Shown: positions 1 through 64,000 of the stretch, in pieces | Layout: every line of letters starts with the position of its first letter | How positions within the stretch are numbered: position 1 is the first letter of the stretch | Assembly (NCBI GenBank): GCA_028717885.1 | Contig: JAQUMX010000001.1 | Span: 42,409-106,408, forward strand | Length of the DNA stretch: 64,000 nt | From: Candidatus Omnitrophota bacterium | GTDB lineage: Bacteria; Omnitrophota; Gorgyraeia; Gygaellales; Profunditerraquicolaceae | Direction of reading: 5' to 3' | The notes under the pieces: generated by a model | Seen by the model: the letters and a program-made list of their open reading frames with translations, nothing else | What the model was told of the DNA's origin: nothing | The model's database searches: none | Program-made: the position numbers and the translations under genes

Positions 1-435
1 AGTGTAAACTTCAAAAAAAGAAAGCGGGCCGTATTTTGATTTATGATTGTAAGCCTCGATTGCGGGTTTTAATCTTTCTACCAACCCTTGGAGGGACTCT
101 CTTGAAATCATCCCTTCAAATTCTTTTTTTGGGCTATAAGTGCCTCTCGGTTTCAGAACCCGGATCCGCTCCCTAAAATCAGACAAATGCGGAGAAGTAT
201 ACAACCCTACTCTGTACCCGGCCTCTCTCAATATATAGGTAATAAAAGCACAGGTAGAACCTTTGCCTTTTGATCCGGCAACATGAATACAACGTAAACG
301 ATCCTGGGGATTGCCAACCGCCTTTAAAAAATCCATGACCCTTTCCAGTTTCAGGGATACTTTATAAGGGTATGCCACGGCCTTCTCGTAATTAATAAAC
401 GACTCGAGATATTTGATTACCTGCAGGTAGGTCAT
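1..435 (-). CDS. folC: Folylpolyglutamate synthase/dihydrofolate synthase, N-terminal part (gene runs off the left edge)
   Basis: Reverse-complement translation from the ATG at 433-435 gives [13 protein letters not shown]...[19 protein letters not shown]..., containing the Mur-ligase/FolC P-loop HVAGTNGKGS-type motif. No stop before the window edge, so it is absent from the ORF track. Confidence 0.6.
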
Positions 436-449
436 TTGACTTTAAAACA

Positions 450-2009
450 TCAATGCCTGAAATGCCTGATACCGCAAAAAACCATCGCGATTTTGTATTT
501 ATCGCAGGCCTTGATGATTTCCGCGTCGGCAATTGAACCTCCGGGCTGGATGATTGCTTTTACGCCGGCCTTTGCCGCTTCGATAACCGCGTCTTCCTTC
601 GGGAAAAACGCATCCGAAGCAAGCGCGGTATTCTTGGCTAATTTTCCGGCCTTCTTTTTCACAATCATTACGGAATCTACTCTCGACATCTGTCCTGCGC
701 CGATAGCAATGGTCTTATTGCCGTTTGCTAAAACAATGGCATTAGATTTTACATGCTTGGCTACTTTCCAGGCGAAGATTAAACTTTCCATTTCCTTTTT
801 GCTGGGCTTAATTTTGGTCACCACCTTAAGGTTGTTTAGATCAAGGGTTTCCAGGTCTTTATCCTGCACCAGCAAGCCGCCGCTAACCCGTTTAAGTTCC
901 AGTTCTGCGATCGGCTCCAAATCATATACTTCCAGTAAACGCAGGTTCTTTTTTTCTTTGAACAAAGCTGCTGCTTCGGGTTCAAAACCGGGAGCAATAA
1001 TACATTCCAGGAACCCGGCTTTGGCAATTGCCTTTGCAGCCTTAAGGTCAAGCTTGCGGTTCAATGCCACAATCCCGCCAAAGGCAGAGAGCGAATCGCA
1101 TTTCCAGGCATTGATAAATGCTTTCTCCAACGACTTATCTTCCGCAACGCCGCAAGGGTTATTATGTTTTACGATCACTGCCGCGGGCGAGCTAAATTCC
1201 TTCGCCAATTCAAAGGCAGCGTTAAGATCCAAAATATTATTGAAGGAAAGCTCTTTGCCTTGCAATTGCTTTAAATTAATCAATCCTTGGCTCTTGCCTT
1301 TTTCTTCGTAAAAGGCGGCTTTTTGATGCGGATTTTCTCCGTAACGCAGTTCCTGGATTTTTTCAAAACTTAAATTTAGCTGCTGCGGAAACTCTCCCTT
1401 ATTTTCCTTTTGCGCCGTCAAATGCTGGCTTAAATACCCAAAAATTGCCCCGTCATACTGGCTTGTCCTGCCAAATACTTCCACTGCCAAATCGCGCAGC
1501 AGCCCTTCCGGCAATGAACCTTTATTTTTTCTCAACTCTTCGATTACCTGCGCATAACGCGCCGGATTACAGATCACCGCAACCGACTGATGGTTCTTTG
1601 CCGCTGAACGCAACATTGACGGCCCGCCGATATCGATATTTTCGATTACCTCTTCGATTTTTACTCCGGGCTTCTGCGTAGTTTTTTCAAAGGGATAAAG
1701 GTTAACTACTACCATATCTATAAGGCCGATATTATGCTCCTGAATGGTCTTCATGTGCTCGCTATTTTCCCTTAAAGCCAATAATCCGCCGTGGATTTTC
1801 GGATGCAAGGTCTTTACTCTTCCGTCGAGCATTTCGGGAAAACCAGTATACTCGGAAACCTCTTTTACCGGAATATTATTTTCCCGGAATAATTTTGCGG
1901 TTCCTCCGGTAGAAAGAATCTCTACGCCGAATTTATTCAGCTCCTTGGCTAAATCCAAAACTCCGGCCTTATCCGAAACACTAATTAACGCACGCTTAAT
2001 CTTTACCAT
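450..2009 (-). CDS. purH: Bifunctional AICAR transformylase / IMP cyclohydrolase
   Basis: 519 aa. MGS-like N-terminus (KRALISVSDKAGV...) and AICARFT domain throughout. Strong SD (AAGGAGAGGAAGG) upstream of the ATG at 2007-2009. Confidence 0.9.
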   Translation of the reverse strand: MVKIKRALISVSDKAGVLDLAKELNKFGVEILSTGGTAKLFRENNIPVKEVSEYTGFPEMLDGRVKTLHPKIHGGLLALRENSEHMKTIQEHNIGLIDMVVVNLYPFEKTTQKPGVKIEEVIENIDIGGPSMLRSAAKNHQSVAVICNPARYAQVIEELRKNKGSLPEGLLRDLAVEVFGRTSQYDGAIFGYLSQHLTAQKENKGEFPQQLNLSFEKIQELRYGENPHQKAAFYEEKGKSQGLINLKQLQGKELSFNNILDLNAAFELAKEFSSPAAVIVKHNNPCGVAEDKSLEKAFINAWKCDSLSAFGGIVALNRKLDLKAAKAIAKAGFLECIIAPGFEPEAAALFKEKKNLRLLEVYDLEPIAELELKRVSGGLLVQDKDLETLDLNNLKVVTKIKPSKKEMESLIFAWKVAKHVKSNAIVLANGNKTIAIGAGQMSRVDSVMIVKKKAGKLAKNTALASDAFFPKEDAVIEAAKAGVKAIIQPGGSIADAEIIKACDKYKIAMVFCGIRHFRH

Positions 2010-2039
2010 TTACCTTCCTCTCCTTTTTTGTAGTAGTTT

Positions 2040-2304
2040 CTAACGATAAGTTATCGTACAAATGAATCTGGACGTCTTTTCGAGCGAATGGAGCTTTTAG
2101 GCAAAGCAGCTCGAACATTTTTGGGAATTCCGAGGCCGTCCGAAGGACGGCAATCTCGGAACGGCAAAATTTGTTTTAAGCGCCGAGGTAGAGACCGAGG
2201 CGCGAGTAATTTTGCCGCCAAAAATGCGAGAGATCTTTGCCGGCCCGAAGGGCAAAAGCGAATTTGAGCGAGAGAAGACGGACAGATTCATTTAAACTTG
2301 CTAA
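2040..2304 (-). promoter_or_regulatory. Structured 5' leader of purH, closed by a long-range ~19-nt inverted repeat (possible riboswitch-like element)
   Basis: AAATGAATCTGGACGTCTT at ~2061-2079 and its near-perfect reverse complement at ~2272-2300 flank ~200 nt containing several GC-rich hairpins (ccgtcc-gaa-ggacgg; gcccttcgggc; tccgag...ctcgga). Confidence 0.3.
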
Positions 2305-3006
2305 TTATTTGTTGAAACGGAAGTTTACGAGATCCGTATCTTGCATAATATATTCTTTTGGCTCCAGCCGCATTTTTCCTGCCTGCTTTACCGCATTTTC
2401 TCCGCCCAGCTGGATAAAATCATTAAAGCTAATGATTTCTGCGCGGATAAACCCTTTTTGAATATCCGAATGAATTGCGCCCGCAGCTTCCCAGGCGCTA
2501 ACTCCTTTTTTGATCAACCAGGCGCGGGTTTCCTTTTCGCCCGTCGTAAAAAAACTGATAAACCCGCCCTCTGCCACCGCGCGAAAATATAATTTATCGG
2601 TATTTTCCAGGTCATCTTTTTCCGCGATCACTACCGGCTTTAAGGTAGCCAAAGAATAGGAAGCGATTGCCTTCTTTTCCGCGTCATCTAAAGCCGCGGC
2701 TGAAGCGAATTCCTCTTTTTCCAGGGCCGCTTTTATTTTTTCGGCAATTGCTTTTTCCGCCGGCTCGCTAATCCGGCTTAAACGTGTTTCAATAAATTCC
2801 AGGTCCTTTAAGATCAGGTCTGCGCGAAAATCTTTGAGTGTCACCACTGTATCGGACTCATAAAGGCCGTCTTCGCCTACCAAATCCACCTGGACATAAG
2901 TCTTCTTTTTGGCCTTAGTAATCTTATCTACTTCATCCAAACGGCTGTCTTTAACGTTCACCTTACCTAATTTAATTTCTGGGAGAGAAAATAAAGAGAT
3001 TTTCAT
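2305..3006 (-). CDS. YchF/Obg-family protein fragment: coiled-coil insert plus TGS domain, lacking the N-terminal P-loop G-domain motifs
   Basis: 233 aa. The C-terminus (EKETRAWLIKKG...IHSDIQKGFIRAEIISFNDF...AGKMRLEPKEYIMQDTDLVNFRFN) is colinear with the YchF TGS domain. The ATG overlaps the stop of the upstream gene (TAATG), so there is no room for a G1 motif. Confidence 0.6.
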   Translation of the reverse strand: MKISLFSLPEIKLGKVNVKDSRLDEVDKITKAKKKTYVQVDLVGEDGLYESDTVVTLKDFRADLILKDLEFIETRLSRISEPAEKAIAEKIKAALEKEEFASAAALDDAEKKAIASYSLATLKPVVIAEKDDLENTDKLYFRAVAEGGFISFFTTGEKETRAWLIKKGVSAWEAAGAIHSDIQKGFIRAEIISFNDFIQLGGENAVKQAGKMRLEPKEYIMQDTDLVNFRFNK

Positions 3007-4964
3007 TAAACTTCCACTTCTGCTTTCCTAGTTGCCTGGTATTGGTTAATAATTCCCGAAGCGATTCTTTGCGGGACTTCTTCATAATGCGAATAACGCA
3101 TGGTGTACGAGCCTCTGCCGCCGGTTAAAGAACGTAAGTCATTGGCATAGGTAAACATTTCCGCTAACGGCACATTGGCTTTAACAATCTGTGATTTTCC
3201 TTTGATATCCATACCCATGATCCTGCCGCGGCGGGAATTAATATCTCCGGAGATTGCCCCCAAATATTCTTCGGGGATTACGATATCAACGCTCATAATC
3301 GGCTCCAACAAAACCGGGCCGGCTGCCATGACTGCTTTTCTCAAAGCCATTGCCCCGGCAATCTGAAAAGCCATATCCGAAGAGTCAACTTCATGATAAG
3401 AACCGTCATAAAGGATCACCCGGATATCCTGGATCTGATAACCGGCAACCGCACCTTCCAAACAGGCCTGCCGAATTCCTTTCTCCGCAGAAGGAATAAA
3501 ATTCCTGGGGATCGCTCCGCCAAAAATCTTATCGACGAATTCAAAACCTTTTCCTCTTTCCATAGGCTGAATTTCGATCCAGACATCGCCGTACTGGCCG
3601 CGGCCCCCGGATTGGCGCTTGAATTTCCCCTGGACCTTAGCGCTCTTGGTAATCGTCTCCTTATAAGAAACCTTTGGTGTGCCTAAATCTACTTCGACAT
3701 TAAACCTTTTTTTCAGCCGCTCTACCATAACAGTTAAATGCAGGTCCCCTAAACCGGAAATAATCAATTCTTTTGTCTGCGGGTCATGCATCACTTTAAA
3801 AGTCTGGTCTTCTGAAGTCAATTTATGTAAAGCCACGGAAATTTTATCTTCATCTGCGCGGGTTTTTGGCTTCACCGAAGCGGAAATCGCCGGCTCGGGG
3901 AAGACAATCGGGTCAAAAAGCAGCGGGTTTTTCTCATCGCTCAAGGAATCCGAGGTGAGAGTTTCTTTTAATTTTGCAATTGCCACAATATCACCGCAGG
4001 AGGCCTGGTCAGTAGTACGCTCTTCTTTTCCCTGAAGCAGATAAACCGGGCCGATCCTTTCTTTGACCCGCTTGTTCACATTATAAAAACCGGTATTTGC
4101 CATTAATTTCCCGCTAAAGATCCTCAACAGAGAAAGCTGGCCCACATAAGGATCAGCGATCGTCTTAAAAACAAAAGCAGATAATGGCGCGTCTTCCTTA
4201 AGTGCGATCTCCTTCTTTTCTTCCGGCTTTGCCGGATTACCTGCCTCCACTTTCAGCCTTTCTAAAGGAGAGGGCAGATAATGTATTACCGCACCCAGCA
4301 ATTCTGCTATCCCCTTATCGCTTAAGCCGGAGCCGGTCAACACCGGAAAGACCTTACGGTTATCTACTGCCAAGTGCAGGCCCTGGGTAATTTCTTCGCT
4401 GGAGAGCTTTTCTCCACCAAGATATTTTTCCAGTAATTTATCGTCGCTTTCTGCGACTGCTTCGATTAAATCCGGAGCATCCATGGATTCCAAGGTGACT
4501 GCGTTCTTGGAAAGCCGTTCCTTGATATCCAGAAGCGTTTTTTGCGCATCTGCCCCTTCTTTATCGGTCTTATTGATAAAAATAAGGCACGGCAACCCTG
4601 ATTCTTCCAATAATTGCCAGGCGCGCTCTGTACCGACCTCTACGCCGCTGGTAGCATCTACTACCAAAATCGCGCTATCAACCGCGCGGATACCGGAGAT
4701 CGCCTCCCCGAAGAAATCAGCGTATCCGGGAGCATCGATAATCTGGATTCTTGTTCCCTGGTAATCGCAATAAAGCAGGCTAAAATTAATCGAGCTTTTT
4801 CTTTCGATTTCATCAGCGCTATAGTCGCTGACTGCGGAGCCTTCCATTACTGAACCTCTACGGGGGGTAGCTTTACAAAAATAAAGCATGCTTTCTGCGA
4901 GGGTGGTCTTTCCGGACTGGGCGTGGCCTAAGAGGATAAAATTCCTTTTATTCTTGGCATCCAT
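3006..4964 (-). CDS. EF-G-like translational GTPase paralogue (EF-G2/ribosome-protection-like)
   Basis: 652 aa. G1 GHAQSGKTTL, G3 DAPGYADF and G4 NKTDK are present, but the G2 region is divergent (EIERKSSI instead of ERGITI). Domain II-V-like C-terminus. Confidence 0.7.
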   Translation of the reverse strand: MDAKNKRNFILLGHAQSGKTTLAESMLYFCKATPRRGSVMEGSAVSDYSADEIERKSSINFSLLYCDYQGTRIQIIDAPGYADFFGEAISGIRAVDSAILVVDATSGVEVGTERAWQLLEESGLPCLIFINKTDKEGADAQKTLLDIKERLSKNAVTLESMDAPDLIEAVAESDDKLLEKYLGGEKLSSEEITQGLHLAVDNRKVFPVLTGSGLSDKGIAELLGAVIHYLPSPLERLKVEAGNPAKPEEKKEIALKEDAPLSAFVFKTIADPYVGQLSLLRIFSGKLMANTGFYNVNKRVKERIGPVYLLQGKEERTTDQASCGDIVAIAKLKETLTSDSLSDEKNPLLFDPIVFPEPAISASVKPKTRADEDKISVALHKLTSEDQTFKVMHDPQTKELIISGLGDLHLTVMVERLKKRFNVEVDLGTPKVSYKETITKSAKVQGKFKRQSGGRGQYGDVWIEIQPMERGKGFEFVDKIFGGAIPRNFIPSAEKGIRQACLEGAVAGYQIQDIRVILYDGSYHEVDSSDMAFQIAGAMALRKAVMAAGPVLLEPIMSVDIVIPEEYLGAISGDINSRRGRIMGMDIKGKSQIVKANVPLAEMFTYANDLRSLTGGRGSYTMRYSHYEEVPQRIASGIINQYQATRKAEVEV

Positions 4965-5083
4965 AGACTTTCGCTCCTTCGTTAAAAAATAATCCTAATA
5001 TTTTTGGGGGTAAATCGGATTGAATTATTTTTTAAGAGATAATCAAATTATAGCTCGGTAAGCTGGGAGGGTCAAGCAATACT

Positions 5084-8000
5084 TTAACGCCAGGGGCCGA
5101 TTAATTTGGAAACATTCACCGTGCTGGATGTACTGTCAGTAATACCATTGCTATCCGTGACCGTCAAAGTTACTTCGTAGGTTTTATCCTGCCACCAAGG
5201 AGAATTGCGAAAAGTGTGGTCTGGGTTGGCCGCGGCAGATGAAGTGCCGTCCCCAAAATTCCAGTTGTAGCTCGCAATATCGGCGCCATCAGCCTCGGAG
5301 TTGGCGGCATTGAATTTAACTGCGGAGCCAGTAGTGGGAGCCGGAGTTTCAATAGAAATCTTTGCCTTTGGCGGCAGTTTTACGTGTAGAGTCACGGTTG
5401 CGCTATCAGAATCAAGCGCTCCGTCATTAGCCTTAAAAGTAAAGGAATCATCTCCTATATAATCGGTATTAGGCGTATATGTCAGGTCAGGCGCTGTTCC
5501 GGATAAGGTGCCGCTGGCCGGATTAGTCAGAACAATATAGGTTAGGCTATCTTTATCCTTATCCGTAGCTTTTAAAGTAATTGTTTTTGGCGTATTTTTC
5601 CGGACGTTGACTGATTGACTCTGGCTTACAGGCGCGTGGTTAACATGCTTTACTTTAATTGAAACAGTTGCCGGATCAGATTCCAGTTGACCATCACTGG
5701 CTTTAAAGGTAAATGAATCGTCTCCATAAAAACTCTCACTCGGAGTATAGGTCAAATTCGCAGCTGTTCCGGTTAATGAGCCGTTGCTAGGATTAGTAAC
5801 CACGGAATAGGTCAGGTTATCGCCATCAGCGTCGGTTGCGCTTAAAGTAATTGCGACAGGCGTATCTTCGTCAGTATTTACAGACTGATTGTGGCTATTC
5901 GGCCGATGATTAGTATGCCTGACGTTGATCGATACAGTAGCGGTATTGGAATCAAGATGGCCGTCATTGGCCTTGAAGCTAAAGGAATCCGTGCCTTTAT
6001 ACTTATTATTAGGCGTATAGGTCAAATTCGCAGCTGTTCCAGTTAATGAGCCGTTGCTAGGATTAGTAACCACGGAATAGGTCAGGTTATCGCCATCAGC
6101 GTCGGTTGCGCTTAAAGTAATTGCGACAGGCGTATCTTCGTCAGTATTTACAGACTGCTCATTAGCATATGGGGTATCGTTGATGGCATTTATCGTAATC
6201 GTGACAGTAGCGGTGTTGGAATCCGCCAGGCCGTCATTAGCCTTAAAGGTAAAGGAATCTGGCCCGTTATAATTCGCAGTCGGCGCATAGTTCAGGTTAG
6301 GCGCTGTGCCTGAGAGCGTACCATGCGCAGGATTAGTCACCACGGAAAAAGTCAAATCATCGCCGTCTACATCGGTAGCGGTCAAAGTAATATCTTTAGC
6401 CGTATCTTCATCCGTGGTTACGGATTGGTTATCGGCTATTGGCGCGTTGTTATTAGAAACCTCGGTAATCCCATCCGAATAACCGATACTGCTCCAACTC
6501 CCTGCCCCGTTCTTAGCTTTTACGCTAAAATAATAGGTCGTGCCTTTTACCAAACTTAAACCTCCGGAAGTAACTGATGCGGTCGTGCCGGTAGAGGTCC
6601 AATCAACGATTGCTTCTCCATCGGCAGAGTCTTGGGTAATTTTGTATTGGTATTCCTGGATCCCTGACTCTGCATCAGTAGAGCTAAAAGAAGCGTATAG
6701 CTGATTCTGATTGGAAGTCGTAGCGCCCTCATCGGTAACTACCGGTGTCGTGGGCGCACTAGTATCACCGGCTGCTGCCACTGCCCGGGCAGCATTGATC
6801 CTGCCGTAACCGAAGTAAGAATCTTTTCCTGCTGCACCGAGGTCATCGGCGCTAGAACGCAATAACCATCTGATTTCTGCGTCGGTAAGGCTAACGTTTT
6901 TAGCCAATATTAAAGCTATCGTGCCGGAAACATGCGGGCAAGCCATTGAGGTGCCCGAGGCTTCGGCGAGGTAATTCTCGTCCGTAGCTAAACTTAAAAT
7001 TTTCACTCCCGGAGCCGATACCCACACCGCATCTCCCCAGTTAGATTCCGTGTAACGCGCATCATTATAATCCGTGCCGGAAACTGCGATCACTTTCGCG
7101 TAATTGGCAGGAGAATAATAAGCCACATCATCGTTACTATTGCCCGCGGCAAAAGTAATAATACAGCCTTTTGAATAGGCATAATCTACTGCTGCTTCTG
7201 CCACCGGGTCATAAGCTAATCTGGACTCCGGCCCCCAGCTATTATTGACCACCCGCGCTCCGTTATCAGCGGCATAATGTATCCCTTCGGCTAAATCAGT
7301 AACATATCCCGAACCACCATCCCCTAATCCTTTACAAACCATAATCTTGGAATTAAAAGCAATGCCCACGACTTCATAATTATTATTCCCCACTGCGGCA
7401 ATAGTCCCTGCGACATGCGTTCCATGGCCGACAACATCCGTGGGATTGCCGTCCCTGTAAACAAAATCGTAGCCATTTACGTCATCGATGTAGCCGTTCC
7501 CGTCGTCATCAACACCGTTGCCGGCTATTTCATCGGAATTAACCCAGAGATTGCTTTGTAAATCAGGGTGGCTTAAGGCAGCTCCGGTATCTACTACAGC
7601 CACTACAATATTATCGCCCCGGGAACTATCCCACGCCGTGCCGCACTGAATTTTTTTTAGGCCATAAAGATCATCAAAAGGACCTAAAAGCCCGCTCGAA
7701 CTGTAAAACGGGTCATTCGGAGTAAACGAACTCTTCATGCGGTAATTTGGCTGGGCGAATTCAACTGAAGAATTATTTTTTAAAATAGAGACCACTTCTT
7801 CCGTAGTTGCCCCTTCGGGAATGGTAATTTTATAAATCCGGAATAATCTTTGCTCTTCCGGGCTTAATTTCTTATAGGCCTCGGCAAAAATCTCTTCTTC
7901 GGTTACCTCCTGGTATTTTTTTCCAAAGAACCAATACCAATTATCCGAATCCTTTTCCAAACGGTTTTCTTTTTTGAATTGGTTCACTACGCGGGTAATC

Positions 8001-8401
8001 GGAAAGACCCTTTTTAATTCCAGATAGGGGATTTTTGCTTCTGCGAGTGCGCGGGAAGGCGACGCATTCTCTTTAAAACCCACCACCACCTGGTTTTCTA
8101 CCGGCTGAATAACAGGAGCAGCGTTTTCCTCAGGCACCGCTACCTGCGTAGCGGGTGTTTCGCCATCGCTTAAAGCCTTTTGCCGCACTTGGCCATCTTG
8201 CTTGCTCAGCTGGTTCACTGGATAAAGCACAAATTCGCCTTTTTCTATGCCTTTCATTGGTTCGGCATTATTATTTGTATTCGGCTCTTCTTGCTCCGGA
8301 ATAAAGATTTTATTGATCGCCTCTTCGCCGGCAGCATTTGGATGCATTGGCCAAGAAAGAAACACAAGTAAGAGGATGCAGATCGTCATATTTTTGATCA
8401 T
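5084..8401 (-). CDS. Secreted subtilisin-like (S8) serine peptidase with four tandem cadherin/Big-like repeats and a C-terminal PKD domain
   Basis: Signal peptide MIKNMTICILLLVFLSW. S8 triad motifs VAVVDTGA, HGTHVAGTIAA and GTSMACPHVSG. Four ~90-aa repeats (SVNTDEDTPVAITLSATDADGDNLTYSVVTNP...). PKD-like WNFGDGT at the C-terminus. Confidence 0.85.
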   Translation of the reverse strand: MIKNMTICILLLVFLSWPMHPNAAGEEAINKIFIPEQEEPNTNNNAEPMKGIEKGEFVLYPVNQLSKQDGQVRQKALSDGETPATQVAVPEENAAPVIQPVENQVVVGFKENASPSRALAEAKIPYLELKRVFPITRVVNQFKKENRLEKDSDNWYWFFGKKYQEVTEEEIFAEAYKKLSPEEQRLFRIYKITIPEGATTEEVVSILKNNSSVEFAQPNYRMKSSFTPNDPFYSSSGLLGPFDDLYGLKKIQCGTAWDSSRGDNIVVAVVDTGAALSHPDLQSNLWVNSDEIAGNGVDDDGNGYIDDVNGYDFVYRDGNPTDVVGHGTHVAGTIAAVGNNNYEVVGIAFNSKIMVCKGLGDGGSGYVTDLAEGIHYAADNGARVVNNSWGPESRLAYDPVAEAAVDYAYSKGCIITFAAGNSNDDVAYYSPANYAKVIAVSGTDYNDARYTESNWGDAVWVSAPGVKILSLATDENYLAEASGTSMACPHVSGTIALILAKNVSLTDAEIRWLLRSSADDLGAAGKDSYFGYGRINAARAVAAAGDTSAPTTPVVTDEGATTSNQNQLYASFSSTDAESGIQEYQYKITQDSADGEAIVDWTSTGTTASVTSGGLSLVKGTTYYFSVKAKNGAGSWSSIGYSDGITEVSNNNAPIADNQSVTTDEDTAKDITLTATDVDGDDLTFSVVTNPAHGTLSGTAPNLNYAPTANYNGPDSFTFKANDGLADSNTATVTITINAINDTPYANEQSVNTDEDTPVAITLSATDADGDNLTYSVVTNPSNGSLTGTAANLTYTPNNKYKGTDSFSFKANDGHLDSNTATVSINVRHTNHRPNSHNQSVNTDEDTPVAITLSATDADGDNLTYSVVTNPSNGSLTGTAANLTYTPSESFYGDDSFTFKASDGQLESDPATVSIKVKHVNHAPVSQSQSVNVRKNTPKTITLKATDKDKDSLTYIVLTNPASGTLSGTAPDLTYTPNTDYIGDDSFTFKANDGALDSDSATVTLHVKLPPKAKISIETPAPTTGSAVKFNAANSEADGADIASYNWNFGDGTSSAAANPDHTFRNSPWWQDKTYEVTLTVTDSNGITDSTSSTVNVSKLIGPWR
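5760..6160. repeat. Near-identical ~129-nt direct repeat (period 270 nt) inside the protease gene
   Basis: 5760-5888 and 6030-6158 are essentially identical at the nucleotide level. Two further diverged copies follow, matching the protein domain repeats. Confidence 0.8.
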
Positions 8402-8436
8402 TTTTATACCTCATATATATTTGGGGCCTGACAAAC

Positions 8437-8505
8437 AAAAACCCCTAGGGTAAATTCCTAGGGGTAGATAAACAAAAAACTCTAAAGGTAATCTTTAGAG
8501 TTTTT
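8437..8505 (-). terminator. Two tandem rho-independent-type hairpins
   Basis: cccctaggg-taaattc-ctagggg and ctctaaag-gtaatc-tttagag, each flanked by an A-run on one side and a T-run on the other. They lie downstream of the minus-strand OMP gene. Confidence 0.5.
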
Positions 8506-8696
8506 CTCTTCTGGCAGCTCCGCTACCCCCGACAAAAATGTCTTGGGCCGGAAGCTTTGCGCCCCCAGGTTACCCTGAGTTTACCTTTTTCAGTATTACA
8601 AAATACCAAATTGTCAAATTACCATTACATAAAAAAGTATAGCATATTTTAAAGGTTTTTCAATAATCGGCGCTATATATAGGTAAGGGTTTAGGG

Positions 8697-9935
8697 CTAC
8701 CAGATATACCTTAATATTACGGAAGGATAATAGAGGATGCTGTTGACGTTTCTGATAAAATCTTCATTATCATAAATCAGGCCTGGCTGGTTGGCCGATT
8801 CTTTAAGTTTGCGCTGTTTACGCAGGAAATAATTGAAAGCAACGCCTCCCATAAGATGGGAAGTGATTTTATAGTCCAACTCGATCGACGCATCTATGCC
8901 AAAGCCGTTCCTGCCGTGCTGCTCGAAAACATTATTGGTCAGGTTCCACCAGCCATATGCTTTTGTAGTCAGCCACGCATAGGCAAACTCCATCCGGCCG
9001 GAAAACCTGCCGGAGGTAACTAAAGTACGGAATCCGAACCTGGGGCCGCGGTAGAAAACCTTGTAAAACGAATCTTCTCCGGCAATCGGATTATCCGTCG
9101 GCACCCACCACTCCACGGTATCTATTTTGTCGGTAGTGCGGTAACGGCTTTTTTGCCACTGGTAACCTACCAACAGGTCAAAAATCAAGCTGTCGTTGGG
9201 ATTACCCATTTTGAATAAATCGAATAGTTCGCCGAATTGCTTGTTTTCCCGCACCGTATCGGCATTTAAATCCAGTAGCCGGTAATAAAAATTAATATCC
9301 GAAAGCTGCGCCTGTGCTTTTTCGCGCGAATGCGACTCAAACCAGATGTCGGGATTAGTTGCCGGCTGCCAGTCGGTATCTGTAGCATATGATTTTTTAA
9401 AAAGGCTGCTGTCGAATTTTCCGCCAAGGAAAAATTTATCCAAATATCCCATCTCTCCTTTAACGCCGTACATTTGCCCGCGGTTCGGATAAAATAAGCG
9501 CGAGATTTTCCTGCTCGCGCCGTCAATAACCTCGAAGGTTTGCTCTCCCTGAACACAAAAACCGTATTCCATGGCCAAATCAAATTCCAATTTAGACAAA
9601 ACTTTCTCAATGGTAGATTTTCTTGCGTTTGAGGCATCTTTGGAACCTTCAATAAGAGGATTGCCTGCAGGAGGGTCGTTAGCTAATGCGGGATCTTGCT
9701 GGCTTAACCCCTGATCAAGCATCACGGAGTTTAAAGCATCTTCTCTTTGTGCGCGGGAATGAATGACTGATTCGGTGAGGTCCAGGAACTGATTGATTTG
9801 ACCGGCCCTTATATCCGTAGGCATCTCTGCCAGGGCAAACACGGGAAAAAGCAAAAACCCAAACAGGAAAATCTTCCCCGATAAATGCTTATTCAAGGTA
9901 AGTATAAATTTTGCCCTTAAAATTGCGCAAAACAT
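8697..9935 (-). CDS. Outer-membrane beta-barrel protein (signal peptide, C-terminal aromatic residue)
   Basis: The ORF-track frame is 8697..10007. The likely start is the Met at 9935 (MFCAILRAKFILTL...FALAEMP signal), which leaves only a short overlap with the kamA stop. Ends ...VILRYIW. Alternating amphipathic pattern. Confidence 0.4.
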   Translation of the reverse strand: MFCAILRAKFILTLNKHLSGKIFLFGFLLFPVFALAEMPTDIRAGQINQFLDLTESVIHSRAQREDALNSVMLDQGLSQQDPALANDPPAGNPLIEGSKDASNARKSTIEKVLSKLEFDLAMEYGFCVQGEQTFEVIDGASRKISRLFYPNRGQMYGVKGEMGYLDKFFLGGKFDSSLFKKSYATDTDWQPATNPDIWFESHSREKAQAQLSDINFYYRLLDLNADTVRENKQFGELFDLFKMGNPNDSLIFDLLVGYQWQKSRYRTTDKIDTVEWWVPTDNPIAGEDSFYKVFYRGPRFGFRTLVTSGRFSGRMEFAYAWLTTKAYGWWNLTNNVFEQHGRNGFGIDASIELDYKITSHLMGGVAFNYFLRKQRKLKESANQPGLIYDNEDFIRNVNSILYYPSVILRYIW

Positions 9936-11085
9936 ACTTTCCTTTTGCCTGAGAAAGGATATAGTTTGGCCCAACGGGAATTTTTCCGCCGCCGCCCGGG
10001 CCGTCAATCACATAGGTGGGCACTGCATAGCCCGAAGTGTGGCCGCGTAATTTTTCCATGATATTTATCCCTGCGGCTACGGGCGTACGGAAATGCTGCG
10101 TCCCTCTTACGGGATCGCATTGATAAATATAATAGGGACGGACCCTAATTTGCAGTAATTCATGCACCAGGCGCTTCATAATATACGGCCGGTCATTAAT
10201 CCCTTTTAAAAGCACGGTTTGGCTGCCTAAAGGAATCCCCGCGTCGGAAAGCATATCACAGGCAATCTTGCAACGCTTGGTAATCTCTTTAGAATGATTG
10301 AAATGGATGCTGATCCAAAGCGGAGAATATTTTTTGAGCATATTCACTAGTTTTTCGGTCACGCGCTGCGGCAAAGTAACAGGCACGCGCGTACCGAGCC
10401 TTAAAAATTCCACATGGGAAATTGCGCGGATTTTTTGGATCAGGTTTTCCAGCTCTTCATCCTCAAGGATCAAAGGATCCCCTCCGGAAATCAAAACATC
10501 GCGGATTTTGCGGTTGGATTTAATATATTCAACGGCTGCGTCAAATCTTTGCGCGCCACTTTCTTCTTTTTGCTCATGTTCGCCGACCAGGCGCCTGCGA
10601 GTGCAGTGCCGGCAATACATTGCGCAGTGATCGGTAGCTAATAATAAAACCCTGTCCGGATAACGGTGCACTAAATGCGGCGCAGGAGAATCCCTGTCTT
10701 CGGCGCAAGGGTCGGTCATTTCATGCGGAGAAATCAATGACTCGGCTTCCACGGGGACTGCTTGCCTTCTGATCGGGCATTCCGGGTCTTCCGGGTCAAG
10801 CAAGGCTGCCCAATAAGGGGTAATCGCCATAGAAAGCCTGCCCTTGGCTTTATCCACACCTTTTTCTTCTTCCGGGGTTAATTTAATGATCTGGGAAAGT
10901 TCTTCTTTGTTGCGGATACGGTTCTTTAACTGCCAATGCCAATCCTCCCAATCCAAAGGGTTGACATCTTTATAAATACTGATCTGTTGATAATCGCGGA
11001 TCCTTTTGATTTGGCGCGCAGGAGTAATTTCCGTTAATAACTTTTGCTGCTCGGCAACAACGGTATTACTGTTTGTGCTGCTCAA
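9889..11085 (-). CDS. kamA: Lysine 2,3-aminomutase (radical SAM, KamA family)
   Basis: 398 aa. CAMYCRHCTRRR CxxxCxxC motif in KamA-type context, PLP-binding region. Colinear with KamA/EpmB over the full length. Confidence 0.85.
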   Translation of the reverse strand: MSSTNSNTVVAEQQKLLTEITPARQIKRIRDYQQISIYKDVNPLDWEDWHWQLKNRIRNKEELSQIIKLTPEEEKGVDKAKGRLSMAITPYWAALLDPEDPECPIRRQAVPVEAESLISPHEMTDPCAEDRDSPAPHLVHRYPDRVLLLATDHCAMYCRHCTRRRLVGEHEQKEESGAQRFDAAVEYIKSNRKIRDVLISGGDPLILEDEELENLIQKIRAISHVEFLRLGTRVPVTLPQRVTEKLVNMLKKYSPLWISIHFNHSKEITKRCKIACDMLSDAGIPLGSQTVLLKGINDRPYIMKRLVHELLQIRVRPYYIYQCDPVRGTQHFRTPVAAGINIMEKLRGHTSGYAVPTYVIDGPGGGGKIPVGPNYILSQAKGKYVLRNFKGKIYTYLE

Positions 11086-12086
11086 TTGGACTTACCTTTC
11101 CTTTCTGAAGCGCTAAGCAATATCGCTTCGATTAAATCTTCGTAGCGCATGCCCGCGGCATAGGCCATGATCGGGAAATTAGATTCCTTAGGGTCTAAGC
11201 CCGGTAAAGGGTTGATTTCCAAAACATACGGCACATTATTAGAATCAAGCCGGATATCGGTCCGGGAAATATCCAGGCAGCCTACTGCACGGTGCGTCTT
11301 GAGCGCTGCTTCTTTAACCAATTCTTCGGTTTTTTTATCCAGGCGCGCAGGGCAGTGAAAAGTAGGGACCAATCCTAATTGTTCGTTACCCTGGAATTCT
11401 TTCATCCTCCAGGAATAAAAATATTCTCCGCTGTTTTTGCAGGTGGAAAAATCGATCTCCAGGATAGGCAGTATTGAAGTCTTGCCGTTTTCCAGAATAC
11501 CGACGGTCAATTCCTTACCTTCGATAAATTCTTCTACCAGGGCCTCCTGTTTATACACGCGGATCACTTCTTTTACCTTATTCATAAGGTCCTGCTGATT
11601 ATGCACCACGTTGGATTTATTAATCCCTTTGGCCGATCCTTCGCAGTTGGGCTTGACAATCAAAGGAAATTTCAAATCCGGCGATAACGCAGCATTCTCT
11701 TTGGAAAAAACCTGGAAATTCGGAGTAATTACCCCTTCTGCTTTTAATATTTTTTTCGTAAGCGCCTTATTCAAAGCAAGCGCCAGAGAAAAAGTGCTCG
11801 AACCGGTGTAAGGAATATTCAAATAATCCAGGATTGCCGGGACTTCAGATTCGCGGAACTTTCCGCATCTTCCCTCTGCGATATTAAAAACCATATCTAC
11901 GCGGTTTTTCTTAAAAAAAGAAAAAAGGCGCGGGTATTCCACATCGATTGCTTCGACGCTGTGCCCTTTGGTTTTTAGAGCAGAGACAATTGCGCCTATG
12001 GTCTCTTCGGAGTCAAATTCGGAGAAATAATCCTCGGGCTTGGTCTGGTCCTTTTTCTTCAAATTATAGGTAAGTGCGACTTTCAT
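11082..12086 (-). CDS. ATP-grasp ligase, D-alanine--D-alanine ligase-like
   Basis: 334 aa. Ddl-like three-domain layout; ATP-grasp motifs (FPLIVKPNCEGSAKGI, ...EEFIEGKELTVGIL..., LEINPLPGL). Start overlaps the kamA start codon region (ATGA). Confidence 0.7.
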   Translation of the reverse strand: MKVALTYNLKKKDQTKPEDYFSEFDSEETIGAIVSALKTKGHSVEAIDVEYPRLFSFFKKNRVDMVFNIAEGRCGKFRESEVPAILDYLNIPYTGSSTFSLALALNKALTKKILKAEGVITPNFQVFSKENAALSPDLKFPLIVKPNCEGSAKGINKSNVVHNQQDLMNKVKEVIRVYKQEALVEEFIEGKELTVGILENGKTSILPILEIDFSTCKNSGEYFYSWRMKEFQGNEQLGLVPTFHCPARLDKKTEELVKEAALKTHRAVGCLDISRTDIRLDSNNVPYVLEINPLPGLDPKESNFPIMAYAAGMRYEDLIEAILLSASERKGKSN

Positions 12087-12093
12087 CTGTATT

Positions 12094-13086
12094 TTAATTA
12101 AGGTTATACCTCTTGATTGCGCTATCCAGTATTTTTCCGATCATCTGTTCATAAGTAATCCCGATCTCTTTTGCCACCAACATAAAAACATCTTCCGTGG
12201 AAAGCGAAGGAAGCGGGTTAATTTCCAAAACAAAAGGGTTCCCCTCGTTATCTACGCGGAAATCTACCCTCCCAAAATCACGGCATTCAACCGCAGTATA
12301 AGTCTTTAAAGCCAAATCCTCGATTTTTTTCCTTAATTCCGGAGCGAGCCTCTCCGGACAAACATATTCCAGCCTGTCGGAAGTAATCCTGGCAAAGGTA
12401 TAGAATTTATCGTTAAGCTTGAACCTGCCGTCAATTTTAATCTGTACGATGGGCAACACCTCCGGCTGGTCATTTCCCACGATTGCCACGGTAAATTCCT
12501 GGCCGCTGATAAATTCCTCGACCAGCGCCGGCTGTTTATAGGTAGTCACGATAAATTCAACCTGTTTTTTTAGCTCATCCATATTTTCCACGCGGGAATT
12601 TTCGCTCAAACCCTTGGAAGAGCCTTCAAAACGCGGTTTTACGATTAAAGGAAACTTGCAATGGTCCGCATTTACCAATTCCTCCGTATTTTTTACCTCG
12701 AAAAATTTCGGCGTAGGGATTTTTTCCGCGATAAAAATCTTTTTTGCCATCACCTTATCCAAGGTAAGCCCCAATGTCAAGGCATCGGCCCCGACAAAAG
12801 GTATTCCTGCCATTTCCAGAACTACCGGCACTTGCGATTCGCGGTTCCTGCCCGTCATACCCTCGGAAATATTAAAAACAATGTCAACTTTCAACGAATC
12901 GATTTTTTCCAGAAGGTTGGTGACATTGCCGATACGCTCGACCTTAAAGCCGTTTGCCTCGATAGCCTTGGCAATGACGTCGATAGTGGATGGCGCGTCG
13001 AATTCCGCATTTGCATCCTCCGGATCATCGGCTTTAAATTTATAATCTGTTTTTAAATCGTAGGTTAACCCGACTTTTTTAGCCAT
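12094..13086 (-). CDS. ATP-grasp ligase, D-alanine--D-alanine ligase-like (second tandem paralogue)
   Basis: 330 aa, same architecture as the neighbouring ligase (FPLIVKPRFEGSSKGL; EEFISGQEFTVAIV; LEINPLPSL). Confidence 0.7.
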   Translation of the reverse strand: MAKKVGLTYDLKTDYKFKADDPEDANAEFDAPSTIDVIAKAIEANGFKVERIGNVTNLLEKIDSLKVDIVFNISEGMTGRNRESQVPVVLEMAGIPFVGADALTLGLTLDKVMAKKIFIAEKIPTPKFFEVKNTEELVNADHCKFPLIVKPRFEGSSKGLSENSRVENMDELKKQVEFIVTTYKQPALVEEFISGQEFTVAIVGNDQPEVLPIVQIKIDGRFKLNDKFYTFARITSDRLEYVCPERLAPELRKKIEDLALKTYTAVECRDFGRVDFRVDNEGNPFVLEINPLPSLSTEDVFMLVAKEIGITYEQMIGKILDSAIKRYNLN

Positions 13087-13317
13087 TATACTTAATTATT
13101 TCCGTTTTTTACAAATTTTACACAAAAAAAGGGCCCTCTCTTTCCTCCTGAGCCCTGATCATAAGCCTATTTTTCCAATTTCTCTATTTTCCTCGCTTAA
13201 ATCGCTAGAATTTTCCCTAATTTACCTATTTAACAATATTTTTTTATCATAACCTCGGCTCTTTGTCAAGCATTTTTTCTCGACGAGAAATTCGATAAAT
13301 CGAGTGTTTTTAATTAT

Positions 13318-14265
13318 TTAGCGCCTAAGAGGCAATTTTCTTTTGCGAAAAGCGGCAGGAAAATATTTCATCTTATGGAGGAATAAAACAATCAGATGGG
13401 GGCTATGGATAATGCAATACCCCCACTGCAATAATTCAAAGAGGATTATGCCCGGTAAATGCAGGATAAAGGCGAAAAATTTTTCATTTTTGATGATTGC
13501 TAAATAGCGGTTCTTAATCAAATCCAGGTGGCGCTCCTGGCTTAAATATCTTCTGGCAAAAGGCTTGCCAATACCTTTTGATTCCAGCCGGAATGAGCCT
13601 CCGCGTACATGATAAGCGATTGCCGCAGGCGTATAATATGCTTTCCATCCCGCGCGCTGCGCCCTCCAGGCGAGATCAAGGTCCTCGTAAAACACGTGGA
13701 ATGCCGGATCAAAATAGCCTTCCGGTTCTTTGATTTCTTCCAGCATTTTTTTGCGGTAAAATAGTACCGCGCCATTGACGCCAAAAACATACTCCGGTTT
13801 TTCGTATTGCCCGCAGTCTATCTTTCCATAGCCTCTTTCCTTAGCAGTGCGCCAGTAACTTAAAAACAGGCCGGTAGTGTCGATTGTTCTGGCGTCGCTA
13901 CGTAAAATCTTTCCGCTTACCATGCCGATTTTTTTATCTTGCGAAATAGCCTTCAAGGCCTGCTCAATATATCCGCACTCAAGCGTAACATCGTCGTTCA
14001 AAGCAAAAATATACTCGCCGCAAGAATCATTAATCCCCTGGTTTAAGGATTCACAATAGGATAATGGCCCTTTAAATAATTTTACCGGCGGGTAGAGCTT
14101 ACGGATTCCTTGGCCGAAAGCAACTTGAGATGAATTATCGATAACAATGAGTTCGAAATCTTGGATGGTTTGCTTCAAACATGAAGCAAGGCATTTTTGC
14201 AGATAATCCTGCTTGCCGCAGGTAACAATAATGATACTAACGATTGTGTTTGACGGTTTTTCCAT
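13318..14265 (-). CDS. Family 2 glycosyltransferase
   Basis: N-terminal IIIVTCGKQDYLQKCLASCLKQT...ELIVIDN and DxD region (LNDDVTL), typical GT-A fold GT2. Confidence 0.75.
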   Translation of the reverse strand: MEKPSNTIVSIIIVTCGKQDYLQKCLASCLKQTIQDFELIVIDNSSQVAFGQGIRKLYPPVKLFKGPLSYCESLNQGINDSCGEYIFALNDDVTLECGYIEQALKAISQDKKIGMVSGKILRSDARTIDTTGLFLSYWRTAKERGYGKIDCGQYEKPEYVFGVNGAVLFYRKKMLEEIKEPEGYFDPAFHVFYEDLDLAWRAQRAGWKAYYTPAAIAYHVRGGSFRLESKGIGKPFARRYLSQERHLDLIKNRYLAIIKNEKFFAFILHLPGIILFELLQWGYCIIHSPHLIVLFLHKMKYFPAAFRKRKLPLRR

Positions 14266-14287
14266 TTTGCAATAGAATTATAACATA

Positions 14288-15400
14288 ATGCTTTTCATAC
14301 TACTATCTCTAATCTGCGTACGCCCTTTTATCTCTTGCCTGGCTTACCCAAGAGAAAATTTTTTCTTCTCTCTCGCTTCTACAGCCATCTTATTAGCCTA
14401 TCTTGCAATAAAAGGAAAAAATGTTTCTCTGCCGCGCAGCTGTAGGTTCGCTTTACTTGCCTTCCTTACATGCCTGCTGATTACGGTAATCTTTTCTTTT
14501 AATACTTTCGTTTCTTTAAGAGAAGCAAATAACTATCTTCCGGCAATCTTGTTTTTCTTTGCGGCTTGCGCTTTTTCGCAAAGAGAGCGCAAGCGGGTTT
14601 TATTTGTTATCCTGGCTACCGGATTAGTCGTGGCTTTGGCCGCGATCTATCAATATTTCTTCGGCTTTGAACACACGCTCTACTTTATAGAAGGCCAGAA
14701 AAACCGCAATTATTTCACCCTAGAATACCTGACGAGAAAACGCGCCTTTTTCCCGTTTGTTACCCCGAATGCCCTGGGAGGATACCTGGCAATGATTCTG
14801 CCTCTTTGTTTTATTTTCAAAAAAATCCGCTGGGTAATTGTTCCCCTTGCCTTTGCTTTGCTTCTTACTAAATCATTAGGCGCTATTTTAAGTCTAATCT
14901 TTGCGCTCTTAATGTATTTTATAATTACCGGGTCTTCAAAAAAGAAACTGATTCTCACAGGATGCGGATTATTAATAATTCTTTCGGCCGTATTCTTAAA
15001 CCGGCTTTCCGCACGGAGCGAACACCTTCAGCCGTTATTTTCTTCTCTGATGCGCATCAATTACTGGCAGCAAACCCTGCAGATTATCCAACGCTCCCCG
15101 CTTCTGGGTGTCGGCCCCGGGGATTTTAACCTTCCGCAATCGCGCTATGCCCATAACGCATATTTACAAATCTGGGCAGAGATGGGTATTTTTACTTTGC
15201 TTTCCTTTTTCTGGTTAATCTCGGCAGGCATTGCTTCTGCAGCCAAAAGAATTAAAGAGCTTATGAATAAAAAAGAGGCGCTTTTTTTACTCACGGCATA
15301 CCTGGTTTTCCTACTGCATAATGTTATAGATTTTACTTTTTTCCTGCCGGAAGTATCCTGGTACTGGTGGATCATTGCGGGGCTATTAGCCGGGGCTTAA
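14288..15400 (+). CDS. Polytopic membrane protein, O-antigen ligase/polymerase (Wzy_C)-like
   Basis: 370 aa, about 10 predicted TM helices, with a periplasmic loop region (RYAHNAYLQIWAEMGI) reminiscent of Wzy_C. One of only two plus-strand genes. Confidence 0.55.
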   Translation: MLFILLSLICVRPFISCLAYPRENFFFSLASTAILLAYLAIKGKNVSLPRSCRFALLAFLTCLLITVIFSFNTFVSLREANNYLPAILFFFAACAFSQRERKRVLFVILATGLVVALAAIYQYFFGFEHTLYFIEGQKNRNYFTLEYLTRKRAFFPFVTPNALGGYLAMILPLCFIFKKIRWVIVPLAFALLLTKSLGAILSLIFALLMYFIITGSSKKKLILTGCGLLIILSAVFLNRLSARSEHLQPLFSSLMRINYWQQTLQIIQRSPLLGVGPGDFNLPQSRYAHNAYLQIWAEMGIFTLLSFFWLISAGIASAAKRIKELMNKKEALFLLTAYLVFLLHNVIDFTFFLPEVSWYWWIIAGLLAGA

Positions 15401-16288
15401 GAGGCGCTTCTTAAGCATCTTTGGCGCCAATACCAACACTTCAAAGCTTGCCTTAAGAAAATAACCCGGGCTAGTGAGCAGCATATAAAGGTTGCGCCAA
15501 AGGTCGTAAATCAGGAATACGAAAGGAAGCCTCAATACCCCCCATATTGATTCGTTCTTTAAGAGCATAAAATAGCGGTTGCGCATGCTTAAGTATTGGG
15601 TAAACCTGCCTCTTTTACGCGACACCCCTCCCAGATGGATACAGACTGCCTGCGGGCAATAAAATGAGCGCCAGCCTTTTTTTTGCAAACGCCAACTTAA
15701 GTCAATATCCTCGGCAATACAAAAAAAATCTTCATCGAAATATTCCCCATCCTGCCGCACACTCTCCAGGGATTTTTTTCGATAAAGCGCTGCGGCAGCG
15801 CTTACCCCGAAAATAAATCCGGGGCAGTTATATTTTTCATTATCCGGCTCTCCGTAGCCTCGGTTATAGAACCTGCGTAGCAAAGAGAGTTTGATGCCTA
15901 TAGTATCAATCAGCTTACCCGAATTTTGCAGCACCTTAGGCTGGATAGCGGCGATTTTTTCGTCGTTTTCTGCCGCAGAACAAATTTTTTTTAAAAAATG
16001 TTCCTGCAATTCAATATCATCATTCAGGGCCAGGACAAAATCCCCCCTGGATTCTTTTATCCCCCGGTTATAAGCTTTGGCAAAACCGGCATTAAAACTG
16101 TTCTTAATCAATTTTATCTGCGGGTAATTTTCTTGCAGGAGTTTCAGCGTTTGATCCGAAGAGGCATTGTCTACGACGATTACTTCCAGGGGTAAAACAC
16201 CCTGCGCAAATAAAGATTTCATCAGGGGCAAGATTTTGCTTTGCGAATTATAGGTGGCTACGACAACAGAAATTCCAGGCATGGGCAC
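15386..16288 (-). CDS. Family 2 glycosyltransferase
   Basis: ISVVVATYNSQSKILPLMKSLFAQ...EVIVVDNASSD; LNDDIEL DxD motif. Confidence 0.75.
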   Translation of the reverse strand: MPMPGISVVVATYNSQSKILPLMKSLFAQGVLPLEVIVVDNASSDQTLKLLQENYPQIKLIKNSFNAGFAKAYNRGIKESRGDFVLALNDDIELQEHFLKKICSAAENDEKIAAIQPKVLQNSGKLIDTIGIKLSLLRRFYNRGYGEPDNEKYNCPGFIFGVSAAAALYRKKSLESVRQDGEYFDEDFFCIAEDIDLSWRLQKKGWRSFYCPQAVCIHLGGVSRKRGRFTQYLSMRNRYFMLLKNESIWGVLRLPFVFLIYDLWRNLYMLLTSPGYFLKASFEVLVLAPKMLKKRLLSPG

Positions 16289-16300
16289 AATAAGGAAAAT

Positions 16301-17692
16301 CTATTCCTGGTTATAGGGTTTGCGAAAAAGAGAGCGGAATTTTGCGAAAAATTTCCCAGGATAATTCGATAAATACGCAGCCGGGGAAGAAATTACTTCC
16401 TGCAAAGAAAGATTCTGATCTTCGGCAACGCTGATGGACTCATACAATAATTTCTTCAGGTGTTCGTAATCGATCCCTCTAATCTTCGGCTCGTAACTAC
16501 TCCTGCGGTAACGATCATGGCTATCGATCAATGAAAGGTTATTCTCTATACAATACTGAAAAAGATCGCTCCCGGGATGCGGGGTATAATAAGCCGGGCT
16601 ACAGTGATAAGGCCGGATTTTTTTAATCATTGTTACCGTCTCTTCCTGCTCTTCCTTAGTCTCCGTCGGCACGCCCAACATATAATTCGCCCAGATTTTG
16701 ACATTTAGCTTATGGCAAATTTCTGCGGCCTCCAGGTTCTGCTCTAGGCTACATCCCTTCTTTAAAAATTTTAAGATCCGGGGGCTGCCGCTTTCAAATC
16801 CGATCAGGCAAAGGATTAGCCCGCAATCACGCAAACGCCTAAATGCATCCTTATTTTTCACGATCAGATCCGCCCTGCTTTGGCAAACAAAGGGCTGCCG
16901 GAAACCGTTGCCCTGGTATTTATCGCAAAATTCCAATACCCATTTCCTATCTTCGGTTAGGCAGTCATCATGAATCATGAATGAGTTAAACCTGAATTTG
17001 CTGCGCAGGGCTTTTAATTCCTCGATAACATTGTCAACGCTCCTGCGCCGCACGTTCTTGCCGAAAATAATCCTTTCCGCCGGCTGGCAATAATTACAGT
17101 TATAGGTGCAGCCGCGGCCGGCAATAATCGTGACAAATGGCCGCAACAAAAACGGGACAAAAGGCTCTTCCGGTAAAGCAAACAGGCCCCTGTCCACAAA
17201 AGGCAACCTATCCAAGTCAGGTTTTTCTCCGTAAATTAAACGCGGATTTTGTTCTCCTGCTTCTTCCTTACGCAAGAAGTCTAATAATGAAACCTCCGCT
17301 TCGCCGACAAAAACGTGGTCTATATTATTATTTGCCGCAAGCTCTTCCGGGGCAATTGAGGCGTGCGCGCCACCCACCAACACCTTAACCCTAGGACGGA
17401 TGCGCTTAATCGTTTCTATGCATTTATTCACCGGATTGAAATCAACGCTCATCATGGTTAATCCGGCGATATCGAAATCCTGTTCTGTCAATACACTTTC
17501 AAGATGCTCCCAGCCTTTTAGCCTTCGCAGGTCGATCAGGCTTACGGGATAGCCGGCAGATTTCAAAGTGGCACTTATGGAACAAAGGCCATGGTTCATC
17601 CAGCTGCCTTCATTCCCGGAAGCATTATTAAAACCGCTCTCGGTTATGCCGGCATAGAAGAGAATTATTTTTTTCTTGAAAGAAGGTCCCAT
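16301..17692 (-). CDS. B12-binding-domain radical SAM enzyme (class B, probable C-methyltransferase or related)
   Basis: 463 aa. N-terminal cobalamin-binding Rossmann-like region, then CTYNCNYC radical SAM cluster motif. Confidence 0.75.
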   Translation of the reverse strand: MGPSFKKKIILFYAGITESGFNNASGNEGSWMNHGLCSISATLKSAGYPVSLIDLRRLKGWEHLESVLTEQDFDIAGLTMMSVDFNPVNKCIETIKRIRPRVKVLVGGAHASIAPEELAANNNIDHVFVGEAEVSLLDFLRKEEAGEQNPRLIYGEKPDLDRLPFVDRGLFALPEEPFVPFLLRPFVTIIAGRGCTYNCNYCQPAERIIFGKNVRRRSVDNVIEELKALRSKFRFNSFMIHDDCLTEDRKWVLEFCDKYQGNGFRQPFVCQSRADLIVKNKDAFRRLRDCGLILCLIGFESGSPRILKFLKKGCSLEQNLEAAEICHKLNVKIWANYMLGVPTETKEEQEETVTMIKKIRPYHCSPAYYTPHPGSDLFQYCIENNLSLIDSHDRYRRSSYEPKIRGIDYEHLKKLLYESISVAEDQNLSLQEVISSPAAYLSNYPGKFFAKFRSLFRKPYNQE

Positions 17693-17838
17693 TTTAAACT
17701 CTTGTAATCAAGAAATAATTCCAATTCATTTTCTTTGATTAATTTATTCCTTTGAATAAGCGCCCTTTTCTTAAGCATCGCCCTAAGCATCGGCGCAGTA
17801 AGCAGAAATGACTTAAATCTTAATCCTCTGGGGATTTC

Positions 17839-18684
17839 TTATATCGGCATCAACAAAAAGGAAGTTTCTTTTAAGAATATTTTTCCGAAATTTTTCTTTA
17901 GATAGCGCGCAGGGAGGTTTTTAATAATACAACAGTATCGGTTGCGCAGGCCAAAAATAAGGTAATCTTTTTTCATCGGCGTATTATCTTTTCTGGTAGC
18001 GCCGCGTTCGTGATAAGCTACTGCGGAAGGGTTATAAACACATTTCCAGTTCCTTAAACACGCCCTCCAGGAAAGGTCCACATCTTCCACGTAATTCACG
18101 AAGTCCTCGTCAAAAAATTCCCGTCCGGATCTTATATCCTCCAGCATCGCTTTCCGGTATAAAGGAGCTGCCCCGCATGCGCCAAATACAAGCGCGCCTT
18201 CAGAATTATCGTATTGACCGCGGTCTTCTTCGCTCTGCCCCCGCGGATGCATGAAACAATGCCGCATGGTAATGCCGGTAGAATCCAGGATTTTGGTTTT
18301 GTTGCCGTTAGTCTGCCGGTAAAGCTTCCCGGAGACAATGCCGATTGATGAATCGTTTTTCATCATCTTTACCATCTCCCCCACAAAATCCGGTTCCAAA
18401 AATACGTCGAAATTAAGCGGCAAAATAAATTCGCCTTTGGCTAGATGAATGCCTAAGTTGTGGCTCTTGGAAAACCCTAAGTTTTCTTTATTTTTTACAA
18501 TCTTTACCTGAGGAAAATTTTTCGCGATGTATTCCAGAGAAGAATCCGTAGAACTGTTATCTACGACTATGAGTTCAATCGCAGGATAAAGCTGTTTCTT
18601 TATGGAATCCAGGCATTTCTCGATATAGCCCGATGAATTCCAATTTACGATGGTAATAGAAACTAACCCTTCAGCGCTTTTCAT
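17839..18684 (-). CDS. Family 2 glycosyltransferase
   Basis: VSITIVNWNSSGYIEKCLDSIKKQ...ELIVVDNSSTD; LNFDVFL. Confidence 0.7.
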   Translation of the reverse strand: MKSAEGLVSITIVNWNSSGYIEKCLDSIKKQLYPAIELIVVDNSSTDSSLEYIAKNFPQVKIVKNKENLGFSKSHNLGIHLAKGEFILPLNFDVFLEPDFVGEMVKMMKNDSSIGIVSGKLYRQTNGNKTKILDSTGITMRHCFMHPRGQSEEDRGQYDNSEGALVFGACGAAPLYRKAMLEDIRSGREFFDEDFVNYVEDVDLSWRACLRNWKCVYNPSAVAYHERGATRKDNTPMKKDYLIFGLRNRYCCIIKNLPARYLKKNFGKIFLKETSFLLMPI

Positions 18685-21671
18685 AACGGATCGTATAGTT
18701 TTGGGTCATCTAACGCTTTATCATATTTTTTTGCTCCGGGAAAAAGATGGCATCGTTGGCATTCATACGGCTTATCTTCCTGCTTCATTTTGCTCCTGAA
18801 CTTTTCGAACATTTCCCCGTTCCATACCTGTTCTGCATCTTGAGAATTTAAATCGCCGAGTACCCTTCCGGTAATACAACACGGTGCCACTGTCCCGTTA
18901 AAACGCACGAAAAACGTCTTCCATGGTTCAAGGCAAAAATCCTTTTCGCAGGCGCTTAACGCTTCGCTTTTCTTGCGGTCAGGCTCATCAAGAATAAATT
19001 TTTTTGCTACTGCCGAGAGCGATTCCGGGAACATTAAGGAAAAAACCATTCCTTTTTCTTTATATAACTGATCGCGCAATTTTTCTGTCTGGGCATAATA
19101 CTGATTGGCTAACTCCACTGTTTGTGGCAGGTTCGTTCTCTCTTTTTCCATCTCGGGAGTATGGGCAACAAGGTTGGTTATCGTAATTCCGCGCACATGG
19201 TGCGCATATGCCTTCTCTAGCAAGATAGGCAACTCCGCCAGGTTTGAGGCGTGCGCCACAAATTCGATGAAAATTACCGGTGGGGCAAGCTGTAAGTCAT
19301 CGCTGTTTTTTATCGGATTATATTTGGCTTTCATCTCATTCAATCGTGCGATATTCCCCCATAATTTTTCCCATCCGTCGGTTCCGTGGATCTTTTGATA
19401 AGTCTGCCTTGTCCCGGCGCTGCAGGAGAATGTAATCTCTGCCTGATTGTATTTTACCATAGCCTCGGCGATTCTCGCATTAAGCAATAACCCATTGGTA
19501 TTAAATGTCACTCTTGCTTTTTTCTTCGCGGCGATTTTTAAAAAACGGATAAAATCCGGATGCAGCAACGTTTCGCCGCGGCCAAAAAGCGCTAATTTAG
19601 TGTCCGGGGAGAATAAACGGGAAAGCCGCTTAAATACCTTCCTGGTCATAAACCCCTCGTCAGAAGCGGCTAATTTATAGTAACTACGCCCGCACATCCG
19701 GCATTGCAAATTACATTTCGTGCTGATTTCCGCATAAATTAAAATTGGCTTGCTGAAAAGAATAACCGGGAGGAATTTACATTCCGCTTCATTTACTTGG
19801 ATGTTCGTTCGCTGCTGAGCCACTCTCTTAACAAAACGCCTTTCGGCTAAGTTACGCATTAAAAGGAAAATCCTGTAAATCCTGGTGGAAGTAATTTTAT
19901 TTAACCGTTTGGAAATTGCGGTATATTCATTTTCCATACTTAAGAAACTTTCCCTTGCGCGGCCCAGGCTTCCCTCTAAGTCTGCTACCTTAGCCTGAAG
20001 ATTATCCCGCTCTCCGATAAACGCATTCAACTGATTATTCAAGTTGTTAATATGGAACTTAACCTGCTCTCTTTCCGCCTCGAGGTTATGGATATGGCCA
20101 TGAAGCGATTTACGCTCTTCGGAAAATGCCGCGACCTGCTTTTCCAGGTTATTAACATGCTCCTTGACGTTTTCTCGTTCTGATTCGAGGTTTCCGATAT
20201 GAAGTTTTATCTGTTTTCTTTCCGTTTCCAGGTTACCTATATGCAGTTTAACCTGCTCCCTTTCCGTTTCCAGGTTACGAATGTGGGTATTTAACGAGGT
20301 GTATTCTTCTAAAGATGCGGTAATTTGACTTTCCAGGTTACGCGCATGATTTTGCGCATTATCTCTTTGTGCCTGGAGGATAGTAATTTCCTCTTTAAGT
20401 TTTTCAATGTGCCTGGCTTCGGGGACAAGAAAAAGCTGCCCTTTCCTTTTAGCGCTCAAGCTATCCGGGGCAAGCTGCGGAGAAGCTACCCACGCTCTTA
20501 ACGCCTGAGTGGTTTTTTCAAAAGAATATTCCTCTATCACGAAATGTTTGGCTCGCGCTGCATACTGCTGCAATAATTTCGGCTGCGCAGCCAATTCCAG
20601 GATCATCTGCGCTAAAGCGCTCGGGTCTTCCTGTGTAAATGAGAATGCCATTTGATTGCGGCTTAAAGCCTGGGTCAATTCGCTGGGGGCAGTGGTTAAA
20701 ATTGGCAACCCTGCTTTCATCCAATCCAGCAGCCTGTGGCGGCTGCCTAAAACAACTTCATAACAATTCTTATCGATATTTATCGCGAGATTGCTCTCCA
20801 GGTAAATATTCGGTAAGTCATCTAAAGCAAGCCATCCGAGTAAAATATACCTGTTTTTGTGTGGAGAGGAATTTATTCTTTCGCTAAATTTCTTATAAGT
20901 AGTTTCATCCTGCCCGGGAATTACGCCACCCGTAGAAACAAATTTTATTTTCTTATTTTTGTTCATGGCAATTTCCAGCGCCGCAAACAACGTATCGGTA
21001 TCAGCCCAGGTATTATATCCGCCGGACCAGAGGATTACAAAATCATCATTTTGCACTAACCTTCCCCGGATAATATTTTTTACAAGCTTATGCTCCCCTT
21101 TTTCTATAGCGCAGGGCATTACATGGGCAAATTCATAACCCACTGTCTCCTTGTTAAGCCTGCCGGCATCCCCTAATTTTCCCATCAGGGCGAATTTTTG
21201 CGGCAAAGAATAACAGGAAAAAATATCCCCTCTTGCCAGAATATTCCTTTCCAAATCTAAAAAAAGGTAGAGATAATCATCATTATTTTCGGTGAATGAT
21301 TTCAATTGCGCCTCGGCAAGCAAATCTCCCCGGTCAAACCAGACCGGTTTTGCGGTGTTTAGGCCTATTACAGCTTTTGACTGCAGAAATGAGCTGATCG
21401 AAACAATACAATCGGGGCGAAAGCGGTCGTGAATTTCCTGAAGCGCCGCAGGAGTAGTAAACTGTTGTTGGTTCAGGGAAAAAACTGATAATCCATTGGC
21501 TTTTGGCTCTTTGACGGCAGAGTTAACGGTATTTAAACAAACCAGGCATACTTGATGCCCATCATCAATTAAAGGCTTTGCCATCTGCCAGGTCCTAATA
21601 CCGGGGCCGCTTAAGAAATTTTCGTTCTCTATTGGCAGCGGCCTTTCTCCGACAATCAAAACTTTACTCAT
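18681..21671 (-). CDS. Tripartite fusion protein: N-terminal GT-B (GT1/GT4-like) glycosyltransferase, central coiled coil with 14-residue repeats, C-terminal radical SAM + SPASM domain
   Basis: 996 aa. N-terminal region is glycosyltransferase-like. Residues ~400-590 are heptad-rich (HIGNLETERKQIKL repeats). C-terminus has CNLQCRMCGRS (CxxxCxxC) and Cys-rich SPASM-like motifs (CQRCHLFPG; CLEPW...APCCITG). Confidence 0.65.
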   Translation of the reverse strand: MSKVLIVGERPLPIENENFLSGPGIRTWQMAKPLIDDGHQVCLVCLNTVNSAVKEPKANGLSVFSLNQQQFTTPAALQEIHDRFRPDCIVSISSFLQSKAVIGLNTAKPVWFDRGDLLAEAQLKSFTENNDDYLYLFLDLERNILARGDIFSCYSLPQKFALMGKLGDAGRLNKETVGYEFAHVMPCAIEKGEHKLVKNIIRGRLVQNDDFVILWSGGYNTWADTDTLFAALEIAMNKNKKIKFVSTGGVIPGQDETTYKKFSERINSSPHKNRYILLGWLALDDLPNIYLESNLAINIDKNCYEVVLGSRHRLLDWMKAGLPILTTAPSELTQALSRNQMAFSFTQEDPSALAQMILELAAQPKLLQQYAARAKHFVIEEYSFEKTTQALRAWVASPQLAPDSLSAKRKGQLFLVPEARHIEKLKEEITILQAQRDNAQNHARNLESQITASLEEYTSLNTHIRNLETEREQVKLHIGNLETERKQIKLHIGNLESERENVKEHVNNLEKQVAAFSEERKSLHGHIHNLEAEREQVKFHINNLNNQLNAFIGERDNLQAKVADLEGSLGRARESFLSMENEYTAISKRLNKITSTRIYRIFLLMRNLAERRFVKRVAQQRTNIQVNEAECKFLPVILFSKPILIYAEISTKCNLQCRMCGRSYYKLAASDEGFMTRKVFKRLSRLFSPDTKLALFGRGETLLHPDFIRFLKIAAKKKARVTFNTNGLLLNARIAEAMVKYNQAEITFSCSAGTRQTYQKIHGTDGWEKLWGNIARLNEMKAKYNPIKNSDDLQLAPPVIFIEFVAHASNLAELPILLEKAYAHHVRGITITNLVAHTPEMEKERTNLPQTVELANQYYAQTEKLRDQLYKEKGMVFSLMFPESLSAVAKKFILDEPDRKKSEALSACEKDFCLEPWKTFFVRFNGTVAPCCITGRVLGDLNSQDAEQVWNGEMFEKFRSKMKQEDKPYECQRCHLFPGAKKYDKALDDPKLYDPL
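19990..20300. repeat. Tandem 42-nt repeats encoding the 14-aa coiled-coil repeat
   Basis: Units such as tttccgtttccaggttacctatatgcagtttaacctgctccc recur head-to-tail with small variations. Confidence 0.6.
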
Positions 21672-22585
21672 TATTTTAGCCTTCTCTTGGTATTAATTTT
21701 CCCTGCCAACCTCTTAGATAAAGAAACCGGAAGATACATCATCCCGGATAAGTAAGCAAGGATTAGCTGTTTCTTGAACTCAGCCGGTTTAAAATCCCTG
21801 AACCAGAGGAATTCTTTTTTTAAGAAATCCTTCAACAGGTACTTCAGGCTATAATTGTTGGCCAAAAAAACCAACCGGCTCTTATGATAGCGGTAATAGA
21901 AACGGGCAGTCAGGCCTTGAGTGGAATAATTTTCCCTGTGCATCAGGACAGAACTAGGCACAAAGACGACTCTTTTGCCGGCCTTCTTGGCACGAAACGC
22001 CAGGTCCGCATCTTCATAATAAAGAGGGGAATAACTGGCATCGAAATAGCCGACCTCCTTAAGTAGGCCGCGTTTAAAACCCATGGAAGCTCCACAGACA
22101 TAATCTACTTCCTGTAAAACATTATACTGCCCTTGGTCCATTTCGCCCCTACCGATATGCAAAGAAAGCCCGTTGTCAAAAATCATTCCTCCGGCATATT
22201 GGATGGTTTTTCCGTCTAAATCGAGGATTTTTGACCCGGCAATTGCGACATCCTGATCATATATCAATACCTTAACCAGTTCCGAAAGCCAGCTCTTTGT
22301 CACTACGGTATCCATATTCAATAAAGCAATAATTTCACCGAGCGAATTCCTGATCCCCCGGTTTACCGTGCGCACAAAACCGCGGTTCCGGCGGCTTTTT
22401 ATGATCTGCACTTGAGGGAATTTTTGTTTTATTTTAGCCAGGGAACTATCCGAAGAGCAGTCATCCGCCACGATTACTTCGAAATTCGGATAATCGCAAG
22501 CATAAACCGATTGCAGGCAATCGCAGATTACCTTTTCACCGTTATAATTAGGTATAATTACAGAGGCAAGCGGGTATATTTTCAT
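21671..22585 (-). CDS. Family 2 glycosyltransferase
   Basis: ASVIIPNYNGEKVICDCLQSV...EVIVADDCSSD; LNMDTVV. Confidence 0.75.
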   Translation of the reverse strand: MKIYPLASVIIPNYNGEKVICDCLQSVYACDYPNFEVIVADDCSSDSSLAKIKQKFPQVQIIKSRRNRGFVRTVNRGIRNSLGEIIALLNMDTVVTKSWLSELVKVLIYDQDVAIAGSKILDLDGKTIQYAGGMIFDNGLSLHIGRGEMDQGQYNVLQEVDYVCGASMGFKRGLLKEVGYFDASYSPLYYEDADLAFRAKKAGKRVVFVPSSVLMHRENYSTQGLTARFYYRYHKSRLVFLANNYSLKYLLKDFLKKEFLWFRDFKPAEFKKQLILAYLSGMMYLPVSLSKRLAGKINTKRRLK

Positions 22586-24243
22586 GGCAGCCGCACTTTC
22601 CAGTTATGCTCCAGATAAACCGTCCCGTGGTCGCCTTTAGAAAAAACCATATGCAGCGGGTAAAGCGCATGATAAAGGCTAAGGAATTTTTTTTCACGTT
22701 CATTCCAAACCCCAAAAGAAACCCGGTATTCCCCCGGCAACAAAGGAAGGCTGCGAAAGATAAATTCTCTTTTATTGGTATGCCCCATCTTCGATACCGC
22801 GCCTTGGCAAAAAATGCGGTCATCCCTGTAGAAACCAACCCAGATATAATTCTCGGGGTCATATTTTTTGATCTCGGGGAAAAAAACAGATAATTTAACA
22901 AGTTCTCCGGTGTGGAATTTATTTTTCTCCTCATGTAAAGAGTTATAAACCCTAAGGGAGCCTGGCCCAGTATCCGGCGATTCTAATTTTTGCATCCAGT
23001 TATTCCTTAATGTCTCCAGGTCCGGGTGGATTTTTCCTGAATCCGATGGAAACTTGGAAAAGCCAGCCAGAGGCATATTCAAAAGCTGGTTACTTAAATC
23101 GGCTTGCCCCTTAACTAAAAATTTATAACAGCCATCATGGTAATCAAAAGCAACTGTTTCATTCTTATCCCAAATCGCTATTGACACCCTGTAATCCCCG
23201 GGAGCCAATAATACACTCTGATAATTCAAGGTAAACGACCCTCTTCCTTTTTTTAAGATAGGGAATACCTGGCCGTCAAAAGCGGTATTCGGGCCATAAC
23301 AATATACCCCGTCGTTACGGAAGATTGCCACCCCGAAGTGAGGCTCTTTGATATCATTTAACGCCGTAAAATCTACCTTTATCCGCAACGGGGCGCGGCT
23401 CTTTAAAGACACACAATTAAAACCAAAACGGTTTTTAAAAGCTACCTTTTCTATGACTACTTCTTTTGTGCCTAAAATTTTACCCCAATTCTGCGGTTCA
23501 TCCGCCCATTTCTTGGTATTTTCAAAAATGCTTTCCGCTGCATTTGTCGATCCGATGAAAAACCCTTCTTTCGCCAAAAGTTCCCGATACTGCCTTACCG
23601 CTTCTTCTTTTTCTCCGAAATAAACGAGTCTGCCGTGCTCAAGCAAAGCGATCCGGTCACAGATCCTCTCCATAAGCTCCATATTCTGGTTCGTAATCAC
23701 CAGGGTTTTTCCGGCGCGCCTAAAATCCATAATTTTCTCGAAACATTTATTTTGAAAAAGCAGGTCCCCTACGGCAAGGATTTCATCGATAATCAGGATA
23801 TCAAAATCCAGATTAGCAATAATGCTAAAGCCCAGGCGTAACCGCATCCCCTGTGAATAAGTGCCTAACGGTTGGTCGATAAAATTACCCAGCTCTGAGA
23901 ACCCGATAACACCAGAAAGCTTTTCCTCTATTTCTGTGCGGTTAGCGCCTAATATTGCGCCGTTTAAAAAGATATTTTCCCGGCCGGTCAATTCATCCTG
24001 GAACCCCACGCCAAGGTTAAACAACCCTAATTTCCGGCCCCTGGTTTTTACCTCGCCCTGCGTTGGATATAGCACATCGGCAATGATATTAAGCAAAGTG
24101 GTTTTCCCCGCCCCGTTCCTGCCGATTATCCCGACAATCTCCCCCTTTACAACATCAAGAGAAACGTCTTTCAAGGCCCAGAAGCCGCTTGGCTGGTAAT
24201 TTTTCCCTACCTGCGACAGTTCAATTATTTTTGTGTTTTGCAT
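22582..24243 (-). CDS. ABC transporter ATP-binding protein, polysaccharide export type (Wzt-like) with C-terminal substrate-binding extension
   Basis: Walker A GRNGAGKTTLL, signature YSQGMRLRLGF, Walker B ILIIDEILAVGD. Extra ~250-aa C-terminal domain, as in O-antigen/teichoic-acid exporters. Confidence 0.8.
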   Translation of the reverse strand: MQNTKIIELSQVGKNYQPSGFWALKDVSLDVVKGEIVGIIGRNGAGKTTLLNIIADVLYPTQGEVKTRGRKLGLFNLGVGFQDELTGRENIFLNGAILGANRTEIEEKLSGVIGFSELGNFIDQPLGTYSQGMRLRLGFSIIANLDFDILIIDEILAVGDLLFQNKCFEKIMDFRRAGKTLVITNQNMELMERICDRIALLEHGRLVYFGEKEEAVRQYRELLAKEGFFIGSTNAAESIFENTKKWADEPQNWGKILGTKEVVIEKVAFKNRFGFNCVSLKSRAPLRIKVDFTALNDIKEPHFGVAIFRNDGVYCYGPNTAFDGQVFPILKKGRGSFTLNYQSVLLAPGDYRVSIAIWDKNETVAFDYHDGCYKFLVKGQADLSNQLLNMPLAGFSKFPSDSGKIHPDLETLRNNWMQKLESPDTGPGSLRVYNSLHEEKNKFHTGELVKLSVFFPEIKKYDPENYIWVGFYRDDRIFCQGAVSKMGHTNKREFIFRSLPLLPGEYRVSFGVWNEREKKFLSLYHALYPLHMVFSKGDHGTVYLEHNWKVRLP

Positions 24244-24258
24244 AATCTTAAGTGATTT

Positions 24259-25134
24259 TTAATAAGCCAGGTAATCGTTAATATATTTTCTATTTTTGAA
24301 ATAGAAGATAAACCCGATTACCATAACCGCCACGGCGATTAATGGCATGGTTACTGCCCAGGCGAACCAATGCACATCTAGTTTAATTGCCTGATAAAAA
24401 CCCTTTAAAAGAGTAAGCCTGTAAAAACTTAAAATGGCAACAAAGGGGTTCCAAAGATATAAGCAATAGGCTTTTTGGCTGAGCGCTTGCCTTACCAGAG
24501 AAAGCGAATAAAAAACAGGGGTAAGATAAAATAATGCCTGCAGCAAAATCTCCAACATATATTTTGTGTCACGCCAACGGATATAGGCAAGGCAAGCTAT
24601 CAATGCCAGGCCAAAAGTTATCATACAATGCATCAATAATACAGCAGGAAGAAAAATAATAAAAAGCGGTACACCTTTTAAAATAAAGAGCGTAAAAAAC
24701 ACCAAGATTGCCAGGGAAGGAAGAAAATTCAACAAGTTTGCAATAACCAATGATAAGGGAATCAAATAATGAGGAAAATTTGCTTCTTTAATCAAATTCC
24801 TGTTATCCATCAGGCAAGTAGCAGCAGAAGAAACAGCCTCCTGAAAAAACCGCCAGGTAAAAACTGCGGTCATCAGGTACAAGAGAAAATTTGCCTCTTT
24901 GATTTCTATTTTCATAAAAACGGAAAAGATCACGTAAAGGATCACGCTAAAAAAAAGCGGGGAAAGAAACGCCCAGAGAAAACTTAAAACCGGCCTTCTG
25001 TAGCGGGCTCTTAAGTCTTTGGCAATAAGCTCCCGCAGCAACGACCTTCTGGAAATAATTTCTTGGAAAATATTTTTCATTGTGGCATCAATTAAGCAAA
25101 GCTTTCTGCTATCTGTTTGCCGTCCAACAGGCAA
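24259..25134 (-). CDS. ABC-2 type transporter permease (Wzm-like)
   Basis: 291 aa, six TM helices, ABC-2 family features. Immediately downstream of the ATPase. Confidence 0.7.
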   Translation of the reverse strand: MPVGRQTDSRKLCLIDATMKNIFQEIISRRSLLRELIAKDLRARYRRPVLSFLWAFLSPLFFSVILYVIFSVFMKIEIKEANFLLYLMTAVFTWRFFQEAVSSAATCLMDNRNLIKEANFPHYLIPLSLVIANLLNFLPSLAILVFFTLFILKGVPLFIIFLPAVLLMHCMITFGLALIACLAYIRWRDTKYMLEILLQALFYLTPVFYSLSLVRQALSQKAYCLYLWNPFVAILSFYRLTLLKGFYQAIKLDVHWFAWAVTMPLIAVAVMVIGFIFYFKNRKYINDYLAY

Positions 25135-26393
25135 TCTTCCATGGACTTATAGCTCCAGGCGCCGTAACGGCCAAGCGGAAAAACTCTTTGTTTACGCAAA
25201 TACCCGTTAATACTCTTTAAAGACGGCGCGCGTAACCGGTCATAAATTATATAGCCGTATTTAATATCGTTGCTGTCTTGAATTAGTATTTTATCTTTTG
25301 GCTTGATGACTTTTGCGTGCTTAAGGCCATTGATAATTTTCCCGCCGATTCTTTTTTTATCCAACGGCTTTTCCCCGGAATAGGAGACTTCTGCATATAC
25401 CGAGCTTGCTCCTGGCGGAGCAAGTGAAGCGGAAAAGTTTTTTGGGAACCCCGCGCGGAAAAAAACGAATTTCTTTTCCGGAAAATAAACCCAGTGTTTA
25501 TCAGGGGTCCCATTGCCTGAAATCCCCAGGTTAAGGTTAAAAATGGAATTGTATTTTAAGTTCTTTAAAGCGCCTCTGACGCCGGAAGGCAGGTTCTTGC
25601 CCAGTGCCGCAATTTCCGGCAAGGGCAAGGTCAGGATTAAAGCATCGTATCGGTATCTCCTCCCGTTTTTAAAACTGACCTCTCTTTTTTTAAAATCCAA
25701 TGATTCCGCCTCATAGCCCAGATAGAGGTGCTTAACTTTCGCAGAAAACGCTTTTGACACCTCCTGGATGCCCCCTTGTTTTGGATACCAAAATGCCGCG
25801 TTATAGCCAAAAACTTTTTTATTCTCGCGTAACGCTCCCGAGATAATTTCTTTTAAGGTTGGCCTCGGGATAAATCCGCCAAACCAGTCGCAAGTAAGCT
25901 CCTTGCAATCCACGGTCCAGAATTTCTGGTTATAAGGAACCATGAAATGCCGGGCAATTCCTTTGCCGAAGGTTAGGTGCATCCATTCAAGAAATGAGAA
26001 GCCATGTTTTGCTTTATGCGGCAGATTGCGCTGCGCATCGATAAATCCGCTTAAGCATTCTTTAATCACCGGCCGCGGCAAGCCAAAAAGGTTTGCCTGG
26101 AACGGATAACGAGTAAAGCGGTTATACGAATAAACCCAAGCGCTTTTTTTATGCTCGATCAGGTTTTCCTGAAATAAATTTCTTATTAAATCCAGTGCAT
26201 AGGCAGAGCGAAAATGCAATAAATGCCCGCAATAATCAAAAGTAAAACCGGACATGGTTTTTGAACGGCAGAGCCCGCCGCACTCAGCCTCCTTTTCAAA
26301 CACCAGGCATTCTTTATTGAGCCTTTGTAAATGCCAGGCCGCGCTTAAACCGGACAATCCTGCCCCTAAAATCAAAATCCGTTCTTTAGTCAT
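25092..26393 (-). CDS. FAD/NAD(P)-binding oxidoreductase (amine-oxidase / UDP-galactopyranose-mutase-like fold)
   Basis: N-terminal dinucleotide-binding motif ILILGAGLSGLSAA...VFEKEAECGG. Confidence 0.6.
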   Translation of the reverse strand: MTKERILILGAGLSGLSAAWHLQRLNKECLVFEKEAECGGLCRSKTMSGFTFDYCGHLLHFRSAYALDLIRNLFQENLIEHKKSAWVYSYNRFTRYPFQANLFGLPRPVIKECLSGFIDAQRNLPHKAKHGFSFLEWMHLTFGKGIARHFMVPYNQKFWTVDCKELTCDWFGGFIPRPTLKEIISGALRENKKVFGYNAAFWYPKQGGIQEVSKAFSAKVKHLYLGYEAESLDFKKREVSFKNGRRYRYDALILTLPLPEIAALGKNLPSGVRGALKNLKYNSIFNLNLGISGNGTPDKHWVYFPEKKFVFFRAGFPKNFSASLAPPGASSVYAEVSYSGEKPLDKKRIGGKIINGLKHAKVIKPKDKILIQDSNDIKYGYIIYDRLRAPSLKSINGYLRKQRVFPLGRYGAWSYKSMEDCLLDGKQIAESFA

Positions 26394-27381
26394 TAATGCT
26401 TACCCTGGACATATTTTTCGCTAACAACAAGGCGGTTAAAAAAACAACTGCCACAGCTATAGCTGCCTGCCAATTCGCAGACCTATAAGTAATGATTGCG
26501 GCAAAAACAAAAAACAGGTTCCAAAAAATAGCGAAGCCGAGGGCCTTTTTCTTCGAATAACCCATTGCCAAACACCTTAATACCAGATGGTCATTGCTTT
26601 TCTTAAAAGGGATTTTTTTCTTTTTTAGGCGCATCAAAATAAGAAATAGCGTATCGTAAATAGGAAAACCTAAGATTAATATCGGGGTCACTAACGCCAT
26701 CTTCTTATCCATCGGGGCATAACTTAAGGTCAAGGCCAGGCCCGAGAGTAAAAAGCCTAAAAAATGGCTCCCGGCATTCCCCATGTAAACGCGCGCCGGA
26801 GGCAGGTTATAGGCTAAGAACCCTAAGACACTGCCGATCATGGCAACCGAGACGACCATTACTTTAAGGTCATGGCTTAAAAAAGCAACCAGCAAAAAAG
26901 CAGCGCCGATAATTGCGGCGGTAAAAGCCGTCACCCCATCCATAATGTCCAGGTGGTTAAAGGCATTGGTAATCGCCAGTACCCAAATTACCGTAATTAT
27001 GCTATTCACAACATTGCCGAGATAAACGATCTGGGTTTTTACGCCAAAACTGATCAAGACAAAGGCACAAATGATTTGCGCCGTAAACTTTAGCCCCACG
27101 GAGAGTTCCTTCCAATCATCTATAGCTCCGAAGGTAAGCATAAGAAGCGAAGAGAAAAAGAGCCCGAAGATTTCTTTGGAAAATATCTTCATAATAAAAA
27201 GGCCGTAACTGCCAACCAGGAAAAATGCCGCTGCTAAGGCAATTCCTCCGACAACTGCTACATCCCCCCTAGAAAAAACGCCGTATTTAAATGCGGCCCT
27301 TCTTAAAAGAAAGGTCAAGAATAGCCCGGATAAAAAAGCCGCGGCAAAAATGATCAAAAGATTAATTATTGGCGCGTTCAT
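26386..27381 (-). CDS. Polyprenyl-phosphate sugar-1-phosphate transferase (GT4 MraY/WecA family)
   Basis: 331 aa, ~10 TM helices; DDxxD-like and NxxNxxDGIDGL-like motifs (NAFNHLDIMDGV). Confidence 0.7.
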   Translation of the reverse strand: MNAPIINLLIIFAAAFLSGLFLTFLLRRAAFKYGVFSRGDVAVVGGIALAAAFFLVGSYGLFIMKIFSKEIFGLFFSSLLMLTFGAIDDWKELSVGLKFTAQIICAFVLISFGVKTQIVYLGNVVNSIITVIWVLAITNAFNHLDIMDGVTAFTAAIIGAAFLLVAFLSHDLKVMVVSVAMIGSVLGFLAYNLPPARVYMGNAGSHFLGFLLSGLALTLSYAPMDKKMALVTPILILGFPIYDTLFLILMRLKKKKIPFKKSNDHLVLRCLAMGYSKKKALGFAIFWNLFFVFAAIITYRSANWQAAIAVAVVFLTALLLAKNMSRVSIND

Positions 27382-28549
27382 CGTACGTTTTATTTATCCC
27401 TTTATTGCGGGCCAAATCCGCATAAAGCTGCCGGTGCATGGCGCAGCTATTACGTAAATCAAATTCTGCTTTTAAAAATTCCAGGGAATCGCTGCCCATG
27501 GACTTTCTTAAGGCGTTGTTATATAAAAGAAAAATTATTTTTTCGGCTAAAGCAAGGGGGTCTTTCTGCGGGACAAGAAAACCGTTTTTACCATCCTTAA
27601 TCACTTCTTTGATTCCGCCTGTGTCCGTGGCTACCACCGGGCAGCCGCTGGCAAGCGCCTCCAGGGCAGAAATCGGCAAGCCTTCCCAAAGAGAAGTCAG
27701 CACTAAGCAGTCGGTAGCAGACAAAATCCGAGGGATATCTCTGCGCCAGCCGGTAAGAATGATTTTTTCCTGCAGGCCCAGCCCTAAAATTAACTTTTCG
27801 ATTTTCCCGCGTAATGCCCCGTCCCCGACCAAAATAAATTTTACGCCACTAATTTTTTTCAGTACTAAATCAGCAGCCCGGATAAAATCCAGTACCGACT
27901 TTTGCGGCTTAAAACAAGAAATATTAGCCACTAGAAGGCCATCTTCGCCTAACCCGAACTCTGCTTTTACCTGCCGGTTTTGGGTTTGTTGATTAAAAAA
28001 ACCGTAATCAATACCGTAACGGATTAAGTGATACTGATCAACTTTCCCCACAGAATGTGACAACCCTCTTTCCCGGTCATACTGAGAAACTACCACCAGC
28101 TTATCGCTAAAGCCGGCAGCTTTTCTTTCCAGAAAAAGATACAAATTGCGTAAGGCACGCGGCTGATATTGATGAAAAGGCCAACCATGCACGGTATGAA
28201 TAATACACTTAGCTCCTGCTAATTTTGCTGCTGTACGGCCGAGAATACCTGCTTTGGAACTATGGGTATGTACGATTTTAATTTTGTTCTTTTTGATGAA
28301 AGAGTAGATCTCGATTATCGCCTTCAGGTCTTTCCAAGGGTTTATCGTTCGCTCCAAAGACTTTGATTTTCTTATAGTTAAGCCGTTTATTTTCCCGAAG
28401 TCATCAGACAGGAGCCCTTCTTGGGCAGTAAATAAAAAAAGCCTGAAATCTTTATTTTCCGTGAGGCTGCGGATCAGCTCAAAGAGCTGCATTTGTGCTC
28501 CGCCTAGCTCTAACTTGGTGACAATAAAGAGGAGGTTTATCTCAGGCAT
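27362..28549 (-). CDS. GT-B fold glycosyltransferase (GT4/GT1 family)
   Basis: 395 aa. C-terminal EGLPISALEALASGCPVVATDTGG (EX7E-type motif region). Confidence 0.75.
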   Translation of the reverse strand: MPEINLLFIVTKLELGGAQMQLFELIRSLTENKDFRLFLFTAQEGLLSDDFGKINGLTIRKSKSLERTINPWKDLKAIIEIYSFIKKNKIKIVHTHSSKAGILGRTAAKLAGAKCIIHTVHGWPFHQYQPRALRNLYLFLERKAAGFSDKLVVVSQYDRERGLSHSVGKVDQYHLIRYGIDYGFFNQQTQNRQVKAEFGLGEDGLLVANISCFKPQKSVLDFIRAADLVLKKISGVKFILVGDGALRGKIEKLILGLGLQEKIILTGWRRDIPRILSATDCLVLTSLWEGLPISALEALASGCPVVATDTGGIKEVIKDGKNGFLVPQKDPLALAEKIIFLLYNNALRKSMGSDSLEFLKAEFDLRNSCAMHRQLYADLARNKGINKTYDERANN

Positions 28550-28583
28550 AGCGAATATATTATAAGCTTTTTGAAAAATAATA

Positions 28584-29621
28584 TCAACAGATTCGCGGCA
28601 ATGGTTCGCTGGTAAGCATATCTACAACACGCCGGGTATTAAGTAAGGTGCGCAAAACGACCTTTCCCGCATGCCCATTTACTACGGAACCGATAACCCT
28701 GGCATTTTTAGCTAAAGCGTGTTTGCGCAAAGAGCTTAAAACCTTATTAGCTGCGCTTTGGCGCACAATCAGAATCGCAGCCCCTTCATTAGCAACATAT
28801 AAAGGGTCAATACCCAGGAGTTCGCAAGCAGCCCTTACTTGAGGGCTAAGCGGAATATTTTTTTCTTCGATCTCGATTCCCAGGTGGATAGCTTGCGTTA
28901 CTTCATTCAAAGTAGTGGCGATCCCGCCCCGGGTAGGATCACGCATGAATTTTACGGCATTGGTCTTCTTTAATAAAGGCAGCAATAAATGATTTAAAGC
29001 TGCGCAGTCGCTTTTGATACGAAAATCGAACTCCAGAGAGCGCCTGCGGGTTAATACTGCTAAACCGTGTTGGCCGATATTGCCGGTAATAATAATTTTA
29101 TCGCCCGGCGAAAGGCTTTTTAAAGATAATTTTTCTTTGCTGATCAATTTGCCGATACCCGCGGTATTAATGAAAAGTTGGTCGCAAGCGCCTCTTTCTA
29201 CCACTTTCAGGTCGCCGGTTGCGACCACTACACCGGCCTCTTTAGCGGCCCGAGAGATAGAATCAGTGATTCTTTCTAACAGGGAAAGTTCAAGCCCCTC
29301 TTCGATAATCATCGCCAAAGAAAGGTATTGCGGCTGTGCACCCATCATCACCAGGTCATTTACCGTCCCGCACACCGCAAGTTTACCAATGTCCCCTCCC
29401 GGGAAAAGTAACGGGGAGACCACAAAGGAATCCGTAGTAAAGGCTAATTTTTGCCGATAATCCAGGTAGGCGCTATCACCCAGCTCAGAGAGCACGGGAT
29501 TGTTTAGCCTGCTTAAAAAAACTTCCTTAATCAATCGGTGCGTGAGTAAACCGCCGCTACCGTGCCCTAAAAGGACTTGCTTTTTTTCCATGTTTTTTAA
29601 ACCTCTACTCCCAACGAGCAT
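28584..29621 (-). CDS. hypE: HypE-like AIR-synthase-family protein (hydrogenase maturation carbamoyl dehydratase homologue)
   Basis: 345 aa, PurM-like fold. N-terminal LLGHGSGG. C-terminus ends ...PRIC, the diagnostic HypE terminal cysteine motif. Confidence 0.8.
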   Translation of the reverse strand: MLVGSRGLKNMEKKQVLLGHGSGGLLTHRLIKEVFLSRLNNPVLSELGDSAYLDYRQKLAFTTDSFVVSPLLFPGGDIGKLAVCGTVNDLVMMGAQPQYLSLAMIIEEGLELSLLERITDSISRAAKEAGVVVATGDLKVVERGACDQLFINTAGIGKLISKEKLSLKSLSPGDKIIITGNIGQHGLAVLTRRRSLEFDFRIKSDCAALNHLLLPLLKKTNAVKFMRDPTRGGIATTLNEVTQAIHLGIEIEEKNIPLSPQVRAACELLGIDPLYVANEGAAILIVRQSAANKVLSSLRKHALAKNARVIGSVVNGHAGKVVLRTLLNTRRVVDMLTSEPLPRIC

Positions 29622-30220
29622 AAATCCGCTTCGAGTTGCTGCGCGCCCTTAAACACAAAACCCTGTATTCCCAAAGCCCGCGCACCCTCTACTAATTCCG
29701 GCCTATCGTCGGTATAAAAAGCTTTTTCTGCGGATACGCCCAGGGCTTCCAGGGCGCTGTGATAAATCGCTTCTTCGGGTTTGGTGACGCCCAGCTCAAA
29801 AGAAGTAAAGACGTGATCGAAAATAGGAAAGATCGGAAAGGCTCTTTTTAGGTATTCGAAGTGCAGGGTATTCACATTAGAAAGCACTGCTGTTTTATAA
29901 CGGCCTCTTAGCGAACTGGCAATAGAAAAAACCGCGCGGTTCTTGGCGCTAAAGAAAAAAATCTCGTTCCAAATCGGTAAGAATGTATTAAAATCCATCT
30001 TTAGATTCAAAGCCTGTTTTACCTGTGCGAAAAATTCATCCGGCGTGACTCTCCCCGCCTCGAAAAGAGTAGTGATCTGGGAATTAAAAAATAAACTGTA
30101 AATCTGTTTTCCGCTTTTTTCGCAAAAATTTGACATTCTATCCGCCGCGAGCATATGGTCAAAATCGATTAAAACATTGCCCAAATCAAAAATTATCGCT
30201 TCTATTTTTCCGTCAACCAT
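29597..30220 (-). CDS. HAD-superfamily hydrolase
   Basis: Motif I IIFDLGNVL (DxG); 207 aa. Confidence 0.6.
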   Translation of the reverse strand: MVDGKIEAIIFDLGNVLIDFDHMLAADRMSNFCEKSGKQIYSLFFNSQITTLFEAGRVTPDEFFAQVKQALNLKMDFNTFLPIWNEIFFFSAKNRAVFSIASSLRGRYKTAVLSNVNTLHFEYLKRAFPIFPIFDHVFTSFELGVTKPEEAIYHSALEALGVSAEKAFYTDDRPELVEGARALGIQGFVFKGAQQLEADLCSLGVEV

Positions 30221-31248
30221 CAGTTACTCTTTTCTTCTTTTGTTTTTCTGAATAAATCGAGGAACCGGTCTTCGTATTCTTTGTAGACATTCCATTTATC
30301 GAGCATGGATTTCAACTCATGCGCCTTGGCAATATCATTCTTGGCTTCGTTAAAAAGCGTTTCGATCTTGTCTTTTATGGAGAGGGGCAATTTGGTGAGC
30401 TGGTTTAGCGACCTCTTGATTTTTTCGATCTCTTCCTCGCCGATCGGCGCAGCCGGTGCCCCTAATTTCAGGTAATCCAATAGCCGATTGATCTCCTCTT
30501 CCATGGATCGGGCTTGGGTAAAAAGATCGGAGACGTCGATATCAAGCTTCAGGATTTTTCCCAGCGCCTCCAAAACGCTGGCCGAGGCTTTAGGGTTTTC
30601 GATTTGTATCGTGTAAAGCGGGATATCCGCAAGTAAACAAAGGCCGTCAATCCCGGCTTTTTTCGCATTCCCCAGGAATAAACCGTTCATACCGCTAATT
30701 TGCCCTTCTTTAAGCAAGCTGAAATTAAAACTCTTCAAATGCTCGATCAGCGGCTTAGAAGTAGCAGTAAACCAGACTGCCGGAGGCTGCGTATGGTCAA
30801 TTGCCTGCGGCATCGCGGCAAAGCCAACGATAGTCTTTACTTTGAAACTCTTTGCCAAGGAAATGATTTTACTGCTGTAGGCCTCCGCCTTTGCCAGGTC
30901 CGGCTGGGCATTGCTGATAAAAATAATTAAATCGTTAGTTTCGGATTTTCCGCCCTGGTTTTTAAGAGTGGTCGCGCGTTTCGCCGCTGGGTTCTTCCAA
31001 TAATAAAATTTACTCTGAGGAAGTTCCGGGGTCGAAAGCAGGCCGTCCTGAATAAAGCTGCCGGTAAGGTAAAAAAATTCTTCCGATGGGATATACGCAA
31101 ATTCCAGTGCGCCTAATTTTTCCACGAGATAAGAAGCAGCCTTAAAAGAAACTTCCCCCATCCCCGGCCAGGCAACAACCAGAATCGGATTTTTTAAACG
31201 CGGTCTCTTTGTGATCTTGATCCCTTCCATATGTCTTGCCCCCTCCAA
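30220..31248 (-). CDS. PAC2-family (proteasome-assembly-chaperone-like) protein
   Basis: N-terminal LVVAWPGMGEVSFKAASYLVEKLGA resembles the PAC2 GxPGxGxVG motif. Confidence 0.35.
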   Translation of the reverse strand: MEGARHMEGIKITKRPRLKNPILVVAWPGMGEVSFKAASYLVEKLGALEFAYIPSEEFFYLTGSFIQDGLLSTPELPQSKFYYWKNPAAKRATTLKNQGGKSETNDLIIFISNAQPDLAKAEAYSSKIISLAKSFKVKTIVGFAAMPQAIDHTQPPAVWFTATSKPLIEHLKSFNFSLLKEGQISGMNGLFLGNAKKAGIDGLCLLADIPLYTIQIENPKASASVLEALGKILKLDIDVSDLFTQARSMEEEINRLLDYLKLGAPAAPIGEEEIEKIKRSLNQLTKLPLSIKDKIETLFNEAKNDIAKAHELKSMLDKWNVYKEYEDRFLDLFRKTKEEKSN

Positions 31249-31257
31249 AGTTGAAAA

Positions 31258-32382
31258 TTAAAATTGGTAATTCTCCAAAAACCCTTGCAGGATCTGAGCC
31301 CCCTTATAGAGGTTTGCGATTTCCACGTATTCATTCGCGCTATGCGCGCACCCTGCCGAGCCAAACCCGGTTGCCACTGCCGGGATATTTTTTTCCTTAA
31401 AAAACGTAATCACCGTAGCCCCTTCCGAGCCTTTTATTTTTGGCCGTACCCTGCAATCTGTAACAGCCTTTTTTAACTGCCTTACCAAAGCGTGGCCCTC
31501 GGGGATCTCATACGGCTGTTGTATCCCTTCGATTTCGATTTTAAATCTTTTCGCGTACTTCTTTATGATCTGCTTTAACTCCGCTAATAACTTTCCTGCC
31601 CGCATTCCAGGCAAGAACCTGAAATCCAGCTCAATCTCGCACCAGTCGGCAACTACGTTCACCTTATCTCCTCCTTTAATCGTTCCGGTATTTACCGTCG
31701 GAGGCCTTAAGTATTTATTTTTCTTAAACACGGACTTCTTTGTTTTTAATTCCTTTAAAATATTTGCCGCTATATCAATCGCATTTATTCCGCGCCACGG
31801 GTAAGCGCCGTGGCTGCGCTTTCCGCTAATCTTAATTTTTAGATGCATCAATCCTTTTTGAGTGACAATAATATCGAACTCATCGGCGTCTAAAATCAAT
31901 GCTACATCCGGCTTTAATACCCCTTTCTTTAAGAGAGGAATCAGCCCCAGGCCCGGACCTGATTCTTCATCGGCAGTAGCGGCAAAGATTAAGTCATAAC
32001 CTAAAACTTTTTTCTCTTCTGCCAGGCTCCTGATTACTTCCAGGCTAACCGCAAGGTTACATTTACAATCCGTAGCTCCCAGGCCATAGATTTTTCCCCG
32101 ATGAATCCGCGCGGCAAAAGGCGGGAATTTCCAATTATTGCCTGCTGGCACGGTATCCAGGTGCGGAGTAATTAACAGGGAGCGCTTTGACTGCTTACCT
32201 TTTATTCGCGCAATGATATTCGGCCTGTTTTTCGCAAAACTATAAATGCGGCTGCGCACCCCGCAATCAGCGAGGTATTTTTTCACGAACCGCACAATTT
32301 TAACTTCATTGCCAGCCGGGTTTTCGGAATTAATCCGGATCAAATCCTGGGCCAGCTTAATCAGCCGGTTTTTATTAATCAT
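31258..32382 (-). CDS. M20-family metallopeptidase / deacylase (ArgE/DapE-like)
   Basis: ITPHLDTVPAG and GATDCKCNLAV metal-binding motifs; 374 aa. Confidence 0.75.
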   Translation of the reverse strand: MINKNRLIKLAQDLIRINSENPAGNEVKIVRFVKKYLADCGVRSRIYSFAKNRPNIIARIKGKQSKRSLLITPHLDTVPAGNNWKFPPFAARIHRGKIYGLGATDCKCNLAVSLEVIRSLAEEKKVLGYDLIFAATADEESGPGLGLIPLLKKGVLKPDVALILDADEFDIIVTQKGLMHLKIKISGKRSHGAYPWRGINAIDIAANILKELKTKKSVFKKNKYLRPPTVNTGTIKGGDKVNVVADWCEIELDFRFLPGMRAGKLLAELKQIIKKYAKRFKIEIEGIQQPYEIPEGHALVRQLKKAVTDCRVRPKIKGSEGATVITFFKEKNIPAVATGFGSAGCAHSANEYVEIANLYKGAQILQGFLENYQF

Positions 32383-32389
32383 TTTTTAT

Positions 32390-33118
32390 TTAGAAGCTAT
32401 AGTTTATACTTCCTGCGAAGGCATCGCTGTCAAACGCCTGGCCTTCCAGGTTAAGCCAAAATTTTTTACCTAAGGGAATATTGATCCCGTAAATAAAGCC
32501 GATGTCTTTGGTAAAATCCGACATGCGGCGCTTCTTCTCTCCGTTTACAGTGTGGATATAATCCACTCTTGACCAGCGTGTCCCCAGGTATGGGCTAAAT
32601 TCCTTAATATCATAAGAAACCAACAAAGAGGTCTGCCAGTCGTCAAGGATCGCCTGATTCTTGATAGTGCCTAATTCTACGCTTTTTGGATGCACGCTAA
32701 TATGCTGGAAACCAAAAACCATCCTCCAATTATTTTTATCGAGGAATTTTAGCCGCAAACCATACCCCCCGGCAAAACTCGAAGGGTACACCACTTCGTC
32801 GCTGGTATAAGGATGCTGCTTGATGTTGCCTCCGCCAGCCTTTAGATCGATAGAAAACCAGTCAAAAATTCCGTAGGACATCCCGTAAAACTGCTGCTGG
32901 TTCCTCATCGTGCCATGGCTATCTTCCAGGTATCTTTTAAACAGGCTATAGGATTCGAAATTAGCGAAAAATTTATTCCGCTTCGGCAGCTTCGTTCCGT
33001 AACAAGGAGCAGCTAAAGAAAACTCCGAAACACAAAATATTAAGCTCAAAATAAAAACCAAAATCCGCAACTTTACCCTAAAGGGCATTCTTCGCAACGC
33101 GGCCTCCTTTTTGAACAA
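32390..33118 (-). CDS. Small outer-membrane beta-barrel-type protein
   Basis: Signal peptide; alternating hydrophobic strands; terminal ...GSINYSF. Confidence 0.35.
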   Translation of the reverse strand: MFKKEAALRRMPFRVKLRILVFILSLIFCVSEFSLAAPCYGTKLPKRNKFFANFESYSLFKRYLEDSHGTMRNQQQFYGMSYGIFDWFSIDLKAGGGNIKQHPYTSDEVVYPSSFAGGYGLRLKFLDKNNWRMVFGFQHISVHPKSVELGTIKNQAILDDWQTSLLVSYDIKEFSPYLGTRWSRVDYIHTVNGEKKRRMSDFTKDIGFIYGINIPLGKKFWLNLEGQAFDSDAFAGSINYSF

Positions 33119-33705
33119 AAATCTTTAGCTAACCTTACTAAAAGCGCGTGGTATTCATTGAATAATTCCGGTTGGTTTTTTAAATTACGCATAAACAGGT
33201 TTTGCACTTCGCCGTAAGTAGCATCTGCCTTAATAAGCTTATGCCGCAAGAGGATGCGCTTAGTATAAGCATCGACTACAAAAACCGGCTTATTTAACGC
33301 ATACAAAAGGATCGAATCCGCGGTTTCCGGGCCTATGCCTTTTACCATAAGCAGGGCATTACGTAAATCATAAGTATCGCCTGCGGACATCTTTTTCGCA
33401 TTGCCCTGGTGCCGGGAAAAGAAAAATTCTAAAAAAATCTTCAGCCTTCGCGCTTTCAGATGATAAAAACCGCTTGGCTTGATTAATGCCGCAAGCTCCG
33501 GCTCTTTTAATGCCTGCAGCTTTTTTGCGCTTAAGGCTTTTTTCTTTTTCAGGTTGGCAATTGCCTTTTCCACATTCTGCCAGCTGGTGTTTTGCGTAAG
33601 GATCGCGCCGACCATTACTTCAAAAGGGCTTTTAGCCGGCCACCAGTGTTGCGGCCCGAAATAGCGGTAGAGCTTTTTATAAAAAGAGCTTAAAATTTTT
33701 TGCAT
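33073..33705 (-). CDS. HhH-GPD DNA glycosylase (endonuclease III-related)
   Basis: LMVKGIGPETADSIL helix-hairpin-helix and a catalytic-Asp region. C-terminal Cys residues (CSKRRPRCEECPLG) suggest a [4Fe-4S] loop. Confidence 0.7.
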   Translation of the reverse strand: MQKILSSFYKKLYRYFGPQHWWPAKSPFEVMVGAILTQNTSWQNVEKAIANLKKKKALSAKKLQALKEPELAALIKPSGFYHLKARRLKIFLEFFFSRHQGNAKKMSAGDTYDLRNALLMVKGIGPETADSILLYALNKPVFVVDAYTKRILLRHKLIKADATYGEVQNLFMRNLKNQPELFNEYHALLVRLAKDFCSKRRPRCEECPLG

Positions 33706-33708
33706 TGC

Positions 33709-35655
33709 TTAAGCTTCCAACGGATTATAATTATAGTAGGCAAAAATCGTATAGGCAGTGCCGGAAACACACCCCGTAGAATTACCCTTGGGCGTCATCC
33801 ATCCGTGCCCGGTATCGACAAAACTCTGCGTGGCAAAAGGCAAACAGCTCTGCCCGGATGAATGGGCGCTGGAGATCGTCATTTTTTCCAGAGTTGCCAG
33901 ATTATCATCTGCTTTCATTTCATAAAGATGGCCCTTGGCCTTAAGCCCTTTTTTATAATAGTATTCCGACATAATTTTATAGGCGACGACCATCTGCGCG
34001 GTCCACTCCGAAGAAATCACTCCTCCTCGCGCTAAATTTTGCTCCGGGGCAAAATCAAAACCTCTTAATTTAACGCTGTAGCCTTCGGGCCGGCAAAAGA
34101 CTACTTCAGCGCTGCAAAATTCTTGCGCTAACTCAATAATCCTCTCCGGGTTAATCCCTAATTCTTCCAGTTTTTCCGGGCCAATGGCGGCAATAGACCA
34201 GGCATAGGTATCGGTGGCGATAATGGCACCGGATTTTTCTTTTTTGATCGCTGCATCGGATTGTTCATACACATGTTTTAACAACCATTTCAATACGCTG
34301 TCTGCTGCCGTACGGTATTCCTGCTTGCCGGTAATTTTATAGAGCATATTGAAAAACGCGTAAGCATCAAGATTATGGTCCGCGGCGAACCATTCGATAT
34401 TCCTGCCTCCACGGATGCCTCCGTCGCTATCCTGGAGGCCGATCACTGCGCGGGCAATCTCTTCAGCTAATCCCAAATAAGTTTTATCCTGGCTTTTTTT
34501 GGTATATTGCAATATACCAATCCCCAGCCAAAGATTTGACCCGCTTTGCACGGATAATTCTGCCGGAGAGCCGCTTTCCGCATAGTAAGCGTTCATAAAC
34601 ATGCCGTTCACTCTTTTGGCCTTTTGCGCAAAAAAATCCAGGATCATTTGCGCCCTTTCGAAATCCGCAAAATTAGTATAGGCCTGGAGCGCCAAAGATT
34701 GATCGTAAATAAACGCCCAATTCTTAATATTGCTTTCGCCTTCAAAACTGATCACCAGCCCCGTAGAGCCATCCTGGCGTTTCTTGAGCCACTGGTACAT
34801 CTTTTCCAGGTTGGCTTTTTCCAGCTGCGCCTTTTTCTTATCCAGGTGCAACAATTCCTCTGCAACACCGTTCTCTTTTTTCTGCACTGCGATTAATTCT
34901 GCCTGCAACCTTTCTTTATCGGCGGATAATTTGTCGACGAGGGAAAAAATTTCCGCTTTTCTTTGTTCGAATTTTTTCTTATCCGCTGTTTTAGGAACTC
35001 CTAAATATTTCTTCTCCTCTTCCAACAAGACTTGCAGCCTGGAATCGGAATTCTGGATTTCCAGTTCCAACTGCGCGCGCTGGCGTGCCAACTCCTTTAC
35101 TTTTTGCTTGGCAATGCTCGATTCCTGGACAATACCTACCAATTGATGCACCAAAGCGCGGTTACCTTTAATCAATTTTATATTCAACCAGGTCCCCATG
35201 ACAAAAACCGATGCCAGGAACGCAATTAAACCCAGGGAAACAGGAAGAAAAAGTTTTTTTGCCCTGGCGTAGCGTATGAAGAGCATGTTTTTCTTTTCAT
35301 CCATCTCTTCGAAATGCACACCTACCAGGAATTTCTCTATGCCCTGCGAGGGTTCCTCCATCCAGGCAATCCTGCCTACTGCGGGAATCTCTTTATCCAG
35401 AAAAGGAAGTTCGATTTTTAAAGATAAATCCGCGCGCTGCTGGCGTAATACGACCACCCACTCCGCGCAAAGGTTATTTATTTCCAGGCATAACCCATCT
35501 TGGCTGACGTTGCGCGTAAACCCTTGCAGCCAGTCGGAAAGAAAAATATCCCAACGGTCCCTGCCGACTAAGGCAAATTGTACGGGAAATACCGTATCGA
35601 GCCTGATGTATTTTCTGCGGTCCGCAAAGACAGATTGTTTTTTACGCCAGATCAT
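33709..35655 (-). CDS. PilZ-domain protein fused to a TM segment, coiled coil and a C-terminal (alpha/alpha)6 glycosidase-like domain
   Basis: N-terminal RKYIRLD...NVSQDGLCLE (PilZ RxxxR/DxSxxG motifs); TM helix LPVSLGLIAFLASVFVMGTW; heptad-rich segment; C-terminal ~330 aa with a six-hairpin-glycosidase-like pattern. Confidence 0.55.
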   Translation of the reverse strand: MIWRKKQSVFADRRKYIRLDTVFPVQFALVGRDRWDIFLSDWLQGFTRNVSQDGLCLEINNLCAEWVVVLRQQRADLSLKIELPFLDKEIPAVGRIAWMEEPSQGIEKFLVGVHFEEMDEKKNMLFIRYARAKKLFLPVSLGLIAFLASVFVMGTWLNIKLIKGNRALVHQLVGIVQESSIAKQKVKELARQRAQLELEIQNSDSRLQVLLEEEKKYLGVPKTADKKKFEQRKAEIFSLVDKLSADKERLQAELIAVQKKENGVAEELLHLDKKKAQLEKANLEKMYQWLKKRQDGSTGLVISFEGESNIKNWAFIYDQSLALQAYTNFADFERAQMILDFFAQKAKRVNGMFMNAYYAESGSPAELSVQSGSNLWLGIGILQYTKKSQDKTYLGLAEEIARAVIGLQDSDGGIRGGRNIEWFAADHNLDAYAFFNMLYKITGKQEYRTAADSVLKWLLKHVYEQSDAAIKKEKSGAIIATDTYAWSIAAIGPEKLEELGINPERIIELAQEFCSAEVVFCRPEGYSVKLRGFDFAPEQNLARGGVISSEWTAQMVVAYKIMSEYYYKKGLKAKGHLYEMKADDNLATLEKMTISSAHSSGQSCLPFATQSFVDTGHGWMTPKGNSTGCVSGTAYTIFAYYNYNPLEA

Positions 35656-38030
35656 TTGATTTTTTCTAAAATTGCCCTTTGTTTGATTTTTTTCGCTAAA
35701 TTTTCGAAGAAAGCCTTAAAATCCTGGTAATCCGCTTCTTTTACGTATTCCTGTTTTAAAGCGACTCTTTGGCTGACTAAAAGTTTATTCCCTTGCCGGC
35801 TGTAGGCGATATTAAACCTTATCCAGGGGCTATCTTCATTGATCGTTTCCGGTATATATTTTATAGCAAAATTGCCCGGAATTGCAATCTCGAAATCCGA
35901 TTCTTTGGTTTCCGGAGAACCGAAGTCGATCGGGTATTTACGTTTATCCCTGGCAACCAAAGAAGTGTCTAAACTGGCCAGTGCAGGCAAAATTCTTAAG
36001 GGCCCCGCGACGATCAAGTATTCCGGCCCGTTAAAAGAATAGTCCAATTCTACGGGAGTATTCAAGTCATCCAGGTTCTTAATCTGATAATCGCCGAGTT
36101 TTGCTCCGATGGAAATATCCTGGATTTTTTCTTTTAGCGCCTCGGCAATAAGCTCCGGCGGAGTATAAAGCAGCCAGTACCGTTGCGCCTGGTCGTAAAT
36201 ACCAAATGTCGAATTCGTCTTTTGCGCAAAAATGCTCTCATCGGGCTTCACCGAAATTTTCAGGCTCTGCTTTACCAGGTTATGCTCTGCAGCAAACATG
36301 GGGGTAGGCTCTATAGAATACCCTTCCGGCTTAAAAATAAGCACCTTGCGGTTCTGGTCTCCTTGGGGCAGGTCCCCAAAAGAACAGGTCTGGGCTGTTG
36401 AATCCATAAATACGGTTTTTCCGCCCAAAGCAATCGCTGCGATAGCATGATTAAATAACATCGAAGGAAAATCATCGTTCAAGTTATAATATTCCTTGGT
36501 CGAAATCAAGAGCGGCCATGCCGAGAACCCGGCTTCCCTTAACATAGTTACCAAAAGAATGGCTTTATCTTTACAATCGCCGTATTTATTTTTAAAAGTA
36601 TCTACGGCGAAATGCGGCTCATATCCGGCCTGGCCATATTCTACGGCCACATAACGGATCTCCTGGCAGCAAAAATTATAGATCTGCCTGATTTTTCCTT
36701 CGGGGTCTTTTTGGTTCTTAATCAATTCCCGGACCTTGGATTTGATAGCGTCATCCGCCCGGATTTTATCTTTTGCCAGCCCCCACCACCAATCGAAAAT
36801 TTCCTGCCAACTGCCAAAAGTCGAAAGCATTATCGTAGGATTGATTTCCACTTCCGGAGGCATATTTGCTTCCGGCAGGATTTGCGGGATTTTTTTAAAT
36901 TGCCAATGGTAAACTACCCTGTTGCTTTCTTCGCTTACCTTGGGGCTTAAATCTGCGCCAAAATCATTGAATTTTTCGTTGAGGATCTTTCTTTGCAGCT
37001 TCAAAGTTTTTGGCAATTCCAAGTTAAAATCCGCAAGTAATATCGGGTCGGCCGTTTGCACGGGAAAACCTAAGACAATATCTTTTTTATTAATCAGCTG
37101 GTTACGGATGATTTTTACCTTATACTCGATCACTGCGCCTTCGGTTACTTCCGGAAAAGAAATAATATAAACGTGGGCATTACTGTAAAGCGGGAAATTC
37201 AGGTATTTGGAAACATCGCGGATATGCCGGGAGCCGACCTCAACCACAGTCCCGTCCGGCTTAATAGTGCGGGCATAATCCAATTCTATCCTTTCGAAGG
37301 TGGAATCATAGTCGATCTGGCTTTCGGCGTAGTTTTGTTTGCCTCTTTCATTAAGGATCTTGACCAAATAATGCAGCTCCGAAATTTCTTTTGCGTCCTG
37401 CGTAACCTTGATTTTTTCATCGGAGAGCAGGATAATCCCTCCTGCCTGAGGGTATTCTTTCTCCGAAGGCGCTTGTTCTATGATGCGGCTGACTTCAGGG
37501 CTGACTTCTTTGATATTCGCCAAACTCGATTGCATTTCGATAGAATCAACGCGCCCCTGTGCCAATAGCTTAAATTTTCCCGCAGCGATTTTTTGATAAG
37601 CCTTTAATGCCGTATCAAATAAGTTGAGTTTTTCCGCAGTCAAGCCATAGTAGTAGCTGCTTTCATCATCGAGAAAGCCGTCTTTACTAAAAAGGTCGAG
37701 CGCTTCGCTAAAATTCGACGCGTAATAATAGGCGATTGCCAGGTATTTTTTTGCTGCCTCAGACTGCGAATGTTTTAATTCCAGGATCGCGTTGTTATAA
37801 TCACCGTGCGCAAAATACAATTTCCCTAACTCGAAATAGATTCGGTCCAAGTCTTTTCCTTGGGCGATTAAACTCTTATAGGCAGAAATTGCCTGCTGGT
37901 AATACTGCTGGGAGATCTTGGTATATTCTTGCGCTTGACTATCGTCTTTAATTTGCTTACAACCCAAAAATAACAAACTCAAAGACAAAAATAAAACTAA
38001 CTTTAACTTAACGGTATCGATAATACGCAT
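35652..38030 (-). CDS. Transglutaminase-like cysteine-protease-superfamily protein with N-terminal TPR repeats (DUF3857/transglutaminase/DUF3858 layout)
   Basis: Core YGDCKDKAILLVTMLREAGF (catalytic Cys). TPR-like N-terminus after a lipoprotein-type signal (LFLGC). Confidence 0.7.
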   Translation of the reverse strand: MRIIDTVKLKLVLFLSLSLLFLGCKQIKDDSQAQEYTKISQQYYQQAISAYKSLIAQGKDLDRIYFELGKLYFAHGDYNNAILELKHSQSEAAKKYLAIAYYYASNFSEALDLFSKDGFLDDESSYYYGLTAEKLNLFDTALKAYQKIAAGKFKLLAQGRVDSIEMQSSLANIKEVSPEVSRIIEQAPSEKEYPQAGGIILLSDEKIKVTQDAKEISELHYLVKILNERGKQNYAESQIDYDSTFERIELDYARTIKPDGTVVEVGSRHIRDVSKYLNFPLYSNAHVYIISFPEVTEGAVIEYKVKIIRNQLINKKDIVLGFPVQTADPILLADFNLELPKTLKLQRKILNEKFNDFGADLSPKVSEESNRVVYHWQFKKIPQILPEANMPPEVEINPTIMLSTFGSWQEIFDWWWGLAKDKIRADDAIKSKVRELIKNQKDPEGKIRQIYNFCCQEIRYVAVEYGQAGYEPHFAVDTFKNKYGDCKDKAILLVTMLREAGFSAWPLLISTKEYYNLNDDFPSMLFNHAIAAIALGGKTVFMDSTAQTCSFGDLPQGDQNRKVLIFKPEGYSIEPTPMFAAEHNLVKQSLKISVKPDESIFAQKTNSTFGIYDQAQRYWLLYTPPELIAEALKEKIQDISIGAKLGDYQIKNLDDLNTPVELDYSFNGPEYLIVAGPLRILPALASLDTSLVARDKRKYPIDFGSPETKESDFEIAIPGNFAIKYIPETINEDSPWIRFNIAYSRQGNKLLVSQRVALKQEYVKEADYQDFKAFFENLAKKIKQRAILEKIK

Positions 38031-39096
38031 TGCAAGCTCCTTCTCGAGAAACCATACAAGGCCCGACCGGCTGCTCCGGCCGACAGGCGTTTTTGAATAA
38101 CGGGCAATCTAACGGAGAAGCTAATCCTCTTAAGATATCGCTGCATTTACACTTCGTAAGGCGTAAAGCGTTTGGCGTAATGCGCCTGATCTTAAAAATT
38201 TTTTGCGCGTCAAAGTCCGTAAATTCTTTAGCCAAATTTAACCCGCTATCGGGGATTCTTCCCAATGAACGCCAAATGCTGTCGCTTTGCACAAAGGCTT
38301 TACGCATGATTTTCTGCGCTTGAATGTTCCCCTGGGCGGTCACCACACGCCGGTATTGATTTTCTACCCGGGGTTTATTTTCAACTATTTGGCGTAACAA
38401 TAGATACAATCCTTCTAAAATATCCAAAGGCTCAAAACCGGCAATACAGCAGGCGGCCTTAAATTTTTTTGGGATGAAGGCATATGGCCTTGTGCCGATA
38501 ATCGCACTTACATGCCCCGGGCAAAGAAAACCATTAAGTTTAAGCCTTTTATCCTTAAGCAGATATTCCATAGCAGGAGGAATAAGCTTTAAGGAGGAAA
38601 GGAAAAAAAGGTTCTTTATTTTTTCTTTTCGCGCCTGCAAAATCGTAGCGGCAATTGTCGGAGCAGTAGTTTCAAAGCCTACTGCCAAAAAAATTATCCT
38701 TTTCCCGGGGTTCTTTTTTGCCAGGTTGATAGTTTCCAGTGGCGAATAAACTATTTCTACCCGGGCAGAATTTGCCCGTTCCTGCTCCAGGCTGGATTTA
38801 CTTCCGGGGATACGCAACATATCGCCGAAAGTAGCAATAATAGCTTGTTTTTCCCTGGCCAGAAAAATCGCATTATCAATGTATTCTACCGGGCTAACGC
38901 AGACCGGGCATCCCGGCCCGGAAATAAGCCTTAGGCCTTTCGGCAGCAATTTATCCAAACCGAACCTGCAGAAGTTCTGAGTATGCGTACCGCAGACCTC
39001 CATAAGATTTATTCGGCCTGCGGGCATAATCCGCCGGATTTGGGCTGCTATTCTCTTTGCCAATCTTAAATTACGGAATTCATCAACGTATTTCAT
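38008..39096 (-). CDS. hypD: Hydrogenase maturation factor HypD homologue
   Basis: MKYVDEFR...MEVCGTHT (CGxH) and GPGCPVC motifs; 362 aa. Confidence 0.85.
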   Translation of the reverse strand: MKYVDEFRNLRLAKRIAAQIRRIMPAGRINLMEVCGTHTQNFCRFGLDKLLPKGLRLISGPGCPVCVSPVEYIDNAIFLAREKQAIIATFGDMLRIPGSKSSLEQERANSARVEIVYSPLETINLAKKNPGKRIIFLAVGFETTAPTIAATILQARKEKIKNLFFLSSLKLIPPAMEYLLKDKRLKLNGFLCPGHVSAIIGTRPYAFIPKKFKAACCIAGFEPLDILEGLYLLLRQIVENKPRVENQYRRVVTAQGNIQAQKIMRKAFVQSDSIWRSLGRIPDSGLNLAKEFTDFDAQKIFKIRRITPNALRLTKCKCSDILRGLASPLDCPLFKNACRPEQPVGPCMVSREGACNAYYRYR

Positions 39097-39292
39097 CTAT
39101 CAGCCTTAAAGTCTCTTTCGCTTTTTGCGGATCAATTTTCTGGATCGCAAAACCTGCGTGTACCAAACAATAGTCGCCTACTTTTGCCTGAGGGAGCATA
39201 GAAATATTTATTCTACGGGTAAGCCTTCCGGTCTCTACCTCGGCAAATTCGCCCTTAATCTGTTTTATTTTCATGGGGATAGCCAAACACAT
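39083..39292 (-). CDS. hypC: HypC/HupF-family chaperone
   Basis: 69 aa beginning MCLAIP, the diagnostic N-terminal Cys2. Confidence 0.8.
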   Translation of the reverse strand: MCLAIPMKIKQIKGEFAEVETGRLTRRINISMLPQAKVGDYCLVHAGFAIQKIDPQKAKETLRLIDEIR

Positions 39293-39293
39293 C

Positions 39294-40385
39294 TTATTCC
39301 CTCGAATGGGCAGCTACTGCCACCTGGCCTAAGGATATGGAAACGTCGCTGCTCGATAAGCTCTGGTGGGTTATTGCTTTGAACTTAAGCTTACATAATA
39401 ACTCCAAAGTTAAGCCAAGTAAAAGCTTATTTTGAAAAACACCCCCGGAGAGGGCTACCTGATCAATCTCGCTTTCTTTGCGTAATTTTAGGCAGGTTTT
39501 TGCGATCATTTGCGCTATTGTGCAGTGAAACCGGAAGGCAATTTCATCTTTTGGTTTACGCTTCTCTAAATCTTCCAGGATTTGCCTGAAAATAGCTGTG
39601 GGGTCAATGATATATTGCCCTTGTTTTTTTTGAATCGTAAATTTATACTCTGCTGCCTTACCGGCATAGCAAGAAGCGGCCCTTTCTAGTTCAATCGGCA
39701 ATTCTGCTTCTTCTGCGACCTGATATTTTTTTAAAATCAGGCATCCTGCCGCATCAAAAAGCCTGCCCATGCTGCTTGCTGAGGGCGTATTTAGCCTTTG
39801 CTGCATGAGTTTTCTTAAGATACGGCATTGTTTTTGGTACTGTGCAGGCAAAACTGCGCAATTATCCCAAGCACAGACTAACCTCCAGGGCTCTAAAACA
39901 GCTTTTTCTCCCCCTAATAGCGGGATCTCTTTCAAATGCGCCTTTCTCTGATAATTCCCGTAATTACAAATCAGGAATTCCGAGCCCCAGATCGAATTAT
40001 CGCTGCCTAACCCCGTACCATCAAAAGCTACCCCGATAATTTTACGGTTAGTTAAGCCATTTTCCGCCATACAAGCGGCAATATGTGCGTGATGGTGCTG
40101 CACCGCAAAAAAACTATAACTCCCGCGGCCCAGGCTTAAGGCGAATTTACTGGATTGATAATCCGGATGCAAATCATAAGCAATAATTTTTGGTTTCTGG
40201 CGCAAAAAATACCTTGCCTCTTTTTCAAAAACTGTCAAATCATCCGGGTCGCTTAAATCATTGTGCGCTGTAGCAAGAAAAGCGGCCCTGCCCCGGGCAA
40301 AACAAAGGGTATTTTTAGTTTGCGCCCCAAAACCAAGCACTGCTTTATCCGCTGCAAATGGCAGAGGTATTTTTTTTAGTTTCAT
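39294..40385 (-). CDS. HypF-like carbamoyltransferase comprising only the C-terminal Kae1/ASKHA domain (no acylphosphatase, Zn-finger or YrdC domains)
   Basis: 363 aa. VLGFGAQTKNTLCFARG... and the HypF metal-site motif VQHHHAHIAACMAE. The start overlaps the upstream gene's stop, leaving no room for the N-terminal domains. Confidence 0.7.
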   Translation of the reverse strand: MKLKKIPLPFAADKAVLGFGAQTKNTLCFARGRAAFLATAHNDLSDPDDLTVFEKEARYFLRQKPKIIAYDLHPDYQSSKFALSLGRGSYSFFAVQHHHAHIAACMAENGLTNRKIIGVAFDGTGLGSDNSIWGSEFLICNYGNYQRKAHLKEIPLLGGEKAVLEPWRLVCAWDNCAVLPAQYQKQCRILRKLMQQRLNTPSASSMGRLFDAAGCLILKKYQVAEEAELPIELERAASCYAGKAAEYKFTIQKKQGQYIIDPTAIFRQILEDLEKRKPKDEIAFRFHCTIAQMIAKTCLKLRKESEIDQVALSGGVFQNKLLLGLTLELLCKLKFKAITHQSLSSSDVSISLGQVAVAAHSRE

Positions 40386-41137
40386 TTTCGTAATAAAAGC
40401 TGGTATCTGTTCAGAAACCTTCTGCTTACCCGGCCGGCTTTGCCTCCGGAAATTGATTTCGCCCCCAAACGCGTCAAAGGCATAACCCCCATCAGAGAAT
40501 TAGTCAAAAACGCTTCATTGCAAGCTGCTAAATCTTCCAGGGTAAAATTACCTTCGTATATATTTAGCCCGTCTTTCTTGGCAAAATCAAAAATTAATCT
40601 ACGGATTACTCCGGGCAGGCAACCGTTAGCTAAGGCAGGCGTAAAAAGCTCACCACTTAAGCGAAAGAAAATATTGCTCCTCGCACCTTCGCAGATATTG
40701 CCGCGCTGATTCAGGATAATCGCCTCATCAAAGCCTTTCTTCCTTGCTTCCTGCAAACTTAAATTATAAAGTGCACGATTGGTGGACTTGATGCGCGCAG
40801 ACAAACAACGTTCATCCTGGCGTAAAGATGAAGTTATCGCGGAAAAGCCTTTTTGGTATCTTTGCGCTGAAAATGGCTGATACGCTGTTGCAGAAACAAA
40901 AATCTCTGCTCCGGAAGGGGCTGCCTCGAGGACTACTCGCACCCGGGCATCGTTTAAACAGTTTAGCTTAACTGTGGCATAAATTTCATTCTCTAACTGC
41001 CTGCGGCTGACAGGCAGTTTTAAATTGATTAACTTAGCCGATAGCCTCAAGCGTTCCAGGTGCCAATCTAAATGCACAATTTTCCCCCGCAAGCAACGCA
41101 TAGTTTCGAATAGCCCGCTAATCTTCTTAATCTCCAT
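40382..41137 (-). CDS. Class IV (fold-type IV) PLP enzyme, aminodeoxychorismate lyase-like
   Basis: 251 aa; size, colinearity and position directly after pabB. Confidence 0.55.
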   Translation of the reverse strand: MEIKKISGLFETMRCLRGKIVHLDWHLERLRLSAKLINLKLPVSRRQLENEIYATVKLNCLNDARVRVVLEAAPSGAEIFVSATAYQPFSAQRYQKGFSAITSSLRQDERCLSARIKSTNRALYNLSLQEARKKGFDEAIILNQRGNICEGARSNIFFRLSGELFTPALANGCLPGVIRRLIFDFAKKDGLNIYEGNFTLEDLAACNEAFLTNSLMGVMPLTRLGAKSISGGKAGRVSRRFLNRYQLLLRK

Positions 41138-42434
41138 AAATCGCCTCTAATATGCCTTTAGCCTTCACCAGGGTTTCTTGATACCCCTCTAAAGGCTTAG
41201 AATCCGCAACGATGCCTCCGCCGGCCCAGAAATAAAGATTATTTCCTCTTTTTAAAATTGTCCTGATCAGAATATTAAAATCCATCCTGCCGCAAAAACT
41301 CAAATAGCCTAAGACGCCCGTATAAGCCAAGCGCTTATTAGGCTCCAGTTCTTTGATTATCTCCATGGCGCGGATTTTCGGGCATCCGGTGATAGAGCCG
41401 CCAGGAAAACAAGCGCGTAAAAGATCGAACCTGTCGCAATCGCGAAAAAGCCTGCCTTCAATAGTAGCGGTAGTCTGGTAGACCGTACGGTAAGCTTCTA
41501 ACTGCCTTAATTTACTTACCTTGATCGAATTATAATCGCATACCCTTCCTAAGTCATTTCTTTCCAAATCCACGATCATAGTCAATTCTGCTTTATCCTT
41601 AGCGCTCTTTAAAAGTTCCAGCTTCAAGGCTCTATCTTTTTTGGCGTCTAAATGGCGCGGCCGCGTGCCTTTCATGGGAACCGTACTTACTTTCCCCTGG
41701 GACAATTTCAGGAAGCGCTCCGGAGAAGAACTTAAAATCTGATGGTCCCCGGCATCGAAATACGCGGCAAAAGGCGCAGGGCTTGATTTTCTTAAACGTA
41801 AATAAATTTCTGCTGCCGATAGGTTTGTCCGGGCAAAGAAACGCTGGGAAAGGTTAACCTGATAAATGTCCCCTTGCCGGATATATTCTTTCGCCTTTTT
41901 TACCGCAGCCAGGTAATCGGCCTTCCTGAAATTAGATTCCAATTGGCTAGCTTGAGGCGCTTGTTTTTTATTCTCTCGCGTAACATTTGTTGCAAAGATT
42001 ATTTTTTCCGCTTTATCTAAATTCGATTCTGCCAAAATTTTGGCTAAAGAAGCGTTCTTTTCCGGAAAACCCGTACAGCAAATTAAAATCCTGCGCGTAA
42101 AATTATCTAAGGCAATTACCGTATTATAAAAATTAAAAATGCCTCCCGAATCATACCCCATATAGCCCACTGCGCCACCGATAAAAGGCGGAGCTCCGGG
42201 ATGCGCCTCTAATGAATATTCCCGGCTTGCTTTAGCCAATTCCCGGAAAGGGTCATGGCTTCTTTTTAATCTTATCTTAAGGAACGGCTCAAATCCCAGG
42301 AAAGAATACCTTGCGCTCTCGCGATTGGCCAACCCGGAATCCAAAAAAAACAAATCAGGATAACCGCAGAGCCGCTTAAAAATAGCTGCAGGGTCGAATT
42401 TTGGCTTATACGATTTCCAAATGAAGTATGCCAT
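41127..42434 (-). CDS. pabB: Chorismate-binding enzyme, aminodeoxychorismate synthase component I-like
   Basis: 435 aa; C-terminal FPGGSITGCPK chorismate-binding signature. Confidence 0.75.
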   Translation of the reverse strand: MAYFIWKSYKPKFDPAAIFKRLCGYPDLFFLDSGLANRESARYSFLGFEPFLKIRLKRSHDPFRELAKASREYSLEAHPGAPPFIGGAVGYMGYDSGGIFNFYNTVIALDNFTRRILICCTGFPEKNASLAKILAESNLDKAEKIIFATNVTRENKKQAPQASQLESNFRKADYLAAVKKAKEYIRQGDIYQVNLSQRFFARTNLSAAEIYLRLRKSSPAPFAAYFDAGDHQILSSSPERFLKLSQGKVSTVPMKGTRPRHLDAKKDRALKLELLKSAKDKAELTMIVDLERNDLGRVCDYNSIKVSKLRQLEAYRTVYQTTATIEGRLFRDCDRFDLLRACFPGGSITGCPKIRAMEIIKELEPNKRLAYTGVLGYLSFCGRMDFNILIRTILKRGNNLYFWAGGGIVADSKPLEGYQETLVKAKGILEAIYGD

Positions 42435-43227
42435 CTATTCTGAAAGAACGTTCCTCATTGCGTAAAGAACAGTAACCGATAACATAGCTGACTCCTCTTT
42501 CCTGCTTGATTTCCCTAGGAGTTACCTGCCTTTCCGTAACCTGGGCATTTACCGAAGAAAGGTATTTAATCTTTAATTTCATTTCCCGGGCAATTGCTTC
42601 CTCGATTTCAGCGATTCTCTGGGCATTTAAGTCCTGCAGGAATTGCGGGTTAAGCGAAAAAAGGCGGGAAAAATTCCTAAAATCGCTTACCCCCTGGGAA
42701 ATCAACTTTTCTTTTAAGTGTTTAAAAACCAACCAGGTAATCTCTACGTCGGAAAGCGCCCGGTGCTGCTGTTGCTGCTTGATTCCTAAATGCTGCACCA
42801 CAAACCAAAGCGCATAGCGCTCTAATTTAGGTAAGAGCCTTCTCGCCATTTTTAAAATATCCAGGACAATGATCTCTTTAGGAAATTCACTTTTAATAAT
42901 CCTGGCTTCATTTTGCATGAATTCCAGGTCAAAAGAGGCATTGTAGGAACAAATACAGCTGCCTGCGATAAATTTCAAGAATTCCGGCATTACCTCTGTA
43001 ATCTTCGGCGCATCCCGAAGCATTTCTTTACTGATTTTATTTACCGCGAAGGCCCCAGGAGAAACTTCTCTTTCCGGATTAACCAAGGAGGAAAAAACAG
43101 CCAGCTTTTCTTCTCCCTTAAACCTGATTGCCGCGATCTCTACCACCCGGTCTCCTGCCCGCGGCTCTAATCCGGTAGTTTCCGTATCAAAAATAGTGAA
43201 TTCTACTTCTTCAATTAGCCTGTCCAT
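42406..43227 (-). CDS. DEDDh 3'-5' exonuclease (DnaQ/epsilon-like) with C-terminal extension
   Basis: Exo I motif FTIFDTETTGL, Exo II and III (HRALSD) motifs; 273 aa. Confidence 0.75.
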   Translation of the reverse strand: MDRLIEEVEFTIFDTETTGLEPRAGDRVVEIAAIRFKGEEKLAVFSSLVNPEREVSPGAFAVNKISKEMLRDAPKITEVMPEFLKFIAGSCICSYNASFDLEFMQNEARIIKSEFPKEIIVLDILKMARRLLPKLERYALWFVVQHLGIKQQQQHRALSDVEITWLVFKHLKEKLISQGVSDFRNFSRLFSLNPQFLQDLNAQRIAEIEEAIAREMKLKIKYLSSVNAQVTERQVTPREIKQERGVSYVIGYCSLRNEERSFRIDGILHLEIV

Positions 43228-44122
43228 TTTTTTTCACGATTAACGCGGGAATCAGCCTGAGCGGCTTGTAAGAAAATTTTACCTGCTCAAGATTTTTTAA
43301 ACCGGAATCATCCATTACATTGATATATTTAAAATTTTTTGCCCGAACGCAGAATTCCTGAAAAATAAATTGCGCTATCCCCTTAAAAGAAAGGTCAGCC
43401 ACTTCATAGAGGACGCAAAATGTTTGCCGGTTTAATTTATAGCCTACGGTAAAAGCACGCACCTTTCCTCTGACTTTCACTACCAACCCTTCACAGCCCA
43501 GTGAATCGAAATTACGCAACAAAACTTTTAAAGCACTAAAGCTATCTTCCAGCATTCCCTGATAAACATGATCGCAATTTAGTTTAGCGCGCTGCTTTGC
43601 CCAGGCGTGATATAAATTAAGGCATTCATTGCGATGAGAATTCTTGAGGCTATCGACTTGAAATTCATTATGCTTTAAAAAGTAGTTTTTGCTGGAACGC
43701 TTAGATTTAAATTTATTCCCTTTTAATTCTGCCAGGTCACTGCGCGCACAAAGGTAATCAGAGGATTTCTTTTCGATAGATAGCCCCAGAGAGCGGTAAA
43801 AATCCAAATCCTTCTCTTCTACGTTTTCGATGCGGGAAATTTCCTTGTTTTTGTTCAATCCATCCAGTGTTTTAAAAATCTCCTGGACCAAACCGGGGGT
43901 TAATTTTTTTGTGAGCGGCCCCAGGTATAAAAATATACCGAAATTGTCCTTAAAAAAAATGCAGAGGCTCTCTTGAACTAAAGCCCAATATATCCGGAAC
44001 AACCCTTTCCAGATATAAATATCGGCAAAAGAATAAACAGCAAGCTCGTGGCTGGATAGTTTTAAAAAACGCTCGACAAGTGACTTATTCCGGAGTGTCA
44101 GCCTATTTAGTTTCATCCTCAA
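43211..44122 (-). CDS. DUF2156-like (MprF C-terminal / aa-tRNA-dependent GNAT-fold transferase-like) protein; assignment tentative
   Basis: 303 aa. Size and bipartite pattern resemble DUF2156. No strong motif could be verified by eye. Confidence 0.3.
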   Translation of the reverse strand: MRMKLNRLTLRNKSLVERFLKLSSHELAVYSFADIYIWKGLFRIYWALVQESLCIFFKDNFGIFLYLGPLTKKLTPGLVQEIFKTLDGLNKNKEISRIENVEEKDLDFYRSLGLSIEKKSSDYLCARSDLAELKGNKFKSKRSSKNYFLKHNEFQVDSLKNSHRNECLNLYHAWAKQRAKLNCDHVYQGMLEDSFSALKVLLRNFDSLGCEGLVVKVRGKVRAFTVGYKLNRQTFCVLYEVADLSFKGIAQFIFQEFCVRAKNFKYINVMDDSGLKNLEQVKFSYKPLRLIPALIVKKNGQAN

Positions 44123-44609
44123 TATTTAATTCAATAATTTCGGAAACTTCTTCGTAAGCAACAAGGAGCTGGGGATTTTCGTGTAAAATCTTTTTTTGCT
44201 CCGGAGAGTCAAGGAAAGCGGCCAGGTATTCGCTGTAATCTTTGAATTCTTTACTCTTTAAATTTTCTTTGACGTAAGGGCAATTCAAATCTACGGTCAA
44301 GAGCACTTTTTTATTGCGTAAATTGATTAAAAACGGATACAGCTGGCATTCAAACGGCCGGCAGGAATAGATACGGCATTGGTTTTGCCTATTTAAAAAC
44401 GGGCAGATAAAACCTTCCCCCTCGGGGTTAGCAACAGGATTGATCCTTTTATTCAAAGAAATCGTGCAGGCAGGCAAATTTTCTTTCTCTAAAAGCGCCT
44501 GTACTTCCTCGTCCAAAAGGCAGGGCGCCCAGACGGAATTCTCCTCCCGAAACCTGCAGCAGCCTTGGCATTTTAAACAAATTTCCTGAGGGACAAATTG
44601 CTCTATCAT
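44103..44609 (-). CDS. YkgJ-family Cys-cluster protein (CxxCxxCC)
   Basis: N-terminal CLKCQGCCRF plus additional Cys (CPFLNRQNQCRIYSCRPFECQLYP). Confidence 0.6.
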   Translation of the reverse strand: MIEQFVPQEICLKCQGCCRFREENSVWAPCLLDEEVQALLEKENLPACTISLNKRINPVANPEGEGFICPFLNRQNQCRIYSCRPFECQLYPFLINLRNKKVLLTVDLNCPYVKENLKSKEFKDYSEYLAAFLDSPEQKKILHENPQLLVAYEEVSEIIELNIEDETK

Positions 44610-44995
44610 TTTACGACGCTTCCTAATTTAACCTCTTTTTGCGGGCTAACTACCACAATCCCGTTTTCATCGGAAGCAGCCAGGATCATCCCCTGGCTTT
44701 CCACTCCCCGTAAGATCGCCGGCTCTAAATTATCTACGACTACCACTAATTTCCCGACTAAGTCTTCTTTTTGATAATAGGCCCTGATGCCTGCCACAAC
44801 CTGTTTCTGCCTATCGCCTAAGTCCAAAGTCAAAAGATAAAGCTTATCCGCATTCGGATGATCCAGGACTTCCTTGATTTTGGCGACCCTTAATTCCAAT
44901 TTTCGAAAATCTTCGATTGTAATCATTAAAGTCCTCCCTATTTTTCTTTTTTTAACTAAAGCTGAACGGAATTTATTTATGCGGGGAGCCGTCAA
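44606..44995 (-). CDS. tRNA-binding-domain protein (Trbp111/CsaA/EMAP-II-like OB fold)
   Basis: 129 aa with LELRVAKIKEVLDHPNADKLYLLTLDLGD...QVVAG, the hallmark of the standalone tRNA-binding domain. Confidence 0.7.
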   Translation of the reverse strand: MTAPRINKFRSALVKKRKIGRTLMITIEDFRKLELRVAKIKEVLDHPNADKLYLLTLDLGDRQKQVVAGIRAYYQKEDLVGKLVVVVDNLEPAILRGVESQGMILAASDENGIVVVSPQKEVKLGSVVK

Positions 44996-46121
44996 TCATT
45001 TCTGCGCGGGCATGAGCAACCTCGCAGAAATATTCTACCGGGGTATCCATCTTCCCAGTTTCTAAATGCGCATGGGCAGGGCACCAGATACAAAGATTAA
45101 CCAATGAACACTTGCGGCACTTATCCAAAAATGCTTTATTATCCGAACGCAGGTCCCTGACCTGCAGCACGAATTTTTCCCAAATCTGGCTTAAATCTCC
45201 TGTTTTTAAATCGCAGATGCACTGCGGATGCCATAATGAAGAACAAAGGCGGAAGTACCCTTCGTAACTGACCGTGAAACTACCGTTACCGGTTCCACAA
45301 TGAAAAAGATGATTGCAATTAAAATGCTCGAATTCCGGGTTGATCAATTCATTGCAGCCCTTCCTTAAAGCCCCGTAGCGTTCATCGTCCGCTTTTTCTA
45401 TCGCTACGATTTCTTTCGGAGAAAGCCGTTCGGATTTAATCTCTTCGTTGCGCTTTGGATTTGCATCGAAGCGCAAATGCAAAAACGGATCGAAGCGAAA
45501 ATAATCTTTCGTCCTCTCCCGGCAAAATTCGGAAATTAAAGGCAGCTCATGCACATTGGAGCGGATTGCCATTGCCTTATAGCGCACCTTAATCCCGTTA
45601 TCTAGGAGCATCTTCAAGCCCCGCATAAAAGCCTTAAAAGAGCCCTTTTTATTGCTTACCTTTTCATATGTTGCTTCGGTAACGCCGTATACCGTTACTT
45701 CGATATCCCGGGGAGGGTATTTTTTAAAAAGATCGATGTGTTTCTGCGTAATCAGCGTGGCATTGGTAAAAACCGAAATAAACAACCCCTTCTTCTTAAG
45801 GTACATATAGATTTCAAAAAAATCTTCCCGCAAAAGCGGTTCTCCTCCGGTAAGCAAACACCAGAGTGCGCCCAAGGAAACTGCCTGGTCGACGATTGCC
45901 TTGATCTGCTCTAAAGGGATTTCTTTTTTCTTCGCCTCTAAATCGTTTTGAGGCAGGTTAATGTAGCAGTGCCGGCAATCGTTGTTGCAGCGGGCGGTCA
46001 GTTCCAAATCAAATGAAATGACATTGCGCTGGTTGCGCATTTTTTCCCAGACCGGGAATTCAGGCAATGACATGCTGGAAACAAACATTTCGTTGTTTTG
46101 CGGTTTTTCTTCTTCCATCAT
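44973..46121 (-). CDS. Radical SAM / SPASM-domain peptide-modifying enzyme
   Basis: CNNDCRHC cluster motif near the N-terminus; C-terminal Cys-rich SPASM region (CGTGNGSF...C...CRKCSLVNLCIWCPAH). Confidence 0.8.
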   Translation of the reverse strand: MMEEEKPQNNEMFVSSMSLPEFPVWEKMRNQRNVISFDLELTARCNNDCRHCYINLPQNDLEAKKKEIPLEQIKAIVDQAVSLGALWCLLTGGEPLLREDFFEIYMYLKKKGLFISVFTNATLITQKHIDLFKKYPPRDIEVTVYGVTEATYEKVSNKKGSFKAFMRGLKMLLDNGIKVRYKAMAIRSNVHELPLISEFCRERTKDYFRFDPFLHLRFDANPKRNEEIKSERLSPKEIVAIEKADDERYGALRKGCNELINPEFEHFNCNHLFHCGTGNGSFTVSYEGYFRLCSSLWHPQCICDLKTGDLSQIWEKFVLQVRDLRSDNKAFLDKCRKCSLVNLCIWCPAHAHLETGKMDTPVEYFCEVAHARAEMIDGSPHK

Positions 46122-46633
46122 AGTATAGGTTTAAGGACCTTTCTGATTTTAATGGGGATCCTTCTCCAGCACCAGACCAAAGTAGGAAGGATTCTTTCCC
46201 GGCTTAAAAAAACAATCAAGGTCTGTTCTTTACCTAGCCCTAAGCGCACGGCTTTGCCGTTACGCTCGATTTTCGAAACAAACCCCAGCATATTTTTTTT
46301 AGGGATAAAACCATCAGGATAAAAAAGGCTGTCCCCCTTAATCAGGTAATGTTCCGGAAAATCTTTGATCACCCTGTGGATAATCAACTTTTCCGCGCAA
46401 GGATGAATAAAAGCAACTGCTTTTCCAAAAACCGATTTTGCGCTGGACAAGGGTGAAATCGTCACAATATCCCCGTCACGGATAAAAGGCGACATGCTAA
46501 AACCTTTTACCTGAAAACGGAAAAACGCCCTTTTTTCCAATGTTGCCAGCATCAACTCAGATAGCGCCTTGCCGGAAAGAAATAACTCTTCATCGCTGAC
46601 AACACAAAATTCTGACCTATTTTCCAATTTCAA
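46118..46633 (-). CDS. S24/S26-family serine peptidase (LexA/signal-peptidase-like), possible leader peptidase
   Basis: KGFSMSPFIRDGDIVTISP matches the S24/S26 catalytic Ser region. Lys-containing downstream segment. 171 aa. Confidence 0.5.
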   Translation of the reverse strand: MKLENRSEFCVVSDEELFLSGKALSELMLATLEKRAFFRFQVKGFSMSPFIRDGDIVTISPLSSAKSVFGKAVAFIHPCAEKLIIHRVIKDFPEHYLIKGDSLFYPDGFIPKKNMLGFVSKIERNGKAVRLGLGKEQTLIVFLSRERILPTLVWCWRRIPIKIRKVLKPIL

Positions 46634-46925
46634 CGAGCATATTCCTTTTCATTAACTCCTGGGTAAACCCAAGAATATCCTGTTCTATGTCGCTTGTACC
46701 GCTTTCAAAATCGCTGCTTAAATCTTTGGCAATTACTTTTAATGTTTTTTTACCATCCATCCTGTCCCAGATCGCCCTCCCGGTTTCATTCAGGGTAAAT
46801 ATTTCATCCTCCAGGTCGCCGATTCCGCTGGTGATAGGGATAATGATAAATTCTCCTTGTACCTGCCGCGCTACCACATCTTCACTGGGTTTATAAACTT
46901 TTTCGATGCTCACCTTTTTCTCCAT
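46617..46925 (-). CDS. PqqD-family protein (RiPP recognition element)
   Basis: 102 aa with the PqqD pattern (...FTLNETGRAIWDRMDGKKTLKVIAKDLSSDFE...DILGFTQELMKRNMLV). Confidence 0.7.
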   Translation of the reverse strand: MEKKVSIEKVYKPSEDVVARQVQGEFIIIPITSGIGDLEDEIFTLNETGRAIWDRMDGKKTLKVIAKDLSSDFESGTSDIEQDILGFTQELMKRNMLVEIGK

Positions 46926-46934
46926 ACCACCCTC

Positions 46935-48116
46935 CTATATTTTCCTCGCACACAAATTATCGATTCTTTCTTTCCAATTCTCCACTTCCCAAGCCCGTTC
47001 GTCCTCTCCCACTAACCCTAAAAACCTTGCCTGGGCATGGGCAATTTGGCAAAGATAGTCGCTCGGCGTATCCAGCGTGCCGTATTCCGACCAGGATTTT
47101 GCCGGGCACTGCTCACAAAGCCCTTTTAAAAAACAACGGGCGCAACGATCCAAATAATCCTTATTTTTCGCCCTGATTTGCCGGACCTTAGGGAAAAAAT
47201 TAGTCACTGCGTCTTCCAATGTCCCTTTAGATAGGTCATAGGTAGTTTGCGGATGCCGCAACATCATACAGGGCTGGAAAAAACCGTAAGCATCTACGCA
47301 CCCGCTGCAATTGCCGGAGCCGCAGGAAAAAAGGTTATCTGCGGATGCGCGCATAAATTTAGAGCAGAATTCCTGCATGCCTTTGATATATTCGTCTTTT
47401 TTCCGGGTCAAAACTCCCAAGCCCTCTTCTGCAGAAAGCCTTAATTTTTTAATCTGCTCGCTCTTGGCATCCCGCCTGCAGCGTAAATCAAAAAACATCG
47501 AATATGACGGCGGACGGTTATCCATCCAGGGGATCTTTTTTGACCAGGCTTCGAATTCTTCGATTTCATTCTTATTCTCATTGAGCAAAGCGCCTTTTAC
47601 CACAAAAGGGACTTTGTTTTCCCATAAAAGATTGATCCCGCGAAAAGCAGCCGCATAAGACCCTTTTACCTGGGTCACTGCTTCATAGGATTTTTCTTTC
47701 ATTCCATAAACAGTCACTTCCATTTTTTCCATAGGAGGAATATGTTTAAATAATTCTATCCATTTTGGGGTAATCAGCGTGGCGTTGGTAAAAATCATCA
47801 CCTTTAGCCCCAGCCTACGGGCAAAAATGTAAAGCTCTTTGAAATCTTCCCTTAAAAACGGCTCTCCGCCGGTAAACCTGACGGTCATGCACCCTAAATC
47901 CGCGGCTTCCTTAAGGATCTCTTCGATCCTTTGCGTCGAAAGCTCTCTTTTTTTGGCCGCAGGGTCATCCTTGGATAAATTAATACAGCAATGGACGCAA
48001 TTATTATTACAGCGTTCCGTCAACTCGATATCCAACCAGCCTAAAACCGGGCCGCTGCCTTTACTAAATTGCGGAGCACTTGCATTTACTATTGAAACGT
48101 AAGATTCGTTCTTCAT
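46935..48116 (-). CDS. Radical SAM / SPASM-domain peptide-modifying enzyme
   Basis: CNNNCVHC; C-terminal SPASM Cys cluster (CGSGNCSGCVD...C...CARCFLKGLCEQCPA). Confidence 0.8.
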   Translation of the reverse strand: MKNESYVSIVNASAPQFSKGSGPVLGWLDIELTERCNNNCVHCCINLSKDDPAAKKRELSTQRIEEILKEAADLGCMTVRFTGGEPFLREDFKELYIFARRLGLKVMIFTNATLITPKWIELFKHIPPMEKMEVTVYGMKEKSYEAVTQVKGSYAAAFRGINLLWENKVPFVVKGALLNENKNEIEEFEAWSKKIPWMDNRPPSYSMFFDLRCRRDAKSEQIKKLRLSAEEGLGVLTRKKDEYIKGMQEFCSKFMRASADNLFSCGSGNCSGCVDAYGFFQPCMMLRHPQTTYDLSKGTLEDAVTNFFPKVRQIRAKNKDYLDRCARCFLKGLCEQCPAKSWSEYGTLDTPSDYLCQIAHAQARFLGLVGEDERAWEVENWKERIDNLCARKI

Positions 48117-50068
48117 AATTTTTTTAAAATCCCCACGATTTCTTTATCTTTATTAAACCTCTGAATATAACAGGGGACATTTTCTACGATATCATCAACC
48201 AGGACCAAAGTTTTATCCCACCAATCCGTAGTGACAAAAGGCTTGATCAGGCAGCTTAAAACCCTCTTTGTCGCCTCATTTTTATCCTTAAGAGGGATCA
48301 GCCTGTTTTCCTTGGCCTTTTCCAGAAAAAGCAAAGCCGTAAGCGGAACGGATTTCCCGGAAACCGTGGGGCAGTCCCCGTGGCTCCAGGTACCGTATGC
48401 CTTGAAATCATTTTTGCATTTACGCACGATAATCCGGTCATCACAAAGTATCTGCGCGTCGTCTTTCAAAATATTCGCCATGGTAGTTTTTCCGGCTTCG
48501 GAGTGGCCGACAAAAAGCAAACCCTTGCCGTTAAGGTCGACTCCGCAAGCATGCAAATAACAGCCTTGCCTGTCCGCCAAAATGCGCGCAATCAAAATCT
48601 GATCCGTAGGAAAGAGAGTCAAAGAATGCAAATCCCCTTTACGGAAATATTCGTCTTCGGTATTGTAGATCCTGGCGCTGGTATGGTCATGATTAAAAAC
48701 AGCAACCCGGTGCAAACTTTTATCTTCTGCCTGGGGCGAGATGCCTAAATATATCCAGGAAGAATTATTTTTATAAACTGCCCAGGGAGGCTTGCGGTAA
48801 AATTCCTTGCCCAATTCTTTTTCTTTTAATTCCGGAAGCGAAAAATGGTGCCTGATGCTGACGATATCCTTGCCGGGCTTGTCAGTAGCAAATAAGTTGA
48901 ATTTAGGATGAAAGGTCTTTCCATCCATCGGAACATCTGCCTCTACCTGAATGGTAATATCTGCGATATTAAAATAGCGTCGGTGGGTCATTATCCAATC
49001 CTCCTTGAATTTTTCATTCTCCCTGGCCGCATCACAAAGATAATCTATTTTTGCGTCGTATCTGCCATGTTCCAGGTAACTGTATACCGGGCAGATCCGG
49101 CAATTCTGCCGCTGCGCGCAGGACCCGCAGTTCTCTTCATATTCTTTGGTAACTTTAATTTTTTTTCCTAACGAAGGAATAAAATTTTCCCATCCTTCCT
49201 CGAAGGTGCCCTTGCGCAGGTCATAGCGCATCTTTGGATCCTTTAAAAAGCAGCAGAATGTCATTCCTCCGTAAGGATCGACATGAAAATCCCTGCGCAT
49301 CGCTACACAAGAACCAAAAAGATATTCTTCCTTGCTGTCATGGCAATAGCGGTGGCCAGCTTCGCGGTGCATCTGGTCTTCATATGATAAATCCGGCTTG
49401 TCTAGCTCAATGACTTCTTTGGCAGGTAAGCGTTGGCGGATAATTTCCTCATTTATTTTTTTGTCTGCGCAAGCGGAAAGATACAACCATGCAGCTCCCA
49501 CACGGTAATGCTTGCTTAGAGATTCGGCTAATTTAACCATCTCCTGAAATTGATGGTAATTATCGCGCATAGGGATCAACTGCACGATAAAACCGGCGCC
49601 TGCTTCTTTAAGATAGCGAAACCCACGCATGGTCTGCTCGAATGAACCGGGGTTACGCGTAATGCGATCGTGCACTTCGGCGGTAGCTCCGTAAATCGCC
49701 ACCATTTTCGCGCCTTTTTTCTTTAAAAGCTTGGCGATTTTAGGCGTAATTAACGCACCATTGGTATTAATAGAATAAGAATTCGCATTACTGGTAATAT
49801 ATTCGAAAATTTCCGTAAAATCCTTGCGCAACATCGGTTCCCCGCCGGAAATCGACCACCTGCGGCAACCCATTTTCTTGGCATCGGAAACCAGTTTCTT
49901 GATTTCTGCTAAGCTAAGCTCATTTTTCGCTTCTTTGGCATCGGGACCCACCCGTAACCAGCAATGCCGGCAATTATTATTGCAGCGATAGGTTAGATCC
50001 AAACTTCCTTCGAGCGGAAGGCGCGGAAGGATAAATTGTTGTTTTACCTCAGAATATTCAATAGACAT
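48113..50068 (-). CDS. Radical SAM / SPASM enzyme fused to a C-terminal HPr-kinase-like P-loop domain
   Basis: N-terminus CNNNCRHC plus SPASM Cys cluster. C-terminal ~250 aa with FVGHSEAGKTTMA Walker-A in an HprK C-terminal-domain-like context. Confidence 0.7.
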   Translation of the reverse strand: MSIEYSEVKQQFILPRLPLEGSLDLTYRCNNNCRHCWLRVGPDAKEAKNELSLAEIKKLVSDAKKMGCRRWSISGGEPMLRKDFTEIFEYITSNANSYSINTNGALITPKIAKLLKKKGAKMVAIYGATAEVHDRITRNPGSFEQTMRGFRYLKEAGAGFIVQLIPMRDNYHQFQEMVKLAESLSKHYRVGAAWLYLSACADKKINEEIIRQRLPAKEVIELDKPDLSYEDQMHREAGHRYCHDSKEEYLFGSCVAMRRDFHVDPYGGMTFCCFLKDPKMRYDLRKGTFEEGWENFIPSLGKKIKVTKEYEENCGSCAQRQNCRICPVYSYLEHGRYDAKIDYLCDAARENEKFKEDWIMTHRRYFNIADITIQVEADVPMDGKTFHPKFNLFATDKPGKDIVSIRHHFSLPELKEKELGKEFYRKPPWAVYKNNSSWIYLGISPQAEDKSLHRVAVFNHDHTSARIYNTEDEYFRKGDLHSLTLFPTDQILIARILADRQGCYLHACGVDLNGKGLLFVGHSEAGKTTMANILKDDAQILCDDRIIVRKCKNDFKAYGTWSHGDCPTVSGKSVPLTALLFLEKAKENRLIPLKDKNEATKRVLSCLIKPFVTTDWWDKTLVLVDDIVENVPCYIQRFNKDKEIVGILKKL

Positions 50069-50127
50069 GCTTGTTGGGTACCTCTAGAGCTCAAAAGATG
50101 GGCCTGTTTATTTCAAAAGGCGCTTAA

Positions 50128-50170
50128 CTGCTATATTATACAATAGATTAAGATATTTTAAAGGGTTTTT
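50128..50170 (-). promoter_or_regulatory. Putative sigma70-type promoter (extended -10 TTGTATAAT) between the small ORF and the radical SAM genes
   Basis: Minus-strand reading: TTTAAA-16nt-TGTATAAT, then AGAGGT RBS before the ATG at 50068. Confidence 0.3.
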
Positions 50171-50215
50171 TCCGGCAAATCAATTACTTACCAGGAAAAA
50201 CGCCCTTATATTCCT

Positions 50216-50416
50216 TTATGAGTTTGCCATCTGGTCACACCAATTGCCGCCGCAATATCTTTCATTGAAAAAATGATAACATCCATAGTCTTTACCGTCA
50301 GGGCCCGATAGAGGATATACATACTTGCAGGATCGCAGTATATTCTCCTGCCTATGGCTTTCTCTGGCCAGAATAACAATCTTTGGCCTTAACCATTTTT
50401 TCTTTCTCTGAAACAT
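50216..50416 (-). CDS. Candidate RiPP precursor peptide: 66 aa, basic leader, Cys-rich core, C-terminal Ser
   Basis: Strong RBS (AAGGGAGGT, 5 nt before the ATG). Sequence ...RSCKYVYPLSGPDGKDYGCYHFFNERYCGGNWCDQMANS. Sits between the ABC exporter and three radical SAM/SPASM genes. Confidence 0.45.
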   Translation of the reverse strand: MFQRKKKWLRPKIVILARESHRQENILRSCKYVYPLSGPDGKDYGCYHFFNERYCGGNWCDQMANS

Positions 50417-50469
50417 CTATACCTCCCTTGTGTTTACCATTTAAAGATTTAGTTGTCTTTTATAGCGCC

Positions 50470-52200
50470 TTAATCGGTCTGATTTTGAAAAAATTCCCGG
50501 TAATCCTGGCTGGCTGACAAAAGTTCTCTGTGGGTGCCGGTTTCCATCTGGCTGTCCTTTTTAAGAAAATAAATCCTATCTGCATCTTTTACCGAAAAAA
50601 GGCGGTGAGAAATAATCAGCGTGGTTAATCCTGCTCGCTGTTCTTTAAGATTATTGAATATCTTCTCTTCGGTCTGAGAATCTACGGAAGAGGTGGCTTC
50701 ATCTAAAATTAAAAGCCTGGGTTTCCTGAGAATTGCCCTTGCCAAAGCTACCCTTTGTTTAAACCCCTGAGAGAGCCGAAAGGCATCTTCCCCAATCAGG
50801 GAATCAAATCTGTCCGGCAATTGGCTGACAAAATTGTCAATACAGGTGATCCGCGCCGCATCTTCGATTTCCGCTTGAGAAACCCCCTTTAAACCATAGC
50901 AGATATTCTCTTTTATCGAAGCATCGAATAAAAACGGCTGCTGAGTGGCAATAGCGATATTTTCTCTTAAGTCCCTGATTTTAATCAGTTTTAAATCCTG
51001 CTGGTCTAAAATAACCTCCCCTTTCCAGGGATCATACAGCCGTAGGATCAAATTAAAAAGCGTGGTCTTTCCGCATCCCGAAGGGCCGACAATCCCTGCC
51101 CAGGAAAAAGCCGGGATATGAAAATTTAACCCCTTAAAAACAGGGGCGTTTTCTTGATACCCGAACCAGACGTCTTGAAAAATAATTTCTCCGCGCACAT
51201 TTTTTACGCTTTTTGCCTGAGGCAGGTCACGTACTTTTGGCCGTGCATGTAAAACCTCGAATAACTTTTCCAGAGAAACCGATTCCTGTACAAAATTCCG
51301 TAACCTAAACCCCATCGATTCCAATAAGCCGCCTAGTTGCGTCAGGTAGATCATTACTGCTGTGTAGCTACCCAAGGTAAGGCCGCCCTTGATAATCAGC
51401 CATCCGCCGTAGAGGGTGATTACTCCGAAAATTGCCTTGGAGAGAAAGCTGGAAGTGATGGAGCTAACCAGCCCCCAGCGAAAACTTTTTATCCTCCAGC
51501 GTATATTTTTGATCAGAGAATCAAGGTACCTGTGCCTTTTAAAATTCTCCAGGCCCAGTGCTTTAATAATCAGGATTTTGGAGAATGCCTCATTCAGTTC
51601 TTTATAAAGATAGGCGCTGAACCTCCAGATCTCTTCATAAATCGGCCGTAGTTTATTTTGGATGTAAAAACTCTGGATAAGAAAAAGCGGGCTTAAAATT
51701 ACCAACAGGACGGTCATGCGCAGGTTTAACCAGAGGCAGATTCCCAGGATCATGACCATCTTAACGATATCGCACAAGATCTGCGGGCATTGTTCAAGCA
51801 AAAAATTAGCCACAATTTCCGTATCAGACAGCCTGAAGAGGTTTTCTCCGATAGATTTACTGTAGAAAAAAGAGATGTCCTGGGAAAAGAATTTTCTGAT
51901 CAGCTTATGGGATAAATTTAGGCGCAATTTTACGGAGATGCGGTTTTTCACGATATCGCTTGCCAGCGTGAATAGAGTACTAAAAACAAATACTACGGCG
52001 CCCCAAAACGAGAGGCTTAAAAATTTTCCCAGGTCCTTTCCCAGGAATGCCTTATCGATAAAAAGCTTAGAAAAATAAGGGCCGATAAGAAAAAACAGAG
52101 AGGAAAGAAAAGAAAGAAAGAAAAGCACCAGGATTTGCCTTTTATAAAGCAGGACAAACCCCATTAAATTCCTGATTTTCGTTTTTGTTTCCGCTTTCAT
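50470..52200 (-). CDS. ABC exporter, fused TMD-NBD (type I exporter, peptide/lipid export family)
   Basis: 576 aa; six N-terminal TM helices; Walker A GPSGCGKTT, signature LSQGFKQRVALARA, Walker B LLILDEATSSVD. Confidence 0.8.
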   Translation of the reverse strand: MKAETKTKIRNLMGFVLLYKRQILVLFFLSFLSSLFFLIGPYFSKLFIDKAFLGKDLGKFLSLSFWGAVVFVFSTLFTLASDIVKNRISVKLRLNLSHKLIRKFFSQDISFFYSKSIGENLFRLSDTEIVANFLLEQCPQILCDIVKMVMILGICLWLNLRMTVLLVILSPLFLIQSFYIQNKLRPIYEEIWRFSAYLYKELNEAFSKILIIKALGLENFKRHRYLDSLIKNIRWRIKSFRWGLVSSITSSFLSKAIFGVITLYGGWLIIKGGLTLGSYTAVMIYLTQLGGLLESMGFRLRNFVQESVSLEKLFEVLHARPKVRDLPQAKSVKNVRGEIIFQDVWFGYQENAPVFKGLNFHIPAFSWAGIVGPSGCGKTTLFNLILRLYDPWKGEVILDQQDLKLIKIRDLRENIAIATQQPFLFDASIKENICYGLKGVSQAEIEDAARITCIDNFVSQLPDRFDSLIGEDAFRLSQGFKQRVALARAILRKPRLLILDEATSSVDSQTEEKIFNNLKEQRAGLTTLIISHRLFSVKDADRIYFLKKDSQMETGTHRELLSASQDYREFFQNQTD

Positions 52201-53285
52201 TTTAGCAATTGGCTATATATACCTTCTAAAGATTCTACTATATTATCCCAGTTATAGCCAGCGGCAATTCTTTTTGCTTCCAGGCCTTTTTGCTTTACCA
52301 CTTCCGGATGGTTAATCAGATATTCAAGCTTATTTCTTAAGTCCCGGGCATTGCCTTTCTGAAAATAAACCCCTGCGTCTTTTAAAACTTCTTTGAACTC
52401 CGGGATATTGCTTACCAACAAGCATTTAGCGAATGAAGCAGCTTCCAACATCGAGAAAGAAAGCCCTTCAATCTCAGAAGGAAAAACCGCCAGATACGCC
52501 TGGCTATAAAAAAAATCTAGCGCCCTACTGTCAACTTGCCCTACAAAAACCGTATTTTCTCCTGCTATGCTTTTCAAATATTCTAAATATTTTTTCGCGA
52601 ATGCAGCATCCCCGGCAATCACCAGCTGAAAATCACTCTTTAGCGCCTTAAAAGCCGTAATCAGGCAATCTATGCCTTTCTCTTCGGTGATCCTGCCGGA
52701 AAACAGAATGAATTTGGCATTTTTCCATCCGGCGTACTGCGGCCCAATCTCCGGAGTAGCTTCCTTTAAATTAATGCCGTTAGGAATATAGGTTGCTCTG
52801 CCGGCAAACATTTTTTCCATATTTTTCGAAACCACGATCGTTTTGTCGGCAAAATAGAGCGCGGGGAACTGGCAAGCCCAAAGAAAAATTTTTGCGAACC
52901 ACGGCCATTTTTTTCTTTTCCAATCTAAAGCATGGATCGTTACTACCGTTTTTTTTCCAAATATCCTGGGTAGAAAAGAAAAAACCGACGGCCCCAGGCA
53001 ATGATAGTGCACTATATCTACCTTACGAAACAATACATCGGCAGTGGCAAAAAATGAGGCGATAAAAGTAGCAAGGTATTTATTCTTTAACGTCGGAGTT
53101 TCGATTACGTTCACCCGGGGAAAAAGCTCTTTTTTTCTGAAAACACGCTGCAAATTCTCTGCATGGCCATAGACAATAAATTCCGCATTCTTTAAAGAAA
53201 GCCTTTTTACTGTCTCTTCAATATTCCTCTCTACCCCGCTGTAACAAGCAGGAATCCCCCGGGAACCGATAATAGCAATTCTCAT
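52197..53285 (-). CDS. GT-B fold glycosyltransferase (GT4/GT1)
   Basis: 362 aa; C-terminal EGLSFSMLEAASFAKCLLVSN EX7E-type region. Confidence 0.75.
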   Translation of the reverse strand: MRIAIIGSRGIPACYSGVERNIEETVKRLSLKNAEFIVYGHAENLQRVFRKKELFPRVNVIETPTLKNKYLATFIASFFATADVLFRKVDIVHYHCLGPSVFSFLPRIFGKKTVVTIHALDWKRKKWPWFAKIFLWACQFPALYFADKTIVVSKNMEKMFAGRATYIPNGINLKEATPEIGPQYAGWKNAKFILFSGRITEEKGIDCLITAFKALKSDFQLVIAGDAAFAKKYLEYLKSIAGENTVFVGQVDSRALDFFYSQAYLAVFPSEIEGLSFSMLEAASFAKCLLVSNIPEFKEVLKDAGVYFQKGNARDLRNKLEYLINHPEVVKQKGLEAKRIAAGYNWDNIVESLEGIYSQLLK

Positions 53286-54496
53286 TTATTTTTTACGCTC
53301 ATCTCTCCGGCGCCTGCTGTCACGCTTAAAATCGCCAGGAAGATCCAGAACAAATAAAAGGTTGTCTGCCATAATAAGCCGTCAAACGCAGCCATATTAA
53401 TCAGCAGGCCCAAAAAGCCCAAAAATAAAGCGCTCTGGCGGTTTTTCCATGCCTTTTTAAAAACAACACCTAAAAGAAGCATTAATCCCAAAAAGCCCAA
53501 CAAGCCTGTTTCTGCTAAATGCATAAGATAAATGCTGTCCGGCACTCTTACTTCCGGATTAAGCCGATAACGCGTAAAATTTGCGGCAAATTCCCGGTAA
53601 TGATTTAATCCGATTCCCACAAGAGGATGGTTTTTTAAAACATCCCAGGTAATTAAATAATTCTTTGCCCTGTGGCTAAATCTGACATAATAAAACAGCC
53701 TGACTATCCCGAAGCGTTTGGAAAAACCTGGCCCAAAAATCGAGAATGCGCTCAGAATAGAAAAAAACAAACAACCCAGCCAAAGATAAGAAATCCATTT
53801 CTTTTTGCCTACTTGCCAGAGCCAGAAAGAGCAGATCAGTAAACCAGCAAACCATGTCCCGCGGGAAAAGCTTAAGATAATCCCCGCTACAATCAGGCAA
53901 AAACAAGCTAGGTTAAAGAGTTTAAGCCTGTAAGTTGGGGCGTTACGGTAAAAATAATTCGCCAGGGGCGCACAACCGATCAAGTATGCTCCCACAATAT
54001 TCGGATGCACCAAAGTTGACATTACTCTCTTGCCGATGAAGCGTAGATAATACGGATTATCCAACAAATACAGATAAACAGGATTGGCTTTAAAAAACAT
54101 TTCTAGAATGCCTAAAAGCGAAACGATCCCTGCGCAAACTACCAAACAATAGAGTATTTCCTGATAGTCCTTTGATTTGGCTACCTGCCGGAAGATAAAA
54201 AATACCGAAGCGGCACTAAGGCAGAAATCCTTATAAAAAACAAAGGCCTGATTTGAAGATAACGCTCCCGGCAAAAGCAAAAGGAAATATGCGCCCAGAA
54301 CCGCTGCCGAAGGATTTAAAAAATATTCCCGGAAATTAAAACGCTGTTCGATTAAAGAAAGCAGAAAAAGCATGCCTAATCCGAGATTAAGCTGTAGTTT
54401 ATACTGCGCCTGGAACGGATCCGGCACAAAAGAGATCCAACAGATAAAGAAAATTAAAGACAGCTTGATTATCCGGCGTAAACCTCCTCTTAACAT
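53282..54496 (-). CDS. O-antigen ligase/polymerase (Wzy_C)-like membrane protein
   Basis: 404 aa, ~11 TM helices, large loop with HLAETGLLGFLG-type Wzy_C pattern. Confidence 0.6.
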   Translation of the reverse strand: MLRGGLRRIIKLSLIFFICWISFVPDPFQAQYKLQLNLGLGMLFLLSLIEQRFNFREYFLNPSAAVLGAYFLLLLPGALSSNQAFVFYKDFCLSAASVFFIFRQVAKSKDYQEILYCLVVCAGIVSLLGILEMFFKANPVYLYLLDNPYYLRFIGKRVMSTLVHPNIVGAYLIGCAPLANYFYRNAPTYRLKLFNLACFCLIVAGIILSFSRGTWFAGLLICSFWLWQVGKKKWISYLWLGCLFFSILSAFSIFGPGFSKRFGIVRLFYYVRFSHRAKNYLITWDVLKNHPLVGIGLNHYREFAANFTRYRLNPEVRVPDSIYLMHLAETGLLGFLGLMLLLGVVFKKAWKNRQSALFLGFLGLLINMAAFDGLLWQTTFYLFWIFLAILSVTAGAGEMSVKNK

Positions 54497-54499
54497 CTG

Positions 54500-55822
54500 C
54501 TACTCCTTCATCCCTGTTGTCAAAGCAGCCAGCAAGCCGCAGTAAATCCAGAACATATATAAAGGCACTACCCACAATAAAGCATCAAAATAAACCATCG
54601 CAAACAGGATAATCAAAAACCCGGAACTTAACGCCAAAACAAGGCCGGAATCGCTGCGCTTAGCCCGGATATATTTTACGGCATCCCGCATTAAGATATA
54701 AATAAAAAAAACAAAGGAAAGGAAAACGATTACTCCCCCTTCAGCCAAGATCGTCAAGTACATATTATCGGCGATTTTGGCATAATCACGCTTAATTTCA
54801 GGGTTATAAAAACCATAATATGAGCGGAATTGCGCCAGCCCTACTCCGGCAAAAGGATGGTCCTTAGCCATTTGTAGCGCAATTTTCCAGTTATTTGCGC
54901 GCGAATTGGAGTCAACTAACATGCCGATACTAAACCTGAAAAATACAGCGCCCACCCGCGATGTGGGATTGAATTTCGTAATCAGCGTAGAGAATAAAAC
55001 CAAGGTCACAAAAATCAGGATAATATGGCGCCACATTTTTCTATTTTTGAAAAAGGCATAGAATAAAGATGCTGCCAAAACAGCGAGAAACACTCCCCGG
55101 GTAAAAGTAACAAAAACCCCGGCGCCGATCGTAATCGTCATTATCCCGGCAATTAAACGCTGCTTCTTCCTTCTTTCCGCAATAAATGCCTCGAAGAAAA
55201 GCGGCAAGAGCGCCCCAAGAAAAACCCCCAAGACCTGCGGCACTGACTGAGTAGCCATTGCGCGGCGCTGAAAGAGAAAAAACAGGTAAAAAGCATTGTA
55301 AATTAGTTTTTCGAAAATCAGATTCCGGTCAAGAATGAATTCGACCACGGCAAACCCGGCCACAATCAAGGCAAAAACACCAAATAATGCCAAGAATGCT
55401 TTTTTGTTTTTCGATAGGGGGAATTCATTTTTAAATAAGAAGTACAAAATGGGGCCGGGTAAAACGAATTTGACAAAACAGGATGCGGCGGCGGGCCTAT
55501 CTTTTACCCAAATCAGATTAAAAGAAAGAATTGCCAAAAATAAGACCACTAAGAAGTCTTTTGTTCCGAAACTGGCGATTCTTCCGGCAAAGACAGAAAC
55601 AGCCAACCCGATCAACAGCATAATAAGTATAGGCGTACTGCAGCTTGAATAAAGCGCTTCCGGTAAAAACGATAGCCAAAAAGCCAAGAACAGGCAAATC
55701 ACCGAGAAGGCCCCCGACGAATATCCCTGCAACTTATGCCTTGCCGACAAAGAACCTGGAAAAATGCCTTTCATAAAATGAAACCCTCCATAGGTAGAGA
55801 AGAAAATCCAGCGGATTATCAA
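54500..55822 (-). CDS. O-antigen ligase/polymerase (Wzy_C)-like membrane protein
   Basis: 440 aa polytopic; loop YLTILAEGGVIVFL similar to the neighbour. True start may be an internal Met, which would reduce the overlap with the upstream gene. Confidence 0.6.
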   Translation of the reverse strand: MIIRWIFFSTYGGFHFMKGIFPGSLSARHKLQGYSSGAFSVICLFLAFWLSFLPEALYSSCSTPILIMLLIGLAVSVFAGRIASFGTKDFLVVLFLAILSFNLIWVKDRPAAASCFVKFVLPGPILYFLFKNEFPLSKNKKAFLALFGVFALIVAGFAVVEFILDRNLIFEKLIYNAFYLFFLFQRRAMATQSVPQVLGVFLGALLPLFFEAFIAERRKKQRLIAGIMTITIGAGVFVTFTRGVFLAVLAASLFYAFFKNRKMWRHIILIFVTLVLFSTLITKFNPTSRVGAVFFRFSIGMLVDSNSRANNWKIALQMAKDHPFAGVGLAQFRSYYGFYNPEIKRDYAKIADNMYLTILAEGGVIVFLSFVFFIYILMRDAVKYIRAKRSDSGLVLALSSGFLIILFAMVYFDALLWVVPLYMFWIYCGLLAALTTGMKE

Positions 55823-56822
55823 AAAGCAATAAACGCAGTACCGCCCCTTTCCATCTTCTAAAAAAGAAAAAGTTCTGCCGGTTCAAGATTGCGCCTAATA
55901 AAAACTTCTTTACCGGGCAAACTTTAAATTTTGACGCGGTTAAATCCGGGATTTTTACCCTGAGTAATTCCTGGCAAAGATAAAGCACAAAATACACAGA
56001 ATTAAAAAAGTGGTTTTTGCGCGCATTATCCCGGATATAATCCCAGTCCAATATTTGCCCATGTTTTTTCAATAATTCTGCGATATCTACCAACGAATTT
56101 AAAGTAATATCCCGGATATGCCTGCGCAGATGCAAGGTTAAGTAAAGAAAATTATCCTCTTTTGAAAGGCTATAAATTTCACGGCCTGCCGCAATAAGTG
56201 GCTCCGCCCTCTCCCAGGCCATAGGCAGCCTCAAAACATATGGCCTGCTAGGCAGGAGCTTCCAATGCACATCGATATAAATATACTGCTCCTTAAAAAC
56301 TTTTTTGGAAAACATCAATTCATATTCGCCTTCCTGCACGCAATGCTTTACTGTTTCCTCGTTTGCTCGATATCCCGATTGAAGGAAAATTTCTTTTAAA
56401 GGCAAAAGCTCATGCCTGGCAATAAACAAGTCTACATCAACCATGATTCTTAAAGCATGGTCCTTGTATAAAGCATAGACCAGCGCCAAGCCTTTAAGCA
56501 GGATAATCTTAATTTTCTTATCCGATGCTAATTCCAGAATGCGAAAAATTTCTTTTTCCAGGACTAAATTTCGTTGCAGGTTTGCCAGGTAGATTTGCTT
56601 CAAAGAAACCATTGTCCCCGAGGGAATATGGTTTGACTGGCTAAATTTTTCGAGATTTACATACAATAAGGGGCTGAGTTTCTCTTTTTCGGCGATCTGT
56701 TTTATTTTTTCCCAGTCTAATGGCAGGGCTAATAAGGCGTTTAATTCTTTTTGCGCGGATTCTTCGAGGCTAAGCGAGGCACAGAGCAGGATTAATTTTT
56801 GTTCATCAGGAATTTTTGGCAT
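55734..56822 (-). CDS. Uncharacterised nucleotidyltransferase-family protein (NTP_transf_5-like)
   Basis: 362 aa; the family is frequently found beside PqqD/HprK-like genes. Central MVDVDLFIARHEL resembles the nucleotidyltransferase Asp pair region. Confidence 0.45.
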   Translation of the reverse strand: MPKIPDEQKLILLCASLSLEESAQKELNALLALPLDWEKIKQIAEKEKLSPLLYVNLEKFSQSNHIPSGTMVSLKQIYLANLQRNLVLEKEIFRILELASDKKIKIILLKGLALVYALYKDHALRIMVDVDLFIARHELLPLKEIFLQSGYRANEETVKHCVQEGEYELMFSKKVFKEQYIYIDVHWKLLPSRPYVLRLPMAWERAEPLIAAGREIYSLSKEDNFLYLTLHLRRHIRDITLNSLVDIAELLKKHGQILDWDYIRDNARKNHFFNSVYFVLYLCQELLRVKIPDLTASKFKVCPVKKFLLGAILNRQNFFFFRRWKGAVLRLLLFDNPLDFLLYLWRVSFYERHFSRFFVGKA

Positions 56823-56833
56823 AATTTGCGCGA

Positions 56834-57826
56834 TTATCTTACGACCATCCGTGCCAAATAATAAGCCAGGGCAGAAATCAATGCGGAACAGGGAATGGTC
56901 AAAATCCAGGCCCAGACAATCCGTCCGGCAACCCCCCAGCGCACAGCGCTTAAGCGCCGCAAAGAACCAATCCCCATAATCGAACCGGTAATAGTATGCG
57001 TGGTGCTTACCGGAATACCAAAAGCTGAAGAGATAAACAGTACAATGGCAGCTCCGGATTCAGCGCAAAAGCCATCTACGGGTTTTAATTTTGCAACTTT
57101 TTGCCCCATAGTTTTCACAATCCGCCAGCCGCCAAACATCGTCCCCAAAGCAATTGCCCCCTGGCAGGCGATGACCACCCAGAGAGGTATATAAAATTTC
57201 CCGCCTAAAATGCCTGCGCTAAAGAGCAGGCTGGCAATAATCCCCATAGTTTTCTGCGCATCATTGCCGCCGTGCCCCATACTGTAGAAAGCAGCTGATA
57301 TTAATTGCCCTTTCCTAAAAACGTGGTCTACTTTTAAAGGGGCGCTTTTACGAAAAAGGCGATAGACGATAATCCCTAGGCTTAAACCTAAAATCAAACC
57401 GGCTATCGGAGAGACAAAAATAAAAATTACGGTCTTAAGGATGCCGCTCCAAACTAAAGATCCCGGCCCGGCTTTAACCAATGCCGCGCCAATCATCCCG
57501 CCGATCAGCGCATGCGAGGAACTGGTAGGCAAGCCAAAGTACCAAGTGATAATATTCCACCCACAGGCACCGGCCAATGCCCCAAAAATTACCGACTGGT
57601 TTATGATATTGATATCGATGATCCCTTTACCGATGGTATTGGCAACGTGAAGGCCGAAGAAAAGGAAGGCGACAAAATTAAAAAATGCTGCCCAGATGAC
57701 AGCGTAGCGTGGGGAGAGGACGCGCGTAGAAACTACTGTGGCAATGGAATTTGCCGAATCGTGAAAACCGTTTAAAAAATCAAAAAGTAATGCCAGAACA
57801 ATCAAAAAAACTATTGCCAGTGTCAT
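56834..57826 (-). CDS. pitA: Inorganic phosphate transporter, PiT family
   Basis: 330 aa polytopic; GANDVANSIAT-like motif (GFHDSANSIATVV) repeated in the second half (GHGGNDAQKTMG). Confidence 0.85.
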   Translation of the reverse strand: MTLAIVFLIVLALLFDFLNGFHDSANSIATVVSTRVLSPRYAVIWAAFFNFVAFLFFGLHVANTIGKGIIDINIINQSVIFGALAGACGWNIITWYFGLPTSSSHALIGGMIGAALVKAGPGSLVWSGILKTVIFIFVSPIAGLILGLSLGIIVYRLFRKSAPLKVDHVFRKGQLISAAFYSMGHGGNDAQKTMGIIASLLFSAGILGGKFYIPLWVVIACQGAIALGTMFGGWRIVKTMGQKVAKLKPVDGFCAESGAAIVLFISSAFGIPVSTTHTITGSIMGIGSLRRLSAVRWGVAGRIVWAWILTIPCSALISALAYYLARMVVR

Positions 57827-57829
57827 ACA

Positions 57830-58456
57830 TTATGCCTGTTTTACCATGATCGAGCCAACTACATGCGCCACATCTTCGCAAATATCCAGCACGGTTTCCG
57901 CATCCTGATAAATTTCTTTCCATTTGATTACTGCAATCGGGTCTTTCTCTGATTCAAAAAGCTCGGCAAGTACCCGGTCCCTCTTACTGTCTCCGACATT
58001 CTCCAGGCGGTTGATTTCAACGCAGGCTTCCTTGATAATCTGAGAGTTCTTCATATTCCTTAAACCCTTCACTGCACAAGCTACTGATTTAGCCGACTCT
58101 TCGATCATCCCGGAAAAATCAACCAGGTTCTTATTCACTCCGGAGAGCTTATATACCACTAACCTGCTGGCAATGGTATTGATCATATCGATCACGTCAT
58201 CAAGCTCTTTTGCCAAAGCATGGATATCTTCCCGGTCAAATGGGGTAATAAAGGTCTTATTCAATTGTTCGATAATATCGTGCATTGCCTCATCACCCTG
58301 GTGTTCGATGGCCTGAATCTTCTCCAACGCGGCTTCATCCATCTTGCCTTTAGAAACGACCTCCTTAAAATAGCTGGCGGCGTTTACCGCGTAACCAACC
58401 TGTTTTTCGAAAAGGTCAAAAAAATTGAATTCTTTAGGTAAAAAATTCCCGAACAT
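57830..58456 (-). CDS. DUF47/PhoU-like phosphate transport regulator
   Basis: 208 aa, all-helical, TIGR00153-like. Conserved partner gene of PiT transporters. Confidence 0.75.
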   Translation of the reverse strand: MFGNFLPKEFNFFDLFEKQVGYAVNAASYFKEVVSKGKMDEAALEKIQAIEHQGDEAMHDIIEQLNKTFITPFDREDIHALAKELDDVIDMINTIASRLVVYKLSGVNKNLVDFSGMIEESAKSVACAVKGLRNMKNSQIIKEACVEINRLENVGDSKRDRVLAELFESEKDPIAVIKWKEIYQDAETVLDICEDVAHVVGSIMVKQA

Positions 58457-58509
58457 AAGCTTCCCTCCCTATTATTCGCTGCCTTAATTTTCTATTATAC
58501 CCCCCCTTT

Positions 58510-58556
58510 GAAAAATGTAAATAACTTTGCGCTTAAAAATGGTATAATACTTCAGG
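58510..58556 (+). promoter_or_regulatory. Putative promoter with extended -10 (TGGTATAAT) for the glutaminyl cyclase gene
   Basis: TGGTATAAT at 58540-58548, then RBS AAAGGGG before the ATG at 58573. Divergent from the PhoU-like gene. Confidence 0.35.
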
Positions 58557-58572
58557 AAAAAAAGGGGTAATA

Positions 58573-59337
58573 ATGAATTTCTCGCGGATATTTTTTGCTC
58601 TGGTGATTATTTTTTTTCTTGCCGGAAGGGCTCCGGCAGAAACACCTGTATACAGCTATAAAATCGTTAATGCCTACCCGCATGATCAGGAGGCGTTTAC
58701 TGAAGGGCTCGTATTTGAAAACGGCACGCTTTATGAAAGCACCGGCATTAAAGGGCATTCTACCTTACGCCAAGTTAACTTAGAAAGCGGCAAAGTACTT
58801 TCTTTATACAAACTGCCGGATGCCTATTTTGCCGAGGGCATTGCCATTAATGCCGGAAAAATCATACAACTAACCTACCAGTCGCACCTGGGTTTTGTCT
58901 ACGATAAGAAAACTTTTCGCTTATTGGGGAAATTTAGCTATCCCACTCAAGGGTGGGGGCTTACCTTTGACGGTAAAAATCTGATTATGAGCGACGGAAG
59001 CGCTAAGTTATATTTCTTGGACCCGAAAAATTATAAACTTTTGCGCACAATCGAAGTATACGACGAAAATGGGCCGGTGCGGGGCTTAAATGAATTGGAA
59101 TACATTAAAGGGGAGATCTTCGCCAATATTTATCCTACGCAGCGCATCGTAAAAATTAATCCGCAAAACGCGCAGGTCAGCGCATGGATCAATCTGGAGG
59201 GAATCTTAAAAGACGAGCCCGCGGCTGTTGCAGGATGTTCTTTAAACGGCATTGCTTATGACGCTTTAAAAAACCGGATTTTTGTCACAGGAAAATACTT
59301 TCCGAGGGTTTTTGAGATTGAGGTAGTAGAGGAATGA
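58573..59337 (+). CDS. Glutaminyl-peptide cyclotransferase (plant/bacterial beta-propeller type)
   Basis: Signal peptide, then YSYKIVNAYPHDQEAFTEGL...LYESTG...LRQV, characteristic of the bacterial glutamine cyclotransferase family. Confidence 0.75.
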   Translation: MNFSRIFFALVIIFFLAGRAPAETPVYSYKIVNAYPHDQEAFTEGLVFENGTLYESTGIKGHSTLRQVNLESGKVLSLYKLPDAYFAEGIAINAGKIIQLTYQSHLGFVYDKKTFRLLGKFSYPTQGWGLTFDGKNLIMSDGSAKLYFLDPKNYKLLRTIEVYDENGPVRGLNELEYIKGEIFANIYPTQRIVKINPQNAQVSAWINLEGILKDEPAAVAGCSLNGIAYDALKNRIFVTGKYFPRVFEIEVVEE

Positions 59338-59395
59338 TGAGTGGGCACTTCGCTCGCTACGGCCCTAATCGGGCCGTTTAACGCTCGCTCTAGTG

Positions 59396-59430
59396 CCGCT
59401 TAAATTTTCCTTGTCGGAAAATTTAAGCGG
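59396..59430. terminator. Perfect 15-bp stem hairpin (ccgcttaaattttcc-ttgtc-ggaaaatttaagcgg) between the cyclase gene and tRNA-Asp
   Basis: Seen directly. No clear U-run on either side, so terminator function is uncertain. Confidence 0.3.
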
Positions 59431-59503
59431 GGCTGACGGGATTCGGACCCGCGACCTTCTCCGTGACAGGGAGACGCCCTAAACCAGACTAGGCCACAGC
59501 CCC
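59428..59503 (-). tRNA. tRNA-Asp (anticodon GTC)
   Basis: Minus-strand cloverleaf: acceptor GGGGCTG/CAGCCCC; anticodon stem TCTCC/GGAGA with loop CTGTCAC; T-arm GCGGG-TCCGAAT-CCCGT. Confidence 0.75.
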
Positions 59504-59561
59504 ACAAATAAGGAAACTAATTATACCCGAAACTCTTCCTTTTGCAACTCAATTTTCTAAG

Positions 59562-59635
59562 TGGGCGATAGAGGACTTGAACCCCTGACCTTCTGAATGT
59601 AAGTCAGACGCTCTAACCAGCTGAGCTAATCGCCC
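59562..59635 (-). tRNA. tRNA-Val (anticodon TAC)
   Basis: Minus strand: GGGCGAT-TAGCTCAGCTGGTTAGAGC-...TCTGA-CTTACAT-TCAGA...AGGGG-TTCAAGT-CCTCT-ATCGCCC-A. Confidence 0.75.
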
Positions 59636-59684
59636 GAAATATCCCATATTATAAAACAGGAACGAATGGACGGCAATACCTATT

Positions 59685-60050
59685 CTATTGATTCGGAAGA
59701 GTGGTTGTCTCGTTCTTTTTGCGTGTTACTTTGAATTTTGCCTGCTGCTCGGCAGTCAGCACAGCCATGATTTCATCGTGGGCTTTTATCCGCAGTTCTT
59801 TTGCCTTATTCCTGGCATTTTGCATCAGAACCCTTAAATCTTGCGAGCCCTTACCGAGAATTTGCTTAACTTTTGCCTGCTGCTCGGCAGTCAAGTTTAA
59901 TTCTTTGGTTAATTCGTCTACCCGGGATTGAATTTTGCCGACTTTCTCATTTGCTTGTGCCGGTACCGATCCGGTTTGGGAAAACAAATAGTTCGCGCCA
60001 AACACCAGAGAGAACATTAAGAACAAAAACCAGGTGCGCATAGAAAACAT
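59685..60050 (-). CDS. Spy/CpxP-family periplasmic protein (LTxxQ repeats)
   Basis: Signal peptide; two LTAEQQAK motifs. Confidence 0.6.
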   Translation of the reverse strand: MFSMRTWFLFLMFSLVFGANYLFSQTGSVPAQANEKVGKIQSRVDELTKELNLTAEQQAKVKQILGKGSQDLRVLMQNARNKAKELRIKAHDEIMAVLTAEQQAKFKVTRKKNETTTLPNQ

Positions 60051-60065
60051 CCTCTCTCTCCCTCT

Positions 60066-60731
60066 TTAAAATAATTCTTTAACCGCTTGTAGCGGGTCTT
60101 TAGCTGCTAAAATCGGCCGGCCAATCACTAAAAAATCGCTTCCTGCCGCAATTGCCTCTTTGGCCGTAGCTGTCCTTTTCTGGTCATTACTCACAGCTTC
60201 TTTGGGCCTAATTCCCGGGGTCACTGCTAAAAATTGCTGCTTAATTTCTTTTTTTAAAAATTCTACTTCCCGGGCAGAACACACTACACCGTCGAGCCCG
60301 CTCTCCACTCCTAACCTGGCAAGAGTTAAAACATCGCTGGAAGTAGTTTCCTTGCTGGTTAATACCGTAACCCCCACCAACAGCGGGCGCTTTATTTTTA
60401 AAAGTGAAGCTTCTTCTTCAGCAGCAGTAATTGCTGCTTTAATCATTTCTTCATCTCCCAGGATATGCATGGTGAGCATTTTGACTTTCAGCCGCACTGC
60501 CTGGCGCACTGCCTGGGCAACGGTATTGGGGATATCGAAAAATTTCAGGTCCAGAAAAACTTCCCCGCCTTTTTTCTCAATATATTCAAGTACCTGCGGG
60601 CCGCAGCCCGTAAAAAGGTGGATCCCTACTTTAAAAATCTTGATTTGCGGATAAAGCAAATCCACAAAATATTTTGCCCGTTCGAAATTATCCACATCCA
60701 ATGCTAAAATTACCTTTTCGGAACTTTTCAT
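60066..60731 (-). CDS. pyrF: Orotidine-5'-phosphate decarboxylase
   Basis: VILALDVDN...KIFKVG...DLKFFDIPNTV motifs. Confidence 0.8.
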   Translation of the reverse strand: MKSSEKVILALDVDNFERAKYFVDLLYPQIKIFKVGIHLFTGCGPQVLEYIEKKGGEVFLDLKFFDIPNTVAQAVRQAVRLKVKMLTMHILGDEEMIKAAITAAEEEASLLKIKRPLLVGVTVLTSKETTSSDVLTLARLGVESGLDGVVCSAREVEFLKKEIKQQFLAVTPGIRPKEAVSNDQKRTATAKEAIAAGSDFLVIGRPILAAKDPLQAVKELF

Positions 60732-61648
60732 GCCTTTAGCGCCCCCACGATATCTTCAAGATGAGAAACACGGTTCTCTTTTAGGTATGAACGGATGCCT
60801 TCGATAATTGTATTACTTATTTTTGGATCGATAAAATTTGCCGTTCCCACTGCCACCGCGCTTGCTCCAGCAAGGAAAAATTCTAAAGCGCTGGAAGCAT
60901 CAATTATACCACCCATTCCGATAATCGGAATCTTTATTTTTTGAAAGGCCTCCCAGACCATCCTAACTGCTATTGGCCGGATTGCCGGCCCGCTTAAACC
61001 GGCAGTTATACTCGCAATCTTTGGCTTCCTGGCCTTAACATCGATGCTCATACCCAAAAGGGTATTGATCAAACTTACTGCATCGCTTCCTGCGTTTTGC
61101 GCTGCCAAGGCAATCTGCGTAATATCGGTAACATTGGGGGAAAGTTTAGTAATCAGCGTTTTAGTGCTCACCTTACGCACTGCCTTAACCACCTGAAAAG
61201 TTGCTTCGGGGTCCTGAGAAATTAATGACTTCTGCGTTTTAACATTCGGGCAGGAAATATTCAATTCGATTGCCGCCACATCGCGGATTTTTTCCAACTC
61301 ATTAGCCAAAACGACAAATTCTTGCGGGTCATTTTCCGAAGCTATGCTTACAATAATAGGGGCTTTTGCCCGGCGCAAAACCGGCAATTTTTCTTTGATA
61401 AATTTATTTATCCCAGGATTTTCCAGGCCGATAGAGTTCAACATCCCGGCAGGGGTTTCACAGGTGCGCGGCAGCGTATTTCCCGGCCGCCCCTTTAAAG
61501 TAATTGTCTTAGAAACTACCGCCCCCAGCTTATGCAGGCCTACCAGGCCGCTAAATTCTTCCGCATAGCCGAATGTCCCGGAAGCTACCATCACCGGATT
61601 TTTCAATTTCAACTTTCCGATTTTCACGCTAAGATCAGGATTTTTCAT
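60728..61648 (-). CDS. pyrD: Dihydroorotate dehydrogenase catalytic subunit (class 1B)
   Basis: NPVMVASGTFG...; FMN-binding GGI...GASAVAVGTA C-terminus. Confidence 0.8.
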   Translation of the reverse strand: MKNPDLSVKIGKLKLKNPVMVASGTFGYAEEFSGLVGLHKLGAVVSKTITLKGRPGNTLPRTCETPAGMLNSIGLENPGINKFIKEKLPVLRRAKAPIIVSIASENDPQEFVVLANELEKIRDVAAIELNISCPNVKTQKSLISQDPEATFQVVKAVRKVSTKTLITKLSPNVTDITQIALAAQNAGSDAVSLINTLLGMSIDVKARKPKIASITAGLSGPAIRPIAVRMVWEAFQKIKIPIIGMGGIIDASSALEFFLAGASAVAVGTANFIDPKISNTIIEGIRSYLKENRVSHLEDIVGALKA

Positions 61649-61653
61649 CGCTT

Positions 61654-62799
61654 TTAAAAACTCGGCTCTATGCAGAGTACTTTATATTTCTTAAAATCCT
61701 TTAAGCCCCCTTGAATAAAACTAAGGTTAGTCAGGTATTTCATTTTGCACCAGCTCAAGAATTTAGAACGCGGCTCCATAGTAATGTTCCATTTGATATA
61801 TTGATAAGAAAAATAAACCAGCAGGAGAAATGCGGCGGCGCTAAAAATTTTTAGCCAAAGCGCCGGAAAAAATAAGCTTAAGCCCAGCCCGGCAAGAAAA
61901 AGTAAAAGAAAAAAATGCAGCAGATGAAAGTTGCCGATATAAACAAACCCCCGCACCGGTAACTTAAGCGTAAAAGAAGGGCTCCCTTTTAAAAATTGCA
62001 GGATGATTTCCAGGCCGCTTTTCTGCACATATTTATCGATCAAAGGCAAGTGGGCTTGCCCGTAAGTAACCCAGACTTTACGTAAAGCCTTTAAATCCGC
62101 ACGGTGCATATGGTCAACCTTGGCTTTAGGCGCAAAATAAAATTTCCACCCCTTGGAGCGGTGCTGATAACTTAAATCCATATCTTCGCCTGTGGGCCGT
62201 TCCCAGAATTTCGCTCCAACCCCTTTCATCGCGCTTCTGCGGTAAGCAACATTACAAGTGCCAAAAAAGAAGGCGCGGTGGCCTCCGATATCCGTTGGCT
62301 TTGGCTGTTGGGGAAAAGCCGGATAATAACCTTCGGGGATAAAGCCATAGCGCGGAGCCACCATATTAAAACGAAAATGCTGGCACCAGGCTTCGACCTC
62401 ATTGTCCGGATCAACCTTCAAAGTATAAACCTCGCCGCCGACTGCCGCGATTTTTTCATCCCTTTGAAAATGCTTGAGCATTTCGCTGATCCAGTTTTTT
62501 GCCGGTGCACAATCCGCGTCGGTAAAAAAGAGAAAATCGCCTTTTACTACTTCCAACGCCTTATTCCGGGCATAGCCAGGAGAAGGGCAATTGGGAATTT
62601 CCACTAATTTAATAAAGGGGTATTTCTTTTGCCAGTCCTTAATGATAGCGACAGTCTTATCCGTAGACCCTCCGTCGGCGATTACCCATTCCCAGGAATC
62701 ATGCGGGCAGTCTACATCCAGCAGGTATTCAAAAGTTTTAACAATAGTGCGCTCGAAGTTTTTCACCGGGATGATAATGGAAACAAAACTATTTACCAT
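61654..62799 (-). CDS. Family 2 glycosyltransferase with C-terminal TM segments, inserted between pyrD and pyrK
   Basis: VSIIIPVKNFERTIVKT...; DxD (FTDADCAP); C-terminal hydrophobic helices. Confidence 0.65.
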   Translation of the reverse strand: MVNSFVSIIIPVKNFERTIVKTFEYLLDVDCPHDSWEWVIADGGSTDKTVAIIKDWQKKYPFIKLVEIPNCPSPGYARNKALEVVKGDFLFFTDADCAPAKNWISEMLKHFQRDEKIAAVGGEVYTLKVDPDNEVEAWCQHFRFNMVAPRYGFIPEGYYPAFPQQPKPTDIGGHRAFFFGTCNVAYRRSAMKGVGAKFWERPTGEDMDLSYQHRSKGWKFYFAPKAKVDHMHRADLKALRKVWVTYGQAHLPLIDKYVQKSGLEIILQFLKGSPSFTLKLPVRGFVYIGNFHLLHFFLLLFLAGLGLSLFFPALWLKIFSAAAFLLLVYFSYQYIKWNITMEPRSKFLSWCKMKYLTNLSFIQGGLKDFKKYKVLCIEPSF

Positions 62800-63590
62800 A
62801 TTACCTCCTCCGCTTGAAAAACCGGTCCGTCCTTACAAACCCGTTTAAAACCTTTGCTTGTTTCTACTGCGCAGCCTAAACATGCCCCAATGCCACAAGC
62901 CATGTGCTCTTCCAAAGAAACTTGCGCGGGAATACCGAACTCCTTTGATAATTTGGCGATTTCCTTAAGCATTGGGCGCGGGCCGCAGGCAAAAATATTC
63001 GGGCGTAATGCGAAATGAGTTGTGCGTAAAACCTGCTTCAACAAATCAGAAACATAACCTTTTGCACCTTTACTCCCGTCGTCAGTAGATACCCGCACTT
63101 CAAAGCCGGATTTTTTGAACTCCGTTTCGCAAAGTATCTGAGTTTTTGTTTTTGCTCCGATTAAAGCGATTTTTTGAATTTTGGATTTAGGATCTACGCT
63201 TTTCTTTAGTTTTTCGGCAAGAAAAACCAGGGGCGCTACACCCATACCCCCTGCCACTAAAATTATTTCCCCTCTTTTCTGGAGATTAAAACCGTTTCCC
63301 AAAGGCCCGATAACATCTAAATAATCTCCGGAATTTTTTTGCGCCAGCATTTCCGTGGCCTTGCCTACTACCTGAAAAAGCACCTCAAAATTATTCTTCT
63401 CTATCCTGTGGACCCCCAGGGGCCGGCGCAATAACGGCACAACCGAATCCTGGACCCTTATTTGCACAAATTGACCCGGAGCGCTATTGGCGGCAATCTT
63501 TTTCGAAGCAATTTTCAGAAGAAAAAAATTGCTGGCTAATTTCTGCTTGCTTAAAATGCGCGTTTTCTCCTGGTAAATAGTTTTTCCCAT
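62793..63590 (-). CDS. pyrK: Dihydroorotate dehydrogenase electron-transfer subunit
   Basis: FAD/NAD-binding ferredoxin-reductase-like fold; C-terminal Cys cluster (CGIGACLGCAV...C) for [2Fe-2S]. Confidence 0.75.
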   Translation of the reverse strand: MGKTIYQEKTRILSKQKLASNFFLLKIASKKIAANSAPGQFVQIRVQDSVVPLLRRPLGVHRIEKNNFEVLFQVVGKATEMLAQKNSGDYLDVIGPLGNGFNLQKRGEIILVAGGMGVAPLVFLAEKLKKSVDPKSKIQKIALIGAKTKTQILCETEFKKSGFEVRVSTDDGSKGAKGYVSDLLKQVLRTTHFALRPNIFACGPRPMLKEIAKLSKEFGIPAQVSLEEHMACGIGACLGCAVETSKGFKRVCKDGPVFQAEEVIW

Positions 63591-63593
63591 TTT

Positions 63594-63962
63594 TTACTTA
63601 AGATAAAACCAGACCTTTAAAGCTATTATAAATATAGAGGTATAAAGAAAAGAAGACAACTCTTTTTTTATCCATCCGGATTTAATCATGCAATATTGTT
63701 CCGGTGAAGTAGATAATAGCGTGCCCAGAGCGGGGAAGAATTTCGGTACCTTCCGGCAATACCAATCGAAGCGCTCCGAAAACCTTTCTGCGAGAACTTT
63801 TTCTTCTCGGTTGATTTGCGGGATATAAATCGCCAGATATACGGCAAGAAATACTGGAATCACCCACCAGCGAAAAAGGGCGGTAATTACGCCCAGGCCA
63901 ATACATAACGTTCCTAAGTACATGGGGTTTCGCGTCAGCAAATATGGGCCGGTAGTCACCAA
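63594..63962 (-). CDS. Isoprenylcysteine carboxyl methyltransferase-like / phospholipid methyltransferase-family membrane protein
   Basis: LTRNPMYLG motif typical of the ICMT/PEMT family; hydrophobic. Confidence 0.55.
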   Translation of the reverse strand: MVTTGPYLLTRNPMYLGTLCIGLGVITALFRWWVIPVFLAVYLAIYIPQINREEKVLAERFSERFDWYCRKVPKFFPALGTLLSTSPEQYCMIKSGWIKKELSSFLYTSIFIIALKVWFYLK

Positions 63963-64000
63963 GGTATTTCCATCCGGATTTTCCTGAGCCTTAAAACCGC

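Follow-up and report, generated by a model that had tools for sequence, protein, structure and literature searches.

The locus examined here raises the question of what is done by a protein that carries a PilZ domain at one end and a barrel resembling sugar-active enzymes at the other. It lies in a window of 64,000 nucleotides from a Candidatus Omnitrophota genome, as an open reading frame on the minus strand (33709-35655) that starts with ATG and encodes 648 amino acids. The product is 100% identical to an NCBI MAG protein whose sole name is 'PilZ domain-containing protein [Candidatus Omnitrophica bacterium]'. From the N to the C terminus, the protein consists of a canonical PilZ domain, one transmembrane (TM) helix, a heptad coiled coil and an (alpha/alpha)6 barrel; this four-part order, proposed in a first-pass annotation of the DNA, is borne out by Pfam, Kyte-Doolittle hydropathy, AF2 and Foldseek. 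A search of the protein against NCBIfam gave no meaningful match, its use as a single-sequence query against PDB sequences gave none, and our literature searches turned up no account of the architecture. PilZ fusion effectors are a known kind of protein, and the variant with an (alpha/alpha)6 barrel is new. We put it at somewhat less than an even chance that the protein is a single-pass inner-membrane device, linking a c-di-GMP receptor in the cytoplasm with a carbohydrate-active domain in the periplasm.

PilZ domain, membrane helix and coiled coil

The PilZ domain occupies residues 12-129 (35269-35622, minus strand) and matches PF07238 with E=5.3e-8 and 33.6 bits (gathering cut-off 22.5); the same domain is matched by 52 of 55 homologues. 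The c-di-GMP motifs previously claimed for it can be read off the sequence and are intact: RxxxR as R14-K-Y-I-R18, with R13 just before it (35602-35616, minus strand), and (D/N)xSxxG, in its N variant, as N49-V-S51-Q-D-G54 (35494-35511, minus strand). Among the homologues, R14 and R18 are kept in 54 of 54, N or D at position 49 in 54 of 55 and G54 in all 55. Position 51 is Ser in 25 and Gly in 28 of the 55, and the protein studied here has the canonical Ser. In the AF2 model, the region is built of beta strands between residues 24 and 118, followed by a C-terminal helix from residue 120, and a family profile aligns the domain with MotI/YpfA (5vx6) with both motifs in register.

A close precedent is Alg44, the alginate co-polymerase of Pseudomonas aeruginosa, in which a cytoplasmic PilZ domain is followed by one TM helix and a periplasmic C-terminal part with long paired helices, and in which c-di-GMP bound inside the cell controls a periplasm-spanning glycan process. 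The N-terminal PilZ domain of Alg44 is fused with a HlyD-family secretion protein, and its C-terminal helices dimerise (Galperin & Chou, 10.1101/814665). The same authors reported that PilZ domains within fusion proteins invariably retain c-di-GMP binding and that some PilZ domains do not bind the ligand (10.1101/814665). The PilZ domain described here would face the cytoplasm and bind c-di-GMP, probably as an Alg44-like dimer. The 648-residue protein shares with Alg44 the N-terminal PilZ domain, the single TM helix and, on its predicted topology, the periplasmic C-terminal domain. It differs in having an (alpha/alpha)6 barrel with no HlyD match in place of the HlyD/membrane-fusion-protein domain; moreover, no Alg8-like synthase, partner GT2 or alginate-type operon adjoins its gene, which has genes for a transglutaminase-like lipoprotein and a DNA glycosylase beside it.

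The TM helix, at about residues 135-157 (35185-35253, minus strand), is continuous with the C-terminal helix of the PilZ domain in the AF2 model. The mean Kyte-Doolittle hydropathy over 19 residues exceeds 1.6 in one segment only (window starts 132-144, residues ~132-162) and peaks at 2.44 over residues 135-153. The helix is followed by a predicted periplasmic coiled coil of ~130 residues (160-292; 34780-35178, minus strand). AF2 places long helices at residues 120-218, unbroken, and 226-292, the turn between them (219-225) being of low confidence, and Leu, Ile, Val and Met make up 59% of the a/d heptad positions of the first helix against 21% of its other positions (50% against 13% in the second). 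The length of the segment is a multiple of seven in 85 of 160 homologues, where ~14% would be expected by chance; the ends next to the membrane and next to the barrel are conserved, the variation in length falls in the middle, and the juxtamembrane segment is conserved to the level of the barrel. The AF2 model is a monomer, with the oligomeric state and the form of the coiled coil (hairpin or extended) outside its reach. The heptad steps in length were considered as a test between these two forms and rejected as not discriminating, because adding one a/d layer to an antiparallel hairpin likewise takes 3+4 residues.

The charges flanking the TM helix (+6 on the N side, +3 on the C side) suggest that the barrel is periplasmic. 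Relatives of the barrel that stand alone, with no PilZ domain, begin with signal peptides (P0186, P0191, P0223, P0234, P0237 and others), which argues for the same location. If the barrel is periplasmic, any control by c-di-GMP must work inside-out across the membrane. The first-pass annotation had proposed c-di-GMP gating and left topology out; gating therefore stands only as transmembrane signalling. Such relays have parallels in LapD-LapG and FtsEX-EnvC, in which a cytoplasmic signal (c-di-GMP or ATP, respectively) is passed over the inner membrane to a periplasmic hydrolytic activity, and in EnvC a long coiled coil serves the relay. However, LapD senses through a degenerate EAL domain and has HAMP and a PAS-like periplasmic domain, FtsEX is an ABC system, and in neither case is the regulated domain on the same chain as the sensor.

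Fold, family and conserved residues of the barrel

The C-terminal barrel spans ~355 residues (293-648; 33712-34779, minus strand), slightly more than the ~330 of the original claim. In the full-length AF2 model, its mean pLDDT is 84-98 in most blocks of ten residues and lower in loops, and its helices lie at residues 316, 332, 371, 394, 425, 445, 481, 503, 549, 572 and 630, together with the end of the coiled coil, in keeping with the twelve helices of a six-hairpin fold in two concentric layers. In the PDB, Foldseek matched 253 entries at E<=1e-3 (lowest E=6e-10), and the best 50 of these are all (alpha/alpha)6 sugar-active enzymes, with TM-scores of 0.58-0.68 (0.58-0.66 at the level of the domain); the glycosidase- or epimerase-like fold first suggested for this domain is thereby confirmed at the level of the model. 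The best structural matches comprise the methylmannose polysaccharide hydrolase MmpH (7qsj), GH76, AGE, cellobiose and GlcNAc 2-epimerases, and GH8, including PssZ and BcsZ. On the predicted structure, the closest relatives of the barrel are all sugar hydrolases, epimerases or isomerases.

At the level of sequence, the barrel falls outside every known GH or epimerase family. The nearest are the GH76 alpha-1,6-mannanases (BT2949, 4v1r; BT_3782, 4mu9; GH76A, 6shm), which have the same fold and share with the barrel an N-x-W motif at a helix start, followed by D-x-x-Y-L. GH76 Pfam matches occur in 23 of 55 homologues (best E=2.2e-7), and in the PDB a profile of the broad family matches GH76 structures only at E<0.05 (E=2e-4 to 0.04). 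Membership of GH76 (PF03663) was nevertheless rejected, as the 648-residue protein scores 13.8 bits against a cut-off of 25.9; the identity to the barrel is 11-14%. The catalytic pair of GH76 is absent as well: in two independent alignments, the Asp-Asp/Asp-Glu pair that precedes N-x-W in the mannanases aligns with Gly372-Pro373 (Ser373 in this protein), the 'Y-D-E-N-G-W' of BT2949 and the 'D-D-N-I-W' of BT_3782 being matched to 'S-G-P-N-x-W' in the family, and G372 is conserved in 98% of distant domain copies.

Other assignments fared no better. The AGE/cellobiose 2-epimerase family (PF07221) gave one weak match among 55 homologues, and the two residues examined as its catalytic His are not conserved (His427 kept in 26 and His617 in 21 of 53 distant copies). 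GH8, of the BcsZ/PssZ type, gave no Pfam or PDB sequence match, and the similarity is at the level of the fold only. Family profiles matched LanKC weakly (E=0.02-0.04), and membership of the LanC-like cyclases was rejected because the wider family does not keep the Zn ligands (Cys/Cys/His; C514, C604 and H617); LanC structures are also absent from the top Foldseek fold matches. Narrow family profiles (A1, A2) gave weak coiled-coil, LanKC and GH76 matches only against the PDB. Nine of ten barrel relatives lacking PilZ had no Pfam match at all, so there is no annotation to borrow from them.

The pattern of conserved residues offers a candidate active site. Among 53 distant domain copies with less than 40% identity, D318 is conserved in 92%, E426 in 98%, D430 in 81%, D476 in 89%, D482 in 98%, D534 in 83% and E550 in 94%; aromatic residues are likewise conserved among the distant copies. 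D318, N374, E426, D482 and E550 lie among the first residues of alternate helices (H316, H371, H425, H481 and H549) in the AF2 model, where they share one mouth of the barrel. The active sites of (alpha/alpha)6 enzymes are found at that mouth. MmpH, the best Foldseek match (E=6e-10, TM 0.62-0.68), is likewise a compact (alpha/alpha)6 barrel, with a central cavity that is acidic, in which the acid D47/D50 lies near the first helix pair and the base E262 about three-quarters along the chain (PMC9883506). D318 and E550 appear to occupy similar relative positions, a resemblance of place along the chain and not of aligned residues. MmpH differs in being actinobacterial, with a PilZ or membrane part not reported (PMC9883506), and shares 13% identity with the barrel, with no match at the sequence level.

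The protein in the window departs from the family at three of the sites conserved family-wide (E426D, D476G and Y607F), and it is the most divergent of the 55 homologues, with 38 deviations at columns conserved in at least 90%, against a median of 7. The three substitutions make the catalytic competence of this ortholog uncertain, and its sequence suggests that it may be attenuated or altered. Orthologs closer to the consensus, such as P0028 and P0093, retain E426, D476 and Y607.

Distribution and genome neighbourhood

More than 120 full-length homologues were found at 53-59% identity. Relatives occur in 406 GTDB species genomes, nearly all of the top 80 carrying an Omnitrophota label, and identity within the family is 50-60% across the Omnitrophota genomes recovered. 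The barrel itself is more widespread: 1264 cluster representatives match it at E<=1e-3, among them stand-alone forms with signal peptides and giant proteins in which the domain is repeated up to five times. The neighbours of five such relatives (P0186, P0196, P0182, P0271, P0190) were uninformative, with 'hypothetical protein' as the only cluster name, and none of the conserved neighbours that were checked for a hint of the substrate points to one.

Directly upstream of the PilZ gene lies a gene for a 792-residue lipoprotein (35652-38030, minus strand), in which Pfam finds TPR, DUF3857, a transglutaminase-like core and DUF3858. Its stop codon overlaps the start of the PilZ gene (ATGA), and it holds this position in 50 of 64 related loci. 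The core carries motifs of the Cys/His/Asp type (GDCKD, NHAI and MDST), and the lipoprotein matches PDB 3kd4, a 'putative protease' (E=1e-3). A DNA glycosylase gene is a direct neighbour in 66 of 73 related loci. The PilZ gene travels in a conserved housekeeping block of the Omnitrophota core genome and not in an exopolysaccharide operon.

The glycan locus next to which the gene had been placed lies at 18.7-28.5 kb and encodes a WecA-like GT4, GT1, GT2 and a Wzm/Wzt exporter. That description is too strong, given that the locus is on the same strand as the PilZ gene but 5 kb downstream, beyond six unrelated genes (HhH-GPD, OMP-like, M20, PAC2, HAD and HypE), and that only 13 of 54 related loci have a GT homologue in the 6 kb downstream. 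A search of the window and of ~1 Mb of related loci gave no GGDEF or EAL gene, the GGDEF strings in the searched sequence being chance matches in an M20 peptidase only. GGDEF domains and pilZ genes have been reported in Omnitrophota (10.1101/2023.11.21.568195).

Proposed mechanism, alternatives and implications

The first-pass reading of a c-di-GMP-controlled polysaccharide enzyme is supported in part: its PilZ motifs, fold and architecture stand, and the adjacency to the glycan locus and the assignment to a known GH or epimerase family do not. In the mechanism that we propose, c-di-GMP would bind the cytoplasmic PilZ domain, probably dimeric as in Alg44, and a change in its C-terminal helices would be relayed through the TM helix and the coiled coil, inside-out, as in LapD or FtsEX-EnvC. 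The relayed change would affect how active or exposed the periplasmic barrel is, or how it is positioned, and the barrel would bind, and most likely cleave or modify, an envelope glycan. The candidate pocket is acidic (D318, E426, D430, D476, D482, D534 and E550) and is not the Asp-Asp pair of GH76. Since the protein is conserved phylum-wide within a housekeeping block, a core envelope glycan is a more likely substrate than the polymer made by the glycan locus at 5 kb distance.

A fairly unlikely alternative, although the most probable of those considered, is that the barrel is non-catalytic, a glycan-binding or scaffold module. The protein would then serve an envelope machine as an anchor or co-factor that depends on c-di-GMP, much as Alg44 has a periplasmic part with a structural and not an enzymatic role. 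The replacement of the catalytic dyad of GH76, the nearest family, by Gly-Pro or Gly-Ser is consistent with such a role, as are the tolerance of E426D, D476G and Y607F, the barrel-like conservation of the juxtamembrane coiled coil, which suggests protein-protein contacts, and the repetition of the domain up to five times in giant proteins, as is often seen in binding modules. On the other hand, five to seven acidic residues at the barrel mouth are 81-98% conserved between copies of less than 40% identity, a pattern that fits an active site more than a lectin site, and the structural neighbours are all enzymes. The barrel might also be a docking surface and not an enzyme. Through it, the periplasmic part would bind the adjacent lipoprotein, a putative cysteine protease, and control it in response to c-di-GMP in the cytoplasm. 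Inside-out control by c-di-GMP is known for LapG, a cysteine protease with a transglutaminase-like fold, and the transglutaminase-like core of the frequent upstream lipoprotein and the ATGA overlap recall that arrangement. We judge this improbable: the lipoprotein is missing from 14 of 64 loci and belongs to PF01841/DUF3857, not to the family of LapG, and the unrelated DNA glycosylase is a still more constant neighbour, so that the synteny mainly reflects conserved gene order.

Equally improbable, in our estimate, is the first-pass version itself, in which a c-di-GMP-gated hydrolase turns over the exopolysaccharide of the GT/Wzm-Wzt locus. The same-strand locus and the similarity in fold to the EPS-trimming GH8 enzymes PssZ and BcsZ speak for it; the intervening genes, the scarcity of nearby GT homologues and the conservation of the protein across the phylum irrespective of neighbouring glycan genes speak against it. 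Very unlikely, finally, is a PilZ domain that has lost c-di-GMP binding and serves as a cytoplasmic interaction or anchoring module, leaving a constitutively membrane-tethered periplasmic enzyme. This would accord with the known non-binding PilZ domains (10.1101/814665), with the Gly at the motif Ser in about half of the homologues and with the lack of a cyclase gene in the window and the ~1 Mb of related loci. However, the family hardly varies at the two Arg of RxxxR or at the N/D and G of the second motif, the canonical Ser is present in this protein, PilZ domains in fusions reportedly retain binding (10.1101/814665) and GGDEF domains do occur in the phylum (10.1101/2023.11.21.568195).

A single protein combining receptor and barrel would be a departure from known systems. 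BcsA-PilZ with BcsZ, and Listeria Pss with PssZ, also bring a c-di-GMP receptor and an extracytoplasmic (alpha/alpha)6 glycanase into one pathway, and PssZ (6r2m) and BcsZ/CMCax (1wzz) match the fold of the barrel (TM 0.51-0.59). In those systems, receptor and hydrolase are separate and the hydrolase itself is unregulated, whereas the protein described here has both in one polypeptide; its barrel is not GH8 by sequence and its gene lies outside any synthase operon. The known routes by which c-di-GMP controls polysaccharides run through synthases (BcsA, Alg44/Alg8, PelD) or through transcription. To our knowledge, the periplasmic glycanases of known c-di-GMP polysaccharide systems are separate proteins that are not directly regulated. 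If a PilZ domain is wired across the membrane to an (alpha/alpha)6 barrel, a single protein would provide an inside-out route from a second messenger to periplasmic glycan processing, and would offer c-di-GMP research a simple and testable transmembrane relay, from PilZ helix to TM helix to coiled coil. As the barrel represents an unannotated family of more than 1200 cluster representatives with no Pfam model, identification of its substrate would annotate all of them.

Omnitrophota are little understood as a phylum, and some of them may be predatory or dependent on a host. A bolder and unlikely proposal is that these bacteria switch by c-di-GMP, from inside, a periplasmic glycan-cleaving module that is core to their own envelope, and carry the same module with no switch, repeated as many as five times, on secreted and giant proteins such as are thought to be used against the cell walls of prey. 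If true, this would be the first PilZ-regulated periplasmic glycanase, and would help to explain how these nanobacteria, most of them uncultured, remodel their own cell wall or that of a host.

A PilZ domain fused through the membrane

The open reading frame at 33709..35655 on the minus strand has an ATG start and encodes 648 aa; a 100% identical MAG protein at NCBI has no annotation beyond 'PilZ domain-containing protein [Candidatus Omnitrophica bacterium]'. The first-pass annotation had proposed a PilZ domain, a TM helix, a coiled coil and an (alpha/alpha)6 domain, and every one of these parts was found. Pfam PF07238 matches aa 12-129 (E=5.3e-8), its 33.6 bits clearing the cut-off of 22.5, and the PilZ motifs read R14-K-Y-I-R18 and N49-V-S51-Q-D-G54. 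R14, R18 and G54 do not vary among 55 aligned full-length homologues, 54 of which have N or D at position 49; at position 51, 25 carry S and 28 carry G. When compared with the flagellar brake MotI/YpfA (5vx6), the family profile aligned over the PilZ region with both motifs in register. The sole hydrophobic segment, at residues ~135-157, gives the only 19-residue Kyte-Doolittle mean above 1.6 (peak 2.44), and is flanked by six positive charges on its N-terminal side and three on its C-terminal side.

An AF2 model of the full protein, built from the 55-sequence alignment (mean pLDDT 82, pTM 0.66), has an unbroken helix at 120-218, which takes in the C-terminal helix of PilZ, the TM helix and a helix in the periplasm, followed by a low-confidence turn at 219-225 and a second coiled-coil helix at 226-292. 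L, I, V or M occupies 59% of the a/d heptad positions in the first helix and 50% in the second, against 21% and 13% elsewhere. The modelled monomer folds the coiled coil back on itself as an antiparallel hairpin whose base is conserved and whose tip varies, which would bring the C-terminal barrel close to the periplasmic surface of the inner membrane. The segment varies in length in its middle, with both ends strongly conserved; among 160 homologues, 85 have a length divisible by 7, where ~14% would be expected by chance, with peaks at 84, 91, 98 and 105. Such heptad-quantised lengths are equally compatible with the hairpin and with an extended parallel oligomer of ~200 Å.

The barrel and its acidic pocket

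The (alpha/alpha)6 barrel spans aa ~293-648 and is mostly modelled with confidence (10-residue pLDDT means of 84-98, a few loops excepted). Foldseek with the full-length model returned 253 PDB matches at E<=1e-3, the top 50 all being (alpha/alpha)6 sugar-active enzymes: the methylmannose-polysaccharide hydrolase MmpH (7qsj, E=6e-10), cellobiose, GlcNAc and glucose 2-epimerases, YihS, GH76 mannanases, a GH8-like amylase (3ren), the GH105 enzyme YteR and a beta-1,2-glucanase. A domain-only model gave a like result, with TM-scores of 0.58-0.64 on either normalisation, and its matches include the EPS-trimming GH8 enzymes PssZ (6r2m) and BcsZ/CMCax (1wzz). The proposed fold is therefore confirmed.

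Membership of a known glycosidase or epimerase family was not borne out. GH76 comes nearest: its Pfam family (PF03663) matches 23 of the 55 orthologs (best E=2.2e-7), and a broad profile, made from the PilZ protein and 22 short, mostly stand-alone relatives, retrieved only GH76 structures from the PDB at E<0.05 (E=2e-4 to 0.04). Against this, the protein itself scores 13.8 bits, below the Pfam cut-off of 25.9, and in two independent alignments the GH76 catalytic pair lies opposite Gly-Pro, with 'Y-D-E-N-G-W' of BT2949 and 'D-D-N-I-W' of BT_3782 facing the family's 'S-G372-P373-N374-x-W376' (the window protein has S373). Since G372 is 98% conserved, the GH76 catalytic machinery is missing across the whole family. 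Prenyltrans, GlcNAc 2-epimerase and GH88 each gave one weak Pfam match among the orthologs. His427, His617, Cys514 and Cys604 never vary within the PilZ subfamily but are not kept in the wider family, which argues against both AGE-type His catalysis (His427/His617) and a LanC-type Zn site (Cys514/Cys604/His617).

A search of 1.84 billion cluster representatives with the barrel profile matched 1264 proteins at E<=1e-3 (610 at E<=1e-10). The best 150 of these comprise 51 with the PilZ/coiled-coil architecture, about 40 proteins shorter than ~520 aa with the domain near the N-terminus, many of them fragments, 18 proteins of more than 1500 and up to 7886 aa with as many as five domain copies, and a remainder of other architectures. 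A Pfam search of ten non-PilZ relatives left nine without any match. Stand-alone forms start with signal peptides or lipoprotein-like leaders, so the domain is predicted to work outside the cytoplasm. Giants of 2000-7900 aa carrying the barrel up to five times include P0190, P0213, P0215, P0241 and P0253 among the cluster representatives; West-Roberts et al. 2023 described a GH76-like fold in giant proteins of Omnitrophota, and this is probably the same domain family.

In 53 distant domain copies, each below 40% identity to the PilZ protein, conservation is 98% for G372, E426 and D482, 94% for Y317 and E550, 92% for D318, 89% for D476, 85% for N374, 83% for W376, D534 and Y607, and 81% for D430. 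D318, N374, E426, D482 and E550 each fall among the first residues of alternate modelled helices (H316, H371, H425, H481 and H549), and would thus come together at a single mouth of the barrel, which is where the active sites of (alpha/alpha)6 enzymes lie. MmpH uses D47/D50, close to its first helix pair, as the acid and E262 as the base (PMC9883506); D318 and E550 seem to hold comparable relative positions.

The window protein diverges more than any other of the 55 homologues, with deviations at 38 columns where the others show at least 90% conservation (median 7). Its closest relative, P0003, has 26 such deviations, and the two form a fast-evolving branch. E426D, D476G and Y607F fall at sites conserved across the wider family; further changes are P373S and, in the loop before D482, R472K, G473E and G475S. 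The GQGESC loop (aa 472-478 region) also carries a two-residue deletion. The fold, D318, N374, W376, D430, D482, D534 and E550 are kept. Compared with typical orthologs, the putative activity of this protein may be changed.

Genomic neighbourhood

The window is tightly packed with genes, nearly all of them on the minus strand. Directly upstream, a 792-aa lipoprotein (35652-38030, minus strand; LFLGC lipobox) combines TPR, DUF3857, a transglutaminase-like core (GDCKD / NHAI / MDST) and DUF3858; the stop codon of its gene and the PilZ start codon overlap in the sequence ATGA, and its nearest solved structure is a 'putative protease' (PDB 3kd4). It could be a LapG-like partner. Downstream follow genes for an HhH-GPD DNA glycosylase, an OMP-like protein, an M20 peptidase, PAC2, HAD and HypE. 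The OMP-like protein (32390-33118, minus strand; 242 aa, signal peptide) weakly and partially matches the Chlamydia major outer membrane protein family; its gene shares 46 nt with the HhH-GPD gene and occurs only in some related loci.

Relatives of the PilZ protein occur in 406 GTDB species genomes. The best 80 are nearly all labelled Omnitrophota or Omnitrophica, the exceptions by record title being 13 'uncultured Planctomycetales', one 'Margulisiibacteriota' and one 'bacterium'. The block conserved in these loci runs HypF_C, HypD, (lipoprotein), PilZ protein, HhH-GPD, (OMP-like), M20, PAC2, HAD, HypE. Around it, the split hydrogenase-maturation order is kept in many Omnitrophota loci; here, on the minus strand, it comprises a HypE-like AIRS protein (28584-29621), ~10 kb away from a HypF of which only the C-terminal, Kae1-like half is present (38008-39096, 363 aa), and HypD (39294-40385).

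The lipoprotein gene is directly upstream in 50 of 64 related loci, the DNA glycosylase gene directly downstream in 66 of 73, and a GT homologue within 6 kb downstream in 13 of 54; these counts indicate that most of the synteny comes from a core gene order that is conserved. The link to the lipoprotein is suggestive, but no stronger than that to a plainly unrelated gene. The glycan locus (18.7-28.5 kb, beyond HypE), which the first-pass annotation had placed next to the PilZ gene, is only weakly linked to it, given the 13/54 loci. It encodes GT1, a WecA-like GT4, an amine-oxidase-like flavoprotein, Wzm/Wzt, GT2 and, at the end of this Wzm/Wzt-type locus, a 996-aa protein of unusual architecture that fuses GT1, a long coiled coil and radical-SAM/SPASM (18681-21671, minus strand). 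AT skew is positive at 52000-58000 (maximum +0.27 at 54-56 kb) with GC skew unchanged; elsewhere it is mostly negative or near zero, with a smaller positive stretch at 24-28 kb.

A putative inside-out relay

These results support a canonical PilZ domain in the cytoplasm, a continuous helix that crosses the membrane and leads into a coiled coil on the periplasmic side, and a barrel, also in the periplasm, whose acidic pocket is conserved. Binding of c-di-GMP would alter the PilZ C-terminal helices, and the TM helix and coiled coil would relay the change to the barrel, whose activity, exposure or position may be altered in response. Such a relay would resemble the inside-out signalling systems LapD and FtsEX-EnvC. 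In Alg44 the PilZ C-terminal helices dimerise, and fused PilZ domains have been reported always to keep binding (10.1101/814665). GGDEF domains and small pilZ genes are reported from Omnitrophota (10.1101/2023.11.21.568195); no c-di-GMP cyclase was found in the window or across ~1 Mb of related loci.

Alg44 is closest in architecture, but its periplasmic domain differs. GH76 and MmpH are nearest to the barrel in fold and sequence, although the barrel's putative catalytic set is different. The c-di-GMP-regulated EPS systems follow a similar logic with a separate GH8 enzyme, whereas here receptor and barrel are fused. A literature search found no description of the PilZ/TM/coiled coil/(alpha/alpha)6 architecture. 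Taken together, this is a phylum-wide, previously undescribed PilZ fusion, which implies a putative one-protein, inside-out relay to periplasmic glycan processing.

What the first reader, a model, noticed from the sequence alone, without database searches (positions are those of the whole stretch)
38008..40385. hypD-hypC-hypF(Kae1-domain only) without any hydrogenase; HypF lacks the acylphosphatase, Zn-finger and YrdC domains
- **Window content:** canonical Ni-Fe hydrogenase maturation needs HypF with all four domains, and the genes normally sit beside hydrogenase structural genes. Here HypC, HypD and HypE (at 28584-29621) are present, but no hydrogenase large or small subunit, hypA or hypB occurs in 64 kb.
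- **Truncated HypF:** the HypF homologue is only the C-terminal Kae1-like carbamoyltransferase domain (HHHAH metal motif intact). Its start overlaps the preceding pabC-like gene, so the truncation is genuine in this assembly.
- **Possible interpretation:** this may be a split hydrogenase-maturation pathway, or a Fe(CN)/thiocyanate-type chemistry repurposed for another target.
Basis: partly seen in the sequence, partly recalled or inferred. Interest (0 to 1): 0.7.

Follow-up and report, generated by a model that had tools for sequence, protein, structure and literature searches.

The report
Short HypF with HypC, HypD, HypE
This Omnitrophota bacterium carries intact nickel-iron hydrogenase maturation genes, including a naturally short HypF, that most likely serve a hydrogenase encoded elsewhere in its genome, so the finding is real but largely ordinary.

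Summary
On the minus strand lie a 363-aa HypF made only of the Kae1-like carbamoyltransferase domain (39294-40385), HypC (39083-39292), HypD (38008-39096) and, 9 kb downstream, HypE (28584-29621). All catalytic motifs are intact. Nothing in the 64 kb resembles a hydrogenase subunit, HypA, HypB, a maturation protease or the HypF N-terminal half.

The truncation is not an assembly fault or decay:
- The 120 closest homologues are all 353-398 aa, and those carrying a source name are labelled Candidatus Omnitrophica/Omnitrophota.
- They form one Kae1-only clade in a neighbour-joining tree.
- The metal and nucleotide residues are invariant.

The architecture is already known. Cupriavidus necator HypF1 (394 aa) has the same two Pfam domains and the same boundary.

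The window belongs to a relative of the family Profunditerraquicolaceae. The type genome of Sherwoodlollariibacterium unditelluris carries the same locus, and the species is described as encoding a Group 4g [NiFe] hydrogenase.

My best reading is an ordinary Fe(CN)2CO assembly set, unlinked from its hydrogenase. HypF would do only the carbamoyl transfer to HypE. The source of carbamoyl-adenylate is unknown. I could not scan this genome for the hydrogenase or for a separate N-terminal HypF module.

The parts
39294..40385 (-). hypF' : stand-alone Kae1-like carbamoyltransferase domain of HypF (363 aa). It lacks the acylphosphatase, Zn-finger and YrdC-like domains.
   Evidence: It matches PF17788 (residues 13-108) and PF22521 (118-354), and aligns to TIGR00143 positions 382-740 of 741 at 233 bits, below the full-length cutoff of 466. 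It aligns to PDB 3VTH HypF residues 400-745 with E=8e-63. The AlphaFold model has pLDDT 93.4 and superposes on the HypF Kae1 domain with TM 0.90 and rmsd 2.1 A. H97, H98, H101, D122-G125 and D347 are invariant in 50 homologues.
39083..39292 (-). hypC: Fe(CN)2CO chaperone (69 aa)
   Evidence: It matches PF01455 (E=2e-26) and TIGR00074 at 74.9 bits, above the cutoff of 48. The N-terminus reads MCLAIP, with the essential Cys2.
38008..39096 (-). hypD: Fe-S scaffold for Fe(CN)2CO assembly (362 aa)
   Evidence: It matches PF01924 (E=2e-144) and TIGR00075 at 458 bits, above the cutoff of 193. The motifs CGTHT, GPGCPVC, GFETT and PGHVS and the C-terminal Cys cluster are all present.
28584..29621 (-). 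hypE: carbamoyl dehydratase that forms the Cys-thiocyanate (345 aa). It lies 9 kb downstream in the same conserved collinear block.
   Evidence: It matches TIGR02124 at 443 bits, above the cutoff of 252, plus the AIRS and AIRS_C domains. The C-terminus ends in PRIC. It sits at the same relative position in L002, L003 and L007.
40382..41137 (-). pabC-like class IV aminotransferase. It is the upstream neighbour whose stop codon overlaps the hypF' start. It is not part of the hyp system.
   Evidence: It matches PF01063 (E=7e-62) and shows the ATGA overlap. pabB and pabC are absent upstream of hypF' in L007 and L010, so the linkage is incidental.

Best explanation
These are working [NiFe]-hydrogenase maturation genes of an Omnitrophota bacterium close to the family Profunditerraquicolaceae (GTDB Koll11/GIF10/UBA6249).

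**Proposed mechanism**
- HypF' is a natural, lineage-wide Kae1-only form of HypF. It transfers a carbamoyl group from carbamoyl-adenylate to the C-terminal cysteine of HypE (PRIC).
- HypE dehydrates this to a thiocyanate.
- HypC-HypD accept the cyanide and build the Fe(CN)2CO unit.
- That unit is delivered to a [NiFe] hydrogenase large subunit encoded elsewhere in the genome, most likely a Group 4g membrane-bound enzyme.

**Shown**
- The gene identities and intact motifs.
- Conservation of the short form among its closest homologues (120 of 120), those with a source name being Omnitrophota.
- The absence of hydrogenase genes nearby.
- The same locus in a species reported to have a 4g hydrogenase.

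**Inferred**
- That this particular genome has the hydrogenase.
- That the first half-reaction (carbamoyl phosphate plus ATP giving carbamoyl-AMP) is supplied in trans. The supplier could be a separately encoded YrdC-type protein or another source.
For: - **Family membership:** the HypC, HypD and HypE scores lie above the NCBIfam equivalog or subfamily cutoffs, and all catalytic motifs are present.
- **Short form is the norm:** the 120 best homologues of HypF' are all 353-398 aa and Kae1-only; every one that carries a source name is labelled Candidatus Omnitrophica/Omnitrophota, and most carry no name.
- **Single clade:** they form one pure Kae1-only clade of 25 representatives in a neighbour-joining tree that also holds 132 full-length HypFs.
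- **Functional sites:** the metal and nucleotide-binding residues are invariant.
- **Fold:** the model superposes on the HypF Kae1 domain of the HypE-HypF complex 3VTI with TM 0.90.
- **Core unit:** hypF'-hypC-hypD-(...)-hypE is the only part conserved between distant Omnitrophota (L026, L053).
- **Link to a hydrogenase:** L007 is contig PCRK01000096 of GCA_002771995.1, the type genome of S. unditelluris. It has the same locus with 56% HypF' identity. [quoted passage not shown]
- **Family pattern:** F. calida and Amyimicrobium silvilacustre, of the same family, also have 4g.
- **Co-occurrence elsewhere in the phylum:** an Omnitrophota genome in the same paper's source data carries hypA and hypCDEF KOs together with PF00374 and PF00346.
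- **Precedent:** C. necator HypF1 sits in a hypA1B1F1CDE operon and has the identical domain content.
- **Published view:** it 'likely requires carbamoyl adenylate' (PMC9100943).
Against: - No hydrogenase, hypA or hypB was seen in the window or within 10 kb of hypF' in 8 Omnitrophota loci.
- I could not search the rest of this genome.
- One named species of the family (P. sanfordiae) is described with an [FeFe] hydrogenase in the part of the text available. A [NiFe] enzyme is therefore not guaranteed in every member.
- C. necator HypF1 was inactive when tested in E. coli (PMC5350229; PMC9100943). Whether a Kae1-only HypF suffices alone is therefore unproven.
Confidence: 0.7

Rival explanations
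1. Split HypF. The acylphosphatase, Zn-finger and YrdC half is encoded as a separate gene elsewhere in the genome and docks onto HypF' to restore the canonical two-site enzyme. This is a variant of the main explanation, not an alternative to hydrogenase maturation.
For: - The chemistry requires carbamoyl-AMP made by a YrdC-type site (PMC9654439).
- YrdC and Kae1 functions are separate proteins in the homologous t6A system.
- The two Omnitrophota genomes whose Pfam lists are partly held in the paper's source data (codes 58 and 231) contain PF00708 and PF01300 domains somewhere.
Against: - No HypF N-terminal homologue lies in the window or in 11 Omnitrophota loci, about 200 kb in total.
- The PF00708 and PF01300 hits also occur in a genome without HypC (genome 58). 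They are therefore probably ordinary AcyP and TsaC/Sua5.
Confidence: 0.25
2. Repurposed chemistry. HypF'CDE make a cyanide or thiocyanate ligand, or an Fe(CN)x unit, for a target other than a [NiFe] hydrogenase. This genome would then have no [NiFe] hydrogenase.
For: - The hyp genes are never next to hydrogenase, hypA or hypB genes in Omnitrophota: 0 of 8 loci against 42 of 55 in other phyla, Fisher p=5e-5.
- They sit in a block of housekeeping genes.
- Some Omnitrophota are reported with only [FeFe] hydrogenases (PMC8542988).
Against: - All residues specific to Fe(CN)2CO assembly are retained.
- Relatives with the same locus are reported to have Group 4g [NiFe] hydrogenases.
- No candidate alternative acceptor is conserved next to the genes in distant lineages.
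- The Omnitrophota loci are not phylogenetically independent, since six come from one family.
Confidence: 0.07
3. A decaying duplicate or an assembly artefact. The short hypF would be a pseudogene remnant or the product of a mis-join.
For: A second assembly of the same organism (L001) shows hypD called as two pieces.
Against: - The split hypD in L001 is caused by a run of 10 N, a scaffold gap, not a mutation. The window copy is intact.
- HypF' has the same length and boundary in more than 120 protein clusters from independent assemblies.
- It has invariant catalytic residues and a confident complete fold.
Confidence: 0.02

Closest known systems
Cupriavidus necator (Ralstonia eutropha) H16 HypF1, megaplasmid pHG1 (WP_011153939.1, 394 aa)
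   Same: - It has the identical architecture, PF17788 plus PF22521 only.
- It has the same N-terminal boundary: residues 6-373 align with window residues 8-359 at 32% identity.
- It is followed directly by hypC, hypD and hypE.
- It is described in the literature as comprising one of the three HypF domains and as likely needing carbamoyl adenylate.
   Different: - In C. necator it lies inside a hydrogenase/hypA1B1 operon, and the literature reports a full-length HypF2 in the same organism (PMC5350229).
- Here no hydrogenase, hypA or hypB is nearby, and the 120 closest homologues are all short.
- The two fall in separate places in the neighbour-joining tree, which suggests independent truncations.
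Canonical four-domain HypF (E. coli HypF; Caldanaerobacter HypF, PDB 3VTH/3VTI)
   Same: The Kae1-like domain has the same fold (TM 0.90), 36% identity, the HxxxH...D metal site, and a HypE partner ending in PRIC.
   Different: It lacks the acylphosphatase, Zn-finger and YrdC-like domains. It therefore has no site for making carbamoyl-AMP and no internal channel. It scores 233 bits against the TIGR00143 cutoff of 466.
TsaC/TsaD (YrdC/Kae1) t6A system
   Same: It works on the same principle: a free-standing Kae1-type transferase uses an acyl-adenylate made by a separate YrdC-type enzyme (PMC9654439).
   Different: HypF' is not a TsaD. It scores 22.5 bits on TIGR03723 against a cutoff of 296, and its structural match to TsaD/Kae1 is only TM 0.52-0.58.

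Membership tests
HypF, full-length carbamoyltransferase (TIGR00143 equivalog) | Whole-protein score above the curated cutoff, with the four-domain architecture | tested here: not met
   It scores 233.1 bits against a cutoff of 466.1, and only model positions 382-740 are matched.
HypF, full-length carbamoyltransferase (TIGR00143 equivalog) | N-terminal acylphosphatase, Zn-finger and YrdC-like domains | tested here: not met
   There is no Pfam hit other than the two C-terminal domains. An in-frame stop lies immediately upstream. No N-terminal HypF homologue occurs anywhere in the window by jackhmmer or tblastn.
HypF Kae1-like domain (PF17788 + PF22521) | Both subdomains present over their full length, with the HxxxH...D metal site and the nucleotide loop | tested here: met
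   PF17788 is matched over positions 3-99 of 99 and PF22521 over 1-241 of 241. H97, H98, H101, D122-G125 and D347 are invariant. The model superposes on 3VTH/3VTI with TM 0.90.
Kae1-only HypF (C. necator HypF1 type) | Stand-alone Kae1-like domain followed by hypC-hypD-hypE | tested here: met
   HypF1 has the same Pfam content. The pairwise alignment covers both proteins end to end. The gene order is confirmed.
Kae1-only HypF (C. necator HypF1 type) | Carbamoylates HypE and supports hydrogenase maturation | not testable with these tools
   This needs biochemistry or genetics. HypF1 itself was inactive in E. coli.
HypC/HupF | N-terminal Met-Cys and a family score above the cutoff | tested here: met
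   The N-terminus reads MCLAIP. TIGR00074 scores 74.9 bits against a cutoff of 48.
HypD | Equivalog score, the GPGCPVC, GFETT and PxHVS motifs, and C-terminal Fe-S cysteines | tested here: met
   It scores 458.2 bits against 192.8. The motifs were read directly from the translation.
HypE | Equivalog score and the C-terminal PR[IV]C cysteine | tested here: met
   It scores 442.8 bits against 251.6, and the protein ends in PRIC.
TobZ/NodU/CmcH O-carbamoyltransferases | Carbam_trans_N/C domains, with a Kae1-like domain fused to a YrdC-like domain | tested here: not met
   There is no such Pfam hit. TobZ (3VES) matches only at TM 0.45 and rmsd 14.7 A, and it is absent from the PDB sequence hits.
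[NiFe] hydrogenase gene cluster | Large and small subunit genes, hypA/hypB and a protease linked to the hyp genes | tested here: not met
   None occurs in the 64 kb window or within 10 kb of hypF' in 8 Omnitrophota loci. Presence elsewhere in the genome could not be tested.

The most novel reading that the evidence does not exclude
The Kae1-only protein is the sole HypF of the whole phylum Omnitrophota, including species that make Group 4g, 3b or 3d [NiFe] hydrogenases. Cyanide-ligand synthesis would then run without the covalently linked acylphosphatase, Zn-finger and YrdC modules. It would rely on a freely diffusing or trans-delivered carbamoyl-adenylate, for example from a TsaC/Sua5-type enzyme, or on another carbamoyl donor. 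That would overturn the view that the four-domain HypF with its internal channel is required.
Probability: 0.35. Interest if true: 0.55.

Novelty: new member of a known kind. Interest (0 to 1): 0.3.

Why it matters
The function of truncated HypF has stayed unresolved since it was seen in C. necator. There a full-length paralogue masks it, and it is inactive in E. coli. Omnitrophota appear to use only the short form while encoding [NiFe] hydrogenases. If that is confirmed, they offer a natural test of whether the adenylation and transfer steps of cyanide-ligand synthesis can be separated, and of what supplies carbamoyl-AMP.

For genome annotation there are two practical points:
- A 360-aa 'HypF' in these genomes is not a fragment.
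- The absence of hydrogenase genes near hyp genes says nothing about their absence from the genome.

Tried and rejected
- **Extending the contig.** I looked up the terminal window genes to gain flanking sequence. This returned only short contigs of other assemblies and no new hyp or hydrogenase genes.
- **Seymour et al. supplementary tables.** I looked for per-genome hyp and hydrogenase annotation. The stored files are cut. They gave family taxonomy, species descriptions and one partial genome list, but no table for this MAG.
- **Genome-collection scan with the HypF' alignment.** The other 74 served as controls.
- **pabB-pabC linkage.** I considered a functional link to hypF' and rejected it. 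pabBC is missing upstream in L007 and L010, and the whole 17-gene block is simply collinear within the family.
- **Neighbours as substitutes for the missing HypF domains.** I considered the PAC2, HAD and M20 neighbours of hypE. They are not conserved in distant Omnitrophota, and HAD is absent in L002 and L007.
- **A conserved gene pair after hypE in L026 and L053.** I checked whether the 240-aa and 135-aa genes are HypB and HypA. They are not: one has no Pfam family and the other is a NIL-ferredoxin.
- **The apparent frameshift in hypD of L001.** It is a scaffold gap.
- **Searches not run.** I ran no further search on a HypF N-terminal or [NiFe] large-subunit query. Without an Omnitrophota seed, the 120 listed hits would come from other phyla and a negative result would mean nothing.
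Full report
**What is in the sequence.** Nearly all genes of the 64-kb window lie on the minus strand.

- Pfam and NCBIfam identify 40385-39294 as a 363-aa protein made only of the two HypF C-terminal (Kae1-like) subdomains. It aligns to positions 382-740 of the 741-position HypF model.
- 39292-39083 is HypC, and 39096-38008 is HypD. 29621-28584 is HypE. The last two score far above their equivalog cutoffs.
- The translations show every residue expected for Fe(CN)2CO assembly:
  - HypC starts MCLAIP.
  - HypD has GPGCPVC, GFETT, PGHVS and the C-terminal cysteine cluster.
  - HypE ends PRIC.
  - HypF' has HHHAH.
- The hypF' start codon overlaps the stop of an upstream pabC-like gene (ATGA). It is the first start after an in-frame stop, so no longer protein is possible.

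**Absence of partners in the window.** Three independent searches found no hydrogenase subunit, HypA, HypB, maturation protease, or HypF acylphosphatase/Zn-finger/YrdC region.

- Pfam scans of all ORFs of 80 aa or more.
- An iterated jackhmmer search with E. coli reference proteins over all ORFs of 50 aa or more.
- tblastn of 297 queries against the six-frame window.

**The truncation is natural and lineage-wide.**

- The 120 best database homologues are all 353-398 aa and Kae1-only. Every one that carries a source name is labelled Candidatus Omnitrophica/Omnitrophota; most carry no name.
- In an alignment of 50 of them, the metal-binding histidines, the DGTG nucleotide loop and the C-terminal aspartate are invariant.
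- The AlphaFold model is confident (pLDDT 93.4). It superposes on the Kae1-like domain of solved HypF structures, including the HypE-HypF complex, at TM 0.90. TsaD/Kae1 reach about 0.57 and TobZ 0.45.
- A search of 50%-identity cluster representatives shows many further Kae1-only proteins with native N-termini, mixed among full-length HypFs at 36-46% identity.
- In a neighbour-joining tree of the Kae1 region, all Omnitrophota sequences form one pure Kae1-only clade of 25. That clade includes distant ones from Gorgyraia. C. necator HypF1 and other short forms fall elsewhere. The tree has no support values, so the single-origin inference is tentative.
- An apparent break in hypD in a second assembly of the same organism is a run of N, not a mutation.

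**Context.**

- The organism is close to the family Profunditerraquicolaceae (class Velamenicoccia; GTDB Koll11/GIF10/UBA6249). Its closest named relatives, L007, L009, P0031 and P0064, all belong there.
- Within that family a block of about 17 genes is collinear at roughly 50-70% protein identity. The order is tRNA-binding protein, CxxCxxCC protein, LPG-synthase-C, RNase T/WYL, pabB, pabC, hypF', hypC, hypD, TPR-transglutaminase, a 650-aa protein, endonuclease III, a 240-aa protein, M20 peptidase, PAC2, HAD, hypE.
- pabBC is missing in two relatives. In distant Omnitrophota only hypF'-hypC-hypD-(...)-hypE persists. The hyp genes are therefore the functional unit, and the rest is inherited gene order.
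- In 0 of 8 Omnitrophota loci of 12 kb or more, any hydrogenase, hypA/B or protease gene lies within 10 kb. The figure is 42 of 55 for loci from other phyla, all of which have full-length HypF (Fisher p=5e-5). The Omnitrophota loci are not independent, since six come from one family.

**Is there a hydrogenase to mature?** I could not scan this genome. The indirect evidence is as follows.

- L007 is a contig of GCA_002771995.1, the type genome of Sherwoodlollariibacterium unditelluris. It carries the same locus.
- Seymour et al. 2023 (PMC10066038) describe that species as having a Group 4g [NiFe] hydrogenase.
- Fontincolimonas calida and Amyimicrobium silvilacustre, of the same family, are described likewise. 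Profunditerraquicola sanfordiae is described with an A3 [FeFe] enzyme in the part of the text that is held.
- One Omnitrophota genome in that paper's source data has hypA and hypCDEF KOs together with PF00374 and PF00346.
- Williams et al. 2021 (PMC8542988) report Group 3b, 3d and 4g [NiFe] hydrogenases, or A3 [FeFe] hydrogenases only, in different Omnitrophota.

The most economical reading is that the hyp genes serve a [NiFe] hydrogenase encoded elsewhere, probably Group 4g.

**Mechanism.** In canonical HypF the steps are as follows (PMC9654439).

- The acylphosphatase domain handles carbamoyl phosphate.
- The YrdC-like domain makes carbamoyl-adenylate.
- The Kae1-like domain transfers the carbamoyl group to the HypE cysteine through an internal channel.

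HypF' has only the last site, so it can perform only the transfer. The adenylate must come from elsewhere. Candidates are a separately encoded HypF N-terminal module, a TsaC/Sua5-type YrdC protein, or an unknown donor. None is encoded in the window or in about 200 kb of related loci.

**Comparison with what is known.**

- C. necator HypF1 (394 aa) on megaplasmid pHG1 has the same two Pfam domains and the same boundary. It sits in hypA1B1F1CDE.
- It is described as comprising one of the three HypF domains and as likely needing carbamoyl adenylate (PMC9100943).
- It was inactive in E. coli (PMC5350229).

The architecture is thus a known kind. Two things appear particular here: the closest homologues are uniformly short, and the genes are consistently unlinked from hydrogenase operons in the Omnitrophota loci examined. 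I found no paper describing this for Omnitrophota in the searches made. That is not proof that none exists.

**Verdict.** The finding is real but mostly explained: an intact maturation gene set with a known short HypF form, in a genome whose hydrogenase is probably elsewhere. The residual interest lies in whether the short HypF is the only one in these genomes, and in what supplies carbamoyl-AMP.

Noticed in passing
window 8509-8594 (-): A c-di-GMP-I-GGC riboswitch variant (RF03167, 62.4 bits against a gathering score of 59) lies just upstream of a 1105-aa secreted-type protein (5084-8401, -). That protein has subtilase S8, Big_9/cadherin-like and PKD domains.
   Followed up: no
window 44973-52200 (-): This is a gene cluster resembling a modified-peptide pathway. 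It holds three radical SAM proteins (382, 393 and 651 aa), a PqqD-like protein (102 aa), an S24-like peptidase (171 aa) and an ABC exporter (576 aa). Small ORFs lie in the 400-bp gap at 50068-50470 and were not evaluated as precursors.
   Followed up: partly
window 18681-21671 (-): A 996-aa fusion protein combines a GT1 glycosyltransferase, a long coiled coil and a radical SAM/SPASM domain. It sits within a large glycosyltransferase/O-antigen-type region at 11-28 kb. That region also holds a B12-binding radical SAM protein and two D-Ala-D-Ala-ligase-like ATP-grasp proteins.
   Followed up: no
window 28584-44995; L002, L003, L007, L008, L009, L010: A block of about 17 functionally unrelated genes is strictly collinear across Profunditerraquicolaceae at only 50-70% protein identity. 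It is almost entirely on one strand, with overlapping or abutting genes.
   Followed up: partly
L026 9977-11115 and L053 13444-14605: In two distant Omnitrophota, hypE is followed by a conserved pair of genes. One is a 240-aa protein with no Pfam family, and the other is a 135-aa NIL-domain protein with two [4Fe-4S] motifs. A pyruvoyl-dependent arginine decarboxylase lies upstream of hypF' in L026, L053 and L092.
   Followed up: partly
L001 3020-3029 (corresponds to window 38130-38191): The second public assembly of this organism (GCA_028706935.1) has a 10-N scaffold gap replacing 62 bases inside hypD. As a result the gene is called there as two fragments of 301 and 39 aa.
   Followed up: yes
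window 54000-56800: AT skew is unusually high (0.27 at 54-56 kb) over two Wzy_C O-antigen-ligase-like membrane proteins. A 362-aa ORF (55734-56822, -) overlaps one of them by 89 bases and was not scanned against Pfam.
   Followed up: no
P0121-P0270: Outside the Omnitrophota clade there are further groups of Kae1-only HypF with native N-termini: pure clades of 7 and 5 representatives plus singletons. One of them (P0125) lies directly after a Rex-like regulator gene. Short HypF forms therefore seem to have arisen several times.
   Followed up: partly

Follow-up and report, generated by a model that had tools for sequence, protein, structure and literature searches.

A conserved radical SAM/SPASM cassette of predicted RiPP type with an HprK-like domain, in Omnitrophota and other bacteria and archaea

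The stretch of DNA analysed (the window, 64,000 nucleotides) comes from an Omnitrophota MAG. Nine ORFs lie on the minus strand between positions 44103 and 52200, with stop/start overlaps of 4–23 nt among them, and domains were assigned by HMM searches of Pfam and NCBIfam. All nine genes that a first-pass annotation had listed within 8 kb on one strand were found where it placed them, with the domains and the overlapping stop and start codons it described. The core cassette consists of a gene for a 66-aa precursor peptide, a gene for a fusion of a radical SAM/SPASM enzyme with a ScmC/HprK-like domain (rSAM1-ScmC), and genes for a second radical SAM/SPASM enzyme (rSAM2), a PqqD-like protein, an S26-type peptidase and a third radical SAM/SPASM enzyme (rSAM3). 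All coordinates below refer to the minus strand.

The fusion ORF (48113–50068) predicts a Radical_SAM domain followed by the ScmC/HprK-like domain. Its first half, rSAM1 (residues 1 to ~355, 49004–50068; Radical_SAM 86.5 bits), carries the CxxxCxxC motif as C29, C33 and C36 and seven invariant Cys (254, 272, 314, 317, 323, 326 and 345). Both rSAM2 (46935–48116) and rSAM3 (44973–46121) match Radical_SAM, with an invariant CxxxCxxC and the seven conserved C-terminal Cys expected for SPASM, and rSAM3 also matches SPASM PF13186 weakly (19.3 bits). None of the three has an N-terminal extension before CxxxCxxC. They are 30–39% identical to one another, each with CxxxCxxC and seven SPASM Cys, rSAM2 orthologues from different phyla share 47–67% identity, and the three enzymes look non-redundant. 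The top NCBIfam matches are the heme-pathway families AhbD and NirJ, at 96–121 bits against an AhbD cut-off of 500, and matches to NirJ2 and NirJ fall proportionally as far under theirs. By these scores the similarity is generic only, and the three enzymes also score far below the cut-off of each characterised RiPP maturase family (AlbA, SkfB, StsB, PapB, PqqE and MftC). The first-pass annotation had named membership of cofactor-maturation families, with no conserved small ORF alongside, as the finding that would speak against a RiPP cluster; the generic matches just given do not speak against such a cluster, and a conserved small ORF is present.

The ScmC/HprK-like P-loop domain (residues ~360–651, 48113–48991) was assigned from TIGR04249 ScmC (44.7 bits, cut-off 125) and HprK_rel_B (27.7 bits), and matches Hpr_kinase_C weakly (18.1 bits, gathering score 33.3); neither Pfam Hpr_kinase_C nor any NCBIfam HprK family is matched above its gathering score. 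Homologues of the fusion fall in the precomputed Pfam family PF27840 ScmC, with no variation among homologues in Walker A (G-x-S-x-A-G-K-x-T) or in LCDDR. Foldseek matched the domain to PEPCK and HprK/P (E = 6e-5 to 4e-4), the structure model of the full-length fusion being of moderate quality only (pLDDT 64), and in BLASTP searches a Paenibacillus lasso cluster yielded a kinase-like protein to which the P-loop and DD motif aligned (E = 2e-6). Sequence and model support reading the domain as a kinase. The C-terminal Ser of lasso precursors is phosphorylated by HprK homologues, after which PsmN puts a hexose on the phosphate (PMC6993621, PMC8498205), and in pseudomycoidin the phospho-Ser bears hexoses (PMC6993621).

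The PqqD-like protein (46617–46925; PF05402, 50.8 bits) has TIGR03859 as its best PqqD-family match (41.4 bits, cut-off 46), followed in NCBIfam by lasso_PqqD_Bac (30.8 bits) and ScmD (30.3 bits), and would act as a leader-binding peptide recognition element. The B1 recognition element binds the leaders of actinobacterial lasso precursors, in which YxxPxL is a conserved motif (PMC6784204). The S24/S26 peptidase (46118–46633), of the ER/archaeal signal-peptidase type, matches Peptidase_S24 PF00717 at 24.9 bits (gathering score 23.3) and TIGR02228 at 37.3 bits. Its motifs G-x-SM-x-PFI, HR and GD are retained across 41 homologues, and in 12 loci the peptidase and a GNAT acetyltransferase form one protein. 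The ABC exporter (50470–52200; ABC_membrane and ABC_tran) has permease and ATPase in one protein, with no C39 peptidase domain found by HMM search. Because the Ser, His and Asp motifs are conserved, GNAT fusions occur and the ABC protein is without a C39 domain, the peptidase is predicted to remove the leader.

The gene for the 66-aa peptide (50216–50416), recognised by family membership and its Shine-Dalgarno sequence, is not in the NCBI annotation of the MAG, and its product matched no Pfam or NCBIfam model. The ATG is preceded by a strong Shine-Dalgarno AGGGAGG ending 6 nt upstream. Residues M1–K31 (KKKWLRPKIVILARESHRQENILRSCK) form the leader, and the core, Y32–S66, includes Cys46, Cys55, Cys60 and the C-terminal Ser66. 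The first of the four Cys sits in an invariant "CK" at the leader-core junction and could count to either part. More than 450 unannotated peptides in the database have the common leader KKxWxKPxLIVLxRGxPEExVLxxCK; in genome loci, 97 unique peptides were collected by pattern, and a leader HMM recovered more copies. Of 82 genome loci, 66 have a homologous small ORF alongside the enzymes, and some loci carry as many as 12 different copies; 109 of 114 copies are on the cassette strand, and 101 are inside the cassette or at most 1 kb away. In pairwise comparison, members are on average 75% identical in the leader and 11–12% in the core. Hypervariable as the cores are, their Cys positions are fixed and the C-terminus reads C-x5-Ser/Thr: the 120 gene-called members include 113 with 4 Cys and 104 in which exactly 6 residues follow the last Cys, and the final residue is Ser in 107 and Thr in 13, never Ala or Gly. 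This comparative evidence identifies the 66-aa product as the substrate of the cassette enzymes, the role the first-pass annotation had proposed for it, and the near-invariant C-terminal Ser/Thr reinforces the parallel with lasso peptide kinases that it drew.

Comparison with related genomes, which the first-pass annotation had suggested, recovered the core in the same order in ~160 loci at 50–70% identity, from Omnitrophota, Margulisbacteria, Desulfobacterota, Aminicenantes, Chloroflexota and Methanothrix. The order fusion-rSAM2-PqqD-S24-rSAM3 and this level of identity are thus maintained across bacterial phyla and archaea, and the cassette also occurs on long contigs, e.g. a 2.2-Mb Methanotrichaceae contig. 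Since the same-order core is present in ~160 independent loci, the arrangement is far beyond chance, and comparative evidence indicates that enzyme set and precursor are conserved together as a unit. By sequence criteria the cluster is a real RiPP biosynthetic cluster, widespread in oxygen-avoiding bacteria and methane-producing archaea, which supports the first-pass proposal that three radical SAM/SPASM enzymes belong here to a maturation cluster of RiPP type. Its product appears unstudied so far.

The rSAM1 half is confined to loci whose precursors have an extra Cys. Where ScmC stands alone and rSAM2 and rSAM3 are the sole radical SAM enzymes, 9 of 9 unique peptides, a small set, have 3 Cys; in three-enzyme (fusion) loci this holds for just 8 of 161 peptides, most having 4 Cys (Fisher p = 9e-11). 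Precursor Cys count in these sequences thus tracks the number of radical SAM enzymes. Locus L164, two-enzyme-like but of uncertain fusion status, has a 4-Cys peptide, counter to the trend, and in L085 a single radical SAM gene is visible.

The cluster boundaries of the first-pass annotation had to be redrawn at both ends. Upstream lies a gene for an NTP_transf_5 nucleotidyltransferase (55734–56822; PF14907, 178.7 bits), and between it and the ABC gene are embedded genes for two Wzy_C membrane proteins (54500–55822 and 53282–54496) and a GT4 glycosyltransferase (52197–53285), assigned by Pfam match, whose stop and start codons overlap those of their neighbours. Over the 25 loci with complete flanks, NTP_transf_5 is near the cassette in 18, being missing near about a quarter, and the ABC exporter in 19; on these gene contents both are conserved accessories, at ~75%. 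GT4 and Wzy_C genes are rare (4 of 25), the set seen in the window recurring in L046 and L006, and are at most a lineage-specific accessory. In the Paenibacillus locus L084, a PF14907 gene adjoins a lasso cyclase gene, an HprK-like gene and a Ser-ending precursor with the leader KKNWQAPVVEAL; PsmN is probably a PF14907 member, which this neighbourhood supports indirectly. At the other end, the genes for a tRNA-binding protein (44606–44995; tRNA_bind, 106 bits) and a YkgJ Cys-cluster protein (44103–44609; CxxCxxCC/YkgJ, 29.1 bits), which had been counted as parts of the system, do not co-occur with the core in related loci and, like a DUF2156 gene, were rejected as members.

By sequence, the closest curated relative is the TIGRFAM SynChlorMet cassette (ScmC/D/E/F; TIGR04249, TIGR04248, TIGR04250, TIGR04251; PF27840), its cut-offs unmet. 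Both combine paralogous radical SAM/SPASM enzymes with an ScmC-type HprK-like protein and a member of the PqqD family, and there are two-enzyme loci (e.g. L088 and L159) with unfused ScmC and the leader family of this cluster. However, the NCBIfam equivalog cut-offs are all missed widely (44.7 vs 125, 30.3 vs 100, 80.4 vs 400 and 98.4 vs 400), and unlike SynChlorMet the present cluster fuses ScmC to a third radical SAM/SPASM enzyme, has an S26 peptidase in the core and has an identified precursor family; the TIGRFAM entry gives no known precursor for SynChlorMet. The first-pass description of an undescribed cluster type therefore needs qualifying, since computational definitions exist (SynChlorMet TIGR04248–04251 and PF27840), but a literature search found no paper on either.

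The paeninodin/pseudomycoidin lasso clusters of Firmicutes (PadeK/PsmK kinase, PsmN nucleotidyltransferase) likewise have an HprK-like kinase, a Ser-ending precursor, NTP_transf_5, a PqqD-type element, an ABC exporter and an aromatic-x-x-P-x-L leader motif past a Lys-rich N-terminus, so that leader motif, predicted kinase, C-terminal Ser and NTP_transf_5 match as a module. In contrast to them, the present cluster lacks a lasso cyclase (Asn_synthase-like) and a B2 transglutaminase-like protease, has an S26 peptidase and three radical SAM/SPASM enzymes in their place, and bases its core on Cys instead of an isopeptide ring. Sactipeptide and ranthipeptide systems (AlbA, SkfB, ThnB, CteB, PapB, StsB) share the Cys-containing core, SPASM auxiliary clusters and RRE/PqqD-fold leader recognition, but their maturases usually carry the recognition element at the N-terminus and a single enzyme makes all links, whereas here that element has its own gene and Cys number is tracked by three conserved paralogues. 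PQQ (PqqD/PqqE) and mycofactocin (MftB/MftC) share a free-standing PqqD-family chaperone and a SPASM radical SAM enzyme without its own recognition domain, but their precursor cores are invariant and the products stay in the cell, unlike the hypervariable, often multi-copy cores and exporter found here.

We consider it likely that the 66-aa peptide is modified by the radical SAM enzymes, phosphorylated, cleaved and exported as a RiPP, and infer the chemistry from sequence and analogy. The free-standing PqqD would hold the W-x-x-P-x-L leader and offer the peptide to the three paralogous radical SAM/SPASM enzymes, each acting at one of three core Cys positions, most likely to form a thioether or other Cys-centred crosslink, with rSAM1 as the enzyme linked to the extra Cys in the C-terminal CxxC pair. 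The HprK-like domain fused to rSAM1 would phosphorylate the C-terminal Ser hydroxyl, as do the homologous paeninodin-type lasso kinases, and NTP_transf_5 may lengthen the phosphate with a sugar or nucleotide, perhaps helped by GT4 and Wzy_C. The S26-type peptidase would then cut off the leader, the fused GNAT of some lineages may acetylate the new N-terminus, and the ABC transporter would send the product out of the cell.

The Cys-rich core, SPASM radical SAM enzymes and PqqD-type recognition element would also suit an ordinary sactipeptide or ranthipeptide, in which one or more enzymes form several Cys-to-carbon thioethers, the paralogues are partly redundant, the HprK-like domain is a non-catalytic ATP- or peptide-binding scaffold and the terminal Ser is recognised by exporter or protease. 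StsB, AlbA and PapB are among the weak NCBIfam matches, and the kinase domain is under family thresholds. We regard this as unlikely: each paralogue is a separate orthologous group with 50–70% identity across phyla, one extra Cys goes with rSAM1, neither the Walker A nor the DD metal-binding motif varies, the C-terminal residue always bears a hydroxyl, and the maturase cut-offs of both classes are unmet. Most improbable, to our judgement, is a redox cofactor or a metal- or Fe-S-binding peptide kept for the cell itself, with the four Cys serving as ligands and not for crosslinking. The pairing of a free-standing PqqD with a SPASM enzyme, as for PQQ and mycofactocin, top matches that include AhbD, NirJ, MftC and PqqE, strongly conserved enzymes and four Cys able to bind metal fit it, but cofactor precursors have invariant cores, whereas the cores here are 11–12% identical with up to 12 different precursors per locus; a dedicated exporter and leader peptidase lie in the cluster, and every cofactor-family cut-off is missed about five-fold.

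Wzy_C proteins are relatives of O-antigen ligases and O-oligosaccharyltransferases, and the genes NTP_transf_5-Wzy_C-Wzy_C-GT4-ABC form an overlapping run directly upstream of the precursor. NTP_transf_5, GT4 and Wzy_C could build an oligosaccharide on the phosphorylated C-terminal Ser or transfer one to it, making the peptide a glycan carrier or anchor and the product a glycopeptide, secreted or on the surface, instead of a small toxin. Comparable neighbours are present in L046, L006, L027 and L018; L001 and L002 have PMT_2, GNVR or Wzy_C genes, and the hexoses on the phospho-Ser of pseudomycoidin (PMC6993621) offer a precedent. With Wzy_C and GT4 in just 4 of the 25 complete loci, and with Omnitrophota genomes setting even unrelated genes close together on a single strand, as seen over 30–57 kb of the window, we hold this to be quite improbable, and it would add to the modified, phosphorylated and exported peptide rather than replace it. 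As such an exported RiPP, the product could be an antimicrobial or a signal.

The nine open reading frames that the first-pass annotation placed at 44.1-52.2 kb on the minus strand are all present, and every domain call was confirmed by HMM scans. An ABC permease/ATPase without a peptidase domain (50470-52200) is followed by a 66-aa ORF (50216-50416), which is preceded by an AGGGAGG Shine-Dalgarno sequence ending 6 nt ahead of the ATG, and by a gene for a 651-aa radical SAM protein with an HprK-like tail (48113-50068). The radical SAM/SPASM half of this fusion is here called rSAM1 and the tail the ScmC domain. Next are a second radical SAM gene, rSAM2 (46935-48116), genes for a PqqD protein (46617-46925; PF05402, 50.8 bits) and an S24/S26 peptidase (46118-46633), a third radical SAM gene, rSAM3 (44973-46121), and genes for a tRNA_bind protein (44606-44995) and a CxxCxxCC/YkgJ protein (44103-44609). 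Between an NTP_transf_5 gene (PF14907; 55734-56822, minus strand) and the ABC gene lie two Wzy_C genes and one GT4 gene, which join the two through overlapping stop and start codons. A Candidatus Omnitrophota MAG encodes a protein identical to the fusion protein. No gene between 43211 and 57826 carries the domain of a lasso cyclase (Asn_synthase-like C protein) or of a B2 transglutaminase-like protease.

The 66-aa ORF had been listed as part of the cluster, and homologues of it were found in 66 of 82 genome loci, most of the remainder being short contigs. The search used a leader pattern and then an HMM derived from that pattern. Of 114 copies, 109 lie on the strand of the cassette and 101 are inside it or within 1 kb. 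A profile search of 5.8 billion proteins recovered 458 members, all unnamed and none with a Pfam domain, and three precursors scanned against NCBIfam and Pfam gave no match even at E = 10. The precursors are often missed by gene calling; the exact sequence of the window peptide is recorded only in Logan gene calls and is absent from the NCBI annotation of the MAG. The leader has a (K/R)-rich N-terminus followed by W-x-K-P-x-L-I-V-L-x-R-G-x-P-E-E-x-V-L-x-x-C-K, and the core consists of approximately 15 variable residues rich in Gly, Ser and Pro, followed by C-x5-8-C-x2-3-C-x5-S. Exactly four Cys are present in 113 of 120 gene-called members, 104 have exactly six residues after the last Cys, and the C-terminal residue is Ser in 107 and Thr in the other 13. 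Pairs of leaders are on average 75% identical and pairs of cores 11-12%, the fixed Cys and terminal Ser excluded. The window peptide shares the family features (W8, P11, E24, C30-K31, C46, C55, C60 and S66).

Up to 12 different precursor copies occur per locus (L020 and L106, comparison loci from other genomes). In L020 (11583-19221), L106, L032 and L117, the last two from Methanothrix, a single cassette contains an array of 7-12 different precursor genes, which suggests a combinatorial peptide library processed by one enzyme set. In the window, a long hairpin lies directly 3′ of the precursor stop (approximately 50159-50208, minus strand) and a TTTAAA-16-TATAAT promoter-like site (50162-50135, minus strand) lies ahead of the fusion gene. 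Together they could set the precursor to enzyme ratio. Neither is claimed as an element, because the fold z-score of the hairpin is only -1.65 and promoter-like sites are no commoner than in shuffled sequence.

More than 1,800 proteins are related to the fusion protein, the best 120 listed all being at least 63% identical to it. Scanning one genome per species gave 79 loci, in which the block fusion-rSAM2-PqqD-S24-rSAM3 recurs with each component 45-70% identical to the window copy by tblastn mapping. Loci were found in Omnitrophota, Margulisbacteria, Saganbacteria, WOR-3, Desulfobacterota and syntrophs (Smithella, Syntrophorhabdales), and also in Aminicenantes, Acidobacteriota, Chloroflexota, Victivallaceae and the archaea Methanothrix and Methanomicrobiales; the labels of some bins may not be reliable, but several hits are on megabase-size contigs (L029, 2.2 Mb; L062, 1.95 Mb; L075, 1.2 Mb). 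Among the 25 loci that contain the full set of three radical SAM genes, with 4 kb or more of sequence to either side, an ABC exporter is present in 19 and NTP_transf_5 in 18, with GNAT in five and Wzy_C and GT4 in four each. In L063 (2682-9164) and L043 (5053-9199), a second, distant set of paralogous radical SAM, ScmC-like and S24 genes (22-31% identity) is found upstream of the main cassette, and may belong to another related peptide system.

The tRNA-binding and YkgJ genes had been included in the cluster, but they do not belong to it. These two genes, a DUF2156/LPG_synthase_C gene that completes the segment directly downstream of the cassette (43211-44995, minus strand), and a gene for an RNase_T-type exonuclease fused to a WYL domain (42406-43227, minus strand) had no tblastn match in any of the 82 genome loci, and were ruled out as members on that ground; the 84 later loci were searched with core and accessory queries only. 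DUF2156/LPG_synthase_C is a family that uses aminoacyl-tRNA. Judged by this comparison, all four genes are neighbours in a tightly packed genome, outside the system.

The tail of the fusion protein scores below the HPr kinase thresholds (PF07475 Hpr_kinase_C, 18.1 bits, gathering 33.3; TIGR00679, 24.0 bits, cut-off 240) and below that of TIGR04249 ScmC (44.7 versus 125 bits), standalone relatives giving 24-51 bits. PF27840 ScmC matches are precomputed for the database entry identical to this protein and for each of the 120 homologues listed. No variation was seen at the Walker A residues G521, S523, A525, G526, K527 and T529 (G-x-S-x-A-G-K-x-T) or in L541-C-D-D-R545. AlphaFold modelled the radical SAM half of the full-length protein poorly (pLDDT 64 overall), and matches of the kinase half alone were used; over a region with pLDDT 80-90, Foldseek returned ATP-dependent PEP carboxykinase and HprK/P (E = 6e-5 to 4e-4). 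The tail has a PEPCK/HprK fold, with a P-loop followed by a DD metal-binding motif. Among 1.84 billion representatives searched, this domain occurs in both fused (approximately 650 aa) and standalone (approximately 300 aa) forms, in 178 clusters at E ≤1e-30 and 1,894 at ≤1e-10. L097, L122 and L161 carry a standalone ScmC gene together with the rSAM1-ScmC fusion, and may be intermediates in the history of the gene fusion.

Cassettes with standalone ScmC (L088, L120, L159 and others) are composed of ScmC, rSAM2, PqqD, S24 and rSAM3, and lack rSAM1. The locus scan used a 4-sequence alignment of standalone ScmC proteins, an 18-sequence alignment being too divergent, and two standalone-ScmC contigs are too short to be informative. 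All nine unique peptides from these loci have three Cys, against 8 of 161 from loci with the fusion (Fisher p = 9e-11), though the two-enzyme sample is small and L085 and L164 are odd cases. The 3-Cys peptides have the same leader and the same C-x5-S end, and are missing one Cys of the C-terminal CxxC pair. This tracking of enzyme number by Cys number is the best evidence that the Cys would be the modification sites, that the paralogues would be non-redundant and that the kinase-fused rSAM1 would act next to the C-terminus.

All three radical SAM enzymes contain CxxxCxxC and the seven-Cys SPASM motif, conserved in 82, 65 and 51 orthologues of rSAM1, rSAM2 and rSAM3, respectively. They are paralogous, with identities of 30-39% between them, and all three lack an N-terminal recognition domain, in keeping with the separate PqqD protein. 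With a co-located small precursor, a conserved leader, a variable core and a PqqD-fold recognition element, the cassette has the general form of a radical SAM/SPASM RiPP system. One alternative is an ordinary sactipeptide or ranthipeptide, in which the kinase-like domain is inactive; the thioether joins the Cys sulfur to an alpha carbon in sactipeptides and to a beta or gamma carbon in ranthipeptides. No cut-off of a characterised family was reached (AhbD/NirJ, MftC, PqqE, StsB, AlbA, PapB and ScmE/F, 45-120 bits versus cut-offs of 265-850), including those of the sactipeptide maturases AlbA (850), SkfB (300) and StsB (625) and of the PapB-/SCIFF-type ranthipeptide maturases (PapB NF047865, 45-60 bits, cut-off 340), and the nucleotide-binding residues of the domain presumed inactive do not vary.

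A cofactor or metal-binding peptide, in which the conserved Cys would be ligands, is a further alternative. Cofactor maturation was rejected, since AhbD and NirJ, though the best matches, score at approximately one fifth of the respective cut-offs, and since the core sequence is hypervariable. The remaining alternative, a glycan-carrying peptide, draws on the frequent NTP_transf_5 gene and, in this genome, the GT4 and Wzy_C genes, the latter two being uncommon among the comparison loci.

The precursors of paeninodin and pseudomycoidin receive a phosphate on the C-terminal Ser from HprK homologues, and PsmN, an "uncharacterised NTP transferase", then puts one or two hexoses on that phosphate (PMC6993621, PMC8498205). 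The elements of this lasso-type tailoring module, an HprK-like kinase, a precursor C-terminal Ser and NTP_transf_5, are all found in the window. A lasso-type cluster in Paenibacillus cellulosilyticus [NZ_CP054613.1, 1032018-1044710], L084, carries in order NTP_transf_5 (208 bits), an Asn_synthase-type lasso cyclase, a small ORF (MSKKNWQAPVVEAL...TVTIS) and an HprK-like gene, with whose product the P-loop and DD motif of the fusion protein align (BLASTP, E = 2e-6). The gene table of the plasmid collection lists no annotation over this stretch. Shared with the window system are a Lys-rich N-terminus followed by W-x-x-P-x-(L/V), the kinase, NTP_transf_5 and the C-terminal Ser. A similar leader motif, YxxPxL, is conserved among the lasso precursors of actinobacteria, in which the B1 recognition element binds the leader (PMC6784204). 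Where lasso clusters have a cyclase and a B2 protease, the window system has three radical SAM enzymes and an S26 peptidase.

Each of the G-x-SM-x-PFI, HR and GD motifs of the peptidase is conserved in at least 90% of 41 homologues. The Ser in G-x-S-M-x-P, a His that replaces Lys in the HR box and the GD box are characteristic of Ser/His signal peptidases (ER, archaeal and SipW type), and the protein is assigned to S26B on this pattern. It scores above the gathering threshold for PF00717 (24.9 versus 23.3 bits) and below the cut-off for TIGR02228 (37.3 versus 51.85), and a sequence search against solved structures gave no significant match. The peptidase is fused to a GNAT acetyltransferase in 12 loci, e.g. 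in Methanothrix, L029 (7781-8803) being one of them, and the fusion is consistent with acetylation of the N-terminus that leader removal would expose. A GNAT gene that stands alone lies, in L002, between the fusion gene and rSAM2.

Comparative evidence establishes which ORF encodes the precursor, which genes belong to the cassette and what framework the peptide has. In the pathway judged most likely, PqqD would bind the leader and each of the three radical SAM/SPASM enzymes would modify one core Cys, probably via a thioether or other Cys-centred link. The fused kinase would phosphorylate the terminal Ser or Thr hydroxyl, and NTP_transf_5 would decorate the phosphate, with GT4 and Wzy_C possibly also acting in this genome. 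The S26 peptidase would remove the leader and the ABC transporter export the product. A bolder reading, less likely than not, is a new RiPP class horizontally shared between Bacteria and methanogenic Archaea, with one Cys per dedicated radical SAM paralogue, a fused kinase acting on the C-terminal Ser, a strict Cys-x5-Ser that would reflect coupled action of the fused pair, and a portable tailoring module. If action is coupled, docking of the C-terminus by the kinase may place the adjacent Cys in the active site of the radical SAM enzyme, or else the phospho-Ser may take part in ring formation or in glycan or nucleotide attachment. If the module is portable, leader, recognition element, kinase and NTP_transf_5 would have been exchanged between lasso and radical SAM peptides.

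The suggestion that this is not a described cluster type holds in part. TIGRFAMs and Pfam have curated entries for a related cassette, SynChlorMet (SCM), and the standalone-ScmC cassettes have its architecture, again with NCBIfam cut-offs unmet. In the window, its equivalogs ScmD (TIGR04248, 30.3 bits, cut-off 100), ScmE (TIGR04250, best 80.4, cut-off 400) and ScmF (TIGR04251, 98.4 and 85.3, cut-off 400) are likewise below threshold. No paper on the system, on SCM/ScmC, on the kinase-radical SAM fusion or on the precursor family was found in open-access text, to which the search was confined and where absence is not proof, and the radical SAM compendium of the Mitchell laboratory does not mention a kinase. 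The known logic here is that of precursor, PqqD-type recognition element, SPASM radical SAM enzymes, peptidase and exporter. The four features for which no paper was found are the kinase-radical SAM fusion, the three non-redundant paralogues tracking Cys number, the S26-type leader peptidase and the near-universal Cys-x5-Ser/Thr C-terminus. Naming the precursors makes an orphan, SynChlorMet-related enzyme cassette a directly testable system. The cluster is a good lead for RiPP chemistry, and the occurrence of the cassette in Omnitrophota, syntrophs and Methanothrix suggests that members of methanogenic communities exchange peptide chemistry between the two domains.

Three further elements were seen in the window. 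A c-di-GMP-I-GGC riboswitch (RF03167; 8509-8594, minus strand; 62.4 bits, gathering 59) lies directly upstream of a 1105-aa ORF (5084-8401). A HypF-like gene (39294-40385, minus strand) adjoining HypD (38008-39096) encodes only the C-terminal Kae1-like domains (PF17788, PF22521), and may be a split or shortened HypF. Genes for tRNA-Asp (GTC) and tRNA-Val (TAC) are at 59427-59635 on the minus strand.
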